Of a DNA stretch of 64,000 bases, positions 1-64,000 are shown piece by piece. The notes below the pieces were generated by a model that was given only the letters and a program-made list of their open reading frames with translations, was not told the origin of the DNA and ran no database searches. The DNA comes from Blasia pusilla (Eukaryota). How positions within the stretch are numbered: the first letter of the stretch is position 1; the number at the start of each line of letters is the position of its first letter. Location: contig CM114271.1 of NCBI GenBank assembly GCA_050084515.1, positions 14,198,001 to 14,262,000 of the forward strand, read 5' to 3'. The position numbers and the translations under genes are program-made.

Positions 1-2165
1 CGGTTTGGAGCGACGAATCCATGAAGCTTGCAGATCCAGAACCGGTCCGGTCAACAATTGGGGGTATCACTCCGGATCATCCTTCTCCATACATTCATCG
101 CCTTCGCTCTCGATCCGTGACCCATACCGTACCACGTTAGGATCTTCCCAAATGTCGGACCACATAATTTGCACTTTGAAAGTAGGAAGGTCACATATTC
201 AACTTCGGACCCTTGTGAGATGTGATCATTTGAAAAGCGGTAAGCTCTAATGTGAATATCCTTCAACGTGAACATGTATTATTATCAGAGATTCTCTGGA
301 ACAAAATTAGAAAAAAATTGAATTTATATGCATCATATCGCATACTATACACTAAAAAAATTCTTCAAAACACTTTTTATTTCTTTAAACAAGTTGGGGT
401 CACTTAAGGGTAATGATGAGAGATTACTCATCATTAGCCGGTAAGGAAAGATGAACGTTCGAGCCGGTGTTTTGTGCTTCCAGAATTGACAACAGGGAGC
501 ACAAACAAAAACCCTTCCATACATTTCAGTCCTCCTGTCATTGCCATCCATCCATAAGTTCATGGCACGGCGGTGAAACGTTGACACTCCGCTCTCGAGG
601 CACGAGTCTTTCAGTTACTTGACGGACTGCAGACTGTAGAGATCGTTTTGTCCTCCCTCGATTATTATTAAAAAATGCATGAGGGTTCGACTTTTAGTTT
701 CTTATTTTGATTATGGTTAGGAAAGCAGAGGAGAGCACCATGAGAGGAAATTGTTTAGAGGGTTTGAAAGGAAGGGACTACTTTTTTAAGAAATTCAAAG
801 TAAGGTAGGTTTGGGATTTTTTTCTCCTAAATAAGAAAAAATTGTAATGAGGAGAAATTATTTTTCTTCCTAAATGAAAAGATGGATTGAAGGAATTTTC
901 AAATAGCAAAAGGACCTGAAATTGAGATTTTTAAACGAGGGATCTCCGAAAGGAAAATTATAAAAATTATAAAAATTATTAATAAAACCCACTTTGGCTT
1001 TTCTTAATGGAAAAAATTACTATAATGAACTAATGCAACATGATGGGCATTCTATGTGGTTAGGGGATCCAACTGGCCATGGTTATCCGACTAGTGTCAC
1101 AATTCTCCTTTCTCGAATTCGGTGCCTCAATAATTTTCCTTTCACGAATGATGGACAGAGTGCTAAGTTGCTAACATGGACGGAGAATAGAAAAAAATGA
1201 GGATGGATGAAATGGAGGGGACGAACTTGCACAAAGCGGATTGAGAGGAAAAATGGCCAATAATATGGAGAGAGAAAATTTTGAAAACCCTAAGTTCAAC
1301 GTTGCAACTCAGAACTAATTCATGTAGAGATACGTAAAGATCAGGACAGAAAGTTCCATAGCGCAACAGTTATTGAGAAGACTTAGTCCGAAGAAGTCGA
1401 TCAAGGAACCAATTAATCACTGCGCGGTTTATGAACCCTCGAACATGGCAAGCACCACAACAAGAGAAAATCAATCAAGGGATCAAGTAATTTCGTCCGC
1501 TGGAAATCACACGGTGTCTTGGCAAACACCGATCAGAAAGGGATTTTGATCCATCAATGGTTTTTTGTGAGAAAAACTGGACATTACTAGCAAACAATGC
1601 TACCGTAGCCGTCAAATGCAAGCTCATGACACGCGACGATGCTAAAAGAACTGCGAATGCAGTTCACATGTTGTGAAATTTCCACGGGTCGCATAAGTTT
1701 TACGGCTGAAGAGAGTCCTCCCTCGACGCACAAAGTAGTCGAATGAATCCATATGAGCTCACGGGCCCCTGCCTGAGGACCACCTTGTCCAAACATTTTG
1801 AATCCTTCATCCTACAATCGTCTTCGCAGATTTCCTACCCCTGTCTGTATACAACGTTTTACAACGTGCATCGTTTCACTTTCCCCCAGCTTAGAGCCCT
1901 TGATCTCCACGCAAAGTCCTTTGATTGCCTCTACTAGACATTGGAAATCGAGGTAGGAGGTAGGATATCTGTCTAGAGTACGCTGCACGGGAAGCTTGCA
2001 ATGTGAACTTGAAAATGAAATTAGGTATATTAAGCATATCACATATGCTGGATTCAACTAATTTAAAAGCTTTGTAGTCTCGACTTGTCTTATCAATATA
2101 GAGAAACCTATCTTCCATCTCGATTGGACTTGCCCTTGATTGTTCATAGGAACATTGTGAACCAA

Positions 2166-3520
2166 TCACATTTGTATCTGCTTGTCTTTCACTAAGACGC
2201 TCAACCTTAGTGGCATTTGTCTTAGGTCTGTCTCATACGCATTCCAAAGTGTGTTCCCCAAGACTCCTTCTATCTCGTCCATCTCGCACAAGGTGAAGTT
2301 CTCCTTCAACTCGAATATTCCACATCCAAATATTAATCCCAAAACTAAATTTGAGATTTGATGTGATTTGTCTCCAACAAAGCCCACATAAATGGGCTTG
2401 TCCGCCCGGGTGATTGTCAAACCCTACTCCTTCTCTATTCTCGAGCTCAAGAAGGAGTGCAAAGTACATGTATCAATTAGAAACATCACATGGTGATTAG
2501 CGATCTTGGATCTTAGGTACATAAAATTGGATGTCCTCTTGGTGATTTGAAGGGAATTCTCTAGATCTTCCGCCAACAAATACTTAGCAGCAAGCACAAT
2601 CATACTCCAATCACTAATAGTAAGCTTAATGCACCCCTTGGCCATGTGCACGGGCTCACCACACTTGTAGAAAGTCATCTTGGCGTTCCCTGACTTTAGA
2701 TACAGAGCCCCTTTTGGCTTCGTATTAGATTCATCTCATTTTTCTAATATCAGGGTGAGAGACTCTCCGTTGTCTCGTTCACCCCCACTCCATGCCCTTT
2801 TGGATGCCCCCTTGTTTTTCTGTACCTTTGGAAACTTTTCTATTCAAAGGGTCATTGGACTTGGACCTCATCGTCTCGAATCCACTCCCCGAGTTTCAAG
2901 AGTCCTATGCACATCTTCGCTAACTGTGGAATTTGAAAGAGATCCTTTTCAACACTAAAGAAGATAATCTTCTCAGCATACTCGTCCATTTTGGGTAGTG
3001 AGTTCAGTTTTGCACTAAACTCACGCACATACGCGCTTAGGGATCCTATTTGCCTTAGACACACAAACTCCACCCTGTCTCGAAATGCTTGGTTCTTTGG
3101 AGTGAATCAATCTCCAATCAACACCTTGAACTCCTCCCAACTCAAAGATGACACATTGGCTGAATTTTCCTCTCGATGAGTCGTCCATCATTGGAGCGCA
3201 TGATCCTTTAGAAACATGACTGCTACATTAACTTTATCCTTCTCTTCAACCCTTTGCGCCTTGAAGTAGAGCTCCAACTCAATAAGGAACTCCTTTACCT
3301 TGCGACATCTCCCCATTCCGATGACTGGTGTGGGAAAAGTTTTCTTACAAAGCTTCTTACTGGAAATAGAAGCTTTATCCAACTCTAACTAGAAGAGAAT
3401 AAAAGTCGCAAGGAGAATTAGGCTTGCAATTACGAATTAGGCTTGTAATATAGCCTAGGGCCTCTTAAGTTGAGATAAAGATTAGGCCTAATTCAAGCAA
3501 TCTTTGGATCGGATACTATG
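2166..3520 (-). mobile_element. Decayed conventional Ty3/gypsy LTR retrotransposon fragment (gag, zinc knuckle, protease) with degenerate tRNA-iMet PBS
   Basis: ORF fragments VKEFLIELELYFKAQRV...AVMFLKDHALQ and LRQIGSLSAYVREFS (retrotransposon Gag), YKCGEPVHMAKGC (degenerate CCHC knuckle), MFLIDTCTLHSF (protease site). Minus strand 3518-3506 reads TAGTATCCGATCC (10/13 match to TGGTATCAGAGCC) directly after a CA end. Confidence 0.75.
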
Positions 3521-3801
3521 ATCTCACTCCCCAAAAATTTGATGCCGACTGCAGGAGTGCTGGGACGACGCGATGACGAAAATGAAATTGCGAAACAAAA
3601 TTTGAACGATTGTTTCTACGTGAAACCTTCCAACATCCTCGCCTTGCGTGGTCAGTGACTCTATGGTATAGAGGGCGGGGGCCATCAAGGAAAAATCTTC
3701 ATATACTTTGAGTGACGTGAATGAGTTCAGGTCTGTCTGACAACAGTATATACCCTCATCTTTCGATCCGTTCAAACTTGCAACTTTCAGAATGTGCCCC
3801 C

Positions 3802-4286
3802 TGTCACATCTGAGTAGCCAATAGGTCGAGATCTATCGTGGATAGGGCGTAGGAGCCAGCTGACTATCTTGAGTGTAACTTTGTCCCACGGTGTCGGATG
3901 AGGTTGAAGATAGGTCCATTGTGTCAGGAACATCGTTTCTGACAACTTTCATGTTGAGGTCTTTTACAGCCGGGTGACTAGTTGACCAGGTCACCCGCCC
4001 CTAGTAACCTGTGCGCGCAGGTTACCAAGGGGAGGACTATTTTTAGGGGAAGAGCCTTTTGGCTCTTCCCAACCCTATATAAGAGAGGAAGATGGCTTTC
4101 CTAAGCCATCTTTCTCATGTTGGGCCGTTGGAGCACCTCCCTTGTATGTGTGTGAGCTAGGACTAGGGTGCTAGCGTCCGGATTTCTTGATAGCACAAGG
4201 TGGACTGAGGAGGCCGATGTAGATTGAGGAGTGGAGTTTTAGGCCGGGTGTGCCGTTTTTACTACTCTTTATCTTTACATGAGAAA
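3802..4286 (+). repeat. 5' terminal repeat A (alpha type) of E1
   Basis: Highly similar to 59529-60000 (+) and ~56355-56845 (-). Contains CCCTATATAAG (TATA-like) at ~4073-4083. Similarity with the other copies stops after TTTACATGAGAAA. Confidence 0.85.
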
Positions 4287-5107
4287 CAGCGAGCGACGGA
4301 CGGCGGGCGGCGACGGCGCGCCTCCCTCCCCCCCCCCCCTCCAACGTGGTAGGACGGAGCATGGTCGATGGGTGTGCACTTGTAGCGAACGTGGTAGGAC
4401 GGACGAGGTCGGTCTGGAAAACGCCGTGGCGCATGGGGAACGTGATGGCAGGGAGGATGTCGACATGGTGAGTGAACGACATAATTGGACAGCGGGCGTG
4501 ACATGATGTTTTGGGGAGTGACAGGGCGTTGCGAGAGTTGACAATGAAGGGGCAGTGTGCATGATGCCGACGGGTTATCCGCATCTGTTGACGGGAGGAT
4601 CGACGTGTTGGTCGAGGAGAGTGTTGTGTTGCGGAAATTGTCATATCATGTGGAGGAGTGCATGTTGACGGTGCAGCAGGTTGGAGGGCGTGATCAAGTT
4701 ATCCATTCGAGTCTCTTTTCCCGCACTTGTCGTGTGTGATTGAGAGTGCTAGGTATCGGGTAGTAGCTGGTGCTAGGTGGGTGCAGTGATGGTGACGAGT
4801 GTAGATTATTTTCATGTGTAGCATGTTGGTGGATATACGGCGGTTGCCGAGTAGGGGTCGCGTGTATGACCCGAGAGAGTGTCGCTAGGTTAGATGAGTC
4901 AGTTGGGAGGCTCATGGTGAGCCCGAGTGTTGAGCGTGCGTGAGGCCGGGTATGTCATCACGGGATTGATGTTAGCATAGGTGAGCTAGTGAGGCGTGTG
5001 GGAGACTCTCGGTGAGTCTGAGTGCTTGAGCGGGTGAGACAGGGTTTGTCATCACGGCGTTCTTCCAGGGTTCGGAAGAATGGGGTAGTGCGAGTAGTAG
5101 TAGTGGT

Positions 5108-6538
5108 GTGACACGGAGTGGAGTGAGATACCGAGGGGCTACTAGTGAGGAGCTACCTTGCCATCCATGCGTGGCTGGATCGTCATTACTGGACATTGGG
5201 TCTGGTAACGAGATCACAGACAGAGACAGTAGTACTTGGCAGGAGATGGACGACATGGGCCATCGGGGCATGCGTCGTTTCTCGGGTGCAGTGGGCACCA
5301 TCGACTTAGATGATTTTACCCAGGAGTTCGACACATGGTGCGACTTCCAAGAGATACGGACCCCGACACGGTTCAACCCTTTCATGGCATGGAAGGGGTT
5401 GTTCTAGCACTTGGAGGGTCCTCCGATGGATGACTACATGGAGTTTCAATCACTATATTCAGTAGAGATCGATGCGTGGAGGATGTATTGGGCTCCAGGG
5501 TATGTGTCCACTTGTATTCGCGAGGCATATGATGGGATTGTGAGAGGAGAGAGACCCACACCATCAGCCCGGAGACTAGATGGAGAGGAGGGCAGTGAGA
5601 CAAGCGATGTGGCAAAGACCTCTGGTGGTAGAGGGACACCCAGCTTCAGCCCCACAGTGGAGTTCTTCCGACAGTTGGGGAAGAGTTACCAGGGCGTACG
5701 CATCGACAAGTTGAAGAGTCTACAGGATTTTCAGCGACGATCGGGTGAGAGTCTGAGAGAGGCATTCACACGCATGAGGAGGCTCATTATTGCTACATTT
5801 GGAGTGACTGAGGTGCAGTCAGTCCAGTATTGGTACGGGGTTATGGACCGAGAACTATGGAGAGTCCGAGATGCGGTGATAATTCATTCAGCGAAGCCCA
5901 CATTGAAGGTGGTCTTTGAGTTGTCTGAGCGTATTGAGCTCAACATGAGTGAGGAGCAGGTAGTGACCGCTGGATTTTCTCGAGAGTCGACGAGTCCACG
6001 AGCGACGGTGACCCCACAGGTGCCACAGCAAGCACCAATACCACGGGAGCGGGCCAATGTGCCTAGAGAGCAGGGCGGGTACCATGAGCCTATGAGGCAA
6101 CGACCCGCACCTACATATGTTGTCCAGCAGGGACCGATGTGGTCTTGTTGGACGTGTGGAGGGGCCCATAGGCAGAGAGAGTGCCTACAGCATGGGAGAG
6201 GACCACGGCGCCCGATTGCTCAGAGCCACGAGAGGATGGTCCCACCACACACCAGTGTGACCATTGCCCACGGATATGGTCACACTAGGGATAGATGTTT
6301 TGACCTTCGCCGAGGGGCACGTCCAGAGGTAGGCCGAGGGCCTGGGGGCGGTCGTCCTAGAGGAGGTAGGGGAGTTCTTCCTGGACGTGGTGGTAGAGGA
6401 CCACCACCAGCCAGAGGAGATGGAGCAAGAGCACCAGAGCCGACACTTCTCTCACGCATCGATCACTTGGAGCAGAGGATTGCTGCCATGACGATGATGC
6501 ATCTTAGGGAAGGCACGGAGCTGCGGCGGCTAGTGTGA
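5108..6538 (+). pseudogene. E1 Gag (two zinc knuckles, RGG-rich tail)
   Basis: LKSLQDFQRRSGESLREAFTRM (Gag homology region), CWTCGGAHRQREC, frameshifted CDHCxxYGHTRDRC, and GGRPRGGRG repeats. Internal TAG at 5405-5407. Confidence 0.85.
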
Positions 6539-7129
6539 CTCGGCTTCTACCTCTTACCCGACCGGGTGAGGATCTCTTGATATGGGATTTATGTGTAGTG
6601 CAGCCCAGGTTGAGGCAGCTGCAGTGGTGACTCGGGGTGCTGCGAGAGGCACCAAGCCATCGAGAGGTGGAGTTGAGATTGACCCACAAGAGGGGACCGA
6701 TGGGCGGCAGGCCAGGGTTCCACAGTCGTTCACATTGTCAAAGGCACTACACACACCATCGATGGTGCCTCGACGACCAGCGGTGCCTACAGTTTAGGCA
6801 CCTACGTCGACGTCACGAGGAGTTGGAGTGACAACTCCTATGCCGGCTTGAGTGGAGTCACTGTCGACCATAGTGTTGGAGGTGGCCACCAGAGTGAGTC
6901 AGACTCCGCTATTTTCCGCCATAGAGTTGGCGACGTTGGGAGTTGGACCAGCTGAGGTGTTCCGGTTGGCCGCCACGTTGTGTGAGCGTGGAGAGATGAC
7001 TGCTTCTTGTTCAGAGGTAGTTGAGGAGGTGGTGGACTTGCCCTCAGAGCCGGGGCTTGGGACGTTCCCCACAGAGTCATGGCATGCGGAGGCGGCGAAG
7101 TTGGTAGATATGCCAGCTCGACCGGCCAT

Positions 7130-7560
7130 AGAACAAGCAGTGGTGACACCTGGAGTAGTGTTACTGGATAACCGAGGTGGAGTATTTCGCTTGGTTAGTC
7201 CGACGGGGAAAGTATACCACCCGCAGCGCGTCCTAATTGATTCGGGAGCGCAACCCTTGATGTTAGGGAAGGCGGCGTGTTTAGCGTTGGGGTTACGGAA
7301 GGCCGACATTGAGCCTTGTCCTTCCGATCTGAGACCTCGATTCGGGCGTATCACCCACTCAGTATATGACTCGACAGGAGATTGTTGTGAGAGTCCAGCC
7401 AGAGCATGCGACGGATAGTGCTATGGTGCGCACACGTGCGATTACGACACCAGCTGAGTCGTACGATGTGTTGGTGGGGAGTAGAGTGTTATATCCCCTA
7501 GGATTCATCCTTGACTTTTGGGAGGAGACCGTTTCTTATCGGCCAGGATGGCGGTCAGGT
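7130..7560 (+). pseudogene. E1 retropepsin-like aspartic protease
   Basis: RVLIDSGAQPLMLG (catalytic DSG) and downstream YDVLVG...LYPLGF; frameshift near 7330-7370. Confidence 0.85.
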
Positions 7561-7909
7561 GACGGCTGGATGAGTCAGTTACCCGTGCAGTTTGCGGGAC
7601 GAGGTGGTCGATCACGAGGCGAGTCTGTGACCACGTTGGCAGCTTTCATAGGTAGTGTTAGCTGGCCAAGAGAGTTGTTGGAGGGGAACGCACATGCGGA
7701 GGATGTCCCAGTAGCGGATAGTCCCATGGAGAGAGAGGCCATGGCGGGTGACTCTTCCCATGTTGGCGAGGCCTCTTCACCATTGTGGGGTACGGCTCAA
7801 GAGCTACAGAGGAGTGCCGACGACCTCGTGAGGCACGCGTGGAGTCATGTTTTTATCCCACAGCCGCGAGTCACGTGGCAATCGGGCTCTTGGAGTGGAG
7901 ACGATGACC

Positions 7910-8900
7910 CCACAAGATACCACACCTGTTGTGTGGCAGTGCCCAGAGGAGGGTGTTAGGGTGTTAGATCTCTTCGGAGGGATTAGCACCGGATTGGCTG
8001 CACTATTGCAGGCGGGCATACGGGTGCATCAAGTACCTTTATGTGAGAGAGATGAGACGCTGGCGAGTATCATTCTGAAAGACGTGGCGAGATTGGTCTA
8101 GAGGTATCCTGAGTTGTTGTTGGTATCTGCAGTACGAGGATACCAGCATACGCTACCCGCCGACATCTCTTTGGTGGGGGCGCAGGATCTGGATAGAGTT
8201 GGCACCATTCATTTGGTGATTTTTGGATGGCCATGTTAGGGTCATTCATCAGCTGGCCGAGGATTTGGATTGCAGGATCCGAGGTCATGGATGTTTTGGG
8301 AGATGCGGCGAATATTACGACACTTGCAAGAGAGTCAGATATGTACTCCAGCGTACATTTTGGAGAACGTGTTGTTGTTGGGAGACACTCGTGCACGTGT
8401 GATGACGAGTGTACATTAGGTGAGGTCCTGGTTGGGACCTGTTGTGTTGTTAGATGCAGCGAGAGTTGGGTCACGTGCCCATCGTCCACGACTGTGGTGG
8501 ACGAACCTGATACCATAAGAGGTACTGAGTCGAGCATACAGTGGAGTCCAGAGAGCACCATATCTCACAGTGGATGCTATTTTGGGCTCAGGCGTCGATC
8601 TCAGGTGGTGACACGGGATGATAGACCACCGTTGGCCATGGCCAATAGGGTGGGGTAGTTGAGGGAAGCCTTACCTACGTTGGTGAGCTTCCCAGCATCC
8701 CATGCCTTTCGTTAGGGAGGGCCAGGCATGATTTGGGATGAGGTGACCAGAGCATTGGAGGAGCCTACAGCAGATGAGTGCGAGCGTGCCATGGGGTTCA
8801 CTACCGGTACTACGGCGATGCCAGGGATGACTGAGGCATCACGGAGGCAGTGTGGGGCGGCGATGGACCTCAACTATCTCACATGGATAGTCAGCCTAGG
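7910..8900 (+). pseudogene. E1 C5-cytosine DNA methyltransferase domain (DNMT3-like)
   Basis: Motif I VLDLFGGISTG (7961-7993); motif II YLYVERD; motif IV HLVIFGWPC*G (PC at 8231-8236); motif VI YILENV (ENV 8363-8371); motif VIII AHRPRLWWTNL; motif IX ECERAMGF; motif X RRQ(x)GAAMDL. Confidence 0.9.
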
Positions 8901-9201
8901 TATGGTTGAGCAGAGACGGATGCGAGTGTCATCCATGCCGTCACGTCCACGAGTTGGACCATTGCCTATAGGGTCTGTACAGGCATTGGCAGGGGGCGAG
9001 ACGAGGAGAGATAGACACCCATGGACTTCTTGGGACGTCGTTCGAGCAGAGAGTGCGAAGGCGGCTAGAGTAGCACATGTTCATTTTTCGGATGTGGAGC
9101 ATGGTGTAGGAGGTTAGAGTGGAGTGGCTGTTGCGGAGGTGGCTAGGGTTGCTACATAGCAACCAAAGCCGGAGGTTGCGTCCTCTCCGAGTGAGGTCAC
9201 G

Positions 9202-10640
9202 ATGGAGACTTGGGAGCCTGTGATAGGTCTCAAGTTGATAGGAGGAGAGCGACGGCGAGTTCAAAGGTTTCTGAGAGGGCATGTCAGTTGTTTTGCCTTC
9301 AGTATGAGAGACTTGGGTACGCTGAAGGGTCCCGGGATACGGATTGAGTTGGCTAGTGATACGCCGATCTTTCGTCGACCCTGCAGGTATTCTGATATGG
9401 AGCGAGCCTTGATTGAGCAGAGTCGGAGGACTTGTTGGAGGCAGGACTTGTGGAGTTATCACAAGGGGAGTATGCATGTGCCACAGTCATGCCGGCGAAG
9501 AAGGATATGTATGGCAATTGGACGGATAGGCGGATGTGTGGAGATTACCGTCCTATCAACCGACAAACGAGGCCAGATCGGTACACCATGCCTACTCTTG
9601 AGGAGATCTTTGATGCGGTAGGGCATGCAAAGATCTTCAGTACTTTAGATCTCCGTGTTGGCTATCATCAGCTTCCTATCAGGTTGGAGGACAAGGAGAA
9701 GACAGCATTCTGGGGGATAGATCGGTTCGGGAGAGATTGCTTGTATCAGTGGCGGTTGTTACCATTTGGGTTGAAGAACGCGCCTGCAGAGTTTCAAAGA
9801 GTGATGGATAGGATTCTGGCTGGCTTGGATTTTGTACGATGTTACATAGATGATATTCTTATCTTCAATTCCACGGTTGAGGAGCATGAGTGACACTTGG
9901 AGGAGGTGTTTCGGCGATTGCGATTACATGGGTGAAGTTACATCCGGAAAGTGCAGATTCTTTCAGGAGCAGATTGAGTACTTGGGACACACCATATACC
10001 CGAGTGGGTTAGGCGTTCAGCAGACAAAGGTAGAGGCTATTGCGTAGATTCCATGCCCTACACATGTGAGTCGAGTCCGAGCATTTCTTGGAGTGGCGAA
10101 CTTCTATCGACGGTATGTCAAGGGTTTTAGTGCGATCGCAAAGTCTTTGACCTTGTTGACGAGACTTGATCAGGTTTGGTTGTGGGGAGATGATCAGGAG
10201 CGAGCATTTCAAGAGCTCAAGGACAGGTTGACGTCCTCACCCATTTTACAGAGACTGGTTAGGGGTTGCCCATTCCAATTACATACGGATTGGAGTATGT
10301 TGGGTCTAGGAGCAGTGCTTACTCAGAGGGATGACAAGGAGAGGGAGTTTGTTGTGGCTTACGCGAGCCAATCAAACAACATTGCAGAGGCGATGTACAG
10401 CTCCTATAAGGGAGAGTGCTTGGCTGCAGTGTGGGCCGTGGCACATTTCAAGTGCTATTTATTCGACAACCCTTTCACAGTTATCATTGATCATCAGCCG
10501 TTGAGGTGGTTGATGGAGTCCGACAAGCTTACAGGCAAGCTTGCCAGGTGGGCTCTATTACTACAGGAGTATGAGTTTGAGGTGGTTCATAGGCCAGGTC
10601 GGCTGAACCAGATAGCGGATGGGTTGAGTCGTAACCCATG
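9202..10640 (+). pseudogene. E1 reverse transcriptase and RNase H
   Basis: RMCGDYRPIN, IFSTLDLRVGYHQL, LPFGLKNAPAEFQRVMD, CYIDDILIF (gypsy-type RT); FQLHTDWSMLGLGAVL, ECLAAVWAV, IIDHQPL, ADGLSR (RNase H). Confidence 0.95.
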
Positions 10641-11029
10641 TCCGAGTCAGAGAGACGACATAGGAGCTCGATGGCACGGAGAGAGTGATGAGGAGATGGT
10701 GCCCAGTTGGCATGCATCTGCCTATCTTTGTGGGTTGACTATGGCAGGTCAGCCACAAGTGATGACTCCAGTGGTGGGATTGGATGATGAGTCTTTGGAT
10801 CCGGAGGTTAGTGAGGAGGCGATAGGTGGTCGTGATATCCATGACGACGTGGAGGTTGTGGAGTTCTTGCGCACTGGCGTCATTGGGAGTACAGTGAGTG
10901 CTAGGGAGCGGGATCGGATCCTACTGAGAGCCAAGAGGTTCAGGTGGGAGGGGACTCACATTTTGCGGGTATGGGGAGATGGTAGAATACGAGTGGTACC
11001 TCATCCTTCCTAGTGAGCACGTGTAGTGC

Positions 11030-12278
11030 GACATGCCCATGAGGAGTTGGGACATTTCGGAGTAAAGCGTACTTACAGCTTACTCTAGGTTCAATATTGG
11101 TGGCGCGGCATGCATCTTTGGGTACAAAGCGGTTTGTGGCGGATGTATGGTATGTGACAGAGTGCGAGCATCCTTCAATGCTTCCACTCCCTTGATTACA
11201 TCCTTTGCCGATTATGGGTTTAGGTTATCGGTGGAGTTTAGACTTTGCGGGACCTTTGCCATTGATAGGGCGTCATCATAGGTACGTGTTGGTCATGGTG
11301 GAGCATTTCTCCAAGTGGATAGAGTTGGTGGCACTACCAGATAAGGCGAGCGAGGGAACAGCTTATGCATTTCTAGATCGTGTGCTTAGTCACTTCGGTG
11401 CACCGGTAGAGGTGTTGACTGACCAGGGTACCGAGTTCATGGGAGAGTTTTAGGCCTTGTGTGATCATGCGCTGATAGATCACCGCACCACGTCCAAAGA
11501 TCATCCTGAAGCGTATGGGTTGGCGGAGAGAGTGGTACAGACGGTGAAGAGAGGATTGCGCAAGTATGGCTTGCAGCGGGGACAGTTGAGGGATTGGGAC
11601 CTACAGTTGCCATGGTTGGCTATGGGTCATCGCTTTAGTCGGCAGGCATCCTTGGCGTCATTTTCACCATAATTTTTGCTCTTTGGGAGAGAGCCAGATT
11701 TACCTGCAGCAATTTGACGTGACATGGCGAAGGTGTTAGATCTTGATGATCCAGATGTGTGGGTACAAGCATGTTCTCAGAGGGCAGAAGTTTTTCGTAG
11801 AGTTATGCCTATGGCCTTTGAGAACTTAGCTATTGCCCAGCATAGAGATACATTGAGGTACGCGACCATTCGTGGAGGAGGTTATCGTCCAGGGATTAGG
11901 AGGTTTCATCCTAGAGATTACGTGTATTTACCGCAGGCGGCACCCACGACGCTAGATGTCACTGCAGGGCGCACGATCCTACGTGTGCGCGAGGTATTAC
12001 CGACCGGAGTCCTCATGTTGGAGGGACGGGATGGTATGGTTTGGAAGGATCATGTGCGTAATTGTGCGCCATGTCATATTCCGAACGTAGATGGGACGGT
12101 GGATCCGAGCTTGGCACTGGTACCTGCAGGCTTGAGGTGTATGTTGTGCGGATCTACGAGGGGTGCAGCCACCATGTTGGTATGTGATGGTTGTTCTCGA
12201 GGGTGGTATATGTCATATCTGACCCCCCCTCTTGATGTGGTTCCCACGGGACGATGGATGTGTCCGAGATGTGTATAG
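11030..12278 (+). pseudogene. E1 DDE integrase with C-terminal PHD finger
   Basis: HEELGHFG...CxxC zinc-binding domain; LDFAGPL / LTDQGTEF / GLAER catalytic D-D-E; terminal CMLC...[11 protein letters not shown](H)MS(C)LTPPLDVVPTGRWMCPRC matches the C4HC3 PHD pattern (~12138-12275). Confidence 0.92.
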
Positions 12279-12355
12279 GGTAGTAGGTCATGTCAGAGAG
12301 ATGTGATATTTTCTATCTGGAGTTGGGGGGATCCAACTGCCAACTAAGGGGGCGG

Positions 12356-12494
12356 TTGTGTGATCTCCATGTATATGTATGAGTTGATTTTTTTGTACAT
12401 GTGAGGATCGACCTGTGTGTGGGGAAGATCGGTGTTGTGTGGTGTAGATGTGATGAGCGATGTATGTTGTGTAGCGATATGTATGCGCACGACA
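12356..12494 (+). repeat. 3' terminal repeat B of E1
   Basis: Follows the conserved CTAAGGGGGC tract and ends TGTGTAGCGATATGTATGCGCACGACA, like B repeats in the other copies. Confidence 0.75.
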
Positions 12495-15400
12495 GCCCTC
12501 AAATCTTTCATATTGATCTCTATATCAATACAAGCCTAATCTTAACTCAAGAGGCCCTAGGCTCAATACACTAGCATAGTCTTGCTATAATATATCAAGG
12601 ATTCCATTCTTGAAGTCTTACATGTAAAGTTGAGCTCCAAATGAACCTCTTAAAGGATGTATCCTTATTTCAATTGTATGGTAACCTATGTGCTCAAGTC
12701 AACATTCCAACCAGGAGATCATTATCAACCTATGATACATGTTGATAGTGTTATAGACACTCCTCAACTATCTCTATATCTAATCATCTCATATTAAACA
12801 ACAAGCAAAGACCCCTCATAAGAGATCAATCCCTCTTATGCCAGCCTAGTTGAGGCTAGTTGGCTCAAGTACAACAACTACACGCATGACACTCAGTAAC
12901 GAGTCACCAAAAGGATGTACTCATAGGTCATATCTGAGGTCCTAGAGGTCACAATCACCTCCCCAAATGAGCATTACAAAGGACCCCTCTAAGCCCCAAC
13001 GTAATTTTTCCTGCTCTCTACAATTATGATATGTTGGAATAGAGAGTGATTAGAAAAGTTGTGTTTAGAAAAGTTGAGGATATATATTAGTAGGTCAAGG
13101 ATGACCTATTGGGCAGATGGAAGACATGCGTATGTAGGATATTAGGATTTAGTTAGAGGAATTTCCTTTCTTTGAGCATGGTTGAATATACTTGGCAAAA
13201 TCTACCACTATTGCAACATAATTGTAGACGAACATAGATACTTTTTGTCAACAAGTTGATTGTTACTCTCATATGAACTAATGGACTTGCAAAATGAAAT
13301 CCTAAGGTCTCCTACACCCACACTAAGTGCCTTATATTCATATATTGTATTACTCTCGAAGAGTGCGTAAATTATTATGAGACAGAATGTTCAAAACTTC
13401 AAAATAAGGTTTGATTGTATGGTAGTTGTTGGAAAAGAAAAGGGGTGTCAAGAAAAAAATTAAAGGAAGGGATTAATTGAAGACAAGGTTGAAGTCAGGA
13501 GGGAAGGTGAGATTTGATTTGTTTGTTCTAAATAAAGAGTTGTCTATGAGAATTAGGGGATGTTTTTTCCTACAAAGAGAAAAACCAAGAGAGTAAATCT
13601 TTTGCAAGTGAGGAAGAGGAAATTTTTTTTCCTAAATACGGAGGTAATATTAAAGCTTATTTGAATGAAGGAAGAGAATTTTCAAAAATAAATAGGGAAA
13701 AGGGGATTTTTATTTATGAAGATGATATGAGAATGAAGATTTTTTGAATGTAGAAGGGGAAAGGAAGTTTTGGGAGTTTTTAATGAATTTAGAGAGGTAG
13801 AGGGAAACACATTTCTAAGTTTTTTTATTATCATACAAAAGCACCATCATACTTCCAGAAGTGTACGTAAAGCAAACTAATAAATTTATGCCCATCCAAA
13901 TGGGCAATCTTAAGCCTTTTAGGACCCATGATTTCAATCCCCCCCTCGCCCCCCTCCGGATAGTAGGTCGATAACCACCTCCCCGAATAGTCGCATACCT
14001 CGACGTATCCCGATGCTGCGCAATCGCCAAGTTCTCAAACGCCATGGGCATCACTCTCCGAAACAATTCAGCCCTCTGAGAACATGCTCACATCCATACA
14101 TCAGGGTCATCAAGGTTCAACACCTCACCAACATCTCGACAAATGGCTGCAAGTAAATTTGGCTCTCGGACATATAGCAGCAAGTACGGTGAGAAAGACG
14201 CTAAGGATGCTTGCTTGCTGAATTTGTATCCCATCGCCAACCACGGCAACTGCAGGTCCCAATCTCCTAGGTGACCTTTGTGCAAGCCATACTTGCGTAA
14301 TCCTCTCTTCACCATTTGCACAACCCTCTCCGCTAGTCCATCCGCCTCAGGATGATCTCGCGAAGTGGTGCGGTGGTCGATGAGCGCCTAATGACACAAG
14401 GCTTGAAACTCCCCGCAAAACTCTATACCCTGGTGTGTCAACACCTCATCTGATGTGCCGTGATGACTTAGAACTGATCTAGGAAGGCATACGCTACTCC
14501 CTCACTCGCTTTATTAGGCAATGCAACCAACTCTATCCACTTCGAGATGTGCTTGACCATCATCAACACATAATGACTATGGCGCTTCATCAAAGACAAA
14601 GGTCCTGAGAAAATCCAAACTCCACCTATAACCTAAATCCATGATCGAAAGTGGATGCAATTGTGGAGTTGGAGCATTGAACGAGGCTCGGACCCGATCA
14701 CAAACCATGCATATGGCAACAAACTGTGGAACGTCAGTCTGCATGCCTCACCACCAATACTGTATCTAGAGCAAGTTGTACGTCCGCTTCACTCCAAAAT
14801 GACCCAACTCCTTGTGGGCATGACGCACCAAACGTACTCTCTACAAAGGATAAGACACTACACGCACTCTACATCCTCCCAAACTCGCAACACATGTGTC
14901 TCCTCCCACCGGAACCGTCTGGCTCGCTATAGGATCCGATTATGCTCTCTAGCACCCACTGTGCTCGTGACGCTGCCAATACAGAGGAACCCCAAGACTA
15001 CTCCATCGTGGTGAATGTCTCAGCCACCTGTCATCTCCTCACCGGCCTCAAAATCTAAGGACTCTCCATCAGACCTTGCCATCAAAGTCTCAGCAATCTG
15101 GCTTTCCATAGCTAACAAGCCCAAATAGGCTGACGCGTGCCATCTTGGCACCAACTCCTCATCACTCTCACCATGCCAACAAGCTCCAGTTGTATCTCGC
15201 TGACTTGGGCATGGATTACGGCTCAAACCATCTGTATCCTGCTTGAGCATCCCACGTCTATGCACCACTTAGAAGTCATACTCCTACAACAAAAGAGCCC
15301 ACCTCGCAAGCTTCCCTATAAGCTTGTCGGACTCCATCAACCACTAAAGTGGTTGATGATCAGTAATGAGGGTAAAGGGGTTGCCAAATAAATAACACCT

Positions 15401-18400
15401 GAAATGTGCGACAGCCCACACCGCAGTCAAGCACTCATCCTCATACGAGCTATACTTTGCCTCTACAACATTGTTCGAGTGACTAGCGTAAGCCACCACA
15501 AACTCTCTACCATCATCGTCATGCTAGGTGAGCATGGCTCCAAGCCCTAACATGCGCCAATCGGTATGCAAGTGGACAACACGCCCCCTGATCGGTCTCC
15601 TCAATATGGGCACGGACGTCAATCTGTTCTTGAGCAGCTGAAATACTCTCTCCTGCTCATCCCCCTAGTGCCACTCTTGATCCACCTTGGTCATCAAGGT
15701 TAGCGGCTTCGTAATCAAATTGAAACCCTTGACGTACCGTCGATAGAAGTTTGCTAATCCCATGAATGCACGAACTCGACTCACATCTGTAGGGCGTGGA
15801 ATGCGTGAAATAGCCTCTACCTTTGTCTGCTGCACACCAAGGCCCCCTCGGTATATTGTATGACCCAAGTACTTAATCAAGTCGTAGAAAAACTTGCACT
15901 TGCCTGAATGTAGCTTCAGCCCATGTAATTGCAATCTTCGAAACACCTCCTCTAGATGTTGCTCATGCTCCTCAATCATGGGGCTAAAGACTACAATGTC
16001 ATCAATATAACACCTAGAAAAATCCAGACGTGCCAAGATCCTATCCATGACCCTGTGAAACTCAACCGAGCCGTTCTTTAACCTGAATGGTAGGAACCGC
16101 CATTGGTACAAACAATCCTTCTCGTTAGGATCGATGCCCCAAAATGCTATCTTGTGCCTGTCCTCCAATTTGATAGGCAGTTGATGGTATCCGGCTCGCA
16201 AATCTAATGAAATGAAGACCTTTGCATGCCCAATCGCATTAAAGATCTCCTCAGGTATGGGCATGGCATAGCTATTGGACTTCATCTGCCAATTGATAGG
16301 TTGGTAATCTCCACACATCCGCCTATCGGTCTAGTTGCCATGCACATCCTTCTTGGCGGGCATGATAGTGGCACATGCATACTTTCCATGCGACATCTCC
16401 ACTAGTCCTGCTCCAACCAAGTCTTGGCTCCTACTCTGAGTCAGAGCCCTCTCCATGTCACTATACCTATAGGATCGTCGGAAGATTGGCGTGTCACTCG
16501 ACAACTCAATGTGGATCCCTCGATCCTTCAGCGTACCCAAATCATGCATGCTAAATGCAAAACAACTCCTATAACTCCTCAGGAATTGATGTATCCAGCA
16601 CCGCTCTCCTTCTGTCAACTTAAGGCCCATATCTCGCTTCCAAGTCTCCATCGTGATTATGGTAGGACTCTCCGGCGCGGGTGTAGGTGGTGTCGTGCGA
16701 ATCCACATCGTCATACAACATATATCGCTGACGTACCATACTCACATACATACATAAAATAGACAAGAGCATACACAAACACAAGTGTACCACAACTGAA
16801 ATCCGTGAAAGACCTATTGTCATAAAATACGTAAAGAATCACATACAATCGAGCCAAGCCCACTCCACGACGGGAGAATCCAGGCCGAAGCTTACGGGAA
16901 CCACAATAGCCAAGAGCTCTACTCACTACCAAGGCTAACTCCCAACGCAACCGGCTCAACTCAAAGAACTAACTATTCTTTGAGTACACTCCACACTTTA
17001 CCCTCCAACCTAAGGGCAAGCCCCATTGGAATAGTCACCCTCAACGGAGTAACCCGCAACCCTATGTATGAAACCGCATCCCTACCTAGGCACTACGGCC
17101 CTACATAAGGTATGGCCTCTACTAGCACACTATAATCTACGACATAATCCATATGGTCATGACAGCTATCGTGCGAATCCATATCTTGATACAACATACA
17201 TCGTTGACATACCATACTCACATACATAACATAACATAGACGAGAGCATACACTTGCACAAGTGTACCACAACTTGCCCCCCTAACTAGCGGTTAGGTCC
17301 CTCTAACTCCTAGGTAGCCCTATACATCTACTACATGCTATACACCTTTGTGGGTGCACGAATTAGAAGGCCGGATGCTAGGTTGCCCCATCGTAAGTCG
17401 CACATCTGTAATCCATATCATGCAAAAATCAAGTCATCTACCCCTTCTAAGTACATCGAGGAAAAACCCACCTTCCAGTAGGAACAACATCCATACTTGG
17501 AGTCAAACACATCATGTGCCAACCCCTAGAACACCGATCACACACCAACATACGGGCTGCATTACCACCAGACCCACACAACATGCACCTCAAGCTAGCA
17601 CATATCATGGCTAAGCTTGGGTCAACAGTACCATCCAAATTTGGAAGATGATATGGCGTAAAATTACTCACATGGTCCTTCCAAACAACTCCATCACGAC
17701 TCTCCAACATGAGAACTCCAGAAGCTAACACCTCTTGCACTCATAAAATAGTGCGGCCTGCCGTCACATCCAACGTTGTCGGTGAAATCTGCTGCAAATA
17801 GACATAGTCCCCCACATGGAACCTACAAATTGATAGTCTATCACCTCCACCCAAAATGGTTTCATACCGCAATGTATCCCTGTGTTGAGCAATAGCAAGA
17901 TTCTCAAAGGTTTTTGGCATAACTCTCCGAAAGAGCTCTGCCCGCTGAGAACACACTTTCATCCACATCTCTAGGTCATCAAGGTTCACCACCTCACTAG
18001 ACTCTCGACAAATCGCTACTGGCAAGTCTGGATCTTGGTCGTATAACAGAAAATAAGATGAGAAGGAAGCCAAGGATGCTTGGCGATTGAACCTATACCC
18101 CATGGCTAACCATGGCAACTAAATATCCTAGTCTCTAAGATGCCCCTTCTGTAGGCCATACTTGCGCAATGCCCTCTTCACCGTCTGAACAACACGCTCA
18201 GCCAAACCATCCGCCTTTGGATGATCTCGAGACGTGGTCCGATGATCAATCAACGCCTTGTCACACAAGACCTGAAACTCACCCTGAAACTCTGTACCCT
18301 GGTCGGTCAGCACCTCAGCTGGTGCACCAAAATGACTAAGCACTCTATCAAGAAACCCATACGCCTTGTCAGGTAATGCCATCAACTCAATCCACTTGGA

Positions 18401-20789
18401 GAAGTGCTCCACCATCACCAACACATATCAATGATGTCGTATAGTCAACGATAACGGTCCTGCAAAGTCCACGCTTCAATGGTAACCCAACCCCATAATA
18501 GGCAAGGGGTGTAACTGTGGTATAAGGGCATTGAATGATGCCCTCACCCGGTCACAAATCATACAACGTGACACCAACTGCTGCACTTGAGTATGCATGC
18601 CACGCCACCAATACTGGCCAAGGAGTAAGCTATACCTACGCTTTACCCCAAAATGTCCCAACTCCTCATGGGCATGTCGCACAATGCGCTCTCTCTGAGC
18701 CAAATACGGCACCACTCGTACTCTACCATCCTCCCACACACAGAGAATATGTGTTCTCTCCAATCGATACCTCCTAGCACGTTGGAACACGGTCTCGCTC
18801 CTTGGAAATCACTATATCTGGCATCCTACTGGTCCGTAGGAACTCCAACACCAACGCGTCATCATGAATATCAGGCTGATCCGTACCACCATCTCCAACC
18901 TCAGGATCTGAAGGTTGGCCATCTACCCTCTAAGTAGAGTAAGATGTCATGTGGTCCTCCATAGTAGAGTCCACCCCTAACCAACATAAAAAGGCAAATG
19001 CATGCCAACCTGGCACCATCTCCTCATCAACCTCGCCATGCCATTTAGCCCCAGTTGCATCCTATTGGCGAGTACATGGATTTCTACTCAACCCATCAGC
19101 ATCAAGGTTGGAAACTCCAGGTCTATGTACCACCTGGAAGTCATTCTCCTATAAGATAAGAGCCCACCGTGCAAGCTTCCCTGTAAGCTTGTCAGACTCC
19201 ATCAACCACTTGAACGACTGGTGATCAGTTACAAGGGTAAATTGTGTGCCAAACAAGTAACACCTAAAGTGTGCCACAACCCACACTACTGCCAAGCACT
19301 CTCTCTCATATGAACTATAGCACGACTCCGCTGCATTATTCAAACGACTTGCATAGGCCACCACAAACTCCATGTGCTCATCATCATGTTGTGTCAACAT
19401 CGCTCCAAGTCCCAACATACTCCAATCAGTGTGCAACTAAAATGGGCGCCCTTTGATAGGTCTCCTCAAGATAGGCACGGCCACCAACAGGGCCTTGACC
19501 TCCACAAAAGCTCTCTCCTGATCATCTCCCTATTGCCACTCCTGATGTGATTTCACCAATTGGTTTAAAGGCTTTGCCATAGCACAAAATCCCTTCACAT
19601 ACCTCCGATAGTAGTTCGCCAATCCCATGAATGCCCGAACTCTACTCACATCTACCAGACAAGGAATAAGTGCAATAGCTTCCACCTTTTCTTGCTGAAC
19701 TCCCAAACCACCTGGATAGATCACATGACCCAAGTACTCAACATCCTCATGGAAGAACTTACATTTTTATGGATGCAAACGTAGACCATGAGCTTTCAAC
19801 CACTCAAACACAATCTGCAAATTTATCTGATGCTCCTCCACCGTGTTACTAAACACCAAGATATCATCAATGTAGCACTGAACAAAATCCAACCCTGCTA
19901 GGATCCTGTCCATCACTCTTTGAAACTCGGCAGGTGCATTCTTCAACCCAAAGGGTAAGAATTTCCATTGATACAAACAATCCTTGCCATGAGAGTTGAC
20001 ATCCCAAAATGTTGTCTTGGCCTTGTCACTCTCTCGAATGGGCAACTAATGGTATCTTGCCCGAAGATCCAAAGTACTGAAAATCTTTGCATGTCCCACC
20101 ATATCAAAGATCTCCTCAGCTGTAGGCATGGCATACCTATCGGCCTTGGTCTGCCGATTAAAAGGACGGTAATCTCCGCACATCCACCTATCCGTGTAGT
20201 TGCCATGCACATCCTTTTTAGCGGGCATGACAGTGGCTGATGCATACTCCCCATGCGAAAACTCCACTAATCCAGCCTCCAAAAGGTCCAACGTCCTACT
20301 CTGAATTAGGTCCCTCTCCATATCACTATATCGGTAGGTACGACGGAAGATTGGCGTATCACTAGCCAAATCAATCCGTATACCAGGTCCAACCAAAGCA
20401 CCCAACTCCTTCATGCTTAAGGCAAAACAACTCTTATAAGCATGTAGGAATTGTGTCAAGCGTCGTTTCTCACCTCCCGTAAGCTTGGGCCCAAGAAATG
20501 GCTCCCAAGTCTTCTCCAGTGGCACACTAGAGGGAGAGGACAATGCCATTGGTTGCTACGCAACCCCCTCAGAAGATGGTAAACCCTTAGCTACACCATC
20601 ATCTAATCAAATAACTCCTCCACTAGCATGAGCAACCAACTCCACATGCCCAGCCATTACATCCCATTTACTCCAAGGATGCAAAATACTACTCTCCTCG
20701 CCCCCAACCGATGCCTCTACCTTCTCGGTAGCCATCGAGCTCATCACAAGGGGTGGAAGACCCACAGACATAGTCGGAAGTCGACGCTG

Positions 20790-21790
20790 CTCGGCCATAC
20801 CAAGACTCAAAATCCAGGTCAAAAAATTCAGGTCCATGGCTTGACCCAACACATGACGTCATGAAGCCTCAGAAATGGAAGCAACCGCTGTCACACTAGT
20901 AGCAAATCCCATCACACGCTCTCTCTCATCATTGTTAGGCTCCACCAACTGTCGCACATGAGAGTCCCATACAAGCCCGGGACCACCTTCCTTGTATGCA
21001 TGTGACGAGGGAAAACTCACAAATGTGGATAGTGCCATCCTAGGCTGCCCCACACGGTACACCACTACCATGGGTGATCGATCAATAACCCTCACCACCT
21101 GAGAAAGTCGCCCAGTATCCAAGATTCTATCCACTGTAAGGCAAGGATCCCGCTGCATTGCACTCATATGTATGGTGTAGAACCTCCCTAGGCAACAAGT
21201 TTGTCCACCACAAGCGTGGACGATGTGCAAGCGAGCCAACTCGCGCTCTATCCAACAACACCGCTAGTCCAATCCAAGACTGCACCTCATGAACACTCAC
21301 CATCATCTGGGTCCGAGTGTCACCCAACAATGGAACATTCTCTAGAATGTAAGTTGGACCACGTGCTTGATGAACCCGAAGATGTCGTAACACACACAAC
21401 ATCTCCCAAAAAAATCGAGACCTAGGGTCGTGTAATCCCTCACCACGACCAGCACGTGTATGACCCTAACATGGCAATCCAGCAATCACCAAATCCACAA
21501 GACCAACCCTCTCAAGGTCCTGCGCCCCCAACAATGCAATGTGTGACGGCAAAGCACGCTAGTACCCACAAATAGCTGATGGCGGCAACAACTCAGGATA
21601 TCTCCGCATCAACTGACCAATATGTCGAGATGAGACTCTCTGGGCCATCTCATCTTGCTCCACATACACGTATCTCCGCATAGGAATATCGGCCTACAAC
21701 ATTGCAGCCAAACCACTGTTAATCCCACCAAAGAGATCTAACACACAAATGCCCTGCGGCGCATACCGCCATGCAATGGGTGTAGTATCC
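20790..21790 (-). pseudogene. E3 C5-cytosine methyltransferase domain
   Basis: ICVLDLFGGINSGLAA, VDLVIAGLPC*GH, YILENVPLLGD, AHRPRLWWTNL, ERERVMGF, LGQAMDL. Confidence 0.9.
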
Positions 21791-21877
21791 AAAAGGGATA
21801 ACCCAACTGGACCAGAAGTAGGAGTCCGCCGTGGAGCCTCCTCTTCCTCGTGAGGTATAACAGCCTCACACCAAGCC

Positions 21878-21942
21878 TCCTACATTAGGCGATCAGCCTC
21901 CTACACTAGGCGATCAACCTCCTACACTAGGCGATCAGCCTC
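21878..21942. repeat. Three tandem copies of a 21-bp unit in the E3 PR-MTase linker
   Basis: CCTCCTACA(T/C)TAGGCGATCA(G/A) x3. Confidence 0.85.
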
Positions 21943-24900
21943 TGCCATAGTGCACTGCCTGAACTCCAAAGTGGCACATCCAACGATGAGGATAACAGTG
22001 CTGCAAAACTAGGGACCTCCTCTACCTCCTCATGCACAAGAGAATCCATAGCATAAAGGTTACCCTCCAAAAAGTCTCCAGGCCAAGTGACTACTCCCCT
22101 AAAACCAGCCACAGATGCTAATACCGTTGGGGAAGACCCTCTTGGTCAAGCCCCATAAATAAATCTAACAAGAACCTGGCTCATACGTCCATCCCCGGAC
22201 TGCCAACCAGGTCTATAAGACGCTGTCTCGGTCCAATAGTCCATCTAAAAACCCATGGGGTATAATATTGCTCCTCCAACTAGTACATCATACGACTCAG
22301 CTGATGTGACCACTGTAGGTACTCCCAACTTGGAGCTATCAATCGCATGATCTGGTCTCTACTATAGAGACAACTTCTCTCATGTCATGAAATGAGACCT
22401 ATCACTGGCTCCTCCAAGTGATGTCTGAATTTGGAATGGGCAAGGCTCAAGCTCTGACCTCCGAATACCCAGGCCAATACATGCCACCTTTCCCAACATC
22501 AAAGGTTGGGCACCAGAGTCTAACAAGACTCTATATGGTCTATACACGTGTCCTGTAGGACTCACCAATCGGAATATCCCACTCCGGTTGTCCAACATAC
22601 ATACACCAAGTGTAAGCCTCTCACAATCAATGGCTGGCCGGGCTGATAATGCATCCATCTTCACCGGTGTTGCCTGCCAAGTAGCATTGGTACTCAATGC
22701 TACACCTGACATAGAGGGTTACTCCACCGCAACACTCTCATCCACCTCAGCACGTGTAGCAATAACACTCCCATGTTCACACAACATGGCCGCTAGTTGA
22801 AATACAGGAGCTAAGTCAACCCCTAAGGCCATCAACTGAGTGGCTAAAAACAATGGGGATCCCAACACTGAAGTTGCCATCCGCAATACTGCACTAGATG
22901 TTGCATCCGTATCTACTATACGCGATGTAGATGCCTCAATCCCCACTTTAGGCTCAATAGGTTGCGTAGGAACCATGGATGGAGTCCTAAGCACCTCAGA
23001 CCACAAGAATGACCGGGGGAGCCTAGCCTACCTCCCAGCCTCACCCCTCTGTGGATCCAACTCCACAGTAGCACCACGTGGCTCTGACGCTCGAGTGGCT
23101 CCTCTTGTAACTGCAGCTGATGCCTCAACCTATGCTCCACTCACCATATAAGAGAGATCATCCCCTCCATAAGAGATGGAAGCCCCTACTCCTGAACCTG
23201 CTCCATGCTAGATACCAGCCATAGTAGCCAACCTTTGCTCCAACTGCTCAATCCTGGTAGCCATAGCTGACTCTGTCATAATGGTAGGGGCAGCCACCGT
23301 AGGCTCTCTAGCCGCTGGTCCACCTCTACCACCCCTACCACCTCTACCACCTCGGCCTCTTGGAGCTACTCCACCAGGGCCGCGGCCTGTCTGAACACTG
23401 GATGAAGATCAAAGCAACGCTCTCGAGGATGACCTGGTTTCCCACAATGATCACACTGAGTTGGGGCTGACTAAGGTCCATCCTCCAAAGTCCGTCCCCC
23501 ATCCTCTTGGGGACAAAACCTCCTAACATGATCACCTCCACATGTCCAACATGATTTTCCTTGATACGGGGCAGCAAATAAAGGCAATGGTCTCTATGCA
23601 AGTGTCCCTCTAGGACCTAACTGAGGTCGTGTGTACCCCCCACGACTCCCACTACTACTACCACCACCACTACTACGAGACTGTGAGATGGACTGTTGAA
23701 CACGAGAAGTAGTAGTTGTATCCCTACTGAATGCGGATGTCACCACCCTCTCCTCCACCATGTTAAGCTCAATCTTCTCAAATAGAGCAAACACATGGGC
23801 CAATGTGGGTGAATCATCACTCATAAGAGTAGCATCACGTACCCTATGGCGCAACTCTTTGTCCAAGATCCCATACCAAAACTAGACTGCGTAAGCCTCA
23901 GTCACACCTTGGGGAACTGAAATCAAGCATCGCATACGAGTGTATGCCTCACAAAGACTCTCACCAATATTTCGCTCAAATTCTTGAAGACTCCTCAACT
24001 TTTCTGTCTTCACCCCCTGATAGTTCTTCTTCAACCTCTTGAAGAACTCTGCAACTGGGCTGAACGATGGTGGGGCACTAGTACCTCCACTAGTACCCCC
24101 ACTGGTACCTCCACTGGTACCTCCACTCCGGCTCGTACTTGCACCACTCAACGTCGGGCTAGCTGACACAATAAGAGCACTACTACCAATACCACCATGG
24201 GTGATAGACACATAGCCTGGAGACCAATGTTGTCTCCACGCCTCAATCTCAGCAGTATGGTCCCTCCTAAATTCATGGTAATCATCCATGGGTGGTCCCT
24301 CCAAGTGCTGAAACAACCCCTTCCAAGCCAAGAAGGGTGTAAACAACGTGGCGTTCCGCAACATCTACATATCACATCACGTATCAAACTCTTGAATCCT
24401 CCAACTCAATGGTGCCGACTGCACCCGAGTATCTTCGTGGGCCCTTCATGACCCCATACATCTCGTCCATGTCCCAAATCAATGGAGCTGCAACACTCGA
24501 TAACAACGTAGAAGACTCGGTGTTTGGAACACCCTTGTCCTCTTCTTCATCAACCGTCGGAAGTGGAAAAGGTAGCCGATACCTCAATCCACTCCATGTA
24601 AAACCACCATTGTTCGCACCACGGTCCCCAACCAGACCACCAAACAGCTCTGTGATGACCAACGCCGATGCCGCACCACCACCAAATCACCACCACTGAG
24701 TAACCAAGTGACGTCGATGTCAATGTACTATTCTAGCCCTGATAGCTATGGGTGTGGGCAACCTTACTTGTCATCACCACAAGAAGCCTCCCACGCTCTA
24801 GAAGTCATCACTCCACTCTCACCGTGAGAGAAACAAATGTAGTTTGACTGGTCATCACTCCAGCCTCACTACCAATAGCACACAGGAGTAAAACTACTCT

Positions 24901-26152
24901 GGAAATCAGCGTCAGCCCTAACAATGGGCGCGCAAGCAAGAAGCAACGATGGAGGGGATCCAAACACAGGAAGTCCAATGACAACCCTCCAATCGCAACT
25001 GGAAATACAAAATGGAAATCAAGGTAACAAAATCCACCAAACATGGCGCCCCCTGAATCCACAGAACCAACCACACAATTCTAACGCAATAGCTACTCTG
25101 TCGGTGGTCGATGACGTGCTAGTCGCACTCGCAGCACCTGAAAATGTCATCCGCATGGAGAGGCCACACCGTACTATGCGCTAGAGGTCCATCAACCGAA
25201 AACTCGAGATGCATAAAAGCGCCTAACGCATCTCCAAATAACACCAAATGAGCTACACCAGTGTGTACACTGGCATAGTTAAGTACTCAGCAGTTAAGCG
25301 TCTTCCAGACAGAATAGCCCAAAGATGGGTGACCAGTTATGCACCACTTAACTCACAAATCCTGTAAAAACTGCCTCACGCCCAAGCAAGCTTGCTTGCT
25401 TGCTCCTTGCTCCTTACTGCGCCTCTCATGCCCACTCGCCCCAAGCTACCACGAGTCGCCTCGATGCCTCGAAGCCTCGAAGCCTCGAAACCTTGAAACG
25501 CCAAGAAATGCTCAAGACATGCCCCGTTCGCCACACTTCGTTATGGAGAGAGGCCCAACCAAGGCGCCCCCAATGGGATAGGCGTCTCCAACAACGGATG
25601 AGTCACCAACCAGCCCCTCCGATCTGTTGTCCACCATAGCTAGACCTTGAGCTAGTCCGCAAAATTTTGACCAGCAATTACTCCACAAATCCTCGACCAA
25701 AATTGAATCTGTTTCGACTAGAATTCAATTGGCCACCATAGCTATCTCTCCACAAAAAATCAGCTACAACCGAGCTCTATACTTCGAGTTAAAAATCAGA
25801 CAAATTTGTTGTCCATACACCTCCAGAATTGCAAATCCGACAGCGCTTCCGCCCCAATTCATGCACACAGAAATTTGCAACACTCTTTCACCACAGCAAC
25901 AATCCGCTCCACACACTCAACCAGAATCTTCAATCTTTGATAACTTCCAACTCCTCGACGAAATCCGGCGATCTAAAGTGCGTTGGAAAGCTCTCAGCAA
26001 GGCGCTTCTTTCTCAACCAACCACGCATCAGATCCACACCCCCAACATAGGCCACAAGCCACGAACATCCACGGCTGAGTACACAATCAGTCCTAACCAG
26101 ATCCTACTGATCCACGATCGAAGCTACCATTGATCTACTCTAGTTGTTTGAG

Positions 26153-26520
26153 TGAAATCCGTGAAAGACCTACTGTCATAAAACACATAAAGAATCACAT
26201 ACAATCGAGCCAAACCCACTCCACGACGGGAGAATCCAGACCGAAGCTTGCGGTAACCACCATAGCCAAGAGCTCTACTCACTACCAAGGCTAACTCCCA
26301 ACGCAACAAGCTCAACTCAAAGAACTAACTGTTCTTTGAGTACACTCCACACTATACCCTCCAACCTAAGGGCGGGCCCCACTGGAAAAGTCACCCTCAA
26401 CGGAGTAACCCCCAACCCTATGTATGAAACCGCATCCCTACCTAGGCACTATGGCCCTACATAAGGTATGGCCTCTACTAGCACACTATACTCTACAACA
26501 TAATCCGGATGGTCATGATA
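26153..26520 (-). repeat. 5' terminal repeat A1 (gamma type) of E3
   Basis: Same length as, and highly similar to, 16797-17164. Its start TATCATGACC is read as a G>A variant of the TGTCATGACC seen in A2. Confidence 0.9.
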
Positions 26521-26853
26521 GTGGTTGCTATGGTGTAACCCCGTCTCGGACATCAAAACTCGACTGCTCCCTTACTGCCAACTGCAAAATCGAATCTCCA
26601 TGTGCAGTGCCCGGAACCACACTCGATGTTGTGGCTACCATCTCTTGGCATACCTGCAAAAAATCCCAAAAAGTCCAAGGATGTCTCTCCCGATCACTCA
26701 TGGTGTGTCGATCTCCTTGGGTCTCGCCCTTAGGCACTGCCTCAACCGTGTTGGTAGGCATTGGGCTCACCAATGCAACCGCTGTGATCTGTTGCATCCT
26801 CAAATGACACTACTCAGCTACTCCTAAGTTGAAAATCCACGTCAAGGAGTTCA

Positions 26854-27882
26854 TATCGCGACCCTCATAACCAAACAACACCAAATAGGCACCAAGCGGA
26901 ACATCTGAACTCAAGTGGACTCACGCTGCGATGTTTGCGCTTTGGAGAGGCGTTTGGAAAGGTCTCTTGGAAAAGTCCAAGAGAAGAAACACGGAATAGA
27001 GTTGCGCATTTTGTGTGTTAGTGGTCGTGACCAGGAAACCTAGACCAAACGCGAGCCAAGACTTGAGATGAGTTGAGTCTTGGAAGGTTGGCTGCCAAGG
27101 AGGTGAGAACCAGTTTTTGAACACGACTAGCGTTTGGGGAATTTGACTATGTTTTGGACCATAACGTTTAGCCCCAAGATGTGTTCGAGACAAGTAAGGC
27201 GCGTTGGAATGCTTATCTTGAGATACTTCCAACGCACCAAAGATCTCAGCGAACGCATAAGTACAGACTAAGATATTGGCCGAAAACGACTGTGAGAGCA
27301 ATCTGGTTTAGGGCCAATTGGAGAGGCCCAGGTGTCTTTCCCTAAAGTTAGGGGAGGCCCGGAGATCCCTAAAAGTACTAGTAAGGGAGCAGTCTCTCCA
27401 AGATGTCTTGGAACACAAATCCCTACTTTGAGCGCCAAACGGCGTCTCAGAGGCACGGGATGGAACGGGAGTTTGGCGTTGGAACTCAAAACCCAAACCT
27501 GATCCAAGGGAGTGGACTTTGTATGCCACACTTGGATTCCAACCCGAGATTCACTTTGTGCGAGTCTCGGTTAGGGACTCATTGGATGTCCATCGGACAA
27601 TTGGAACCGCCAGGCACGAAACGCCGTTTGAGGTTCTTGAACCGACCAGAAAGTCTGTCCCAAGTCCTCCAAGACTTGCCGGTGTTGTAAACCGCAAAAC
27701 TAGGAAGGTTGAGCTTGATGAGATACCGAGACGATAACTTGGAAAGTTAGCCCACTGATTGATCCAAGACCCGACTAACCAGAGTGCGTGTTTGGATTTG
27801 GATCAGCATTGAGAGCGTGACCTATTGAACGCACACTTTCGCAACAACAAGATTAACGTTCAAGGAGAGTAGGCGCACGATA
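26854..27882. mobile_element. Solo-LTR-like insert of an unrelated family (1029 bp) with 5-bp TSD GTTCA
   Basis: Interrupts the E2 MDLN..LTWI coding stretch. Flanked by GTTCA (26849-26853 and 27883-27887); ends TATCG...CGATA; no convincing ORF. Confidence 0.75.
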
Positions 27883-27884
27883 GT

Positions 27885-28870
27885 TCAGGTCCATCGCTTG
27901 ACCCAAGACATGACGTCGTGATCCCTTTGATAGTGACGGTACTGCCGTCACTCGTGTGGGGAATCCTATCGCTTGCTCTTGCTCATCGGCGTTGGGCTTC
28001 ACCAACCTCTGTACATGGTCATCCCAAACCAAGCCACGTCCGGCATTGTTGAATGCATAGGAAGCGGGAAAACTCAAAAATATGGGAAAGGCTGCCTGTG
28101 GCATGCCAATCTTGTTGACCATAATCAACAGCGGTCGATCATCGTATGTCATTGTTGTGATCGACGGCCCGGATCCAATATGGAATCCACCAACAAGTGG
28201 AAGGGGCGCTCCACTCGTGCATATGCCCTCCGCAACACCTCGTGTGGCACTAAGTTGATCCACCAAAGACATGGGCGGTGTGCTCTAGAACCTACACTCG
28301 CCGCATCCAAAAACACTGTCGGGCCAATCCATGCGCACACTTGATGCGCACTCGTTACCATACGGGACCTTGAATCGCCCAAAATCGACACATTCTCCAG
28401 AATGTATGTTGGAGAACGGGACAAATGCTATTGTAAGTGTCACAAGATCCGCATCATCTCCCAAAATAACCTGGACCGAGAGTCAGCTAATCCGCTACCC
28501 CGTCCAGCACTTGACTGGCCTTGACACGGCTAACCAGCACTTGATTGGCCTTGACACGGCTAACCAGCAATGACCAAATCTATGGTCCCTACCCGCTCCA
28601 AGTCTTACGCCCCAAGCAATGAAATATCCCTCGATAGGGAACTCTTGTATCCTGGACAGCACACGTAGACATCAAGTCGAGAAAAAGGAGGCGTAACTGT
28701 GTCACATGGTGAAGTGAAGTGCGCCTCGCAACATCATCAATCTCCACATACATGTACTGTTGCACGCGTACTCATGCTTGCAAAATAGCAGCTAACCCAG
28801 TGTTTATCCCTCTTAAGAGATCCAACACCCGAATACCCTCCTCTGGGATACGCCACACAATGGGTGTGGT
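27885..28870 (-). pseudogene. E2 C5-cytosine methyltransferase domain
   Basis: IRVLDLLRGINTGLAA, DLVIAG*PCQGQSSAG (30-bp tandem duplication 28504-28563), YILENVSILGD, AHRPCLWWINL, EQEQAIGF, RRHVLGQAMDL. Confidence 0.88.
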
Positions 28871-31446
28871 ATCATAGCACTATCGGCTACCTCGGGTTTC
28901 TCTTACCCGTCATGCTCTGGTGCAAACGTCTCGCTCCACACGGTCTGCACATGCTCAGTGGCTAAGTGTCGAGCCCCAAAGCGGCACCTCTCCTCCACGG
29001 ACTGATGCGGCGACCATAACACTCCTCTCCATAGAGATTTCACGAACAGGAGTATCCTCTGCATGGACATGTCCCTCAATCAAATCACTAGGCCAAGAGA
29101 TGGCACTGCTAAATGCTGCTAAGGTCGCCATCTCTCCTGGCCGGCGCTCGATCACTGCACCTGTAAATCGAACGGGTAATGAGCTAAGGTGCCCATCATC
29201 TGATTGCTATCCTGGTCTGTAGGACGCTGACTCCTGCCAGTAATCGAGGGAAAACCCCATCGGATACAACACTGCTCCACCAACCAAGACGTTGTAGGAC
29301 TCTACATCAGTCACTATCGCCTTAGCTCGCACCACGGACTCATTGTAGGATGTCCCGTGCGAATCCTCACCACGACCTCTTGTCAAGTGATATATTGTGT
29401 GGTACTCGCTCCACCCAAGGATGTGTGTATCCGGAATGGACAACGCTCCACATCGGCTCTCGTCAAGCCCAATCCTCTGAATATCGCTTTCCCCAACATC
29501 AGGGGTTGCGCTGCTGAATCCAACAAGACGCGTTGCAGACTAAAAGCTCTACCTCCTCGACTCACCAAGAGGAAGACCTCTCCCCAATTATCCAGCAAAA
29601 AACAATAGGAGTCGCCATGGCACGCTCTATCGCGGGTCTAGCGGGCATCTCCGCCATCCTAGCAGTCGCAGCCTGCCATGAATCTGATGTGGACGGCCGG
29701 AGCATCAACTCCAAGGTCAGGTCCATCACCTCCTCTACAATCCCCTCTAAACGTGATGTAGGAACTCCAACTCCATGCTCACATAGCGTAGCGGCCAGCC
29801 AAAAAACCTTGGCGGGTATTCCTCCCAACATCATAACATCAGAAGCATAAAATAAAGGACCACGGTACACAACAGTGACCGCCCCCAACAACGTGCTTGA
29901 CAGATGCTCCTCCTGAGCATCAACAATAGGAGTCCTCGCACTCACTTCTCCCATCGCCCTTTGTGCCTGCATACCAACAACATCGCCAACTCTCCGGGAA
30001 CTCTGACAAGACCCATCGATGGATCCTCGTCGCCTCGGACAACGTGAAGGACTGAGGAAGCCTGGTCTGTTTCCTTGCTTCCCCTCGCTGTGGATCCAAC
30101 TCTACGGCTGCTCCATGGGTAACAACTGCGACAGCCTCCATCTGGGCAACCTCGCACATCCAACTAGGATCCTCCATATCTCTGGCAGCTCCATAAGACG
30201 TCGATGCCACGGATCCGGCATCATATAACCTCAATGACATGGCGGCAATCTGCTATTGTAGCTGCTGAATCCGAGCGGCCATCCCAGCCCCACGCCGGGC
30301 GTCTCCCTCGACATGTCTAAGTGGTGGAACTCTACCTCCTCCACGGACAACTCCACCACCCCCTCGGGCGAATTCAACTCCTCGTCCCCCAACGTGACCA
30401 CCTGGTGCACGACCTCTAGGCCCACCCGGACCGGCAACTCGCTCTGGTGCTCTCTCTGGCCCTTGGTCGGGAGGTAACTCATGGTGCAAGCTGAAACACC
30501 TGGCGCGTGTGTGACCGTACCTCTGACAGTAGTCACACTAAAAAATTCCTGGTGTAGCACCATCTCCTCCTCCATGCTAAGGCACATGACCATGGTCCTG
30601 ACGAGTGCAATCACGCTGATGATAGGCTCCACCACATGCCCAACAAGTAATCATAGGCGGTTGTTGCTAAGCCACATATGAAGGTGCAAGTCTCTTTGGC
30701 ATGGTCTCCCAATATCCTCCCTGAGCTCATGGTGCCAAAGACCTATCTTAGAATCCACATTGCTGCATTGGTGGTGCAAGCAATCGTGATTGCTCTCGTC
30801 GAGCAATCACGATTGTTCTCGCGGGTATAGGCCTCACGCAAACTCTCACTCGGGCGCCTCTAGAAGTCATGGATGCTCTGCAACTTCTCCGTCCGCATCC
30901 CCTGGTAGCTCGTCCTCAACTCAACGAAGAACTCAACCACGGGGTTGAACCTAGGACGAACTCGACTCGACGATGCAATTGCTCCAATGCGAGTCACCCC
31001 TCCTACAACATCACTGGTGGAGCAACCCTCTCTTGACTCCTCCTCCTCATCTTAAAACGGATCAGTCCATGACACATAGTGTGGATCATAGTAGAGTCTC
31101 CATGCCTCAATCTTGTGGGCATATCTCTGCAAGAACTCATGGTTATCGTCCATGGGTGCCCCCTCTAAATACTGGAACATTTCATGCCATGTTGTAAACG
31201 GGTTGAACTCTCTAGAGTTCGTAGCCTGTTGTGAGTCACACCAACTCCTAAACTCTGCAATGAATTCGTGTAACTTTATAGTGCCTCAAGCACCCGAAAA
31301 CCTCTAGGTCCTCTACCCCGGTCGTCCATCTCGTACGCCCAACTCGTAGAACCACTCAGTGTGTGCGGTGGATCACTAAGCCAGTTTGCACGTCTCCGGG
31401 ACAGTCAGCTAAGACGTGGTAGTAGAGAAGTTGTCCCTCGCCAAAT

Positions 31447-31447
31447 T

Positions 31448-31490
<43 letters not shown>

Positions 31491-31493
31491 TTA
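31447..31493 (+). repeat. (TTTA)n microsatellite
   Basis: About 11 tandem TTTA units. Confidence 0.95.
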
Positions 31494-32287
31494 ACTAGAA
31501 TAACTCCCTAGGAAAATTGGATCTCCACTATCTTTCCTTACTTGATAGCCCCCCTCCTGACAGATCAGCAAATTGAATGCCTTACCACAAATCCCTCCTT
31601 AGATTGAGGGTCAACACCCCCAAAAATGGGATCTACTCACCCTACCTCCAAATAGTTGAATTCACTTATCTTATCCACCAAGTAAACTGATTTTTTTTTC
31701 TACCTCTCAAGAAAGAATTTCTACCCAAAAATTTTGGAATTTCACTCACATCTTGGAACGGTGGCTATGGCAGCCCAACAAAAATGATCATAACTTCGTG
31801 CTCCAATCTCCAATTTGTGCAGCGTTTCTTCAGCAGCATACTCCACTTCCCGACCTACAACCTCGTCAAATCAATTTCTCCATTTGATTTTCCATCAAAA
31901 CCTGACGGGGACTGTTGTGCAACCCAACGTCTCTTTCTCCTACACAAAATTTGGCAGCGCTTCTGTGCTGATTTCTTCCAATGAAAATGTGAAACCTATG
32001 AAAATAAAAATCAGCAAGCTACAGGGTGCTCTCGAGAACACCGGCATGGGGAAATCCACCCCCATGCTTAATCCCTATCAAAAATTGGGCAGCGCTTCCG
32101 CACGCCACTCTTCCACACGAAAAATCGGCAAAGGAAACATCAAAAGTAAGCGACTCTTGCTCCGGTGAGCAATCCCATGAACCGCTGAACGGGGAATACC
32201 ATCCCCAACCTCAAAAAACCAAGGAGTGACCACCGAGCTCCCCCATGAAGCTCTCTCACTCACTCATTCTCTCTTTGTAAATCAAGT

Positions 32288-32797
32288 AGATCCAATCTCT
32301 CTCCACATCATAGCTCTCAAATGTGTGCACTCTCACATGTCTCCCTCAATGTCAAACCAAACCCATTCTCCTAATGAGAGGCTTGGGTTACACTCACAAG
32401 GCAAGCAAGACCATAGCTCCGCCGCCTCATGCCAAGAAGTTCAACAAAGAGAGAATGAGCTCTCAAGCTCTCTCTCTTGGAGGTATACCCCCTCCCCTCT
32501 CCCAAGCTCTCTCCTCGGTAACCTATGCTCGCACGTCATCTCCTTGGCTCTTGACCTAATGTAGCGGGTCAAGGTCCACTTCCCAAAGTGGAAAGTCAAC
32601 TCTACCAAACATGGAAACTTTCCCAAAATAGTAAGTTTCTCTATTTGGCTTCAAATGAGCCGAAACGAAGTGAAAAACCTGCTCTCTCAAGTTTCCCAGG
32701 ACCTCAGCAGGTCATCCTCAACGTCCTCAGCCTATCCTCCTCTACTTGCAAAGGCGCTCTACGAGATCTTTCCGATCTATCCTAAAAATTTATGACA
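32288..32797 (-). repeat. 5' terminal repeat A1 (beta type) of E2
   Basis: Homologous to 47907-48427, 51142-51656 and 57408-57630; minus-strand start TGTCATAAA. Confidence 0.85.
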
Positions 32798-32899
32798 TTC
32801 GTTAGTTACACCCCGAGATGACTGAGGTGAGTCTCATAGTTATTCCTACCTCGTCTTGACTCACAAAGCTCACTTTGGCCTCTTGCCAAATATTGTGTA

Positions 32900-33325
32900 C
32901 ATCTCATAGCTAATCGATCATCTTGCCATGAGATATCGGAGCACTATAGTTGTGGTGCCTCATGCAAAAGAGGTTCAACAAAGAGGGAATGAGCTCCCAA
33001 GCTCTCTCTCCTTCACGTATACCCTCTCTCTCCATGAGTCCTCTCCCTAATGATTCACGTTAAAATGTCATCACCTTAACCATGAAATGTACAATAGTGA
33101 GTTGATGGTCACTTTCCTAGAATATAAAGTCAACTCTCTTAAAATAGGGAACTTACTTGAAATGGTAAGTTCTTCAAATAGGCTCTAAATAGCCCGAAAA
33201 AAGGGGAATTCTCTTTCAGATTACCCTACTCCTCAACAAGTCATCTATGAACTATTGGGCTTGACCTTTGGTCTCCCTCAAAGAGTCATGTAGAAACTCT
33301 ACGTTCTACCACAAAAATCGTGGCA
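32900..33325 (-). repeat. Older diverged copy of the A-beta repeat
   Basis: Shares AGAGGTTCAACAAAGAG(G)GAATGAGCTC(C)CAAGCTCTCTCTCC and later blocks with 32288-32797. Confidence 0.65.
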
Positions 33326-34569
33326 TATGCCTTTTTGTCAAGTGGTTGATTTTTGTCACCATTTGTGTTTCATGCATGCCACCACCACTCATCTTTTGAC
33401 CATTCCCGATTCTTGAGCCACTTGTTCACCACGAAGAACTAACCTCAAGGCTCATCTTGGCTTGCCCTTAGTTCTTACAATTGATTCTGCATATTTCCTC
33501 TTAAGACTTGTGTCAAATTGCACGTTCACTTTGACTATTCTTAGTCTACAACATGGTTTGCCGTCCTTTGGTATGAAGGGTTGCACTCATGGTTTCTTAC
33601 CCATCTTAACCTTCCTTAATTTGGCAGATCGCTTTGTCCTTTTTCCAAGTGATAAAACTTGCCGCCTCCCCAATCTTGCAACTAGCTAGTTTTGGCTCCG
33701 CCCCTAATGGTTCCACTAAGGTTGATCCTTCTTTGACCTGATATTAAGACTTGCATCCGGGATCCTCACTAGCATGTGCATATAGGACTTAACTATTCAC
33801 AGTGCTAAGACAAGAAACATATAAAGAAAGGTTAATTTTTGTTGGGTGTTATCCAAAATAATAGTGTAGATGAAGCCTAAGACGCAGATTTAGCATGTGT
33901 TAGGCACTAACCAAAAGAATAACATAATTGAAATCTAGTACACATGATCCCACGAGGAAATTTAACTTGTGCTAGGTACTAACCAAAATAATAATATAGA
34001 TGAAACGTAAGGCAAGTAGCATCATGAAAAAAATTGAACTTATACAAGGTATTAACCAACATACAAAAATAAATAATAGAATAGATTTATTTTAAAATAA
34101 AATTATACTAATTAAATCTTTAAAAAATGTGTAAAAATGGGCATCCAAACAGATTTCTTGTGATAATTAAATATCGCTGCCAATTGTGCCTACACGAAGT
34201 GCAATTTGTAATGTGATACAACTCATTCTAATAAACAATTCTATACACATCATGTTTTATTAATTTTTTTCAGTTTCTTTGATGAAAGGAACATATAACA
34301 AGTAGCATTTCCTGTCTCTTCTCTGGGGCGAGGCACCTGTGTTTTTGTGAGCTAGTAGTACAAGTCCAGAAGCTCTAATAGTAATGCTGTTTGCGTGCAC
34401 TGAAATCAATGGACGTGGCCACAGATTTCCGACTCTTCATGGCTTCGTAAGTAGCTCGTTTTCGTTCCCCTGTTTCCATCTTCGTGCGCCGCTCTCTTTG
34501 GCTCTGCAGTGCATTCGATTTCAGGTCCACAGAATTCTGCCGCGAGTGCTGATTGAGGTCTGGAAAACG

Positions 34570-36386
34570 ATGGCGCCTTCAGGAGAGTGTGAGGGGCGGG
34601 TTTGGTTGCACTGAGGAGTGTGAGGTTTGGGCTTTCGAGCTATCGGGGCTAATTTGGACGTTCTGTGTGGGGTTTTAGCGTGCTCGCTCTGGAGGAACTG
34701 CAGAAGCAAAGCGGTCAGTCATTGAAGTTGTATCAGCAGGAGCTTGGTGGGTTGTCGGAGCTTTGGCTAATTTTAGTGTCTGTTTCCAGTGGGAATGTGC
34801 TTGGTTGATTGTCTCAACTTGGGTTAATTTTGTTGTCTGAGAAGGAATGAGCTTGGTGGATTGTCTGAGTTTGGGTGAATTTTGTTGTCCATGTTACGAG
34901 AGGGAATGGTAAGCTTGTTCAAAGTGGGAATGGGGCGCTTGTTGTTTAAAGCTAGAGGTCGTTGCATTGACATACTGCCTAACGGTTGTGACTGTTCTAT
35001 TCTGGTTTAGAGTTGTTCCGAAGAGTGCCGCTGCAGGAAACATCGGGTATTGTTGCCAAAGTGGCAGCGAGCGCTCCCAGTGAGCGTTTGACAAAGTACC
35101 TTCAAGCTGGGTGTTGGCATGAAGATACAGCACGATTGGTTGCTGCCAACTGTAAGGATTCGTTGCCCAAGCTGACGGGTGTGTGAGCTGGATATGATTG
35201 GAACCGTGGCTCTTGTAGTGTAGGAAGACATGCTCTGATGGTGTTTTTCCTGTGATTTCTTTTGTGGTGGCAGTAGATTCTGCAACGAGGGCACTCTGGA
35301 ACCACATCATGCAAGGTATGCGCTCATCCAAAATCAAGATTCAGATGAGGGATTGGTGTATGGGAAGAAGGTCAGGTTGGGGGAAGTATTCTGAGTCTGG
35401 TTGGCTGAGCAGTTCGCCGTAATGACTTCACTTTTCTCACTTTGATTTTCCCATTCTCAGTCCGGTACAAGGACTTCCCTTTCTAACTTTGATGTTCCAA
35501 TTCTCAGCGCAGGTCTTACTTAAGGAACTTGAGTTACTTGTCCATAGGGCCAGCAATGTGGAGCTCAGTTCACAACTGACAAGCTTGAACCTCTCAAAAG
35601 TTGCCTTAGATGCCGAAGAGAAAAGTGAAGCTGATGAACAGGTGCGGGAAAGTGAATCTGGCAGTGGTATTTGGGCTTCTTTTTTGGTCTATTAAGGTTT
35701 ATTGTTTGACGGTGCAGTGACATTGATGCTCTATCTGGTGTAGGATTTGGAGGGGACTCTGGAAAGCCAGCTATCAGCGCCAGACTATATCTCCATGATG
35801 ACGCTGATTTTGAGCATGCTCATCGACGACTTCAAAATGCAGGTACGACTACTGTTAAACCCAATAGGTTCTGCAAACTCCACTTGACTCGTCAAGCATT
35901 CAAACATCGTCAGTATGTGGAGAGTCAGCACGAACTCAATTTTAAACATTGGGTAGGTGGCTTTCAGCAGACTAGCCCGCTGAAGAGGTCATCACTGGAA
36001 GTGAGAGATCTGGATATCAAAATCCTGTCACTGGTATTTAGGTCATTGAAGTGAGATGAAGATACTTGCTTTTTCAACATCGATGTGCCAGTTCTAGTTG
36101 GTAGTCCTACGGGAACTACCAACTAAGTTTTCTCTTTCTATGGTTCAAACCTTTGTTGGATCTTTCAACCACCATGATTTTCTCAAGTGTTTTGAAAAAT
36201 CGTGGATCCTACTCCTAATGCTTGAAATGGTCTGTCTGATTGTTATTCTGCCAGGAGAAAATCATATATGCCTTGGGCTTGGAAACCCCATCTGAAGCTC
36301 TCTCAACATATTCTCTCATGTGGACATTACGACCGTGTCTGGATGATGCAGTGATCAACCAAGCACTCAGCTGGATCAAATCATAG
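34570..36386 (+). CDS. Multi-exon host gene, ~215-aa protein of unknown function
   Basis: Phase-consistent GT-AG exons 34679-34746, 35011-35110, 35274-35370, 35513-35641, 35744-35842 and 36255-36386 give VLALEELQKQ...GLVYGKKVLLKELE...DFKMQEKIIYALGLETPSEALSTYSLMWTLRPCLDDAVINQALSWIKS*. The first exon and start (ATG 34570) are uncertain. Confidence 0.7.
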
Positions 36387-37689
36387 CAAGACAATCTAGC
36401 TACAGAAGCCCCGGAGATCAGATTTTAGGTTAATTAGTGAGTAGGTCCTTCAGCTTCTTGTAATACCATGAAAAGGTTGGTGATTGAGCAGAGAGTATGA
36501 ATTTTGCAGCACTTGCTGTAATTAGGCAGCAAGAGGCAGGCAGGAAGAAAGTCTAGTCCTTTTGTACATACCTTCATGTTTGAAGGATAGCGGGAAGAGG
36601 CTTCCACTCAAGGCCAGAGGAAATGCTGAGCATGGGTTCCTTTGCAGTGTACCCAGTAGAAAGCTGAGGTCAGATACACCAGTCAGTCCACCACCATATC
36701 TTTCAAACCAAATTCTTGTCTAAGATTTTGTGGGGAATTGACCGTTGCATGCTATGCTGCGTAATCAGCCTTCTTAAAGAATGGGAATGTGTAAAATGCT
36801 GTTGGTCCTGGAATCCCATAAAGCCCAAGGAACCTACAGATTCTTCATTTTCTGAAGGTTTTGGAACTTTGTGAGGATTCATTTTTCCTGACTCTGGATC
36901 CATCACCCCACATTTCATGGCACATTCATCTTCTATTGACATTCCTTTGAAAAGCTCCCACATCTTCCCAAGTCCTTGAGTTGTTCGTGTTGTTGTCCTT
37001 CTCCTTCTCCTGCACACGAGACACCATGTTTTATGGTTACATGTCAACCCTTGCGAACATCGCACCGAATCCAAGTCCAATCCAAGCAATTTATTGTATA
37101 TCGTTTCTTGTGATCCAGTTTATTTCATCCAGTACACATTGAATCTGGGTTCCCTGAAGTATTAAGGAAAATGTCATACCATTACATTTAAGCATGGAAA
37201 TATTGTAATCATACTACAATATTTCACTAGCTCCCTTCAATTGCGATCTTGCCTGCATTAGGTGCCTGATGCAGCGCAACTCCTACTGCCCGAAGTAGAG
37301 GATACCCTACCAAAGATAATGATTAGCCCTTGACTTTCATGATCTGGGCATGGCAAGGCTCTTTAAACTCCAGCCAGAAGTTCATTTCAACTTCCAAAGG
37401 AAATTTTGAAATTTTTCAAAGGATTCCGCGTCGTGAAGAGAGCCGTCACAATTTGAGCCATGGTGCGAGCCTAGGAAGTTTTTTTGTTGTACGTGGTCCA
37501 GTCCTAGCAAACACCTGATGAAGAGCAAGTCATCTGTCCACCTTACCAAAGTGGAAAATTCACATGCATTTGGCCACAATTGCATCATGAAAAAATTTTA
37601 CTAAGGCCCAATTGGGACCCATGAGGTTTACCTCTGCTGGAACATTTGTATACTATTATCCAAGTCATTAAGGGGGAAGACATGACTCA

Positions 37690-38450
37690 ATAAAAAAGGG
37701 GGTGATGGAAAACCCATCCGGAATACAAAAAAGGGGGAAGTCAAAGAGTTGAGTGCGTGAAGGCCATAGCCGGCCCGGAAGAAGAAAAGCCCCCTATTGG
37801 CTAACCTCACCAACAATAGAGACAATGGCAGCAACACCTAGAGAGACGTGACTACCCCTAAGTGGGCCTCTAGTGCTAGCGTCTCCCATAGCTTGAGCTC
37901 GCCACAAAAGCCCATTGGCTTGGGCACGCCACAAAGCTATGGAGATCCGTTCCCTACAAGAGAATCGTAGTAGCTAATGACAACCCATTTCTCCACTGAA
38001 GATGATGGGCGCAATCCGTAAAGAACGAGTCAAACCTCTCCCCCATAGCTCCATACATCTCTATAGCTAAGGGTAGGAATCGATGTCGATCGTGAAGTCG
38101 ACTGTAGTAATGGCTCTTCTTCTTCGCCCCCGCCGCTGTTGCCGCTCCTTGTAGCAATCTCCCTTGTGCTACCACTTGGGCTCACGCAACCTCCCATGCA
38201 GGATCTATCACTACAACGTCCGCCACCACCACCCTAGGCTCTCGTGTCATATAAAGATCAACACGGATAAGGGAATCCCGCATGAAGTAGTGCTTCTCTC
38301 TTTACACGTGAAAGCCACTCCCACAAGCAATACTGAACATGATATCCTACACAACATTGTGAGTGGAAATCCTCTCACCCCCAACTAGACAGCGTGCTAA
38401 GTGCACACCAAGTGTTAGTGTCCATAACTTGCCCACCATCCCACTTGTAG
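37690..38450 (-). mobile_element. 3' fragment of an RLE-type (CRE-like) non-LTR retrotransposon
   Basis: Minus-strand GGERISTHNVV*DI..FHV*RE, RVDLYM..VVADVVVIDP (restriction-like endonuclease), AKKKSHYY..FLPLAIEMYG. Confidence 0.7.
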
Positions 38451-39734
38451 GTACTACTAGCCATATATCTAGGCACTATTGATGGTGTATGAAATGCCTC
38501 TTAGAACATGAATTATTGGGGAACCCTTTCGTATTGACCATTGATCCCTTTCTATAGGTTTATCTCAACCCTACCTCCTTGTGGATCGATCACTTTTTCA
38601 TCACCCTTAGTCACAATAGCAATAGCCTATACATGAGCTAAACTACACATAAATCCTAAACATAGAAGTCCTCCCACGTATCTTGATAGGATGTAAAGGA
38701 TCAAACTGAAGCAGATGCCCTTTGCTCTATATCGATCCCTAGTTGTATCATTGTGAGGGCAAAAATCTTCTACTCCAACTATCAATGGCGTCAAGGAGAA
38801 TTTCCTCAAGTGTATGCCCTCCATTCCCTGTCACAAATGGAGCCCTATCACCATAGCCGTACACTCCTCGACCTCCATTGACTTCAATGCCCCCAAACCA
38901 TTGGTCCACCTCTAGACGTGGCTTTCGACAAATCTCAAAATACCTATCCCTAGTGTGACTATATCAATGACAATGATCACACTCTAGCTATGTTGATCTC
39001 ACTAGGATTTCTCAAAGACAATGTATGTGTCTCAAATGTACATAAAGTAGATACTAGTCGATCATAGATCTAGACTATGCTAGTGATATGGATGACAAGA
39101 AGGCAACTAATCATGGGACCACATGAGCACCCGGCTTTTTTTCTCTTAGGATCATAGATGTGTATATTATGTTAGGTAGGGATAAACAATTATCTAGAGT
39201 TAGAGGGACCTAACCACCAACTATGGATGCAATTGGAAATATTTTGATACATAATCGTTTGTGAGTGTAGATGTCAAGACTAGGTATGGTATCTTATAGT
39301 TATGTATATATGGATAATGACAACAATTTATGGTGTGTAGCGATGTGTATAGGCACGACACTTGTCATGTCTTTCGTAGTAGATCCAAAAGTATTTGTAA
39401 GGTTTCTTCAAGGAGGTCGAAAGACAGCCTTATGAGGTCAACGTTGTCTGTAGAGGACTATAGTAACTTGATCGAGCATGTTTCTCCTTCTTTTGGACTT
39501 ATTTGAAGCCATATTGAAGAACTTACTATTTTGGTTAAGTTCATATCACGCTAATAGTTAACTTTTTCTTTCGAGAAGTGACATTTTATCCAGTATTACA
39601 AGTCAAGAGTCAAGGAGGTGATTTGTGTACACATGTTACCAAGAAGGGAGTTTGGGAAGAGGGAAGGAGTATATCCGAGGAGAATAAGCTTGAGACCTCA
39701 TTCTATCTTATTGAACCTCTTTTCATAAGAAGTC

Positions 39735-40270
39735 TGAGGTGGTGGTGGCGGATGTTGTAATGACGGATCTTACGCGCGAGAAGGAGTGAACCCAAGTGAT
39801 GGCACAAGGGAGATTGCTACAAGGAGCAGCGGCGGCAAACACGACCCATATTTATAATCGACTTCATGATGGACATCGATTAGTTAGTCTAGCCATTGAG
39901 ATGTCCAAGGCTATGGCGGAGAGGTTTGACTCGTTCCTTACGGATTGCGCCCATCACCTCGAGTCAAGAAATGGATTGTCCTCAGTTACTACGATTCTTT
40001 ATTGTAGGCAATAGGTCTCCATGGTTTTGCAACGTGCCCAAGCAAATGGGCTTTTGAAACGGGATCAGAGGATTGGAGATGCCAATGCTAGAAGCCCACT
40101 TAATAGTAGCCATAGTTTTCTAGATGTTGATATTGTCTCTGCTATTGGTGAGTTTGGTTTATTGGGGGGTAAGGCCCCCTTCTATCTTTGCAGGGCCGAT
40201 TTTGGCCTACGGGTTTTTGGCTCTCTATGCCCCCCTCGTTTATGTCTCTAACGGGTTTTCCATCAAACAT
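39735..40270 (+). mobile_element. Second RLE-type LINE 3' fragment, opposite orientation to 37690-38450
   Basis: MAQGRLLQGAAAA..RLHDGHRLVSLAIEMSKAMAERFDSFLTDCAHH..RQ*VSMVLQRAQAN, homologous to the minus-strand copy. Confidence 0.7.
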
Positions 40271-40414
40271 TTTAATTGAAGTTCATTTTTCTTACTTTCA
40301 TAAGACAATGAAACTATTGTCCTCCTTACTTTATAAGTAACCCATACCTCTCATTAGGAGAGTGGGTTTGGTTTAGGGTTGGAGCTTCCAAATGTCAACC
40401 AAGAAACTCTTCAC

Positions 40415-40417
<3 letters not shown>

Positions 40418-40457
<40 letters not shown>

Positions 40458-40915
40458 CTCATTGAGTAGTGCCTATCATAGCCTTACGACCATAGACCCC
40501 GCGCCCTGGTTGAGAGAGAAACTGTACTCATTAAGTAGTGCCTGTCGTAGCCTTGCGACCAAAGACCCCACGCCCTGGTTGAGAGAGAGAGACTGTACTC
40601 ATTAAGTAGTGCCTGTCTGTGTGAGAGAGAGAGAGAGATTGTACTCATTAAGTAGTGCCTATGTAGCCTTGCGACCATAGACGCCACGCCCTGGTGGGAC
40701 GATGCTTGAGACTGGGATGGGTATAGAGAGAGAAGCAAGTGAAGAAGGTACCATATCAGAGGAGGGAGACACTCTCATATAGTGTGAGTGTTGACCAAAC
40801 AACGTGTTTGAGAGAGAGAGAGAGTGTGTGTGTAGTGCCTATCGTAGAGAGAGACTGTACTCATTAAGTGATGCCTATCGTAGCCTTACGACCATAGACC
40901 AACCCCGCACCCTAG
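40418..40915 (+). repeat. (GA)n-linked minisatellite
   Basis: About five variants of (GA)n-TGTACTCATTAAGTAGTGCCT-CGTAGCCTTRCGACCATAGACC. Confidence 0.85.
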
Positions 40916-43154
40916 TTAGATGTGCTTGAGACTAGGAGGGGTGTAGAGAAAGGAGCGAGTGAAAGTTTAGGGTTAAGATGTTAGAAAGAGAGAAATTTGT
41001 TATTCCATAGATTATTGGAAATATTTTGGTATATGATTGTCTATATGCGTAGATGGAATACAAATTATCTACGACTTTTTCTATGACTGCACAATGCATA
41101 TAATTGAGTTTTTTTCCAGTTTTTATAATTCTCCAGGTTAGCTTCCGGCGTCATGCCTTTCTCACCTAACGTAGTTCTACCCAACCTACTTATGCTTTCT
41201 CAAAATACTTTTCCACATGCCACCGTAATAGCAACCTCTTTGCTTGACGGTACCCACCCCTCCAAACTCGGCTCAGTGTCAAATTTGTGAAATACAGGGT
41301 GCATGTGTCTACCATCTGGCATATGTGCATCTGCCCGCATTAGCAACTCATTGTGCTTCTTAAAGAATTTTCTACACTTGGTGGTGAGAGTCTCACACAG
41401 CTTACGAGTGGTCCTTACCTGAATTCACTCTGGTCATGGTAGAAGAAGCTCACTGAGCTGATGTATGCAGATGTATGGCATTATTTATCACTCCAGTCTT
41501 CTCACTACTTAGTTAGAATTGAGTGAAACAATTGAGACTTAGCTGCAGCTGGCCTGCAAGAGTCTCCGAAATCGTAGCACTCTGATCAGCATAGGCGGCT
41601 CAAGACAGTTGTACCAAGGAGGTTGCAGAACTTAGTGGCAAGGCAAACCACTACGAATATGAAGGTGAATTATTCCGAGTCATCTGCACTACAAAATTCC
41701 AAGTCATCAGCAGGACAGATTCAAAACATTATGGATGTCCAAGCACACCAATGGCCATTTCTTTATTCAAATTTCCATTTCATTCTTTCCACATAGAATC
41801 CTGTGCCTCCATCCAAAAGTGCCGTCATATTTGGTGAGGTTAGTGGACTACCAGTGGGGTATGGAACCTTGCTCAGGCCTGAAAGATGAATGAGTATTGA
41901 CAGCGTATGAATATTCCACTAAAAATCAAGCACATCTTTGCGCAACTCTCAGATTGCAATGTCTTATTGAGACTCATTGAACAGCCACTCACTATCCACT
42001 GAATAGAATCATATTCCAGGCTTCAAATCCTCAACTTTGTAAAGAACTAGGCGTACATCATGCAAACTGCATCTGACACAGCAGCACATAGTGCAAACCG
42101 CATCTGACATAGCTCCATCACTCTACTGGAGTACAGCATTGTCACCAACAAACCTCAGTCAGAATCTATGCATAGCTCACACCCTACTGATGCCATGTCT
42201 GACTCTACACTAGGAATCTCCATCTCTATTCCACAATGATCTACATAACAAGATGATTTCCAACTAAGGACTAACCCTGCCTCTTGCAGTCGGGTATGTA
42301 TTTACAAAGGAACATATTACCAGTTCACAGCACATGTCTCCTAGCTTGCAAATATGAATCACAGACTGCATCTGCTTTGGCATCAGTGATCCATGCTGAA
42401 AAATGAAAGTGAACAAAATGATGATTTTCACAAGAGTGGATGCTCAGTGAAGCAAAGCTCTCTGGACACATGCCCGGAATGTAAAATCATGCAATTCCCA
42501 CATGACACAAATTCTATAACCAATAGGAAACCAGCAAGATAACATGGAATTTCCTCAACTGGTCTCTCTTCTAACATTTTCCCTCAGTGTGCACATGCTC
42601 ATTTTGGGGTTGCCATCTACCTGAGTGGTGATACCTACTTTCACCTCTGAGACAACTTGAGGCGCCATCCCCGTCCACAAGACTGGACCTTTTGAATCAC
42701 CTTTGGACGACTGTGACTCGGCAATAACTAATCCAGTTGATTTTGGTTTGATGAAACAGGTTCTTCACAGAGAAATTGTACAATATCTTCAATCTTCAAA
42801 AGACGTGTCAAAAACCTGAGGCCTGCATACCATCATACCAGGAATTAAGGACAAGGACCTTTTAAGTAGAAGGTTTTAATCACTAGGGCAACCAACAAAC
42901 CACAGGGCATTATCCTTCAACAAACTGAAAAGTTTCAACGTGCTCCAATCACCCTCTACTAGAAAATATCTTGCAGCAAGAAAACTCCCAAGATCCTCCG
43001 TGAAAATCAAGAGAAAAGAACATCTTCACTTGGGCAAAGCCATTACTACTATTGCATCTCCGGCATCAACTTGTCATTCAATACAAACATGCCCAAACAA
43101 AGCGAGTAACTAGCTTGACTGAAAAGGTAAGAGGGCTGTACAAAATGCACCTCC

Positions 43155-45179
43155 TCAGGAAGCTTTTGAGTCATTCTGCTTCCTCTTTTTCCTACTGTGG
43201 TTACGTGTTACTTGAACCTCTACTCTTTGCTTGGCCAGCATCTGCTTCTTCCCTTGTTTTTTATTGGCTGCTATCCCAATCTTCTCAGCCACTCCATTTG
43301 TAACCTTATCCTTTCTGCCAGACTTCCTAGGAGACAGAGGACCTGAAACCTTTCCAGCAATTTTCTTTACGGAAGGTTGGCTGACTTCGGCCTCTGAAGT
43401 TTTGTTTCCGGCATCACCGTCTTGGGAACCAATTAAGGGGATTGACTTAGCTCCTGCAATCACCGAACACAACCTTTCAGTCAATAAGCTTAATAAGCAC
43501 TAAAATCTTACAAACAAATCCCACATGGAATTGTCACAATACAAAGCCCAATGCTGAGAGCAAAAAATGAAATCCAAACCTACAATAACACAAAAATTGA
43601 GTAGAATGCTTTCTTTCAGCTACACCACTCAAACTCTACTTCCGAATCCAACCCAGACATTCATCACCCGCACTCACTCGAGCATGTCAGGGATAAAATG
43701 AAAATTCTGACTCCCGGGTCTGACTGAACCATACATACATTCAATGTAGTACTAAGCCTACTTAGATTCTCCTGTAAAAAGGCACAAGAATGAATGACAC
43801 CATGGTGCACTACAAGAAGAAAATTGCAAGTAACCGTGTGACAAATACAGAGCTGCAGACTGGCAAGATGTCGCCACAAACATGAGCTACTGCTTACTTT
43901 TTATCAGGCCGCAACTAACGAGGCAAGTCAATCTTGATTTGGTAGTAGTCTGAAGAGCAGGAGCTGGAGAAGCTTGTTCATCTGCACTCTGGATCATTCG
44001 AGTGTCCCAGACTCGTACTGACCCATCTGAGGAAGCAGAAGCAATCATATTTGGAACATCACTCGCATCCAAACCAGCCTGTCCCGAGCCTGGGAGGATG
44101 GAAATTCCTCTGATGCGGTTGGAATGGGCTTTTGGTACTGACATTGCCAGCTTCCCACTCCGCGCATCCCATACCCTGACGATGCTATCCTCTCCTCCGG
44201 TGACGACCACTCCATCCTGATCAAAAGTCAGACCTTCTTTCATGAATACAAACAATCCCTTCTAAGAGTACAAGAAATCTGGATACAAAATTCAAAACCA
44301 TGATTCCTGAGGACACAGTCCACTTCCGATTGAATCCTTCTACTACGGGTGTAGTCCTTTTCCAAACCATACTGTCAGATCGACGAAGAGAGAAGACGTA
44401 CTTTTCGCGTTATATTGATAAGTAGACCACACACAATTAAGGAAGAAAGTGCCATGAGACTTCGTTGTGACAAAACTCTTCTAACAGGATTCAGAGGTTG
44501 AGGTTTAGGGTTTTGGAGGGATTGGTTCTCTCACCTGATTTTGAGCCAAGCAATGAACGGCCTTCGCATTGTCAAGAGAGTGTAGTAAACGCCCCGTCTC
44601 CACGTCATAAATTTCCAGCATCTCGCCTCTTACTAGGGAGTAAGAATTCCCAGACTGGGGCGAAAATTTTACTATGGTAGGCTCTGATGCCAGTTTTGTT
44701 GTGTAAGTGCATCGCCCATTCAAGAGATTCCACATCTTCATATGCCCATCTCTCTCGACTGAAAGAGCAACCTTGCCTGTGTGGTGCACGGACAAGCTGT
44801 TGAGAGCAGTTTTGTGACCCTTCATGGTTTTCAGATGAACCCAGGAGTCTGTGTCCCAGATGCAGATAGTGCCATCCTCTGATCCGCTGAATAAGTGCGT
44901 CGGACGATTCAGGTTATTCACCGCAGGCTTCAGAAAATCTAGACAAGTGACAGCTCCCTGGTGCTGATACAAAGACCCCATATCCTTTCCCGCACTGACA
45001 TCATATACTCTGATGGTGTCATCTGAACCCCCAGTCGCCACAATACTGCCACAGGCGGCTATGCATTTGACAGGGCCCATATGTGCAGGGTATGTGAATG
45101 ATAAGTGTAGCTCTCCTCTCTTGGCTTGCACTTGCCATCCCCATAAGAACCGCTCATATGATCCTGCTACCAGCTTCAT
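43155..45179 (-). CDS. PAK1IP1: WD40-repeat 60S ribosome biogenesis factor, PAK1IP1/MAK11-like (420 aa, 3 exons)
   Basis: Exons 45179-44535, 44216-43898 and 43453-43155 with GT-AG junctions (phases 0 and 1), total 1263 nt. N-terminus MKLVAGSYERFLWG is typical of the family; WD repeats (ATGGSDDTIRVYD, FSGSEDGTICIWD, TGGEDSIVRVWD, ASASSDGSVRVWD); basic Lys-rich C-terminus. Confidence 0.88.
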
Positions 45180-45833
45180 TGTCTCTCTCTCTCTCCGATT
45201 GAAATCTGACCAGAGGTCGACCTAGCAACTTACATGAACCGAATTTCTGTCACTCGGTGATTACAGAGCCCCAGAGAGCCAAACACGCTTACTGTGAGAT
45301 GAAACTAACAGGCCCAGGGGCTACAGGTATCCACAATTCAGACAACGAAAGCATCATTTGGGCTAGGGAGTTGAAAATCCTCCTCTCTTCGAATTCCTTC
45401 AGGACTACCGCCGCTGCATGCTGTCTTTCTCACTGAATCGCCCATGAGACACAACAGCTTTTGCTGACCTGAGCGGAATCTTAAAATACGGTGCCATCGA
45501 AATCGCTATAAGACCCTCCGAAACCGAATCGAATTCCCACTTCAAATTTTGCTGCAGTTTGTGACTGAATTCCGACTCGAACAAAAACCCCTTCACTTTC
45601 TCGTGCTCTGTTTTAGGGTTAGGGCTTTGGTGGGGGTTTAAGCAAAGGGCAACTTCGGTATTTTCCGTAAGGACCGTGCCACGCACGCATATAGCTCTCT
45701 TTACCAACTTTTATACGACCCCCCTTAAAATGATAAAAGTATTTTCCTTTTTAATGTAAATAGTGTGTTGGCATGGTGCCATTTGAGAATTTTCTTATTC
45801 GCAATTCCTTATAATTTATTTTTTTGTGATAAT

Positions 45834-47778
45834 TGTCACATCTTATTTCGACGTAGGCAAAGTTCTATCGCTCCGACGGCATAGTGAGTCAGCGGGTTGT
45901 TTGGATATAACTTTGTCCGAGATGTCGGATGAGGTAGGTAACAGCTCTGTTGTGTTAGGAACGTCATTTATGGAGATTTCCCTATTTTGATTTTAGTCCG
46001 TCATGAGACCCGTTGACCAAGTTAACGGTCACCCGGTAACCTGTGCACGCACGTTACCGTTGGAAGGGCTATTTTTGGGAGAAGAGCTTTCCCAAGGGTA
46101 TAGGAGTGAGAGAGATGGCTTTCTCAAGCCATCTTTCTCATGTTGAGCCTTAAGAGCGCCTCTCTTGCATAGATGTGTGTGGTTGTGTAGGAGTTAAGGT
46201 CCTAGCGTCTGGATTCCCTCATAGCAGAGGGTGGATGTTGTTCGATATGCTGATGTAGATTCATGAATGGAGTTTTAGGCCGGGTGAGCCATTTTCACTA
46301 CTGTTGATTTTACATGAGAAAGATGGCAAGGGACAAGTGGGAATTCGTTGTTTGCAGGTAGGCAAGCGAGTTGCTTGGTTCCGGAGCCCCTGAAGACATC
46401 GAGTGACGTTTGTTTGTCATTTTTTTGTTCGGAAGGTCGTGCGTAGAAGCGCTGTCCATTTTGCTCAGATTTCGCTGGTGTGGGTCGATGGGGGACAACT
46501 GCATAGTGTAGCAACAGGAGCGCTCGGGTGTGGCGCGGAGAGTGTCATCGATGGGTGACCGGTGAATGTCGGAAAATCGGAAGGGAAGTTTTTTGTGCAA
46601 GACACCATAGCTGCTGTGAGGGCAGCCAAGCTAAGTCGTAGCCGCACAAGGCTAGGTTAGGTCATAGTCGCCTAGGGCTAGATGAGGGTGCAGCATTTTT
46701 TAGGTCGCGGTGGAGTCGCATGAGGCCGCGGGAGACCAGGAGCGTGCGTCAACGGGAGTTTAGTGTTGGATTCTCAACATCCACTCCTCTGAGCACCATT
46801 AATCTGATCGGCCCCCTTGTATGAGGAGAAGCCTAGATTGATGGTTCCGACTTAGACGTCAAAGGAGTCATAGTAATATGACGTATGTGGTTTTAGGAGT
46901 AGCGTTACTAGGTTTATCTAACCCTATATTGCATCAGGGTGCGGGGCGCCCTGATGCAATATAGGGTTAAATAAACCCTATAGAAATGAAGAAAAAATAA
47001 GTAAAAACCCTAGTTTTCCCGAGTGGTCAAATAGTCGGGAGCCGCAGCGGTAGCGCATTCTCGTATGTCGAGTTATCTCCATGTTCAGGTTCCATCGAAG
47101 CTCTTCTGTGAGCGCACGGACGGACTAGGCCACTTTGTATCTCTAAGTTTTGTAAAGATTTCAGTTATTTTGTCACTTTCTGTTTTCTCACATTTAGAGC
47201 CGCAAGGAGTAGGTGTAAGATGCTCATGGGCTGGTTGGAAGGAGCGGCAGGAGGTGACGGACATACAGGTCTAGAAGGAGTCCTTATGACTCCAAGGATG
47301 GGGGAGGTTTTGGAGGGAGGTGGCAAGGCTCCATAGGGAGCCGTGCCCATATGGAGAGAGTTTTGGGTTTAGGAGGTAAGAGCAAGGCGTAGATAGTAGG
47401 TTGCGTCAGATAGGAAGAGAAGGGGATAGGGGTCAGAGAAGGCGGGTTGAGGGGCATGCGTATAGGGATGCGCACCCATGCAGAGGTAGAAGGAATGGTG
47501 GAAGGGGTTTGAAGGCGGGGCCACGTGCCCACAAGAAGGGAGGCGCGGAAGTTAAGGGGGCTGAGCAAGAGCCACGTAGGGGGCTCCTAGATTGCGGGAG
47601 ATAGAAGGCAAGGAGGCCCTTCATAGGGCCGCGTGCCTAGGTCGGAAAGAGGAAGGAAATCAGGGCAGGAAGGAGGTCCGAGAGTAGGAAGGAAGAGGGT
47701 GCGGGGAGGCAGATTTGTCGCATCATAGGAGCGTGCGCCCGTGGTGAAGAAGGATGTAGGGAGGAACGTGGTTGGTAA
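45834..47778 (+). mobile_element. 5' end and leader of a diverged alpha-like element, interrupted by E5
   Basis: Starts TGTCACATCT; blocks shared with 3802-4286 and 59529-60200; G-rich leader similar to 60420-61200. Confidence 0.75.
46911..46977. repeat. Near-perfect inverted repeat (~30-bp stem)
   Basis: GGTTTATCTAACCCTATATTGCATCAGGG...CCCTGATGCAATATAGGGTTAAATAAACC. Confidence 0.9.
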
Positions 47779-50700
47779 TGTCGTGCGCATACACATTGCT
47801 ACACAACATACATCACAATCACCGAACACACTCACAAACACGCACGATCCCATGCTAACTCATGACATCCAAACAACAAGAGAAGAAGTACCAAAATATC
47901 TCCAATAAAATAAGATCCAATCTCTCTCACAACACCATAGTTCTCACATGTGTGCACTCTCATATGTCTCTCTCAATGTCAAACCAAACCCACTCTCCTA
48001 ATGAGAGGCTTGGGTTACACACATAAGGCAAGCAAGACCATAGCTCCGCCGCCTCATGCCAATAGGTTCAACAAAGAGAGAATGAGCTCTCAATTAAGCT
48101 CGCTCTCCTTGAGGTATATCCCTCCCCTCTCCCAAGCTCTCCCCATGGTAACCTATGCTCCCAAGTCACCTCCTTGGCTCTTGACCTCATGTAGGAGGTC
48201 AAGGGCCACTTACCAAAAATATAAATTCAATCATATACTCAAAATGGTACTTACCTAACATAGTAAGTTCCTCAATATGGCTCCAAATGAGCCGAAACGA
48301 AAGGGAAACCTGCTCTCTCGGGTTTCCTGGGCCGTCTGTAGGTGATCCTCAACCTACTGAGCTTGTCCTCTACTACTCACAAAGACGCTCTACTAGATCT
48401 CACCGATCTATCCTAAAAGATATGAGAATTGTCATGCGTATACACATCGCTACACAATATTCATCGTTGTCACCGAACACACACACAAACACGCACGATC
48501 CCATGCTTACTCATGGCATCCAAACAACGAGACAAGAAGTACCAGAATATCTCCAATTGCCCCCCTAGCTGGTAGTTAGGTCCCTCTAACTCCAAATAGC
48601 CGTCTATCCCTACCTACCATGACATACATCTCTGGGACGCTAAGAGCAAGAAGGTCAGGTGCTCATGTGGCCCCATCGTTAGTCGCCTTCTTGTCATCCA
48701 CGTCACAGACACAAGTCAGAATGTAGAACTACATACTCTATGTACATCTTGGACACATCCATCGTCCCTGAGGAACCCTAGTGAGAGATGACGTCAAACA
48801 TGCCATATGCCATCCTCTAGAACACGCATCACAGACTAGCATAGTGGTTGCGCCACGCGCGGAACCTTACAACATACACCGCAAGCCTACATGAACTATT
48901 GCTAAGCTCGGATCAACTGTACCATCAATGTTCGAAAGATGATATGGCGCATAGTTACGCACGTGGTCATTCCAAACCATACCATTGCATCCCTCCAATA
49001 AGAGAACATCGGATGGCAAAATCTCACGCACTCTCAAGATGGTGCGTCTTGCAGTCATATCCAAGATCGTGGGTGCGGTCTGTTACAAGTAGACATAGTC
49101 TTCCTCATGAAACCTCCGGATAGTTGGTCGATAACCACCTGCCTGAATAGTCGCATATCTCAACGTATCCCTATGTCACGCAATCGCCAAGTTCTCAAAC
49201 GCCATGGGCATCACTCTCCAAAACAACTCAGCCCTCTGAAAATATGCTTGCATCCATACATCAGGGTCATCAAGGATCAACACCTCACCAACATCTTGAC
49301 GAATGGCCGTAGGTAAATCTGGCTCTCGGCCATAAAGCAACAAGTACGATGAGAAAGACGCTAAGGATGCCTGCCAGCTGAATCTGTATCCCATCGCCAA
49401 CCACGGTAATTGAAGGTCCCAATCTCCTAGGTGACCTCTCTGCAAGCCATACTTCCGTAGTCCTCTCTTCGTCGTCTACACAACCCCCTCGGCTAGTCCA
49501 TCCGCCTCAGGATGATCTCGCGAAGTAGTGCGATGATCGATCAGTGCATGATCACACAAGGCCTAAAACTCCCCGTGGAACTCCGTACCCTGGTCTGTCA
49601 ACACCTCTGTCAGTGCGCCGTAATGACTCAACACTCGATCTACGAAGACATACGCTACTCCCTCACTCGCTTTGTCTGGAAAATGCAACCAACTCTATCC
49701 ACTTCAAGAAATGCTTGACCATCACCAACACATAATGATTATGGCACTCCGTCAAAGGCAAAGGTCCTGCAAATCCCAAACTCCATATATTACCTAAACG
49801 CATGATTGGAAATGGATACAACTATGGAGTCGGAGCATTGAACGATGCTCGGACTCAATCATGCATCTGGCAACAAACTCTTGAACGTCAGTCTGCATGC
49901 CTCGCTACCAATACTGAATCTAGAGCAAGTTGTATGTTCGCTTCACTCCAACTCCTCGTGGGCATAACGCACTAAACGTGCTCTCTACAAAGGATGAGGC
50001 ACTACACGCACTCTACCATCCTCCCACACTTGCAACACATGTGTGCCCTCCCACCGAAACCGTCTTGCTCGCTGTAGGATCCGATCCCACTCTCTAGCAT
50101 CCATTGTGCTCGCGACGCTGCCAGTACGCAGGTACTCCAAGACCACTCCATCATCGTGAATGTCTCGACCACCTGTCGTCTCCTCATCGGCCTCTCGATC
50201 TAAGGACTTTCCATCAGACCTCGCCATCGAAGTCTCTGCAATCTGGCTCTCCATAGCCAACAAGCCCAAATAGGTTGATGCATGTCATCTTGGCACCAAC
50301 TCCTCATCACTCTCACCATGCCAACGAGCTCCAGTCACATCTCGCTGACTTGGGCATGGGTTACGGCATCTTGGTTGAGCATCCCAGGTCTATACACCAC
50401 CTAGAAGTCATACTCCTGCAACAAAAGAGCCCACCTTGCAAGCTTCCCTGTAAGCTTGTCGGACTCCATCAACCACTTAAGTGGCTGATCAATACTGATG
50501 TTAAAGGGATTGTTGAAGAGATAACATCTAAAATGTGCGACAGCCCAGACTGCAGCCAAGCACTCATCCTCATACAAGCTATACTTTGCCTCTGCAGCGT
50601 TGTTTGAGCAACTAGCATAAGCCACCACGAACTCTCTACCATCATTTTCATGTTGGGTGAGCACAACTCCAAGCCCCAACATGCTCCAATCGGTATGCAA

Positions 50701-51013
50701 CTGGAAAGAATGCCCCTGATCAGTCTCCTCAATATGGGCACAGACGTCAATCTGTCCTTGAGCATGTGAAATGCTCTCTCTTGCTTATCCCCCCAGTGCC
50801 ACTCCTCATCCACCTTGGTCATCAAGGTTAGCGACGTCACAATCAAACTGAAACTATTAATGTACCGTCGATAGAAGTTCGCCAATCTTATGAATGCACG
50901 AACTCGACTCACATTAGTATGGTGTGGAATGCGTGAAATAGCCTCTAACTTCGTCTGTTGCACACCAAGGCCCCCTGGGTATATCATATGACCCAAGTAC
51001 TCAATCAGGTCGT

Positions 51014-54000
51014 TGACGTGCGCATACATATCGCTACACAACATACATCGCTGTCACCAAACACACACACAAACACGCACGATCCCATGCTAACTCATGG
51101 CATCCAAAAACAGACGCGAGAAGTACCAAAATATCTCCAATAAAATAAGATCCAATCTCTCTCTACACCATCTCACACCATAGCTCTCAAAGGTGTGCAC
51201 TCTCTCTCATGTCAAACCAAACCCACTCTCCTAATGAGAGGCTTGGGTTACACACATAAGGCAAGCAAGACCATAGCTCCGCCACCTCATGCCAAGAGGT
51301 TCAACAAAGAGAGAATGAGCTCTCAAGCTCTCTCTCCTTGAGGTATACCCCTCCCCTCTCCCAAGCTCTCTCCATGGTAACCTATTCTCCCGAGTTACCT
51401 CCTTGGCTCTTGACCTCATGTAGGAGGTCAAGGGCCACTTACCAAAATTATAAAGTCAATCATATACTCAAAATAGTAATTGCCTAAAATAGTAAGTTCC
51501 TCAATATGGCTCCAAATGGGCCGAAACAAAGGGAAAACCTGCTCTCTTAGGTTTCTCGAGGCCTTAGCAGGTCATCCTCGACCTACTGAGCCTGTCCTCC
51601 ACTACTCACAAAGGCGCTCTACTAGATCTCACTGATCTATCCTAAAAGATATGACAATTGTCGTGTGCATACACATCGCTACACAACCTACATCGTTGTC
51701 ACCGAACACACACACAAACACACACGATCCCATGCTAACTCATGACATCCAAACACAAAGGCGAGGAGTACCAAAATATCTCCAATCGCCCCCTTAGTGG
51801 TTAGGTCCCTCTAACTCCAGATAGCCATCTATCCCTACCTACCACAACATACATCTCTAGGACGCTAAGAGCAGAAAGGTCGGGTGCTCATGTGGCCCCA
51901 TCGTTAGTCGCCTTCCTATCATCCATGTCACATAAAAAGTCGAGATCGAAACCTGCCTAGTATCTCCTCTATCTATATTTGGGACACATCCATTGTCCCC
52001 GAGGAATCTTAGTGAGAGGTGGCGTCAAACATGCCATATGGAAACCTCTCGAACATCCATCACAGACTAGCATCGTGGCCGCACCACGAGCAGAACCACA
52101 CAACATACAATGCAAGCCTGCAGGAACTACAACTGAGCTCGGATCTACTGTACCATCAATGTTAGGAAGGTGACATGACGCACAATTACGCAGATGGTCC
52201 TTCCATACCATACCATCGCGTCCCTCCAGCAAGAGAACATCAGAGGGCAAAACGTCACGCACTCTCACGATAGTGCGCCCTGTAGTCACATCCAACGTCA
52301 TCGGTGCCGTCTGTTGCAAGTAGACATAATCTCCCTGATGAAACCTCCGGATAGTTGGTTGATAACCACCACCCGGAATAGTCGCATACCTCAACGTATC
52401 CCGATGTTGCGCAATCGCCAAGTTCTCAAACGCCATGGGCATCACTCTCCGAAACAACTCAGCCCTCTGAGAATATGCTCGCATCCATACATCTGGGTCA
52501 TCAAGATCCAGCACCTCACCAAAATCTCGACGAATGGCCATAGGTAAATCTTGCTCTCGGCCATAAAGTAGCAAGTACGGTGAAAAATACGCTAAGGATG
52601 CCTGCATGCTGAATCTGTATCCCATCGCCAACCATGGCAACTAGAGGTCCCAATCTCCTAGGTGACCTCTCTACAAGCCATACTTGCATAAACCCCTCTT
52701 CATCGTCTGCACAACTCTCTCTGGCTAATCCATCCACCTTGAGATGATCTTGCGAAGTCGTGCGGTGGTCGATCAGCACCTGATCACACAAGGTCTGGAA
52801 CTCACCGCGAAACTCGTTACCTTGGTCTGTCAACACCTGAGCCGGTGCGCCATAATGACTCAGCACTCTCTCAAGGAAGGCATACGCTACTCCCTCACTT
52901 GCTTTGTCAGGAAATGCAACCAACTCGATCCACTTTGAGAAGTGCTCGACCATCACCAACACATAACGACTGTGACGCTCCGTCAAAGGCAAAGGTCTTG
53001 CAAAATCCAAACTCCATCTATACCCTAAGCCCATGATCGGTAATGGATGCAACTGTAGAGTCGGAGCATTGAATGATGCTTGGACCCGATCACACACCAT
53101 GCACATGGCAACAAACTGTTGAACGTCAGTCTGCATACCTCGGCACCAATACTGAATCTGGAGCAAGTTGTACGTCCGCTTCACCCCAAAGTGACCCAAC
53201 TCCTCGTGGACATGCTGCACTATTTGTGCTCTCTACAAAGGATGCGGCACTACGCGTACTCTACCATCCTCCCAAACCCTCAAAACATGTGTTCCCTCCC
53301 AACGGAACCGTCAGGCCCGCTGTATGATCCGATCCCACTCTCTAGCATCCACGGTGCTCGCAACGCTACCAATATGAAGGTACTCCAAGACTACTCCATC
53401 ATCATGAATATCTCAGCCACCTGTAGTCTCCTCACTGGCCTCGGGATCCAAGGACTCTCCACTAGACCTCGCCATCGAAGTCTCCACACTCTGGCTCTCC
53501 ATAGCCAACATGCCTAAATAGGCTGACGCGTGCCATCTTGGCACTGACTCCTCATCACTCTCTCCATGCCATCGAGCTCAAGTCGCATCTTGTTGACTCG
53601 GGCATGGGTTACGACTCAACCCATCTATATCCTGGTTGAGTGTCCGAGGTCTATGTACCACCTGAAAATCATACTCCTGCAACAACAAAGCCCATCTTGC
53701 AAGCTTCCATGTAAGCTTGTCGGACTCCATCAACCACTTTAGTGGTTGATGATCAGTGATGATGGTAAAGGGGTTGCCGAATAAGTAACACCTGAAATGC
53801 GCGACAGCCCATATTATAGCCAAGCACTCACCCTCATACGAGTTGTACTTCCCCTCTACAGCGTTGTTTGAGCGGCTCGCATAAGCCACCACAAACTCTC
53901 TACCCTCATCGTCATGTTGGGTGAGCACCGATCCAAGCCCCAACATGCTCCAATCTGTGTGCAACTAGAAAGGACGCCCCTTGATCGGTCTCTTCAAGAT

Positions 54001-57000
54001 GGGCGCAGACGTCAACCTATCCTTGAGCAATTGAAATGCTTGCTCTTGCTCATCCCCCCAGTGCCACTCATGATCCATCTTGGTGAGCGGCTTTGCAATC
54101 AAACTGAATCCCTTGACGTACCGCCGATAGAAGTTTGCCAATCCCATGAATGCACGAACACGGCTCACATCTGTAGGGCGTGGAATGCGTGAGATAGCCT
54201 CTACCTTCGTCTACTGAACACTAAGACTCCCTGGGTATATCGTATGACCAAAGTACTCAATCTGGTCGTAGAAGAACTTGCACTTGTCTGGATGTAGCTT
54301 CATCCCATGTAATTGCAATCGTCGAAACACCTTCTCTAGATGTCACTCATGCTCCTCAACCGTGGCGCTAAAGACTACGATGTCATCAATATAACACCTA
54401 GCAAAATCCTGACCAGCCAAGATCCTATCCATGACCCTCTGAAACTCAATCGGGGTGTTCTTTAACCCAAATGGTAAGAACCGCCACTAATACAAACAAT
54501 CCTTCCTATGAGAATCGATGCCCCAAAATGCCATCTTCTGCCTATCCTCCAATCTAATAGGCAGGTGATGGTATCCGGCTCGCAAATCCAATGAACTGAA
54601 TACGTTTGCGTGACCAATTGCATCAAAGATCTTCTCAGGGATGGGCATGGCATACCTATCAGACTTTGTTTGCCAATTGATAGGTTGGTAATCCCCACAC
54701 ATCCGCCTATTTGTCCAGTTGCCATGCACATCTTTCTTGGCGGGCATGATAGTGGCAGATGCATACTCCCCATGCGACATCTCCACTAGTCCTACTCCAA
54801 CAAAGTCCTGGCTCCTACTCTAAATCAGAGCCCTCTCCATATCAATGTACTTGTAGGGTCATCGGAAGATCGGCGTATCACTCGACAACTCAATGCGAAT
54901 CCCCGGTCCCTTCAATGTACCCAAATCCTCCATGCTAAACACAAAGCAGCTCCTATAACTCTTGAGGAACCGATGTATTCGGCGCCGCTCTCCTCCTGTC
55001 AACTTAGGGCCCATATCTGGCTCCCAAGTCTCCATCGTGAGTACGGTAGGACTCTCCGGCGCAGATATCGGTGATTTTTTGGTGCAACCCCGTCTCAAAC
55101 AACAAAGCTCGATCGCTCTCCTACAGCCAACTGCAAACTCTGATCTCCTCCACATGCAGTGCCCGGAACCACGCTCAATGTTGTGGCTATCATCTCCTTG
55201 CGTACCTCCAAAACTCACAAACGTGGAAAAGGTTGCCCGCAACTTGCCTACCCTGTTGACCACACTCAACGGTGGTCAATCATCGTGCCTCAGTGCGTGT
55301 GAGCAACGATCTGATCTAGAATGGAATCCACTAACAAATAGGAGGGGCGCTCCACTCTCGCATACGCCCTCCGTAACACTGCATGGGGCACCAAGTTGGT
55401 CCACCATAGACGCGGGCGATGGGCTATAGATCCTACACTCGGCGCATCCAAGAATACTGTTGGGCCGATCTAGGCACGTACCTGATGAGCACTCGTCACC
55501 ACCCGTGACCTGGAGTCTCCTAAGATCGGCACATTCTCCAGAATGTAGGCTGGAGAACAAGATTGGTGCTCCTTCAACTGCCGTAAGACCCTCAACATCT
55601 CCCAAAACAACCTGGACCGAGTGTCAACCAACCCGCTGCCTCATCCAACACTCAATTGGCCTTGACATGGCCAAATGGCAATGACCAAATCAATGGTGTC
55701 TGACCGGTCTAAGTCTTGCGCCCCCAACAACAAAATATCCCTCGGTAGGGAACTCTAGTACGCGTGTACCGCGGACGCAGACAATAAGTCGAGAAAACAT
55801 AGGCATAACTACGCCACATATCATAGTGAGACGGGCCTTGCAACATCATCACTCTCCATATACAAGTATTGTTGCACTCGCACTCTTGCCTGAAAAACAA
55901 TAGCCAACCCGCTGCAAATCCCTCCAAAGAGATCTAACACTCGAATACCCTCCTCCGGGGTACACCACACAAATGGGGGGGGCACCATCCGCGCCCATCA
56001 CCGCCTGTCCCCGCCCGTCGCCGCCCGTCCGCCGCCCATCACCGCCGCGCCCTAACCCTAGCCTCCTTTACTTGACAGCCCCCCGGTGGCTGCAAGTCCT
56101 CAAGCTGCTTTTCTTCTCTCTCGTGACACCCTCACTCGCGTACACCCAACGCTCCACCGCAAACTACACTCGGCTATTATCCCGTATCAATCCGTACCAA
56201 CAAAATCTGAGAAAAACGGACAGCGCTTCCTCCCACGGCCTTCCGAACAGAAAAAATGACAAATACAACGCCAACCTACGTCTCCAAGGGCTCCCGACCA
56301 AGGCAACTCGCTTGCCTACCTGCTAACAAAAAATTCCCACCTACCCCCTAACATCTTTCTCATGTTAAAATAAAGAGTAGTAAAAATGACACACCCGGCC
56401 TAAAACTCCACTCCTCAATCTACATCGACATATCGAGCCTCGTCCACCCTGTGCTATCAAGGAATCCGGACGCTAGCATCCTAGTCCTATCGCACACACA
56501 CACAAGGGAGGTGGTCCAACGGCCCAACATGAGAAAGATGGCTTAGGAAAGCCATCTTCCTCTCTTATATAGGGTTGGAAAGAGCCAAAAGGCTCTTCCC
56601 CTAAAAATAGCCCTCTCCTTGGTAACCTTCGCGCACAAGTTATCAGGGGCGGGTGACCTGGTCAACAAGTCATCCGGTTGTGAAATACCTCAACATGAAA
56701 GTTGTCAGAAATGACGTTGCTGACACAATGGACCTATCCTCAACCTCATTCAACACTGTGGGACAAAGTTACACTCAAGATAGTCCGTTGGCTCCTACGC
56801 CCTATCCACGATAGATCTCAGCCTATCCGCTACTCAGATGTGACAATCGCCTAGCAATGGCAATTTTTCAAGATTGAACATAACTTTTTACTCACAACTC
56901 CAAATTGTGCATTGTTTGTTGCACAACGTGCACAGCTTCACGATCTACAATGGCATCAAAAAATATTTGGAATTGAACATTCCAGTAAAAATTGACAAGG

Positions 57001-57630
57001 ACTATCGTAAAGCCCAATGTCCTCCTATATAAAATTCGACAGCGCTTCCGCGCTGATTTCTCTCAAGCTGTAAAAATACAAATCAGCAAGCTACATGGTG
57101 CTCCCAAGAGCACTAGCATGGGGCAACCTACCCCCATAATCAATCCCTATTAGAATTTGGGTAGCGCTTCCGCGCGCCACTCTTTCATACAAAAAATCGG
57201 CAAATGCAACAAACAATCAAAGCAACCCTTGCTCCGGTAAGCACTCCCATGAGCCGCTCAACGGGGAACACGGTCCCCAACCTGAAAAAAATAGCGAGTG
57301 ACCAGAAAGATCCCCCATGAAGCTCTCTCACTCTCTCATTCTGAGATTCTCTCATTCTCTCATCCCCTCTCACACAATCTTACTCTCTCATTCTCTCTTT
57401 GTAAAGTAAGATCCAATCTCTCTCTACACCATCTCACACCATAGCTCTCAAAGGTATGCACTCTCTCTCATGTCAAACCAAACCCACTCTCCTAATGAGA
57501 GGCTTGGATTACACTCACAAGGCAAGGGACCATAGCTCCGCCGCCTCATGCCAAGAGGTTCAACAAAGAGAGAATGAGCTCTCAAGCTCTCTCTCCTTGA
57601 GGTATATCCCTCCCCTCTCCCAAGCTCTCT
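51014..57630 (-). mobile_element. E6: beta-subfamily element nested in the RT of E5
   Basis: B2 51014-51141, A2 51142-51656, AT spacer, B1 51659-51786; PHD-IN 51969-53220; RH/RT to ~55040; MTase ~55200-55975 (IRVLDLFGGICSG, DLVIAIWPCQG, ILENV); beta leader 56846-57400 (like 31780-32270); truncated A1 57408-57630. Gag/PR missing. Confidence 0.85.
55976..56845 (-). mobile_element. 5' end (A-alpha plus part of leader) of an alpha element inserted into the E6 leader
   Basis: Reverse complement of 59529-~60320; terminus ...CAGATGTGACA at 56845. Confidence 0.85.
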
Positions 57631-59528
57631 AGCAAAATCTAGACCTGCCAAAATCCTATCCATGACCCTCTGAAACTCAACCGGGGCGTTCTTTAACCCG
57701 AATGGTAAGAACCGCCACTGATACAAACAATCCTTCTCGTGAAGGTCGATGCCCCAAAATGTCGTCTTCTACCTGTCCTCCAATTTGATAGGCAGTTGAT
57801 GATATCCGGCTCGTGAATCCAATGAATTGAAGACCCAACCGCATCAAAGATCTCCTAAAGGGTGGGCATGACATACTTATCGGACTTCATCTGCCGATTG
57901 ATAGGTCAGTAATCTCCACACATCCGCCTATCCGTCCAGTTACCATGCACATCCTTCTTGGCGGGCATGACAGTGGCAGATACATACTCTCCATGTGACA
58001 TCTCCACTCCATGTCACCACTCCTACTCCAACCAAGTCATGGCTCCTACTCTCAATTAGATCCCTCTCCATGTCACTATACTTGTTGGGTCGTCGGAAGA
58101 TCGCCCTGTCACTCGATAACTCAATGCGGATCCCTGGACCCTTCAGCATACCTAAATCATGCATACTACATGCAAAACAGCTCTTATAACTCCTAAGGAA
58201 CTGGTGTATCCGATGCCACTCTCTTCCTGTCAACTTAGGGCCCATATCTGGCTCCCAAGTCTCCATTGTGAGTACGGTATGACTCTCCGGCACGGATGTT
58301 GGTGGTTGCTATGGTGCAACCCCGTCTCGGACAATAGAACTCTCATCTCCACGTGTAGTACCCGGAACCACGCTCGATGGTGTAGCTATCATCTCCTCGC
58401 GTACCTGCAAAACATCCCAAGAAGTCCAAGAGTGTCTCTCCCGATCATCCCTGGTATGTCGATCTCCTCGGGTCTTGCCCCCAACCACTGCCTCAACCGT
58501 CTCAGTAGGCATGGGGCTCACCAATGCAAATTTTGTGATGTGATGCATCCTCAAACGACGTTGCTCAGCTACTCCTAAGCTGAAAATCCATGTCAAGCAA
58601 TTGAGGCAGTGGTTGGTTGACCCGCTATAAGCTAACCCGCTACCTCGTCCAGCACTCGATTGGCCCTGACATGACCAACCAGAAATCACCAAGTCTATGG
58701 TCCCTACTCACTCCAAGTCCTACGCCCCCAACAATGAAATGTCCCTCTGTAGGGAACTTTGGTATCCTTGAATGGCGGACATAGACAACAAGTCGGGAAA
58801 ACACACGCGTAACCGTGCCACATGGTGAAGTGAAATGCGCCTTGCAACATCATCAATCTCCACATAGAATCAAGAGATGGTTCCCAAGAGCCATCATTCT
58901 CATGTTGACCTTACGAAACACTCCTTATTCAAGAGTTTGGTATACGTCAGAGCTAGAATGTTAGAGTCTAGATCCTTCATAATGGAAGGTGGTTGTGGCG
59001 TAATGACGTTGTGTATCATCATGAATAGTGTCGGCCATGTGAGCCATTTTTAACTTATTGTACATGAGAAAGATGTGAGTGGGATACTGGAAATTCACTA
59101 TGTGTATGTTGGTGGTCAAATAATCTCATTCTTCCGGGAAATCTTTGTTTCTTGTTCTTTTTTAGTGTCGTGCATGATTTCTTTCTTGGTTCACCATGTT
59201 GCTTCTCCTTATGTTCAATTTACTTACATCACATTGTAGGTCAAGCATTCTATACTTGCTAGAACATTTGCATTCAATTTTTTCTCGGGAATGACATCTA
59301 TCAATTCAAATTGTCTCGATGGAGGCATTAGTAGAGCTATTTTCAGTAGTTGTTGATTTTTTGTTTGGAAGGTTGTGCATTGAAGCATATCCTATAGAAA
59401 ATTGGCAAGATTGTTTCTTTTCCATGAGATTTTTTGATAGCAAGTCTACTTAGGAATAACAATAGAGTGAGGTAGACAATTTTGTGGGTGTGTGGCGTAA
59501 GGTGGTAATTTCATTGAAGGATGAGTAG

Positions 59529-62500
59529 TGTCACATCTGAGTAGCCGATAGGCCGAGATCTATCGTGGATAGGGCGTAGGAGCCAGGGGACTATCTTGAG
59601 TGTAACTTTGTCCCACAGTGTAGGATGAGGTTGAGGATAGGTCCATTGTGTTAGGAACGTCGTTTCTGACGACTTTCATGTTGAGGTCTTTTACAACCGG
59701 GTGACTTGTTGACCAGGTCACCTGCCCTTGGTAACCTGTGCGTGCAGGTTACCAAGGGAAGGGCTATTTTTAGGGGGGACCAACCTATATAAGAGGGGAA
59801 GATGGCTTTCCTAAGCCATCTTTCTCATGTTGGGCCGTTGGACCACCTCCCTTGTATGTGTGTGAGCTAGGACTAGGGTGCTAGCGTCCGGATTCCTTGA
59901 TAGCACAGGGTGGACGAGGCTCGATATGCCGATGTAGATTGAGGAGTGGAGTTTTAGGCCGGGTGTGCCGTTTTTACTACTCGTTATTTTTACATGAGAA
60001 AGATGCTAGGGGGTTGGTGGGAATTCGTTGTTTGCAGGTAGGCAAGCGAGTTTCCTTGGTCGGGAGCCCGTGGAGACGTTGTTTGGCGTCGTGTTGTCAT
60101 CGTGTTTGTCATTTTTCTGTTTGGAAGGCCGTGGGCGGAAGCGCTGTCCGTTTTTCACAGATTTCTTTGGTGCGGGTTGAAGGGGACAACAGCTGAGTAT
60201 AGCGCACGGTGTGCAGCGAGTGGCAGCGAGTGAATCAACGACGAGTGAGTGTCACGTGTCACGAAAGAGAGAGCTTTGCCTTGCAGCCGCCGGGGGGCTG
60301 TCAAGCAAAGGCGACTTGGTAGCTATTTAGGTTACTTGTAGCGTTTTAGGTCATAGAGCCGTGTTAGGTCACTTGGATCCGCGGGGCTTCTAGGTACAGG
60401 CGTCGGACTTGAGCGTCTAAGGAAGGAAGAGAGAGGGACGGGCCCGCATAGGTCCGCGTGCCCATACAGGATCGCGGCTCCATAGGGTAGCGGGAGCTGA
60501 GGAGCTCCTAACGTCGAGGAAGGAGGGGGTGGAAGGAGTCATTATGACTCCAAAGATGGAGGAAGGGCATGGGTTCGCAGCATAGGGCACCGTGCCCAAG
60601 CGGGTAGAACTCAGAGTCGGCCAAGGAAAACAGGCGCCGGGAGTCAGAACGGAGGGAGCCGGGTAGACAAAACCGGGAGCTCCAAGAACCGTGTGTGCAC
60701 GGCTGAAGGGGTTAAGGGGAGAGGAGCCATTATGGCTCCCCGATGGTAGGAGGTTGGGAGCCAAGGATTGGGGAGTGTGCGCATAAGGATGCGCACGGAC
60801 CAGGGAAAGAGTGGCAGGTCCAAGGAACTGGGGTGGAGTTAAGGTGCATAGGGAACCGTGCAAGGAAGGGCCGCGTAAGGAGGAAGGGAGAGCGGGGAGC
60901 CATGGAGGGCTCGTCCAGGAGTAAAGAGGGAGCCGGGTGGGCTCCAAGTGTAGAGAAGAAGGAGTGAGGGTGCGTCCATAGGGACGCGTGCCTGTAGAGA
61001 GTTAAGGTGAGGGTCGGGCTTTGCTAAGTACGTGGGAGCCGAAGAGTACATAAGGGAAAGGCATGTTATGAGAAGAGCTCCCGTGTACGATGTGTGAGGA
61101 GGTCGCACGCATGGGGACATGATTGTGAGTAGAAGGAAGGAGTCATGATCGAGAAGGAACATAGTAAGGTTGGGACAAAGTAGAACCGAACGTGGTAACA
61201 AGGGTACCCGGTAGGAGTTGGGACAGAGTAAGCGCCAGCTACCAGGTTAGGAGGCGGATGTGGTGGAACTGCTTACGTAGTTAGGAAAGCTGAGTTACGC
61301 CAAGAGTTTGCAACGGGGTGTTGCTGATGGAGTATGAGTATGATGATGCCGATGGGTGGTCTATATCTATTGACGGGAGGTTTGACGTGTGTTCAAGGAG
61401 GGTGTCATGTTACGGAGGTTTCCGTACCACATGGAGGAGTGAGTGTTGACGATGCAGTAGGTTGGTGGGCGTGATCAGGTTACCCATTCGAGTCTCTTTT
61501 CCCGCACTTATCTTGTGTGATTGAGAGTGTTGGGTATCGGGTAGTAGCTGGTGCTAGGTGGGTGCAGTGATGGTGACGAGTGTAGATTCTTTTCATGTGT
61601 AGCATGTTGGTGGATATACGGCGGTTGCTGAGTAGGGGTCACGTGTATGACCCGAGAGAGTGCCGCTAGGTTAGGTGAGTCAGTTGGGAGGCTCATGGTG
61701 AGCCCGAGTGTTGAGTATGCGTGAGGCCGGGTATGTCATCACGGGATTGACGTTAGCATAGGTGAGCTAGTGAGGCGTGTGGGAGACTCTCGGTGAGTCT
61801 GAGTGCTTGAGCGGGTGAGACAGGGTTTGTCATCACGGCGTTCTTCCAAGGTTCGGAAGAACGGGGTAGTGCGAGCAGTGGTAGTGGTGTGTCACAGAGT
61901 GGAGTGAGATACCGAGGGGTTACCAGTGAGGACCTCTCTCGACATCTACCCGTGACTGGATCGTCATCACTAGACACTGGGTCTGGTGACGAGATCACCG
62001 ACAGAGACAGTAGTACTTGGCAGGAGATGGACGACATGGGCCATCGGGGCATGCGTCATTTCTCGGGTGCAGTGGGCACCATCGACTTAGATGACAGCCC
62101 GGAGACTAGATGGAGAGGAGGGCAGTGAGACAGGCGATGTGGCAGAGACCTTTGGTGGTAGAGGGCCACCCATCTCCTCTCACAATCCCATCATATGCCT
62201 CGCGACCACTAGTGGACACATACCCTGGAGCCCAATACATCCTCCAAGCATCGATCTCTACTGAGTATAGTGATCGAAACTCCATGTAGTCATCCATCGG
62301 AGGACCCTCCAAGTGCTGGAACAACCCCTTCCATGCCATGAAAGGATTTAGCCCCACAGTGGAGTTCTTCCGACAGTTGGGGAAGAGCTACTAGGGCGTA
62401 CGCACCGACAAGCTGAAGAGTCTACAGGATTTTCAGCGACGATCGGGTGAGAGTCTGAGAGAGGCCTTCACACGCATGAGGAGGCTGATCATTGCTACAT

Positions 62501-64000
62501 TTGGAGTGATCGAGGCGCATCGATACCCCGATTGGTCTGGGTTCGGACCGAGAACTACGAGGAGAGTCCGAGATGCGGTCTTTGATTCACACAAAGCCCA
62601 CATTGAAGGTGGTCTTTGAGTTGTCAGAGCGTATTGAGCTCAACATGAGTGAGGAGCAGGTAGTGACCGCTGGATTTTCTCGAGAGTCGACGGGTCCACA
62701 AGGGGCGGTGACCCCATAGGTGCCACAGCAAGCACCAGTACCACGGGAGCGGGCCAGTGTGCCTAGAGAGCACGGCGGGTACCGTGAGCCTATGAGGCAA
62801 CGACCCGCACCTACATATGTTGCCCAACAGGGACCGATGTGGTCTTGTTGGACGTGTGGAGGGGCCCATAGGCAGAGAGACTGCCCACAGCATGGGAGAG
62901 GACCACTAGCGCCTCCGATTGCGCAGGAGCCATAGAGGATGGCCCCACCACAGCACCAGTGTGACCATTGCCACAGATATGGTCACACTAGGGATATATG
63001 GTTTGACCTTTGCCGAGGGGCACGTCCAGAGGTAGGCCGAGGGCCTGGGGGCGGTCGTCCTGGAGGAGGTCGGGGAGTTCTTCCTGGACGTGGTGGTAGA
63101 GGACTACCACCAGCCAGAGGAGATGGAGCAGGAGCACCAGAGCCGGCACTTCTCTCACGTATCGATCACTTGGAGCAGAGGATTGTTGCCATGACGATGA
63201 TGCATCTTAGGGAAGGCACGGAGCTGCGAGCAGCTAGTGTGACTCAGCTTCTACCTCTTACCCTGACCCGGGTGAGGATCTCGCCAGTATGGGATTTATG
63301 TGTAGTGCAGCCCAGGTTGAGGCAGATGCAGTGGTGACTCGGGGTGCTGCGAGAGGCACCAAGCCATCGAGAGGTGGAGTTGAGATTGACCCACAAGAGG
63401 GGACCGATGGGCGGCAGGCCAGGGTTCCACAGTCGTTCACACTATCGGAGGCACTACACACACCATCGATGGTGCCTCGATGACCAGCGGTGCCTACAGT
63501 TTAGGCACCTACGTCGACGTCACGAGGAGGTGGAGTGACAACTCCTATGCCGGCTCGAGTGGAGTCAGTGTCGACTATAGTGTTGGAGGTGGCCACTAGA
63601 GTGAGTGAGACTCTGCTATTTTCCGCCTTAGAGTTGGCGACGTTGGGAGTTGGACCAGCTGAGGTGTTCTGGTTGGCCGCCACGTTGTGTGAGCGTGGAG
63701 AGATGACTGCTTCTTGTTCAGAGGTAGTTGAGGAGGTGGTGGACTTGTCCTTAGAGCCGGTGCTTGGGACGTTCCCCACAAAGTCATGGCATGCGGCGGC
63801 GGCAAAGTTGGTAGATATGCCAGCTCGACCGGCCATAGAGCGAGCACTGGTGACACCTAGAGTAGTGTTACTGGATAACCGAGCTGGAGTATTTCGCTTG
63901 GTTAGTCCGACGGGGACAGTATACCACCCACAACGCGTCCTACTTGATTCGGGAGCGCAACCCTTGATGTTAGGGAAGGCGGCATGTTTAGCGTTGGGGT
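59529..64000 (+). mobile_element. E7: alpha-subfamily element (A1, long leader, Gag, start of protease), runs off the window
   Basis: Starts TGTCACATCTGAGTAGC; 61330-64000 is colinear with E1 ~4550-7290 apart from a rearrangement at 62095-62345; RVLLDSGAQPLMLG near 63935. Confidence 0.9.

Follow-up and report, generated by a model that had tools for sequence, protein, structure and literature searches.

A DNMT3-like methyltransferase domain in decayed Ty3/gypsy retrotransposons of the liverwort Blasia pusilla

The window (the whole 64,000-nucleotide stretch of Blasia pusilla DNA analysed here) is best read as a nest of decayed copies from a bryophyte lineage of Ty3/gypsy LTR retrotransposons, with a probability of roughly 0.8. 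The layout of these elements is LTR, ORF1 (gag, aspartic protease and DNMT3-type methyltransferase [MTase]), an in-frame UAG followed by CAA CCN, ORF2 (reverse transcriptase [RT], RNase H, DDE integrase and PHD finger) and LTR. On the evidence of sequence profiles and a structure prediction, the MTase domain is classified as a DNMT3-like, non-permuted C5 MTase. All of the MTase-bearing copies in the window are dead, carrying stops, frameshifts or deletions.

Organization of the element copies

Five Ty3/gypsy copies belonging to three subfamilies have a C5 MTase domain that follows the protease and precedes the RT, as located by tblastn with two gene models from Marchantia. The MTase stretch is found in 5/5 copies in the 64-kb window that span the protease/RT junction. 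The subfamily groups are c1 and c6, c2 alone, and c3, c4 and c5; DNA divergence among the three is approximately 34%. The original prediction had placed five MTase copies of three subfamilies close to these coordinates and upstream of RT, and both the tblastn matches and the synonymous distances agree with it. The copies and their parts are as follows.

3802..4286, + strand: c1, 5' terminal-repeat-like sequence (self-blastn, 90-91% identity to other copies)
5246..6538, + strand: c1, gag-like, CCHC-like knuckle present (ORF listing; tblastn match to residues 1-350 of Marchantia P0183)
6852..7418, + strand: c1, aspartic protease region with DSG motif (ORF listing; homologous to the protease part of P0183/P0177)
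7952..8916, + strand: c1, DNMT3-type C5 MTase (PF00145, 32.7 bits; tblastn stretch 7952-8889; alignment)
9157..9165, + strand: c1, ORF1 stop and context TAG CAA CCA; ORF2 follows in the same frame
9417..11013, + strand: c1, RT and RNase H (RVT_1, 66.5 bits; RT_RNaseH, 109.9 bits)
11196..11453, + strand: c1, integrase core (Pfam rve, 48.3 bits)
11718..12278, + strand: c1, integrase C-terminal region, PHD finger and ORF2 stop (Pfam PHD, 30.7 bits)
13953..16691, - strand: c7, 3' half (RT-RNase H-integrase) of the element split by c2, cut before the PHD finger
16797..26521, - strand: c2, complete LTR element inserted into c3/c7
20550..20558, - strand: c2, ORF1 stop TAG CAA CCA; RT follows in the same frame
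20781..21900, - strand: c2, MTase (PF00145, 26.3 bits; tblastn stretch 21900-20811)
26515..31303, - strand: c3, 5' half (gag to ORF1 stop) of the element split by c2
26530-26522, - strand: c3, ORF1 stop
28837-27883, - strand: c3, MTase (tblastn 28652-27883, motif I at 28837; PF00145, 47.7 bits)
47779..51016, - strand: c8, 5'-truncated, RT-RNase H-integrase-PHD only, abutting c4
51969..55988, - strand: c4, 5'-truncated; MTase at 55988-55314, RT to PHD present
57628..58869, - strand: c5, with internal deletions and part of RT after the ORF1 stop
58869-58633 and 58605-58411, - strand: c5, MTase fragments
58311-58303, - strand: c5, ORF1 stop TAG CAA CCA
59529..64000, + strand: c6, family of c1; terminal repeat, gag and protease, with the window ending before the MTase

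The Pfam order in c1 is RVT_1, RT_RNaseH, rve and PHD with the protease upstream, which is the Ty3/gypsy Pol order and confirms the DDE-integrase gypsy context that had been proposed. A PHD finger also ends the integrase in c2, c4 and c8. The gag-like and protease regions of c1 have no Pfam match, and Asp_protease_2 is matched by the intact relatives only below its curated cutoff. The terminal-repeat-like sequence of c1 recurs at the start of c6 (59529-60001) and, inverted, at 56356-56845 (self-blastn). No 3' LTR of c1 is recognizable, as a search of 3300-14100 found no direct repeats of 30 bases or more. The two LTRs of c2 (26521-26153 and 17165-16797) are 369 bp long, are 93.8% identical and have TG..CA ends. 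Where c2 entered c3/c7, the flanks share approximately 11 similar bases, and approximately 105 unexplained bases follow the 3' LTR. A host WD40 gene in the window is closest to liverwort proteins, in agreement with the predicted land-plant host. An Rfam scan of the window returned no match.

Assignment and conservation of the methyltransferase

Pfam searches were performed on stretches in which stops were read as X. The N-terminal read-throughs of c1, c2 and c3 score 32.7, 26.3 and 47.7 bits against DNA_methylase (PF00145), the last value being raised by a catalytic motif that is duplicated in tandem; 3/3 exceed the cutoff of 22 bits, so the Pfam check proposed for the domain came out positive. 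None of the nine uninterrupted ORF fragments matches PF00145, nor do two C-terminal read-through stretches. Intact relatives score from 22.8 to 47 bits, except for one Marchantia model (P0194) and Sphagnum fallax P0213, which are without a match. The Pro-Cys (IV), ENV (VI) and SAM loop (I) motifs, and the order from I to X, are present in the intact relatives, and the catalytic Cys, Gln and Glu are invariant in the sequences of 13 of them. The C5-MTase motifs named in the original prediction are visible in three-frame translations of the window copies and in alignment to an intact Marchantia protein.

The same prediction held that motifs VIII-X are DNMT3-like and that the I-to-X order is not permuted. 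Aligned with HMMER, the domain and DNMT3A match colinearly over motifs I to X, and the alignments contain the DNMT3A motifs quoted in support of the prediction; DRM aligns only in a permuted way. A phmmer search of the PDB found DNMT3A/B/C only, followed by two further chains, which we take to be tobacco DRM. A profile built from the 13 sequences ranks DNMT3A first (E-value: 3.4e-29), ahead of DNMT3B/C (~1e-25), DRM (7e-16), HaeIII/HhaI (~1e-9), DNMT2 (3e-9) and DNMT1 (0.01). A bacterial or phage Dcm origin was rejected on this ranking (HaeIII/HhaI ~1e-9 vs DNMT3A 3.4e-29). The AlphaFold model of the intact relative P0176 has a pLDDT of 86.7, and all of its listed top PDB folds are DNMT3A/B/C (E-value: 3e-19, target TM 0.81-0.85). 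An Atlas search added only generic DNA_methylase clusters.

The catalytic domains of animal DNMT3A and DNMT3B are thus the best profile and fold match, although at an identity of only 20-23%, and they are products of host genes whereas this MTase is encoded by a retrotransposon. It is these profile and fold rankings that suggest descent from DNMT3. The PWWP and ADD companion domains of animal DNMT3 have no Pfam match in the element. Protist and algal DNMT3s likewise have no companion domains (PMC12344493), so PWWP and ADD do not define the family across eukaryotes.

The numbers of in-frame stops in the MTase of c1, c2, c3, c4 and c5 are 6, 4, 6, 5 and 2, respectively; there are no frame switches in c4 and one to three in each of the others. 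In c1, one of the stops falls at the Gln of the catalytic PCQ and a frameshift lies near 8590-8610. The Gln of PCQ is also a stop in c2, which has a frameshift near 21160. In c3, the catalytic motif is tandemly duplicated and a stop replaces the Trp before PCQ. c4 is the only window copy with an intact PCQ; it keeps motifs I-VIII and has lost IX-X through an internal deletion. c5 consists of fragments only, with the Pro of PCQ changed to Ser.

In-frame stops in the window copies (n=49) include 19 Gln to TAG, six Arg to TGA and three Trp to stop changes. This pattern fits deamination of methylated cytosine, so the copies were probably methylated. It is also consistent with an enzyme that serves the host, such that the element is self-silenced or tamed and selection reflects host benefit or slower transposition, a possibility raised by de Mendoza et al. 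(PMC5890265). C-to-T decay is, however, expected from ordinary CMT/DNMT3/MET silencing and does not reveal the methylating agent, and selection on a multi-copy element should act mainly through its own transposition success. Service to the host is considered improbable.

Nei-Gojobori dN/dS values for the MTase are 0.14-0.20 in six comparisons among c1 to c4; these values are rough, as most subfamily pairs are near saturation at synonymous sites and the codon alignments were protein-guided. The least saturated MTase pair is c3-c4 (dN 0.13, dS 0.86). Values elsewhere in the elements are 0.11-0.15 for RT-RNase H, near those of the MTase, and 0.19-0.26 for gag/protease, and between c1 and c6, within one family, they are 0.72-0.84. 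Purifying selection across subfamilies had been predicted, and the MTase values are not near 1.

Plant retrotransposons pick up host fragments, and intact copies are absent from the window; the MTase could accordingly be a recently captured host fragment or a nested element, a passenger with no role. Several observations contradict this. Position and frame are identical in 5/5 copies from three subfamilies, and placement is equal in Marchantia, Calypogeia, Sphagnum and metagenome proteins. The dN/dS values are low, the ORF1 stop lies after rather than before the MTase, and the repeat search (3300-14100) found no repeats flanking it. Nested insertion and recent capture were rejected on the shared site and frame, the low dN/dS and the downstream stop, and a passenger is extremely improbable. 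The domain is not a separate insertion: it is in frame and present in all copies spanning the site. The MTase is very probably part of the coding capacity of the element itself, kept under purifying selection as the subfamilies diverged.

The ORF1 stop and the PHD finger

The MTase is the C-terminal domain of ORF1 (gag-protease-MTase) and lies ahead of a conserved in-frame UAG. The original prediction, an MTase within a gypsy polyprotein between protease and RT, is therefore correct in location and incorrect in assuming a single polyprotein, as the UAG ends ORF1 after the MTase. The sequence TAG CAA CCA is found at the homologous site in 4/5 window copies, from three subfamilies; in c4 the stop is mutated. 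In c2, RT lies downstream in the same frame as this stop. ORF1 proteins from Marchantia, Calypogeia and metagenomes terminate at the homologous site, and in 45/47 metagenome loci a TAG or TAA lies in frame 17 codons upstream of the RT match, with CAA as the next codon.

In plant viruses, including tobamoviruses, type I readthrough is signalled by a UAG with CARYYA after it (PMC5382211). In 4/5 window copies UAG CAA CCA agrees exactly with this signal, and as at the tobamovirus leaky stop the downstream polymerase is in frame. Their relatives, in contrast, have CAA CCC or TAA; the codon after CAA is mostly CCC, which departs from the exact CARYYA. Readthrough may occur at the UAG, the alternative being termination and separate initiation of ORF2.

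The proposed model for expression is as follows. Ribosomes would usually halt at the UAG, giving a Gag-PR-MTase product, and occasional readthrough would give the fusion with RT and integrase. If the stop is usually obeyed, the MTase would be made in amounts similar to Gag and packaged in the particle. The PHD finger probably reads the state of histone tails and so steers integration, by analogy with the chromodomains of chromoviruses.

Relatives, possible function and significance

At E<1e-3, the MTase has 1637 representative proteins as relatives; many are long polyproteins, and hundreds are polyproteins from metagenomes. Named matches among the 40 listed include models from Marchantia polymorpha (16), Calypogeia fissa (2) and Sphagnum (2), and these bryophyte proteins are annotated only as hypothetical. 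A search directed at named K. nitens and host DNMT3 sequences found neither, but matched Mesostigma, Haematococcus and one Symbiodinium-labelled protein. The order protease-MTase(-RT) is found in 58/244 fetched proteins with an MTase domain. The MTase frame is open in only 2/80 metagenome loci.

A tree of 70 rows was built from TE-type relatives and the Symbiodinium-labelled protein; named sequences of host DNMT3, DRM and K. nitens were not among the rows. Rows with 55% identity or more to one already kept, and most unlabelled MTase-only rows, were dropped. The window copies and bryophyte models form one clade (SH-aLRT 99%). Gypsy polyproteins from metagenomes (P0022) and a green alga (Haematococcus lacustris P0256) have a homologous MTase (33-41% identity over approximately 320 residues) and share the PHD-ended integrase with the window elements. 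They differ in their order, RT-RNase H-MTase-integrase-PHD, in which the MTase lies between RNase H and integrase. The rows with this order (n=48) form a single clade (SH-aLRT 96%), and thus the MTase probably moved once within the element lineage.

Elsewhere in the species, related copies give rise to sense-strand RNA. Each of three RNA runs labelled as this species covers all 30 bins of c2, and the strand bias agrees with the sense orientation. Likeness is 90-95% for most reads, which points to transcription of relatives of this copy but not to open frames in their transcripts.

The original prediction placed transposon-borne C5-MTases in DIRS and LINE elements. That account was too narrow: from Klebsormidium nitens, an LTR Gypsy element whose Pol polyprotein contains a DNMT3, KnitGypsy-Dnmt3, was published in 2018 (de Mendoza et al. 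2018, PMC5890265). Both systems have a non-permuted DNMT3-type domain encoded within an LTR Gypsy element of a streptophyte. The key catalytic residues of KnitGypsy-Dnmt3 are reported as kept, and purifying selection is evident in both (Ka/Ks < 0.2 for KnitGypsy-Dnmt3, PMC5890265; 0.14-0.20 here). The host there is an alga; here it is a liverwort, with relatives in other liverworts and Sphagnum. A figure legend gives KnitGypsy-Dnmt3 DIRS-like repeats (PMC5890265), whereas c2 has two plain LTRs; the DIRS-like arrangement may be confined to the K. nitens family. Set against the text description of KnitGypsy-Dnmt3, the MTase here ends ORF1 before a conserved stop and a PHD finger closes the integrase. 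The window elements probably belong, as a land-plant member, to the Gypsy-DNMT3 elements known from Klebsormidium.

SymbioDIRS-Dnmt3 of Symbiodinium also has a DNMT3-type domain in a retrotransposon polyprotein (PMC5890265). It is, however, a DIRS element with a tyrosine recombinase rather than a DDE integrase, and is much less closely related, its long branch serving as the outgroup of the tree. One 'Skav'-labelled protein matches the 13-sequence profile at 1.4e-11.

A 2019 paper states that transposon-encoded DNA methylases are absent from land plants. No land-plant report of a gypsy-borne DNMT3 was found in the literature searched (open-access main text). New here are the land-plant occurrence, the MTase at the end of ORF1 before the conserved UAG-CAA stop, and the PHD-ended integrase.

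The MTase may methylate the new cDNA of the element, or DNA at the insertion site or close to it, a plausible though tentative function. Action in trans on host or rival DNA is rather unlikely; the remaining possibilities include action on RNA and a role without catalysis. A non-DNA job, either RNA methylation in the manner of DNMT2 or a non-catalytic DNA- or chromatin-binding module, would suit the location of the domain in the Gag-protease ORF, beside the RNA-packaging protein. The K. nitens Gypsy-DNMT3 domain gave no methylation in yeast, a result that its authors call inconclusive and that comes from the only bench test of a Gypsy-DNMT3 domain; they also raise RNA methylation for LINE-borne DNMTs (PMC5890265). 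On the other hand, the PCQ Cys, ENV, the SAM-binding loop of motif I and motifs VIII-X are invariant or nearly so in intact relatives, and the profile puts DNMT3A 20 orders of magnitude over DNMT2. SymbioDIRS DNMT3 domains, moreover, methylate CG in DNA, as shown in yeast (PMC5890265). A non-DNA job is considered quite unlikely.

DNA methylation is the main means of transposon silencing in plants, and so a transposon with its own de novo methyltransferase is striking. Such elements were previously described from one alga (Klebsormidium) and dinoflagellates; the window extends the range to a liverwort with several diverged families, closely related to gene models of Marchantia polymorpha, Calypogeia and Sphagnum. 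The printed absence of transposon-encoded DNA methylases from land plants does not hold for bryophytes. It is conceivable, if somewhat doubtful, that bryophytes harbour an old, abundant and transcribed gypsy lineage with an active DNMT3 of its own, made at Gag-like levels, and with PHD-aimed integration. Concrete hypotheses follow from the layout, in which the MTase closes the Gag-protease frame, a conserved in-frame stop precedes RT and the integrase carries a PHD finger. If the enzyme is active, the cDNA of the elements or the DNA around them would be methylated by it, and part of the DNA methylation of liverworts and mosses would be written by transposons and not by the host. As Marchantia is transformable and has methylome tools, what a transposon gains from its own DNMT3 becomes testable.

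Position and identity of the methyltransferase domain

The window holds copies c1 to c8 of one Ty3/gypsy lineage, in which c1 and c6 belong to the same family, c2 stands alone and c3, c4 and c5 form a third subfamily. The original prediction of a DNMT3-type C5 cytosine methyltransferase (MTase) domain in five of them is borne out, as three-frame translations of the five stretches contain the predicted motif set and each is flanked by protease on one side and reverse transcriptase (RT) on the other. The MTase is present in 5/5 copies spanning the protease/RT junction. The homologous stretches, by tblastn with two Marchantia gene models, are:

7952-8889, plus strand: MTase of c1
21900-20811, minus strand: MTase of c2
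28652-27883, minus strand: MTase of c3
55988-55314, minus strand: MTase of c4
58869-58633, minus strand: MTase of c5

None of nine unbroken ORF fragments matches Pfam DNA_methylase. Only with stops written as X do the N-terminal parts exceed the cutoff of 22 bits (c1 32.7, c2 26.3 and c3 47.7, the last raised because the catalytic motif is tandemly duplicated in that copy); two C-terminal MTase pieces treated likewise have no match.

A phmmer search of PDB sequences with c2 returns 31 distinct sequences, 29 of which are DNMT3A/B/C (best E-value: 3.7e-6). The other two are labelled 'DNA methyltransferase' and are presumably tobacco DRM. A profile built from 13 short intact relatives ranks DNMT3A first (3.4e-29), followed by DNMT3B/C (about 1e-25), DRM (7e-16, aligned in a permuted way), HaeIII/HhaI (about 1e-9), DNMT2 (3e-9) and DNMT1 (0.01). 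From motif I to motif X the element MTase is colinear with DNMT3A, in agreement with the non-permuted order proposed earlier. The AlphaFold model of P0176, an intact relative 75% identical to c2, has a pLDDT of 86.7, and its top PDB matches among those listed are all DNMT3A/B/C (E-value: 3e-19, target TM 0.81-0.85). The observation is real, and assignment to the DNMT3 family appears sound by the ranking of sequence profiles and modelled fold.

Element organization and the ORF1/ORF2 border

Pfam domains of c1 follow the gypsy order, with RVT_1, RT_RNaseH and rve ahead of a PHD finger at the C-terminus; its gag-like and protease parts were identified by homology to Marchantia proteins, and no 3' LTR was detected for this copy. 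Self-comparison of the window and junction alignments gave the following nest:

16797-26521, minus strand: c2, full element with 369-bp LTRs
31303-26515 and 16691-13953: c3 and c7, 5' and 3' halves of the element split by c2
59529-64000: c6, second copy of the c1 family, ending at the window edge

The c2 LTRs are 93.8% identical to each other and have TG..CA ends. Copies c4 and c8 are arranged head to tail, and c5 has internal deletions. The c2 insertion site (borders 26515/16691) is within about 10 bases of the ORF1 stop of another lineage copy; its flanks share an overlap of about 11 similar bases, and about 105 unexplained bases separate the c2 3' LTR from the resumed c7 sequence. At 55988-56845, the start of c4, within the MTase, is only about 70 bases from an inverted c1/c6-family terminal repeat, which suggests a deletion derivative or recombinant. 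A separate, unrelated AT-rich LTR-retrotransposon remnant (2166-3106, minus strand) carries a gag zinc knuckle and a protease-like motif.

ORF2 ends with the PHD finger in all four copies that reach its end, whereas chromoviruses have a chromodomain at this end of the integrase:

11718-12278: PHD-ended integrase end of c1
17447-18007, minus strand: PHD-ended integrase end
51978-52529, minus strand: PHD-ended integrase end
48738-49298, minus strand: PHD-ended integrase end

Outside the window, integrases ending in PHD are also present in one relative from Haematococcus and in many from metagenomes, all of which have the other domain order.

The MTase was predicted to lie in a gypsy element between protease and RT, which holds, and to be embedded mid-polyprotein, which does not: ORF1 ends after the MTase. 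In c1 and c2 the MTase frame extends about 60-80 codons to a TAG, after which the same frame enters RT. The border sequence TAG CAA CCA is identical across three subfamilies differing by about a third in DNA, and the site is mutated in c4:

9157-9165: TAG CAA CCA of c1
20550-20558: TAG CAA CCA of c2
26522-26530: TAG CAA CCA of c3
58303-58311: TAG CAA CCA of c5

The window has 8 occurrences of TAGCARYYA where 3.7 would be expected, a count reached in 3 of 100 shuffles, and four of the eight are the homologous ORF1 stop sites. ORF1-type proteins of Marchantia, Calypogeia and metagenomes terminate at the homologous site, and in P0177, a Marchantia gene model, MTase and RT are joined only because the stop-bearing stretch is left out. 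A full RT match was obtained for 47 metagenome loci, and in 45 of these an in-frame stop followed by CAA lies exactly 17 codons upstream of the match (TAGCAACCC in 31, TAACAACCC in 12, TAGCAACTC and TAGCAACCT in one each). The layout is therefore ORF1 (gag-protease-MTase) followed in the same frame by ORF2 (RT-RNase H-integrase-PHD). Plant viruses use UAG followed by CARYYA for type I readthrough (PMC5382211); the match is exact in four window copies and near in relatives. By analogy, the ORF1 stop is probably leaky and read through.

Decay, selection and transcription

No MTase copy in the window is unbroken. In-frame stops number 6 in c1, 4 in c2, 6 in c3, 5 in c4 and 2 in c5, and the frame switches in all but c4. 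Motifs IX-X are deleted from c4, and the c5 domain is reduced to fragments. The catalytic PCQ is intact in c4 only, its Gln codon being a stop in both c1 and c2. The ORF1 parts of c1-c5 contain 49 in-frame stops. Of these, 28 replace one of three residues of the Marchantia reference: 19 are TAG in place of Gln, 6 are TGA in place of Arg and 3 stand in place of Trp, a pattern consistent with decay from C to T at methylated CHG and CG positions. Tandem duplications are found in c3 (about 28500-28590), where the PCQG motif is doubled, and in c2 (21900-21950), where the small repeated unit just upstream of the MTase is skipped by RNA reads of relatives (joints 21900 to 21942/21948).

Nei-Gojobori dN/dS was calculated from codon alignments anchored to Marchantia proteins, so that all values come from protein-guided alignments, and dS is near saturation in most pairs. 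Values near 1 across subfamilies were not found for the MTase: the six pairings of c1 to c4 give 0.14-0.20. The least saturated pair, c3-c4, has dN 0.13, dS 0.86 and dN/dS 0.15, and comparisons with the short c5 fragments give 0.18-0.36. RT-RNase H gives 0.11-0.15 among c1, c2, c4 and c7, with the closest pair, c4-c7 (0.24), left out. Gag and protease give 0.19-0.26 between subfamilies and 0.72-0.84 within one family (c1-c6), the value expected from post-insertion decay.

Three RNA runs under the same species label have reads over all 30 bins of c2 (17300-24500), at a depth of about 13-180. First mates are mostly plus strand, which, given the usual stranded library type, means minus-strand RNA, which is sense with respect to c2. 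As 2755 of 3873 aligned reads in run X20 are 90-95% alike to c2 and only 11 are at 99% or more, the RNA comes mainly from related copies elsewhere rather than from the dead c2 locus.

Relatives, published elements and proposed function

Amid the retrotransposons are two exons of a host WD40-repeat gene (MAK11/PAK1IP1-like; 43887-45221, minus strand). The part at 44505-45221 (minus strand) is closest to proteins of Marchantia paleacea (79% identity) and Calypogeia fissa (78%), with 62% for Physcomitrium; the window source is therefore, by sequence similarity, a liverwort. Over whole elements c1-c4, loci L004 and L006 and 50 others, the sense strand of the element lineage is rich in G and poor in C, with a GC skew of +0.12 to +0.25 and some excess of T; both relatives with an open MTase frame have a like skew, and that of the host exon is +0.08.

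In an exhaustive search of representative proteins, 1637 relatives have E<1e-3, and for 396 of them E<1e-10. The 40 proteins listed in a named search comprise 16 Marchantia polymorpha 'hypothetical protein' models (476-1333 aa, 50-71% identity), 2 from Calypogeia fissa, 2 from Sphagnum and 20 unnamed. Further relatives, from Mesostigma viride and Haematococcus lacustris together with one Symbiodinium-labelled protein, came from a profile search. The 244 MTase proteins fetched are of protease-MTase(-RT-integrase) order (58), of RT-MTase-integrase(-PHD) order (74) or MTase alone (112). In a 70-row quick-search tree, with SH-aLRT as the only support, the window copies and the Marchantia, Calypogeia and Sphagnum proteins form one 99% clade, and the 48 rows of RT-MTase-integrase order a single 96% clade. 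Two Sphagnum (moss) rows, one 73% identical to c2, are nested among liverwort rows beside c2 and Marchantia. Either the families predate the moss-liverwort split or elements were transferred between the groups.

The original prediction named retrotransposon-borne C5-MTases in dinoflagellate and charophyte DIRS/LINE elements; a gypsy-borne one was published in 2018. De Mendoza et al. (PMC5890265) describe KnitGypsy-Dnmt3 of Klebsormidium nitens, an LTR Gypsy element whose Pol ORF includes a non-permuted DNMT3 (Ka/Ks below 0.2). Its repeats are arranged as in DIRS, and the domain showed no activity in yeast, a result the authors call inconclusive. PMC12344493 cites the 2018 work of de Mendoza et al., and a 2026 preprint mentions 'streptophytes (Gypsy-DNMT3)' (10.64898/2026.05.21.726589). 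Searches of openly accessible articles brought up none that describes such elements from a liverwort, a moss or any other land plant. Because Gypsy-DNMT3 has already been described, the window elements join a known kind as another member rather than forming a new one.

What is added here is the occurrence in land plants, the placement of the MTase at the end of the Gag-protease frame, ahead of a conserved stop that is probably leaky, and an integrase ending in a PHD finger. In the preferred reading, the enzyme would be made and packaged together with Gag, and would then methylate the element's cDNA or its surroundings.

Follow-up and report, generated by a model that had tools for sequence, protein, structure and literature searches.

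E3 occupies positions 16691-26520 of the window (the whole 64-kb stretch of DNA that was analysed) and on the minus strand it reads A1–coding–B1–A2–B2, bounded by a 4-bp target site duplication (TSD). The initial annotation had described this split arrangement of direct repeats and comparison of the repeats bore it out, with 94% identity over 366 nt between the two A copies (26153-26520 and 16797-17162/4) and 88.7% identity over 106 nt between the two B copies (16693-16797 and 17169-17274). Repeat comparison together with boundary reading placed B1 at 17167-17273 and A2 at 16797-17164, and boundary reading placed B2 at 16691-16796. A1 (26153-26520) starts with TATCATG and A2 with TGTCATG. The TSD, CCAC on the minus strand, was read at 26521-26524 upstream and 16687-16690 downstream and matched at 4/4 positions. 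The empty site previously placed near 58300 was confirmed as a paralogous site with a single CCAC at 58305-58302 and the same flanks as those of E3. Short contigs from DNA runs linked 16674-16682 straight to 26520-26522 and probably represent paralogues that lack the insert.

Within A1 a TATA-like box was found at 26356-26353 and a primer-like stretch at 26327-26316 (both minus strand). Directly 3' of A1 lies a putative self-priming primer-binding site (PBS, 26141-26152) that pairs with 26327-26316 at 11/12 positions by eye; in an exact-match test the complement of this decayed site was not above controls. The coding region holds a stop-broken remnant of a C5 DNA methylase (PF00145, 21175-21810), matched by Pfam with stops read as X, and a degenerate pol (17450-20516) with reverse transcriptase (RT), RNase H, integrase (H2C2 and rve) and a C-terminal PHD finger. 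In the interval from the pol stop to the polypurine tract (PPT) there is a 28-nt conserved non-coding motif (17369-17396) common to related loci, and the PPT itself, AGGGGGGCAA at 17274-17283, adjoins B1. A GC dinucleotide (17165-17166) separates the end of B1 from the start of A2 and is the centre of a CA-NN-TG palindrome, the flanks of which in E3 are ..GATA (elsewhere ..GACA) and TGTC. At the A2|B2 join of E3 the base that precedes the PBS is fused to the base that follows the PPT.

E3 is inserted in E2, a beta family copy seen as a 5' part at 26525-32797 (minus strand) whose pol continues at 16687-13941, with a full A1 (32797-32279), a PBS (32278-32263) and a primer-like stretch (32459-32444). 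E6 (51014-57630, minus strand, beta family) is inserted into E5/E7 and carries a PBS at 57402-57387, a primer-like stretch at 57578-57563, a PPT at 51795-51787, B1 (51786-51659), AT, A2 (51656-51142) and B2 (51141-51014). The initial annotation had put a beta-type A at the 5' ends of both E2 and E6; this holds in full for E2, and in E6 A is cut down to its final ~228-231 nt (57630-57403). E5 (beta family, minus strand) is present as a 3' part at 47779-51013 with B1 (48557-48430), AT, A2 (48427-47907) and B2 (47906-47779), and its 5' continuation is 57629-58328 (E7). An old beta-like 3' end lies on the plus strand at 39232-41055, with B1 (39232-39360), CT, an A2 from 39363 that is broken up by insertions and tandem repeats, and a partial B2 from 41014. 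Boundaries read in each of these three copies confirmed that E5, E6 and the old copy share the B1-NN-A2-B2 3' end. The gamma family is represented on the plus strand by E1 (3802-12494), a short form A–coding–PPT–B with A at 3802-4276, PBS at 4277-4286, PPT at 12346-12354 and B at 12355-12494, and by the 5' part of E8 (59529-64000), which runs off the window and has A from 59529, PBS at 59992-60005 and a primer-like stretch at 59817-59830. E1 stops after its single B, is followed by unrelated AT-rich DNA and is flanked by the 4-mers CCCC and GCCC. Identity between A1 and A2 was 86-96% among the copies seen, and all copies are old.

Split repeats across related loci

The layout was followed in a comparison set of 80 related metagenome loci, with contigs of the same locus merged before distinct ends were counted. 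L001, L002, L011 and L062 showed no repeats, and their contigs were short or ended inside the element and are hence uninformative. B1-NN-A2 was present in 21/34 distinct 3' ends, with B2 also present in 18 of these 21 and the remaining three cut off or disrupted. In 13/34 the element ended in B followed by unrelated DNA. B was beside A at none of the 19 distinct 5' ends in these loci and at none of the window's five complete 5' ends (E1, E2, E3, E8 and E9). No separate target duplication bordered A2-B2, which is preceded on its left by B1 plus 2 nt. The two patterns that the initial annotation had named as speaking against a split element, a full A+B at most 5' ends and an A2-B2 unit with its own TSD, were thus both absent from these copies.

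The tally of TSD lengths agreed with the 4 bp given for E3, since exact 4-bp duplications flanked 13 of the 15 complete copies in the related loci. Long-form copies had an exact 4-mer in 8/10 cases, with one further copy matching at 3/4 positions and one at 2/4, and short-form copies had one in 5/5. The termini were TGTCA.. and ..GACA, that is, TG..CA ends. In a nearest-neighbour test B1 and B2 copies did not fall into separate lineages; the own partner was the nearest neighbour for 9/24 B copies and 7/10 A copies, a signal too noisy for dating. The A pairs were more diverged than the B pairs in eight loci and less diverged in E3 and E6. The data support the split-repeat layout as a heritable trait of a Ty3/gypsy-type lineage with a DDE integrase and not a single-copy accident.

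Coding content and placement

Pfam matches were obtained to RVT_1, RT_RNaseH, Integrase_H2C2, rve, PHD and DNA_methylase. The pol order was RT – RNase H – integrase (H2C2 zinc finger and DDE core), collinear with P0006 by tblastn, and the best solved relative was Ty3 Gag-Pol (7q5b, E 1e-91). The C5 methylase (PF00145) was found upstream of RT in L019 and L044 and, with stops read as X, also in E1, E3 and E6. No match to the tyrosine recombinase (PF00589) was found in the 43 translated stretches scanned, and the window's copies had no chromodomain and a PHD finger instead. The nearest named proteins of the window's pol were from Calypogeia, Riccia and Marchantia, and Klebsormidium proteins with PF00145 were among its relatives. 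E3 and its neighbours are placed in a streptophyte Ty3/gypsy-type lineage with a bryophyte-like host. The coding capacity of this lineage comprises RT, RNase H and a DDE integrase with a C-terminal PHD finger, together with a C5 DNA methylase and an aspartic-protease-like region.

The domain order and the closest solved relative, Ty3, place the family in Ty3/gypsy and argue against a new class. TG..CA termini, a target duplication in the 4-6-bp range and a PBS at the 5' repeat were all found, as in Ty3/gypsy elements; two identical LTRs around the internal region were not. PAT and Ngaro of the DIRS order share the A1–internal–B1–A2–B2 arrangement of split direct repeats. DIRS-type elements, however, have a tyrosine recombinase and no TSD, whereas the present copies have a DDE integrase, 4-bp TSDs, TG..CA ends, a PPT and a PBS. 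We conclude that the family is a real, under-described variant of Ty3/gypsy elements.

The layout is not wholly new, as it was already remarked in 2018 for KnitGypsy-Dnmt3 of Klebsormidium nitens, for which the legend of Fig. 4c gives a DIRS-like repeat arrangement without analysis (de Mendoza et al. 2018, PMC5890265). KnitGypsy-Dnmt3 likewise combines a gypsy-type pol, a Dnmt3-like C5 methylase and the same repeat layout; it comes from an alga, whereas the host here is bryophyte-like. The passages of that paper used for comparison give no TSD, PBS, PPT, junction or mechanism for the element, and in the literature searched the KnitGypsy name occurs only there. New here are the putative self-priming PBS abutting A1, the PPT abutting B1 and the CA-NN-TG palindrome at B/A. 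Troyka, which the initial annotation had named for comparison, is also a non-canonical gypsy-like group but has normal LTR pairs, and kinship was rejected on the animal hosts, 3-bp TSD and CG..CG termini given in its description (PMC12440569). Dictyostelium DGLT-A was considered as a parallel for odd LTRs and rejected, as the account of it describes normal LTRs with PBS and PPT (PMC5006619). Literature searches for gypsy elements with a PHD finger and integrase found nothing on the present family, and for split direct repeats with an integrase the passages found gave only tyrosine-recombinase contexts.

Repeat edges and the B/A palindrome

Integrated copies have the order TSD–A1–PBS–coding–PPT–B1–NN–A2–B2–TSD. 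The initial annotation had seen no clear PBS after A1, and here that view was revised. At 15/23 5' ends the bases that adjoin A1 were exactly complementary to a stretch within A over 10 nt or more, and self-complementarity was above all 300 control windows at 13/23. No exact complement above controls was found at 8/23, which are decayed copies and include E3. The paired PBS and primer-like sequences varied between families yet remained complementary, and the primer-like stretch lay 26-32 nt downstream of the TATA box within A. Complementarity to a stretch at this position is a signature of Tf1-like self-priming, suggesting that the PBS abutting A1 is putatively of this kind and not of the tRNA kind, with the transcript start predicted. 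Compared by features only, Tf1/sushi and plant Tcn1 are alike in having no tRNA-type PBS and in the pairing of the bases after the 5' repeat with the predicted transcript 5' end. Tf1/sushi-type elements and Tcn1 differ in having two complete LTRs and a chromodomain, where the present family has split repeats and a PHD finger C-terminal to the integrase. Self-priming is used by Tf1/Sushi and Tcn1 (PMC6317226).

A G-run was found immediately before B1 in E1, E3, E5, E6 and the M1/M2 loci, and the PPT adjoins B1, not A2. The 3' edge of A therefore coincides with the primer site and the 5' edge of B with the end of the G-rich PPT. The end of B, the two intervening nucleotides and the start of A form the CA-NN-TG palindrome. 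Its two central nucleotides vary and were R-Y in 19/20 loci, departures from GACA-GC-TGTC were nearly all transitions, and the same-locus contigs L025 and L030 differed by one transition. On this pattern we rejected the idea that the dinucleotide is remade in each cycle and read it as probable transition decay of GC. The A2|B2 junction in the loci joined the last pre-PBS base to the first post-PPT base with scattered small errors, namely a 17-nt filler in L004, losses of 1-2 nt in L015/L066, L028, L036 and L068 and, in L053, a B2 without its first ~145 nt; such errors are expected of a junction formed anew. Contigs of two runs, the RNA origin of which is only guessed, covered internal parts of the element and one spanned A2|B2. 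Contig joints between equivalent A1/A2 or B1/B2 positions were treated as alignment choices among near-identical copies and carry no information.

Possible routes to a permuted provirus

With a PBS at the end of A, a PPT at the start of B and CA-NN-TG at B/A, reverse transcription is expected to yield a B+NN+A repeat. We infer all mechanistic steps beyond the anatomy from canonical rules, and the explanation we favour as probable is a circular permutation. RNA would span A1 to A2, canonical reverse transcription would produce cDNA with a B+NN+A LTR at each end, and these ends would join through ligation into a circle or an end-to-end template jump, creating the A2|B2 junction. Integrase would then cut the palindrome inside the upstream LTR and not the cDNA tips, resulting in a provirus that is circularly permuted relative to a conventional one with two LTRs. 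The A–coding–B copies could arise when both palindromes are cut, from a one-LTR circle or by later B1 x B2 recombination. The proposal that these elements form a class apart, replicating by a route of their own, thus survives in part: the layout is family-wide and the predicted integrase cut differs, but the family is Ty3/gypsy and its reverse transcription looks canonical, so that the difference would lie in the position of the cut. Such cutting would resemble that of retroviral integrases, which are able to cut LTR-LTR junctions. The retroviral 2-LTR junction is a by-product of circularisation. In the 2-LTR circles described for PFV and HIV-1 two att ends form a CA-NN..-TG palindrome that integrase can cleave inside, giving a precedent for cutting of palindromic LTR-LTR junctions (PMC1180852, PMC1905944); in the present family the palindrome belongs to the LTR itself and would serve as the usual point of cleavage.

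If either of the two palindromes of a circle were cut at random, A-B-A–coding–B would be expected as well, a form seen at none of the 19 distinct 5' ends in the loci or the five in the window. Its absence calls for an extra assumption, either that integrase favours the upstream LTR for its cut or that such copies are quickly lost by A x A recombination. This assumption is spared if no circle forms and the growing plus strand, on reaching the A end of its template, jumps to the B start at the other end and copies B a second time, with integrase then trimming the linear product at the outermost palindrome on each side. That route extends the right side only, and the 2 nt shared by the A end and B start in L028 and L036 are as in microhomology-guided jumps. 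A mirror jump by the minus strand should occur too, however, and its absence is left unexplained; we regard the route, inseparable from ligation by sequence alone, as unlikely. An ordinary LTR element rearranged by a solo LTR (A-B) beside its 3' end, by unequal recombination or by an assembly artefact is barely credible. The window is densely packed with nested, decayed elements, a setting where rearrangements occur often, but the arrangement is repeated across three diverged families of the window and, on independent metagenome contigs, in two further families, with exact TSDs at the outer ends, A2-B2 never has its own TSD and no copy has a full A+B at its 5' end.

Replication in the style of DIRS, PAT or Ngaro with a borrowed integrase would use a transcript shorter than the element, the missing ends of which would be restored on a bridging template at the internal B1-A2 junction, and the DDE integrase would insert a full A..B-A-B cDNA from its tips. 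Against it are the absence of PF00589 matches from the 43 translated stretches, the 4-bp duplications and TG..CA ends where DIRS-type elements are without TSDs, and A2|B2 joins that differ among related copies. The repeat edges also coincide with the PPT and PBS, which canonical strand transfers predict and bridging does not need. We consider this route improbable, even though it explains the missing A-B-A–coding–B without further assumption, A1–coding–B1–A2–B2 is the order reported for tyrosine-recombinase elements with split direct repeats (PMC8969392) and KnitGypsy-Dnmt3 was termed DIRS-like (PMC5890265). Returning to the circular permutation, we offer tentatively, as a possibility held with some doubt, that integration routinely proceeds from joined-end (circular) cDNA, with the DDE integrase working as an endonuclease specific for a palindromic att site inside the LTR and leaving a permuted provirus.

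The family is very abundant in the DNA runs of the source organism, where contig depths add up to tens of thousands. LTR-pair tools would probably mishandle it; they could report B1+B2 as a tiny false element or A1+A2 as an element with a wrong 3' end, no TSD and no adjacent PPT, and bryophyte repeat annotations may therefore undercount it. The presence of a DNA methylase and a PHD reader in one element is of interest for the interplay of transposons and chromatin. If integration from circular cDNA is true, the lineage would replicate in a manner that lies between those of LTR retrotransposons, DIRS elements and pararetroviruses and is conserved from Klebsormidium-like algae to bryophytes. Such integration would also be a natural case in which the ends that integrase selects no longer depend on those that reverse transcriptase produces, which would bear on the evolution of att sites, circles and LTRs.

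Split repeats in the window copies

Repeat search and self-BLAST confirmed the repeat coordinates initially annotated for E3, the focal copy (16691-26520, minus strand). The 5' repeat part A1 (26153-26520) matched A2 (16797-17164) with 94% identity over 366 nt, and B1 (17167-17273) matched B2 (16691-16796) with 88.7% identity over 106 nt. On the minus strand E3 starts with TATCATG (TGTCATG in A2), ends with CACGACA and has CCAC on either side, a 4-bp target site duplication (TSD). A paralogous empty site at about 58302-58305 has one CCAC with flanks as at E3, and short contigs of public DNA runs join 16674-16682 directly to 26520-26522. The 3' end B1-NN-A2-B2, where NN is a 2-nt spacer, was also present as annotated in E5, E6 and an old copy at 39232. 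A had likewise been placed at the 5' ends of E2 and E6; it is full in E2 but E6 keeps just its last ~228-231 nt. E1 (3802-12494, plus strand) has a single B at its 3' end followed by unrelated AT-rich DNA, and its flanking 4-mers are CCCC and GCCC.

The window copies are nested, with E3 inside E2 and E6 inside E5/E7. Both datable insertions in the window hit pol of related elements, E3 (16687-16690) in the N-terminus of E2 pol and E6 (51013/57630) in E5/E7 pol, which could reflect PHD-finger targeting or the mere density of such DNA. Part of the 5' region of E6, a beta element, is foreign, as it contains E9 (56164-56845, minus strand), a gamma family 5' end comprising A, the primer site (PBS) and more. 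A2 of the old beta-like copy holds tandem repeats of ~70-110 nt with (GA)n runs (40400-40960, plus strand). The open frame at 44505-45221 (minus strand) encodes 238 aa with WD40 repeats (Pfam WD40, E 4e-20) and is probably a piece of a host gene between element nests. Strand bias was strong across the window, with a GC skew of -0.2 to -0.29 in minus-strand element stretches and +0.15 to +0.38 in plus-strand stretches; the sign tracks element strand, indicating that the coding strand is G-rich and C-poor.

Conservation of the layout across related loci

An alignment of 14 PHD-type pol proteins, used to scan metagenome contigs, retrieved 80 loci. Ends were counted from self-BLAST hits and by locating the A and B units of M1 and M2, two element families there, with same-locus contigs merged. 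B1-NN-A2 was detected at 21 of 34 distinct 3' ends, 18 of them with B2 and three truncated at the end of the contig or disrupted, and at the remaining 13 B was followed immediately by unrelated DNA. All 19 distinct 5' ends carried A alone, with B neither before nor after it. Exact 4-mer TSDs flanked eight of the ten two-ended long forms, A–coding–B–NN–A–B (L004, L019, L025, L026, L036, L044, L053, L064), with inexact TSDs at L022 (3/4 matching) and L051 (2/4), and all five two-ended short forms, A–coding–B (L005, L007/L008, L009, L017, L063). The initial annotation had named two alternatives to the split layout, a full A+B LTR at the 5' end and A2-B2 as an independent insertion. A+B was found at none of these 5' ends and A2-B2 had no TSD of its own, so neither alternative was supported. 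The anatomy and its conservation are demonstrated, and the split layout is a family trait. At L052 (3317-3592) the pol end runs straight into the 3' half of A and then B, the result of an internal deletion that took the polypurine tract (PPT), B1 and half of A2.

Polypurine tract, palindrome and primer site

A G-rich PPT ends exactly at the B1 start in E1, E3, E5, E6 and the M1/M2 loci. B ends in GACA and A starts with TGTCA with 2 nt between them, and GACA-GC-TGTC is a full 10-bp palindrome. The spacer was R-Y in 19 of 20 loci read and departures from the palindrome were nearly all transitions, the flanking CA and TG included; synthesis of the spacer anew was rejected on these grounds. E3 and its relatives in run X1 differ at 635 positions, 470 of them by transitions, and because transitions prevail in both comparisons we read the spacer variation as decay. 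L025 and L030, which are one locus (>96% identity over 15.8 kb), differ in the spacer by a single transition, GT versus AT.

The A2|B2 join consists of the last base before the PBS and the first base after the PPT. It is exact in the beta family and in M1 (L012, L019, L025, L026, L047), and in M2 (L020, L027; L044 and L034 with a transition) and E3 it is exact if the B start is set 3 nt past the G-run. Small errors were a 17-nt filler in L004 and losses of 1-2 nt in L015/L066, L028, L036 and L068, and B2 of L053 is without its first ~145 nt.

The initial annotation had seen no clear PBS after A1; a putative self-priming site was found adjoining A1. The bases there are complementary to a stretch within A over 16 nt in beta (E2, E6), 14-15 nt in gamma (E8, E9), 13-15 nt in M1 and 10-17 nt in M2, and the paired sequences vary by family with complementarity kept. 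Using 300 random 40-nt windows per element as control, an exact complement of 10 nt or more was detected at 15 of 23 5' ends and 13 of the 23 scored above every control window. No exact complement above controls was found at eight 5' ends, all of decayed copies and E3 included; pairing in E3 by eye was 11/12. The internal pairing partner lies 26-32 nt downstream of a TATA box. At the sequence level, complementarity and TATA spacing are the signature of Tf1/sushi-type self-priming, which is predicted for plant Tcn1 elements too (PMC6317226).

Coding content, affiliation and a proposed route of integration

Every window copy was decayed with many stops and frameshifts. Pfam domains were RVT_1, RT_RNaseH, Integrase_H2C2, rve and a C-terminal PHD finger, and translations with X at stops revealed the remnant of a C5 DNA methylase ahead of RT in E1, E3 and E6. 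Domain order was common to E1, E2, E3, E5/E7 and E6 by tblastn with a near-intact relative as query. No tyrosine recombinase match was found in the 43 translated stretches scanned, and the closest solved structure to P0006, a full-length relative, was Ty3 Gag-Pol (7q5b, E 1e-91). The closest named proteins were from liverworts (Calypogeia, Riccia, Marchantia) and next from Klebsormidium and Closterium, several with PF00145 or PF00628. Locus L019 holds a near-intact polyprotein frame (6938-12952, 2005 codons, 5 stops) spanning a protease-like region, DNA methylase, RT, RNase H, integrase and PHD; two frames upstream (6369-7468) without Pfam match are presumably gag. Between the pol stop and PPT lies a non-coding motif of 28 nt that is kept across families (17369-17396, minus strand, in the window) and is also present just 3' of pol in L004, L007, L020, L044 and L001-L003. 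The window has a single occurrence, with 3 mismatches, and the motif was found in 0/100 shuffles.

We infer the transcript ends, cDNA form, joining step and cutting step of the following route. As the A/B edges coincide with PBS and PPT, the reverse-transcribed repeat should be B+NN+A by canonical strand-transfer rules, and the linear cDNA would read (B-NN-A)–PBS–coding–PPT–(B-NN-A). The integrated ends lie at the palindrome inside this predicted repeat instead of at the predicted cDNA tips. Joining the two tips and opening the molecule at the upstream-LTR palindrome would leave the extra B2 after A2. Palindromic LTR-LTR junctions can reportedly be cut by the retroviral integrases of PFV and HIV-1 (PMC1180852, PMC1905944). 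Only the long form keeps the R region at both transcript ends, so only this form could replicate. B1 and B2 of different copies formed no separate lineages, as expected if B2 is regenerated every cycle. Three origins are conceivable for the short form, namely cleavage at both palindromes, a circle with one LTR or a later recombination of B1 with B2, and its exact TSDs are compatible with all three alike.

Random opening of the circle at either palindrome would also be expected to produce A–B–A–coding–B. The 19 locus 5' ends and 5 window 5' ends included no such form, and this absence does not fit. It may be explained by integrase favouring a cut close to the left end of the cDNA, by a one-sided template jump in place of a circle, or by fast loss through recombination between the two A copies, which lie close together. 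Divergence of A pairs was greater than that of B pairs in eight loci and smaller in E3 and E6.

A comparable element is KnitGypsy-Dnmt3 of Klebsormidium nitens, for which the Fig. 4c legend of de Mendoza et al. 2018 (PMC5890265) describes repeats arranged as in the DIRS tyrosine-recombinase retroelements and Gypsy domains. The main-text section of that paper gives no TSD, PBS, PPT or mechanism for it, and its name was not found elsewhere in the literature searched. Phygy and Selgy are short elements in the survey behind REXdb, whose main text has 0 occurrences of 'PHD' (PMC6317226). Troyka elements occur in animals and combine 3-bp TSDs with CG..CG ends (PMC12440569). DGLT-A, considered as an odd-LTR parallel, was dropped, its LTRs being described as normal (PMC5006619). 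The A1-coding-B1-A2-B2 layout of E3 was upheld and extended, and the interpretation initially proposed, a distinct retroelement class, is partly right. The layout has been noticed once in print before, and the anatomy explaining it appears to be undescribed in the literature searched. These elements are a Ty3/gypsy-type lineage with methylase and PHD, no new class, and as judged from its sequences the provirus of this lineage is a permuted version of the product predicted for reverse transcription.
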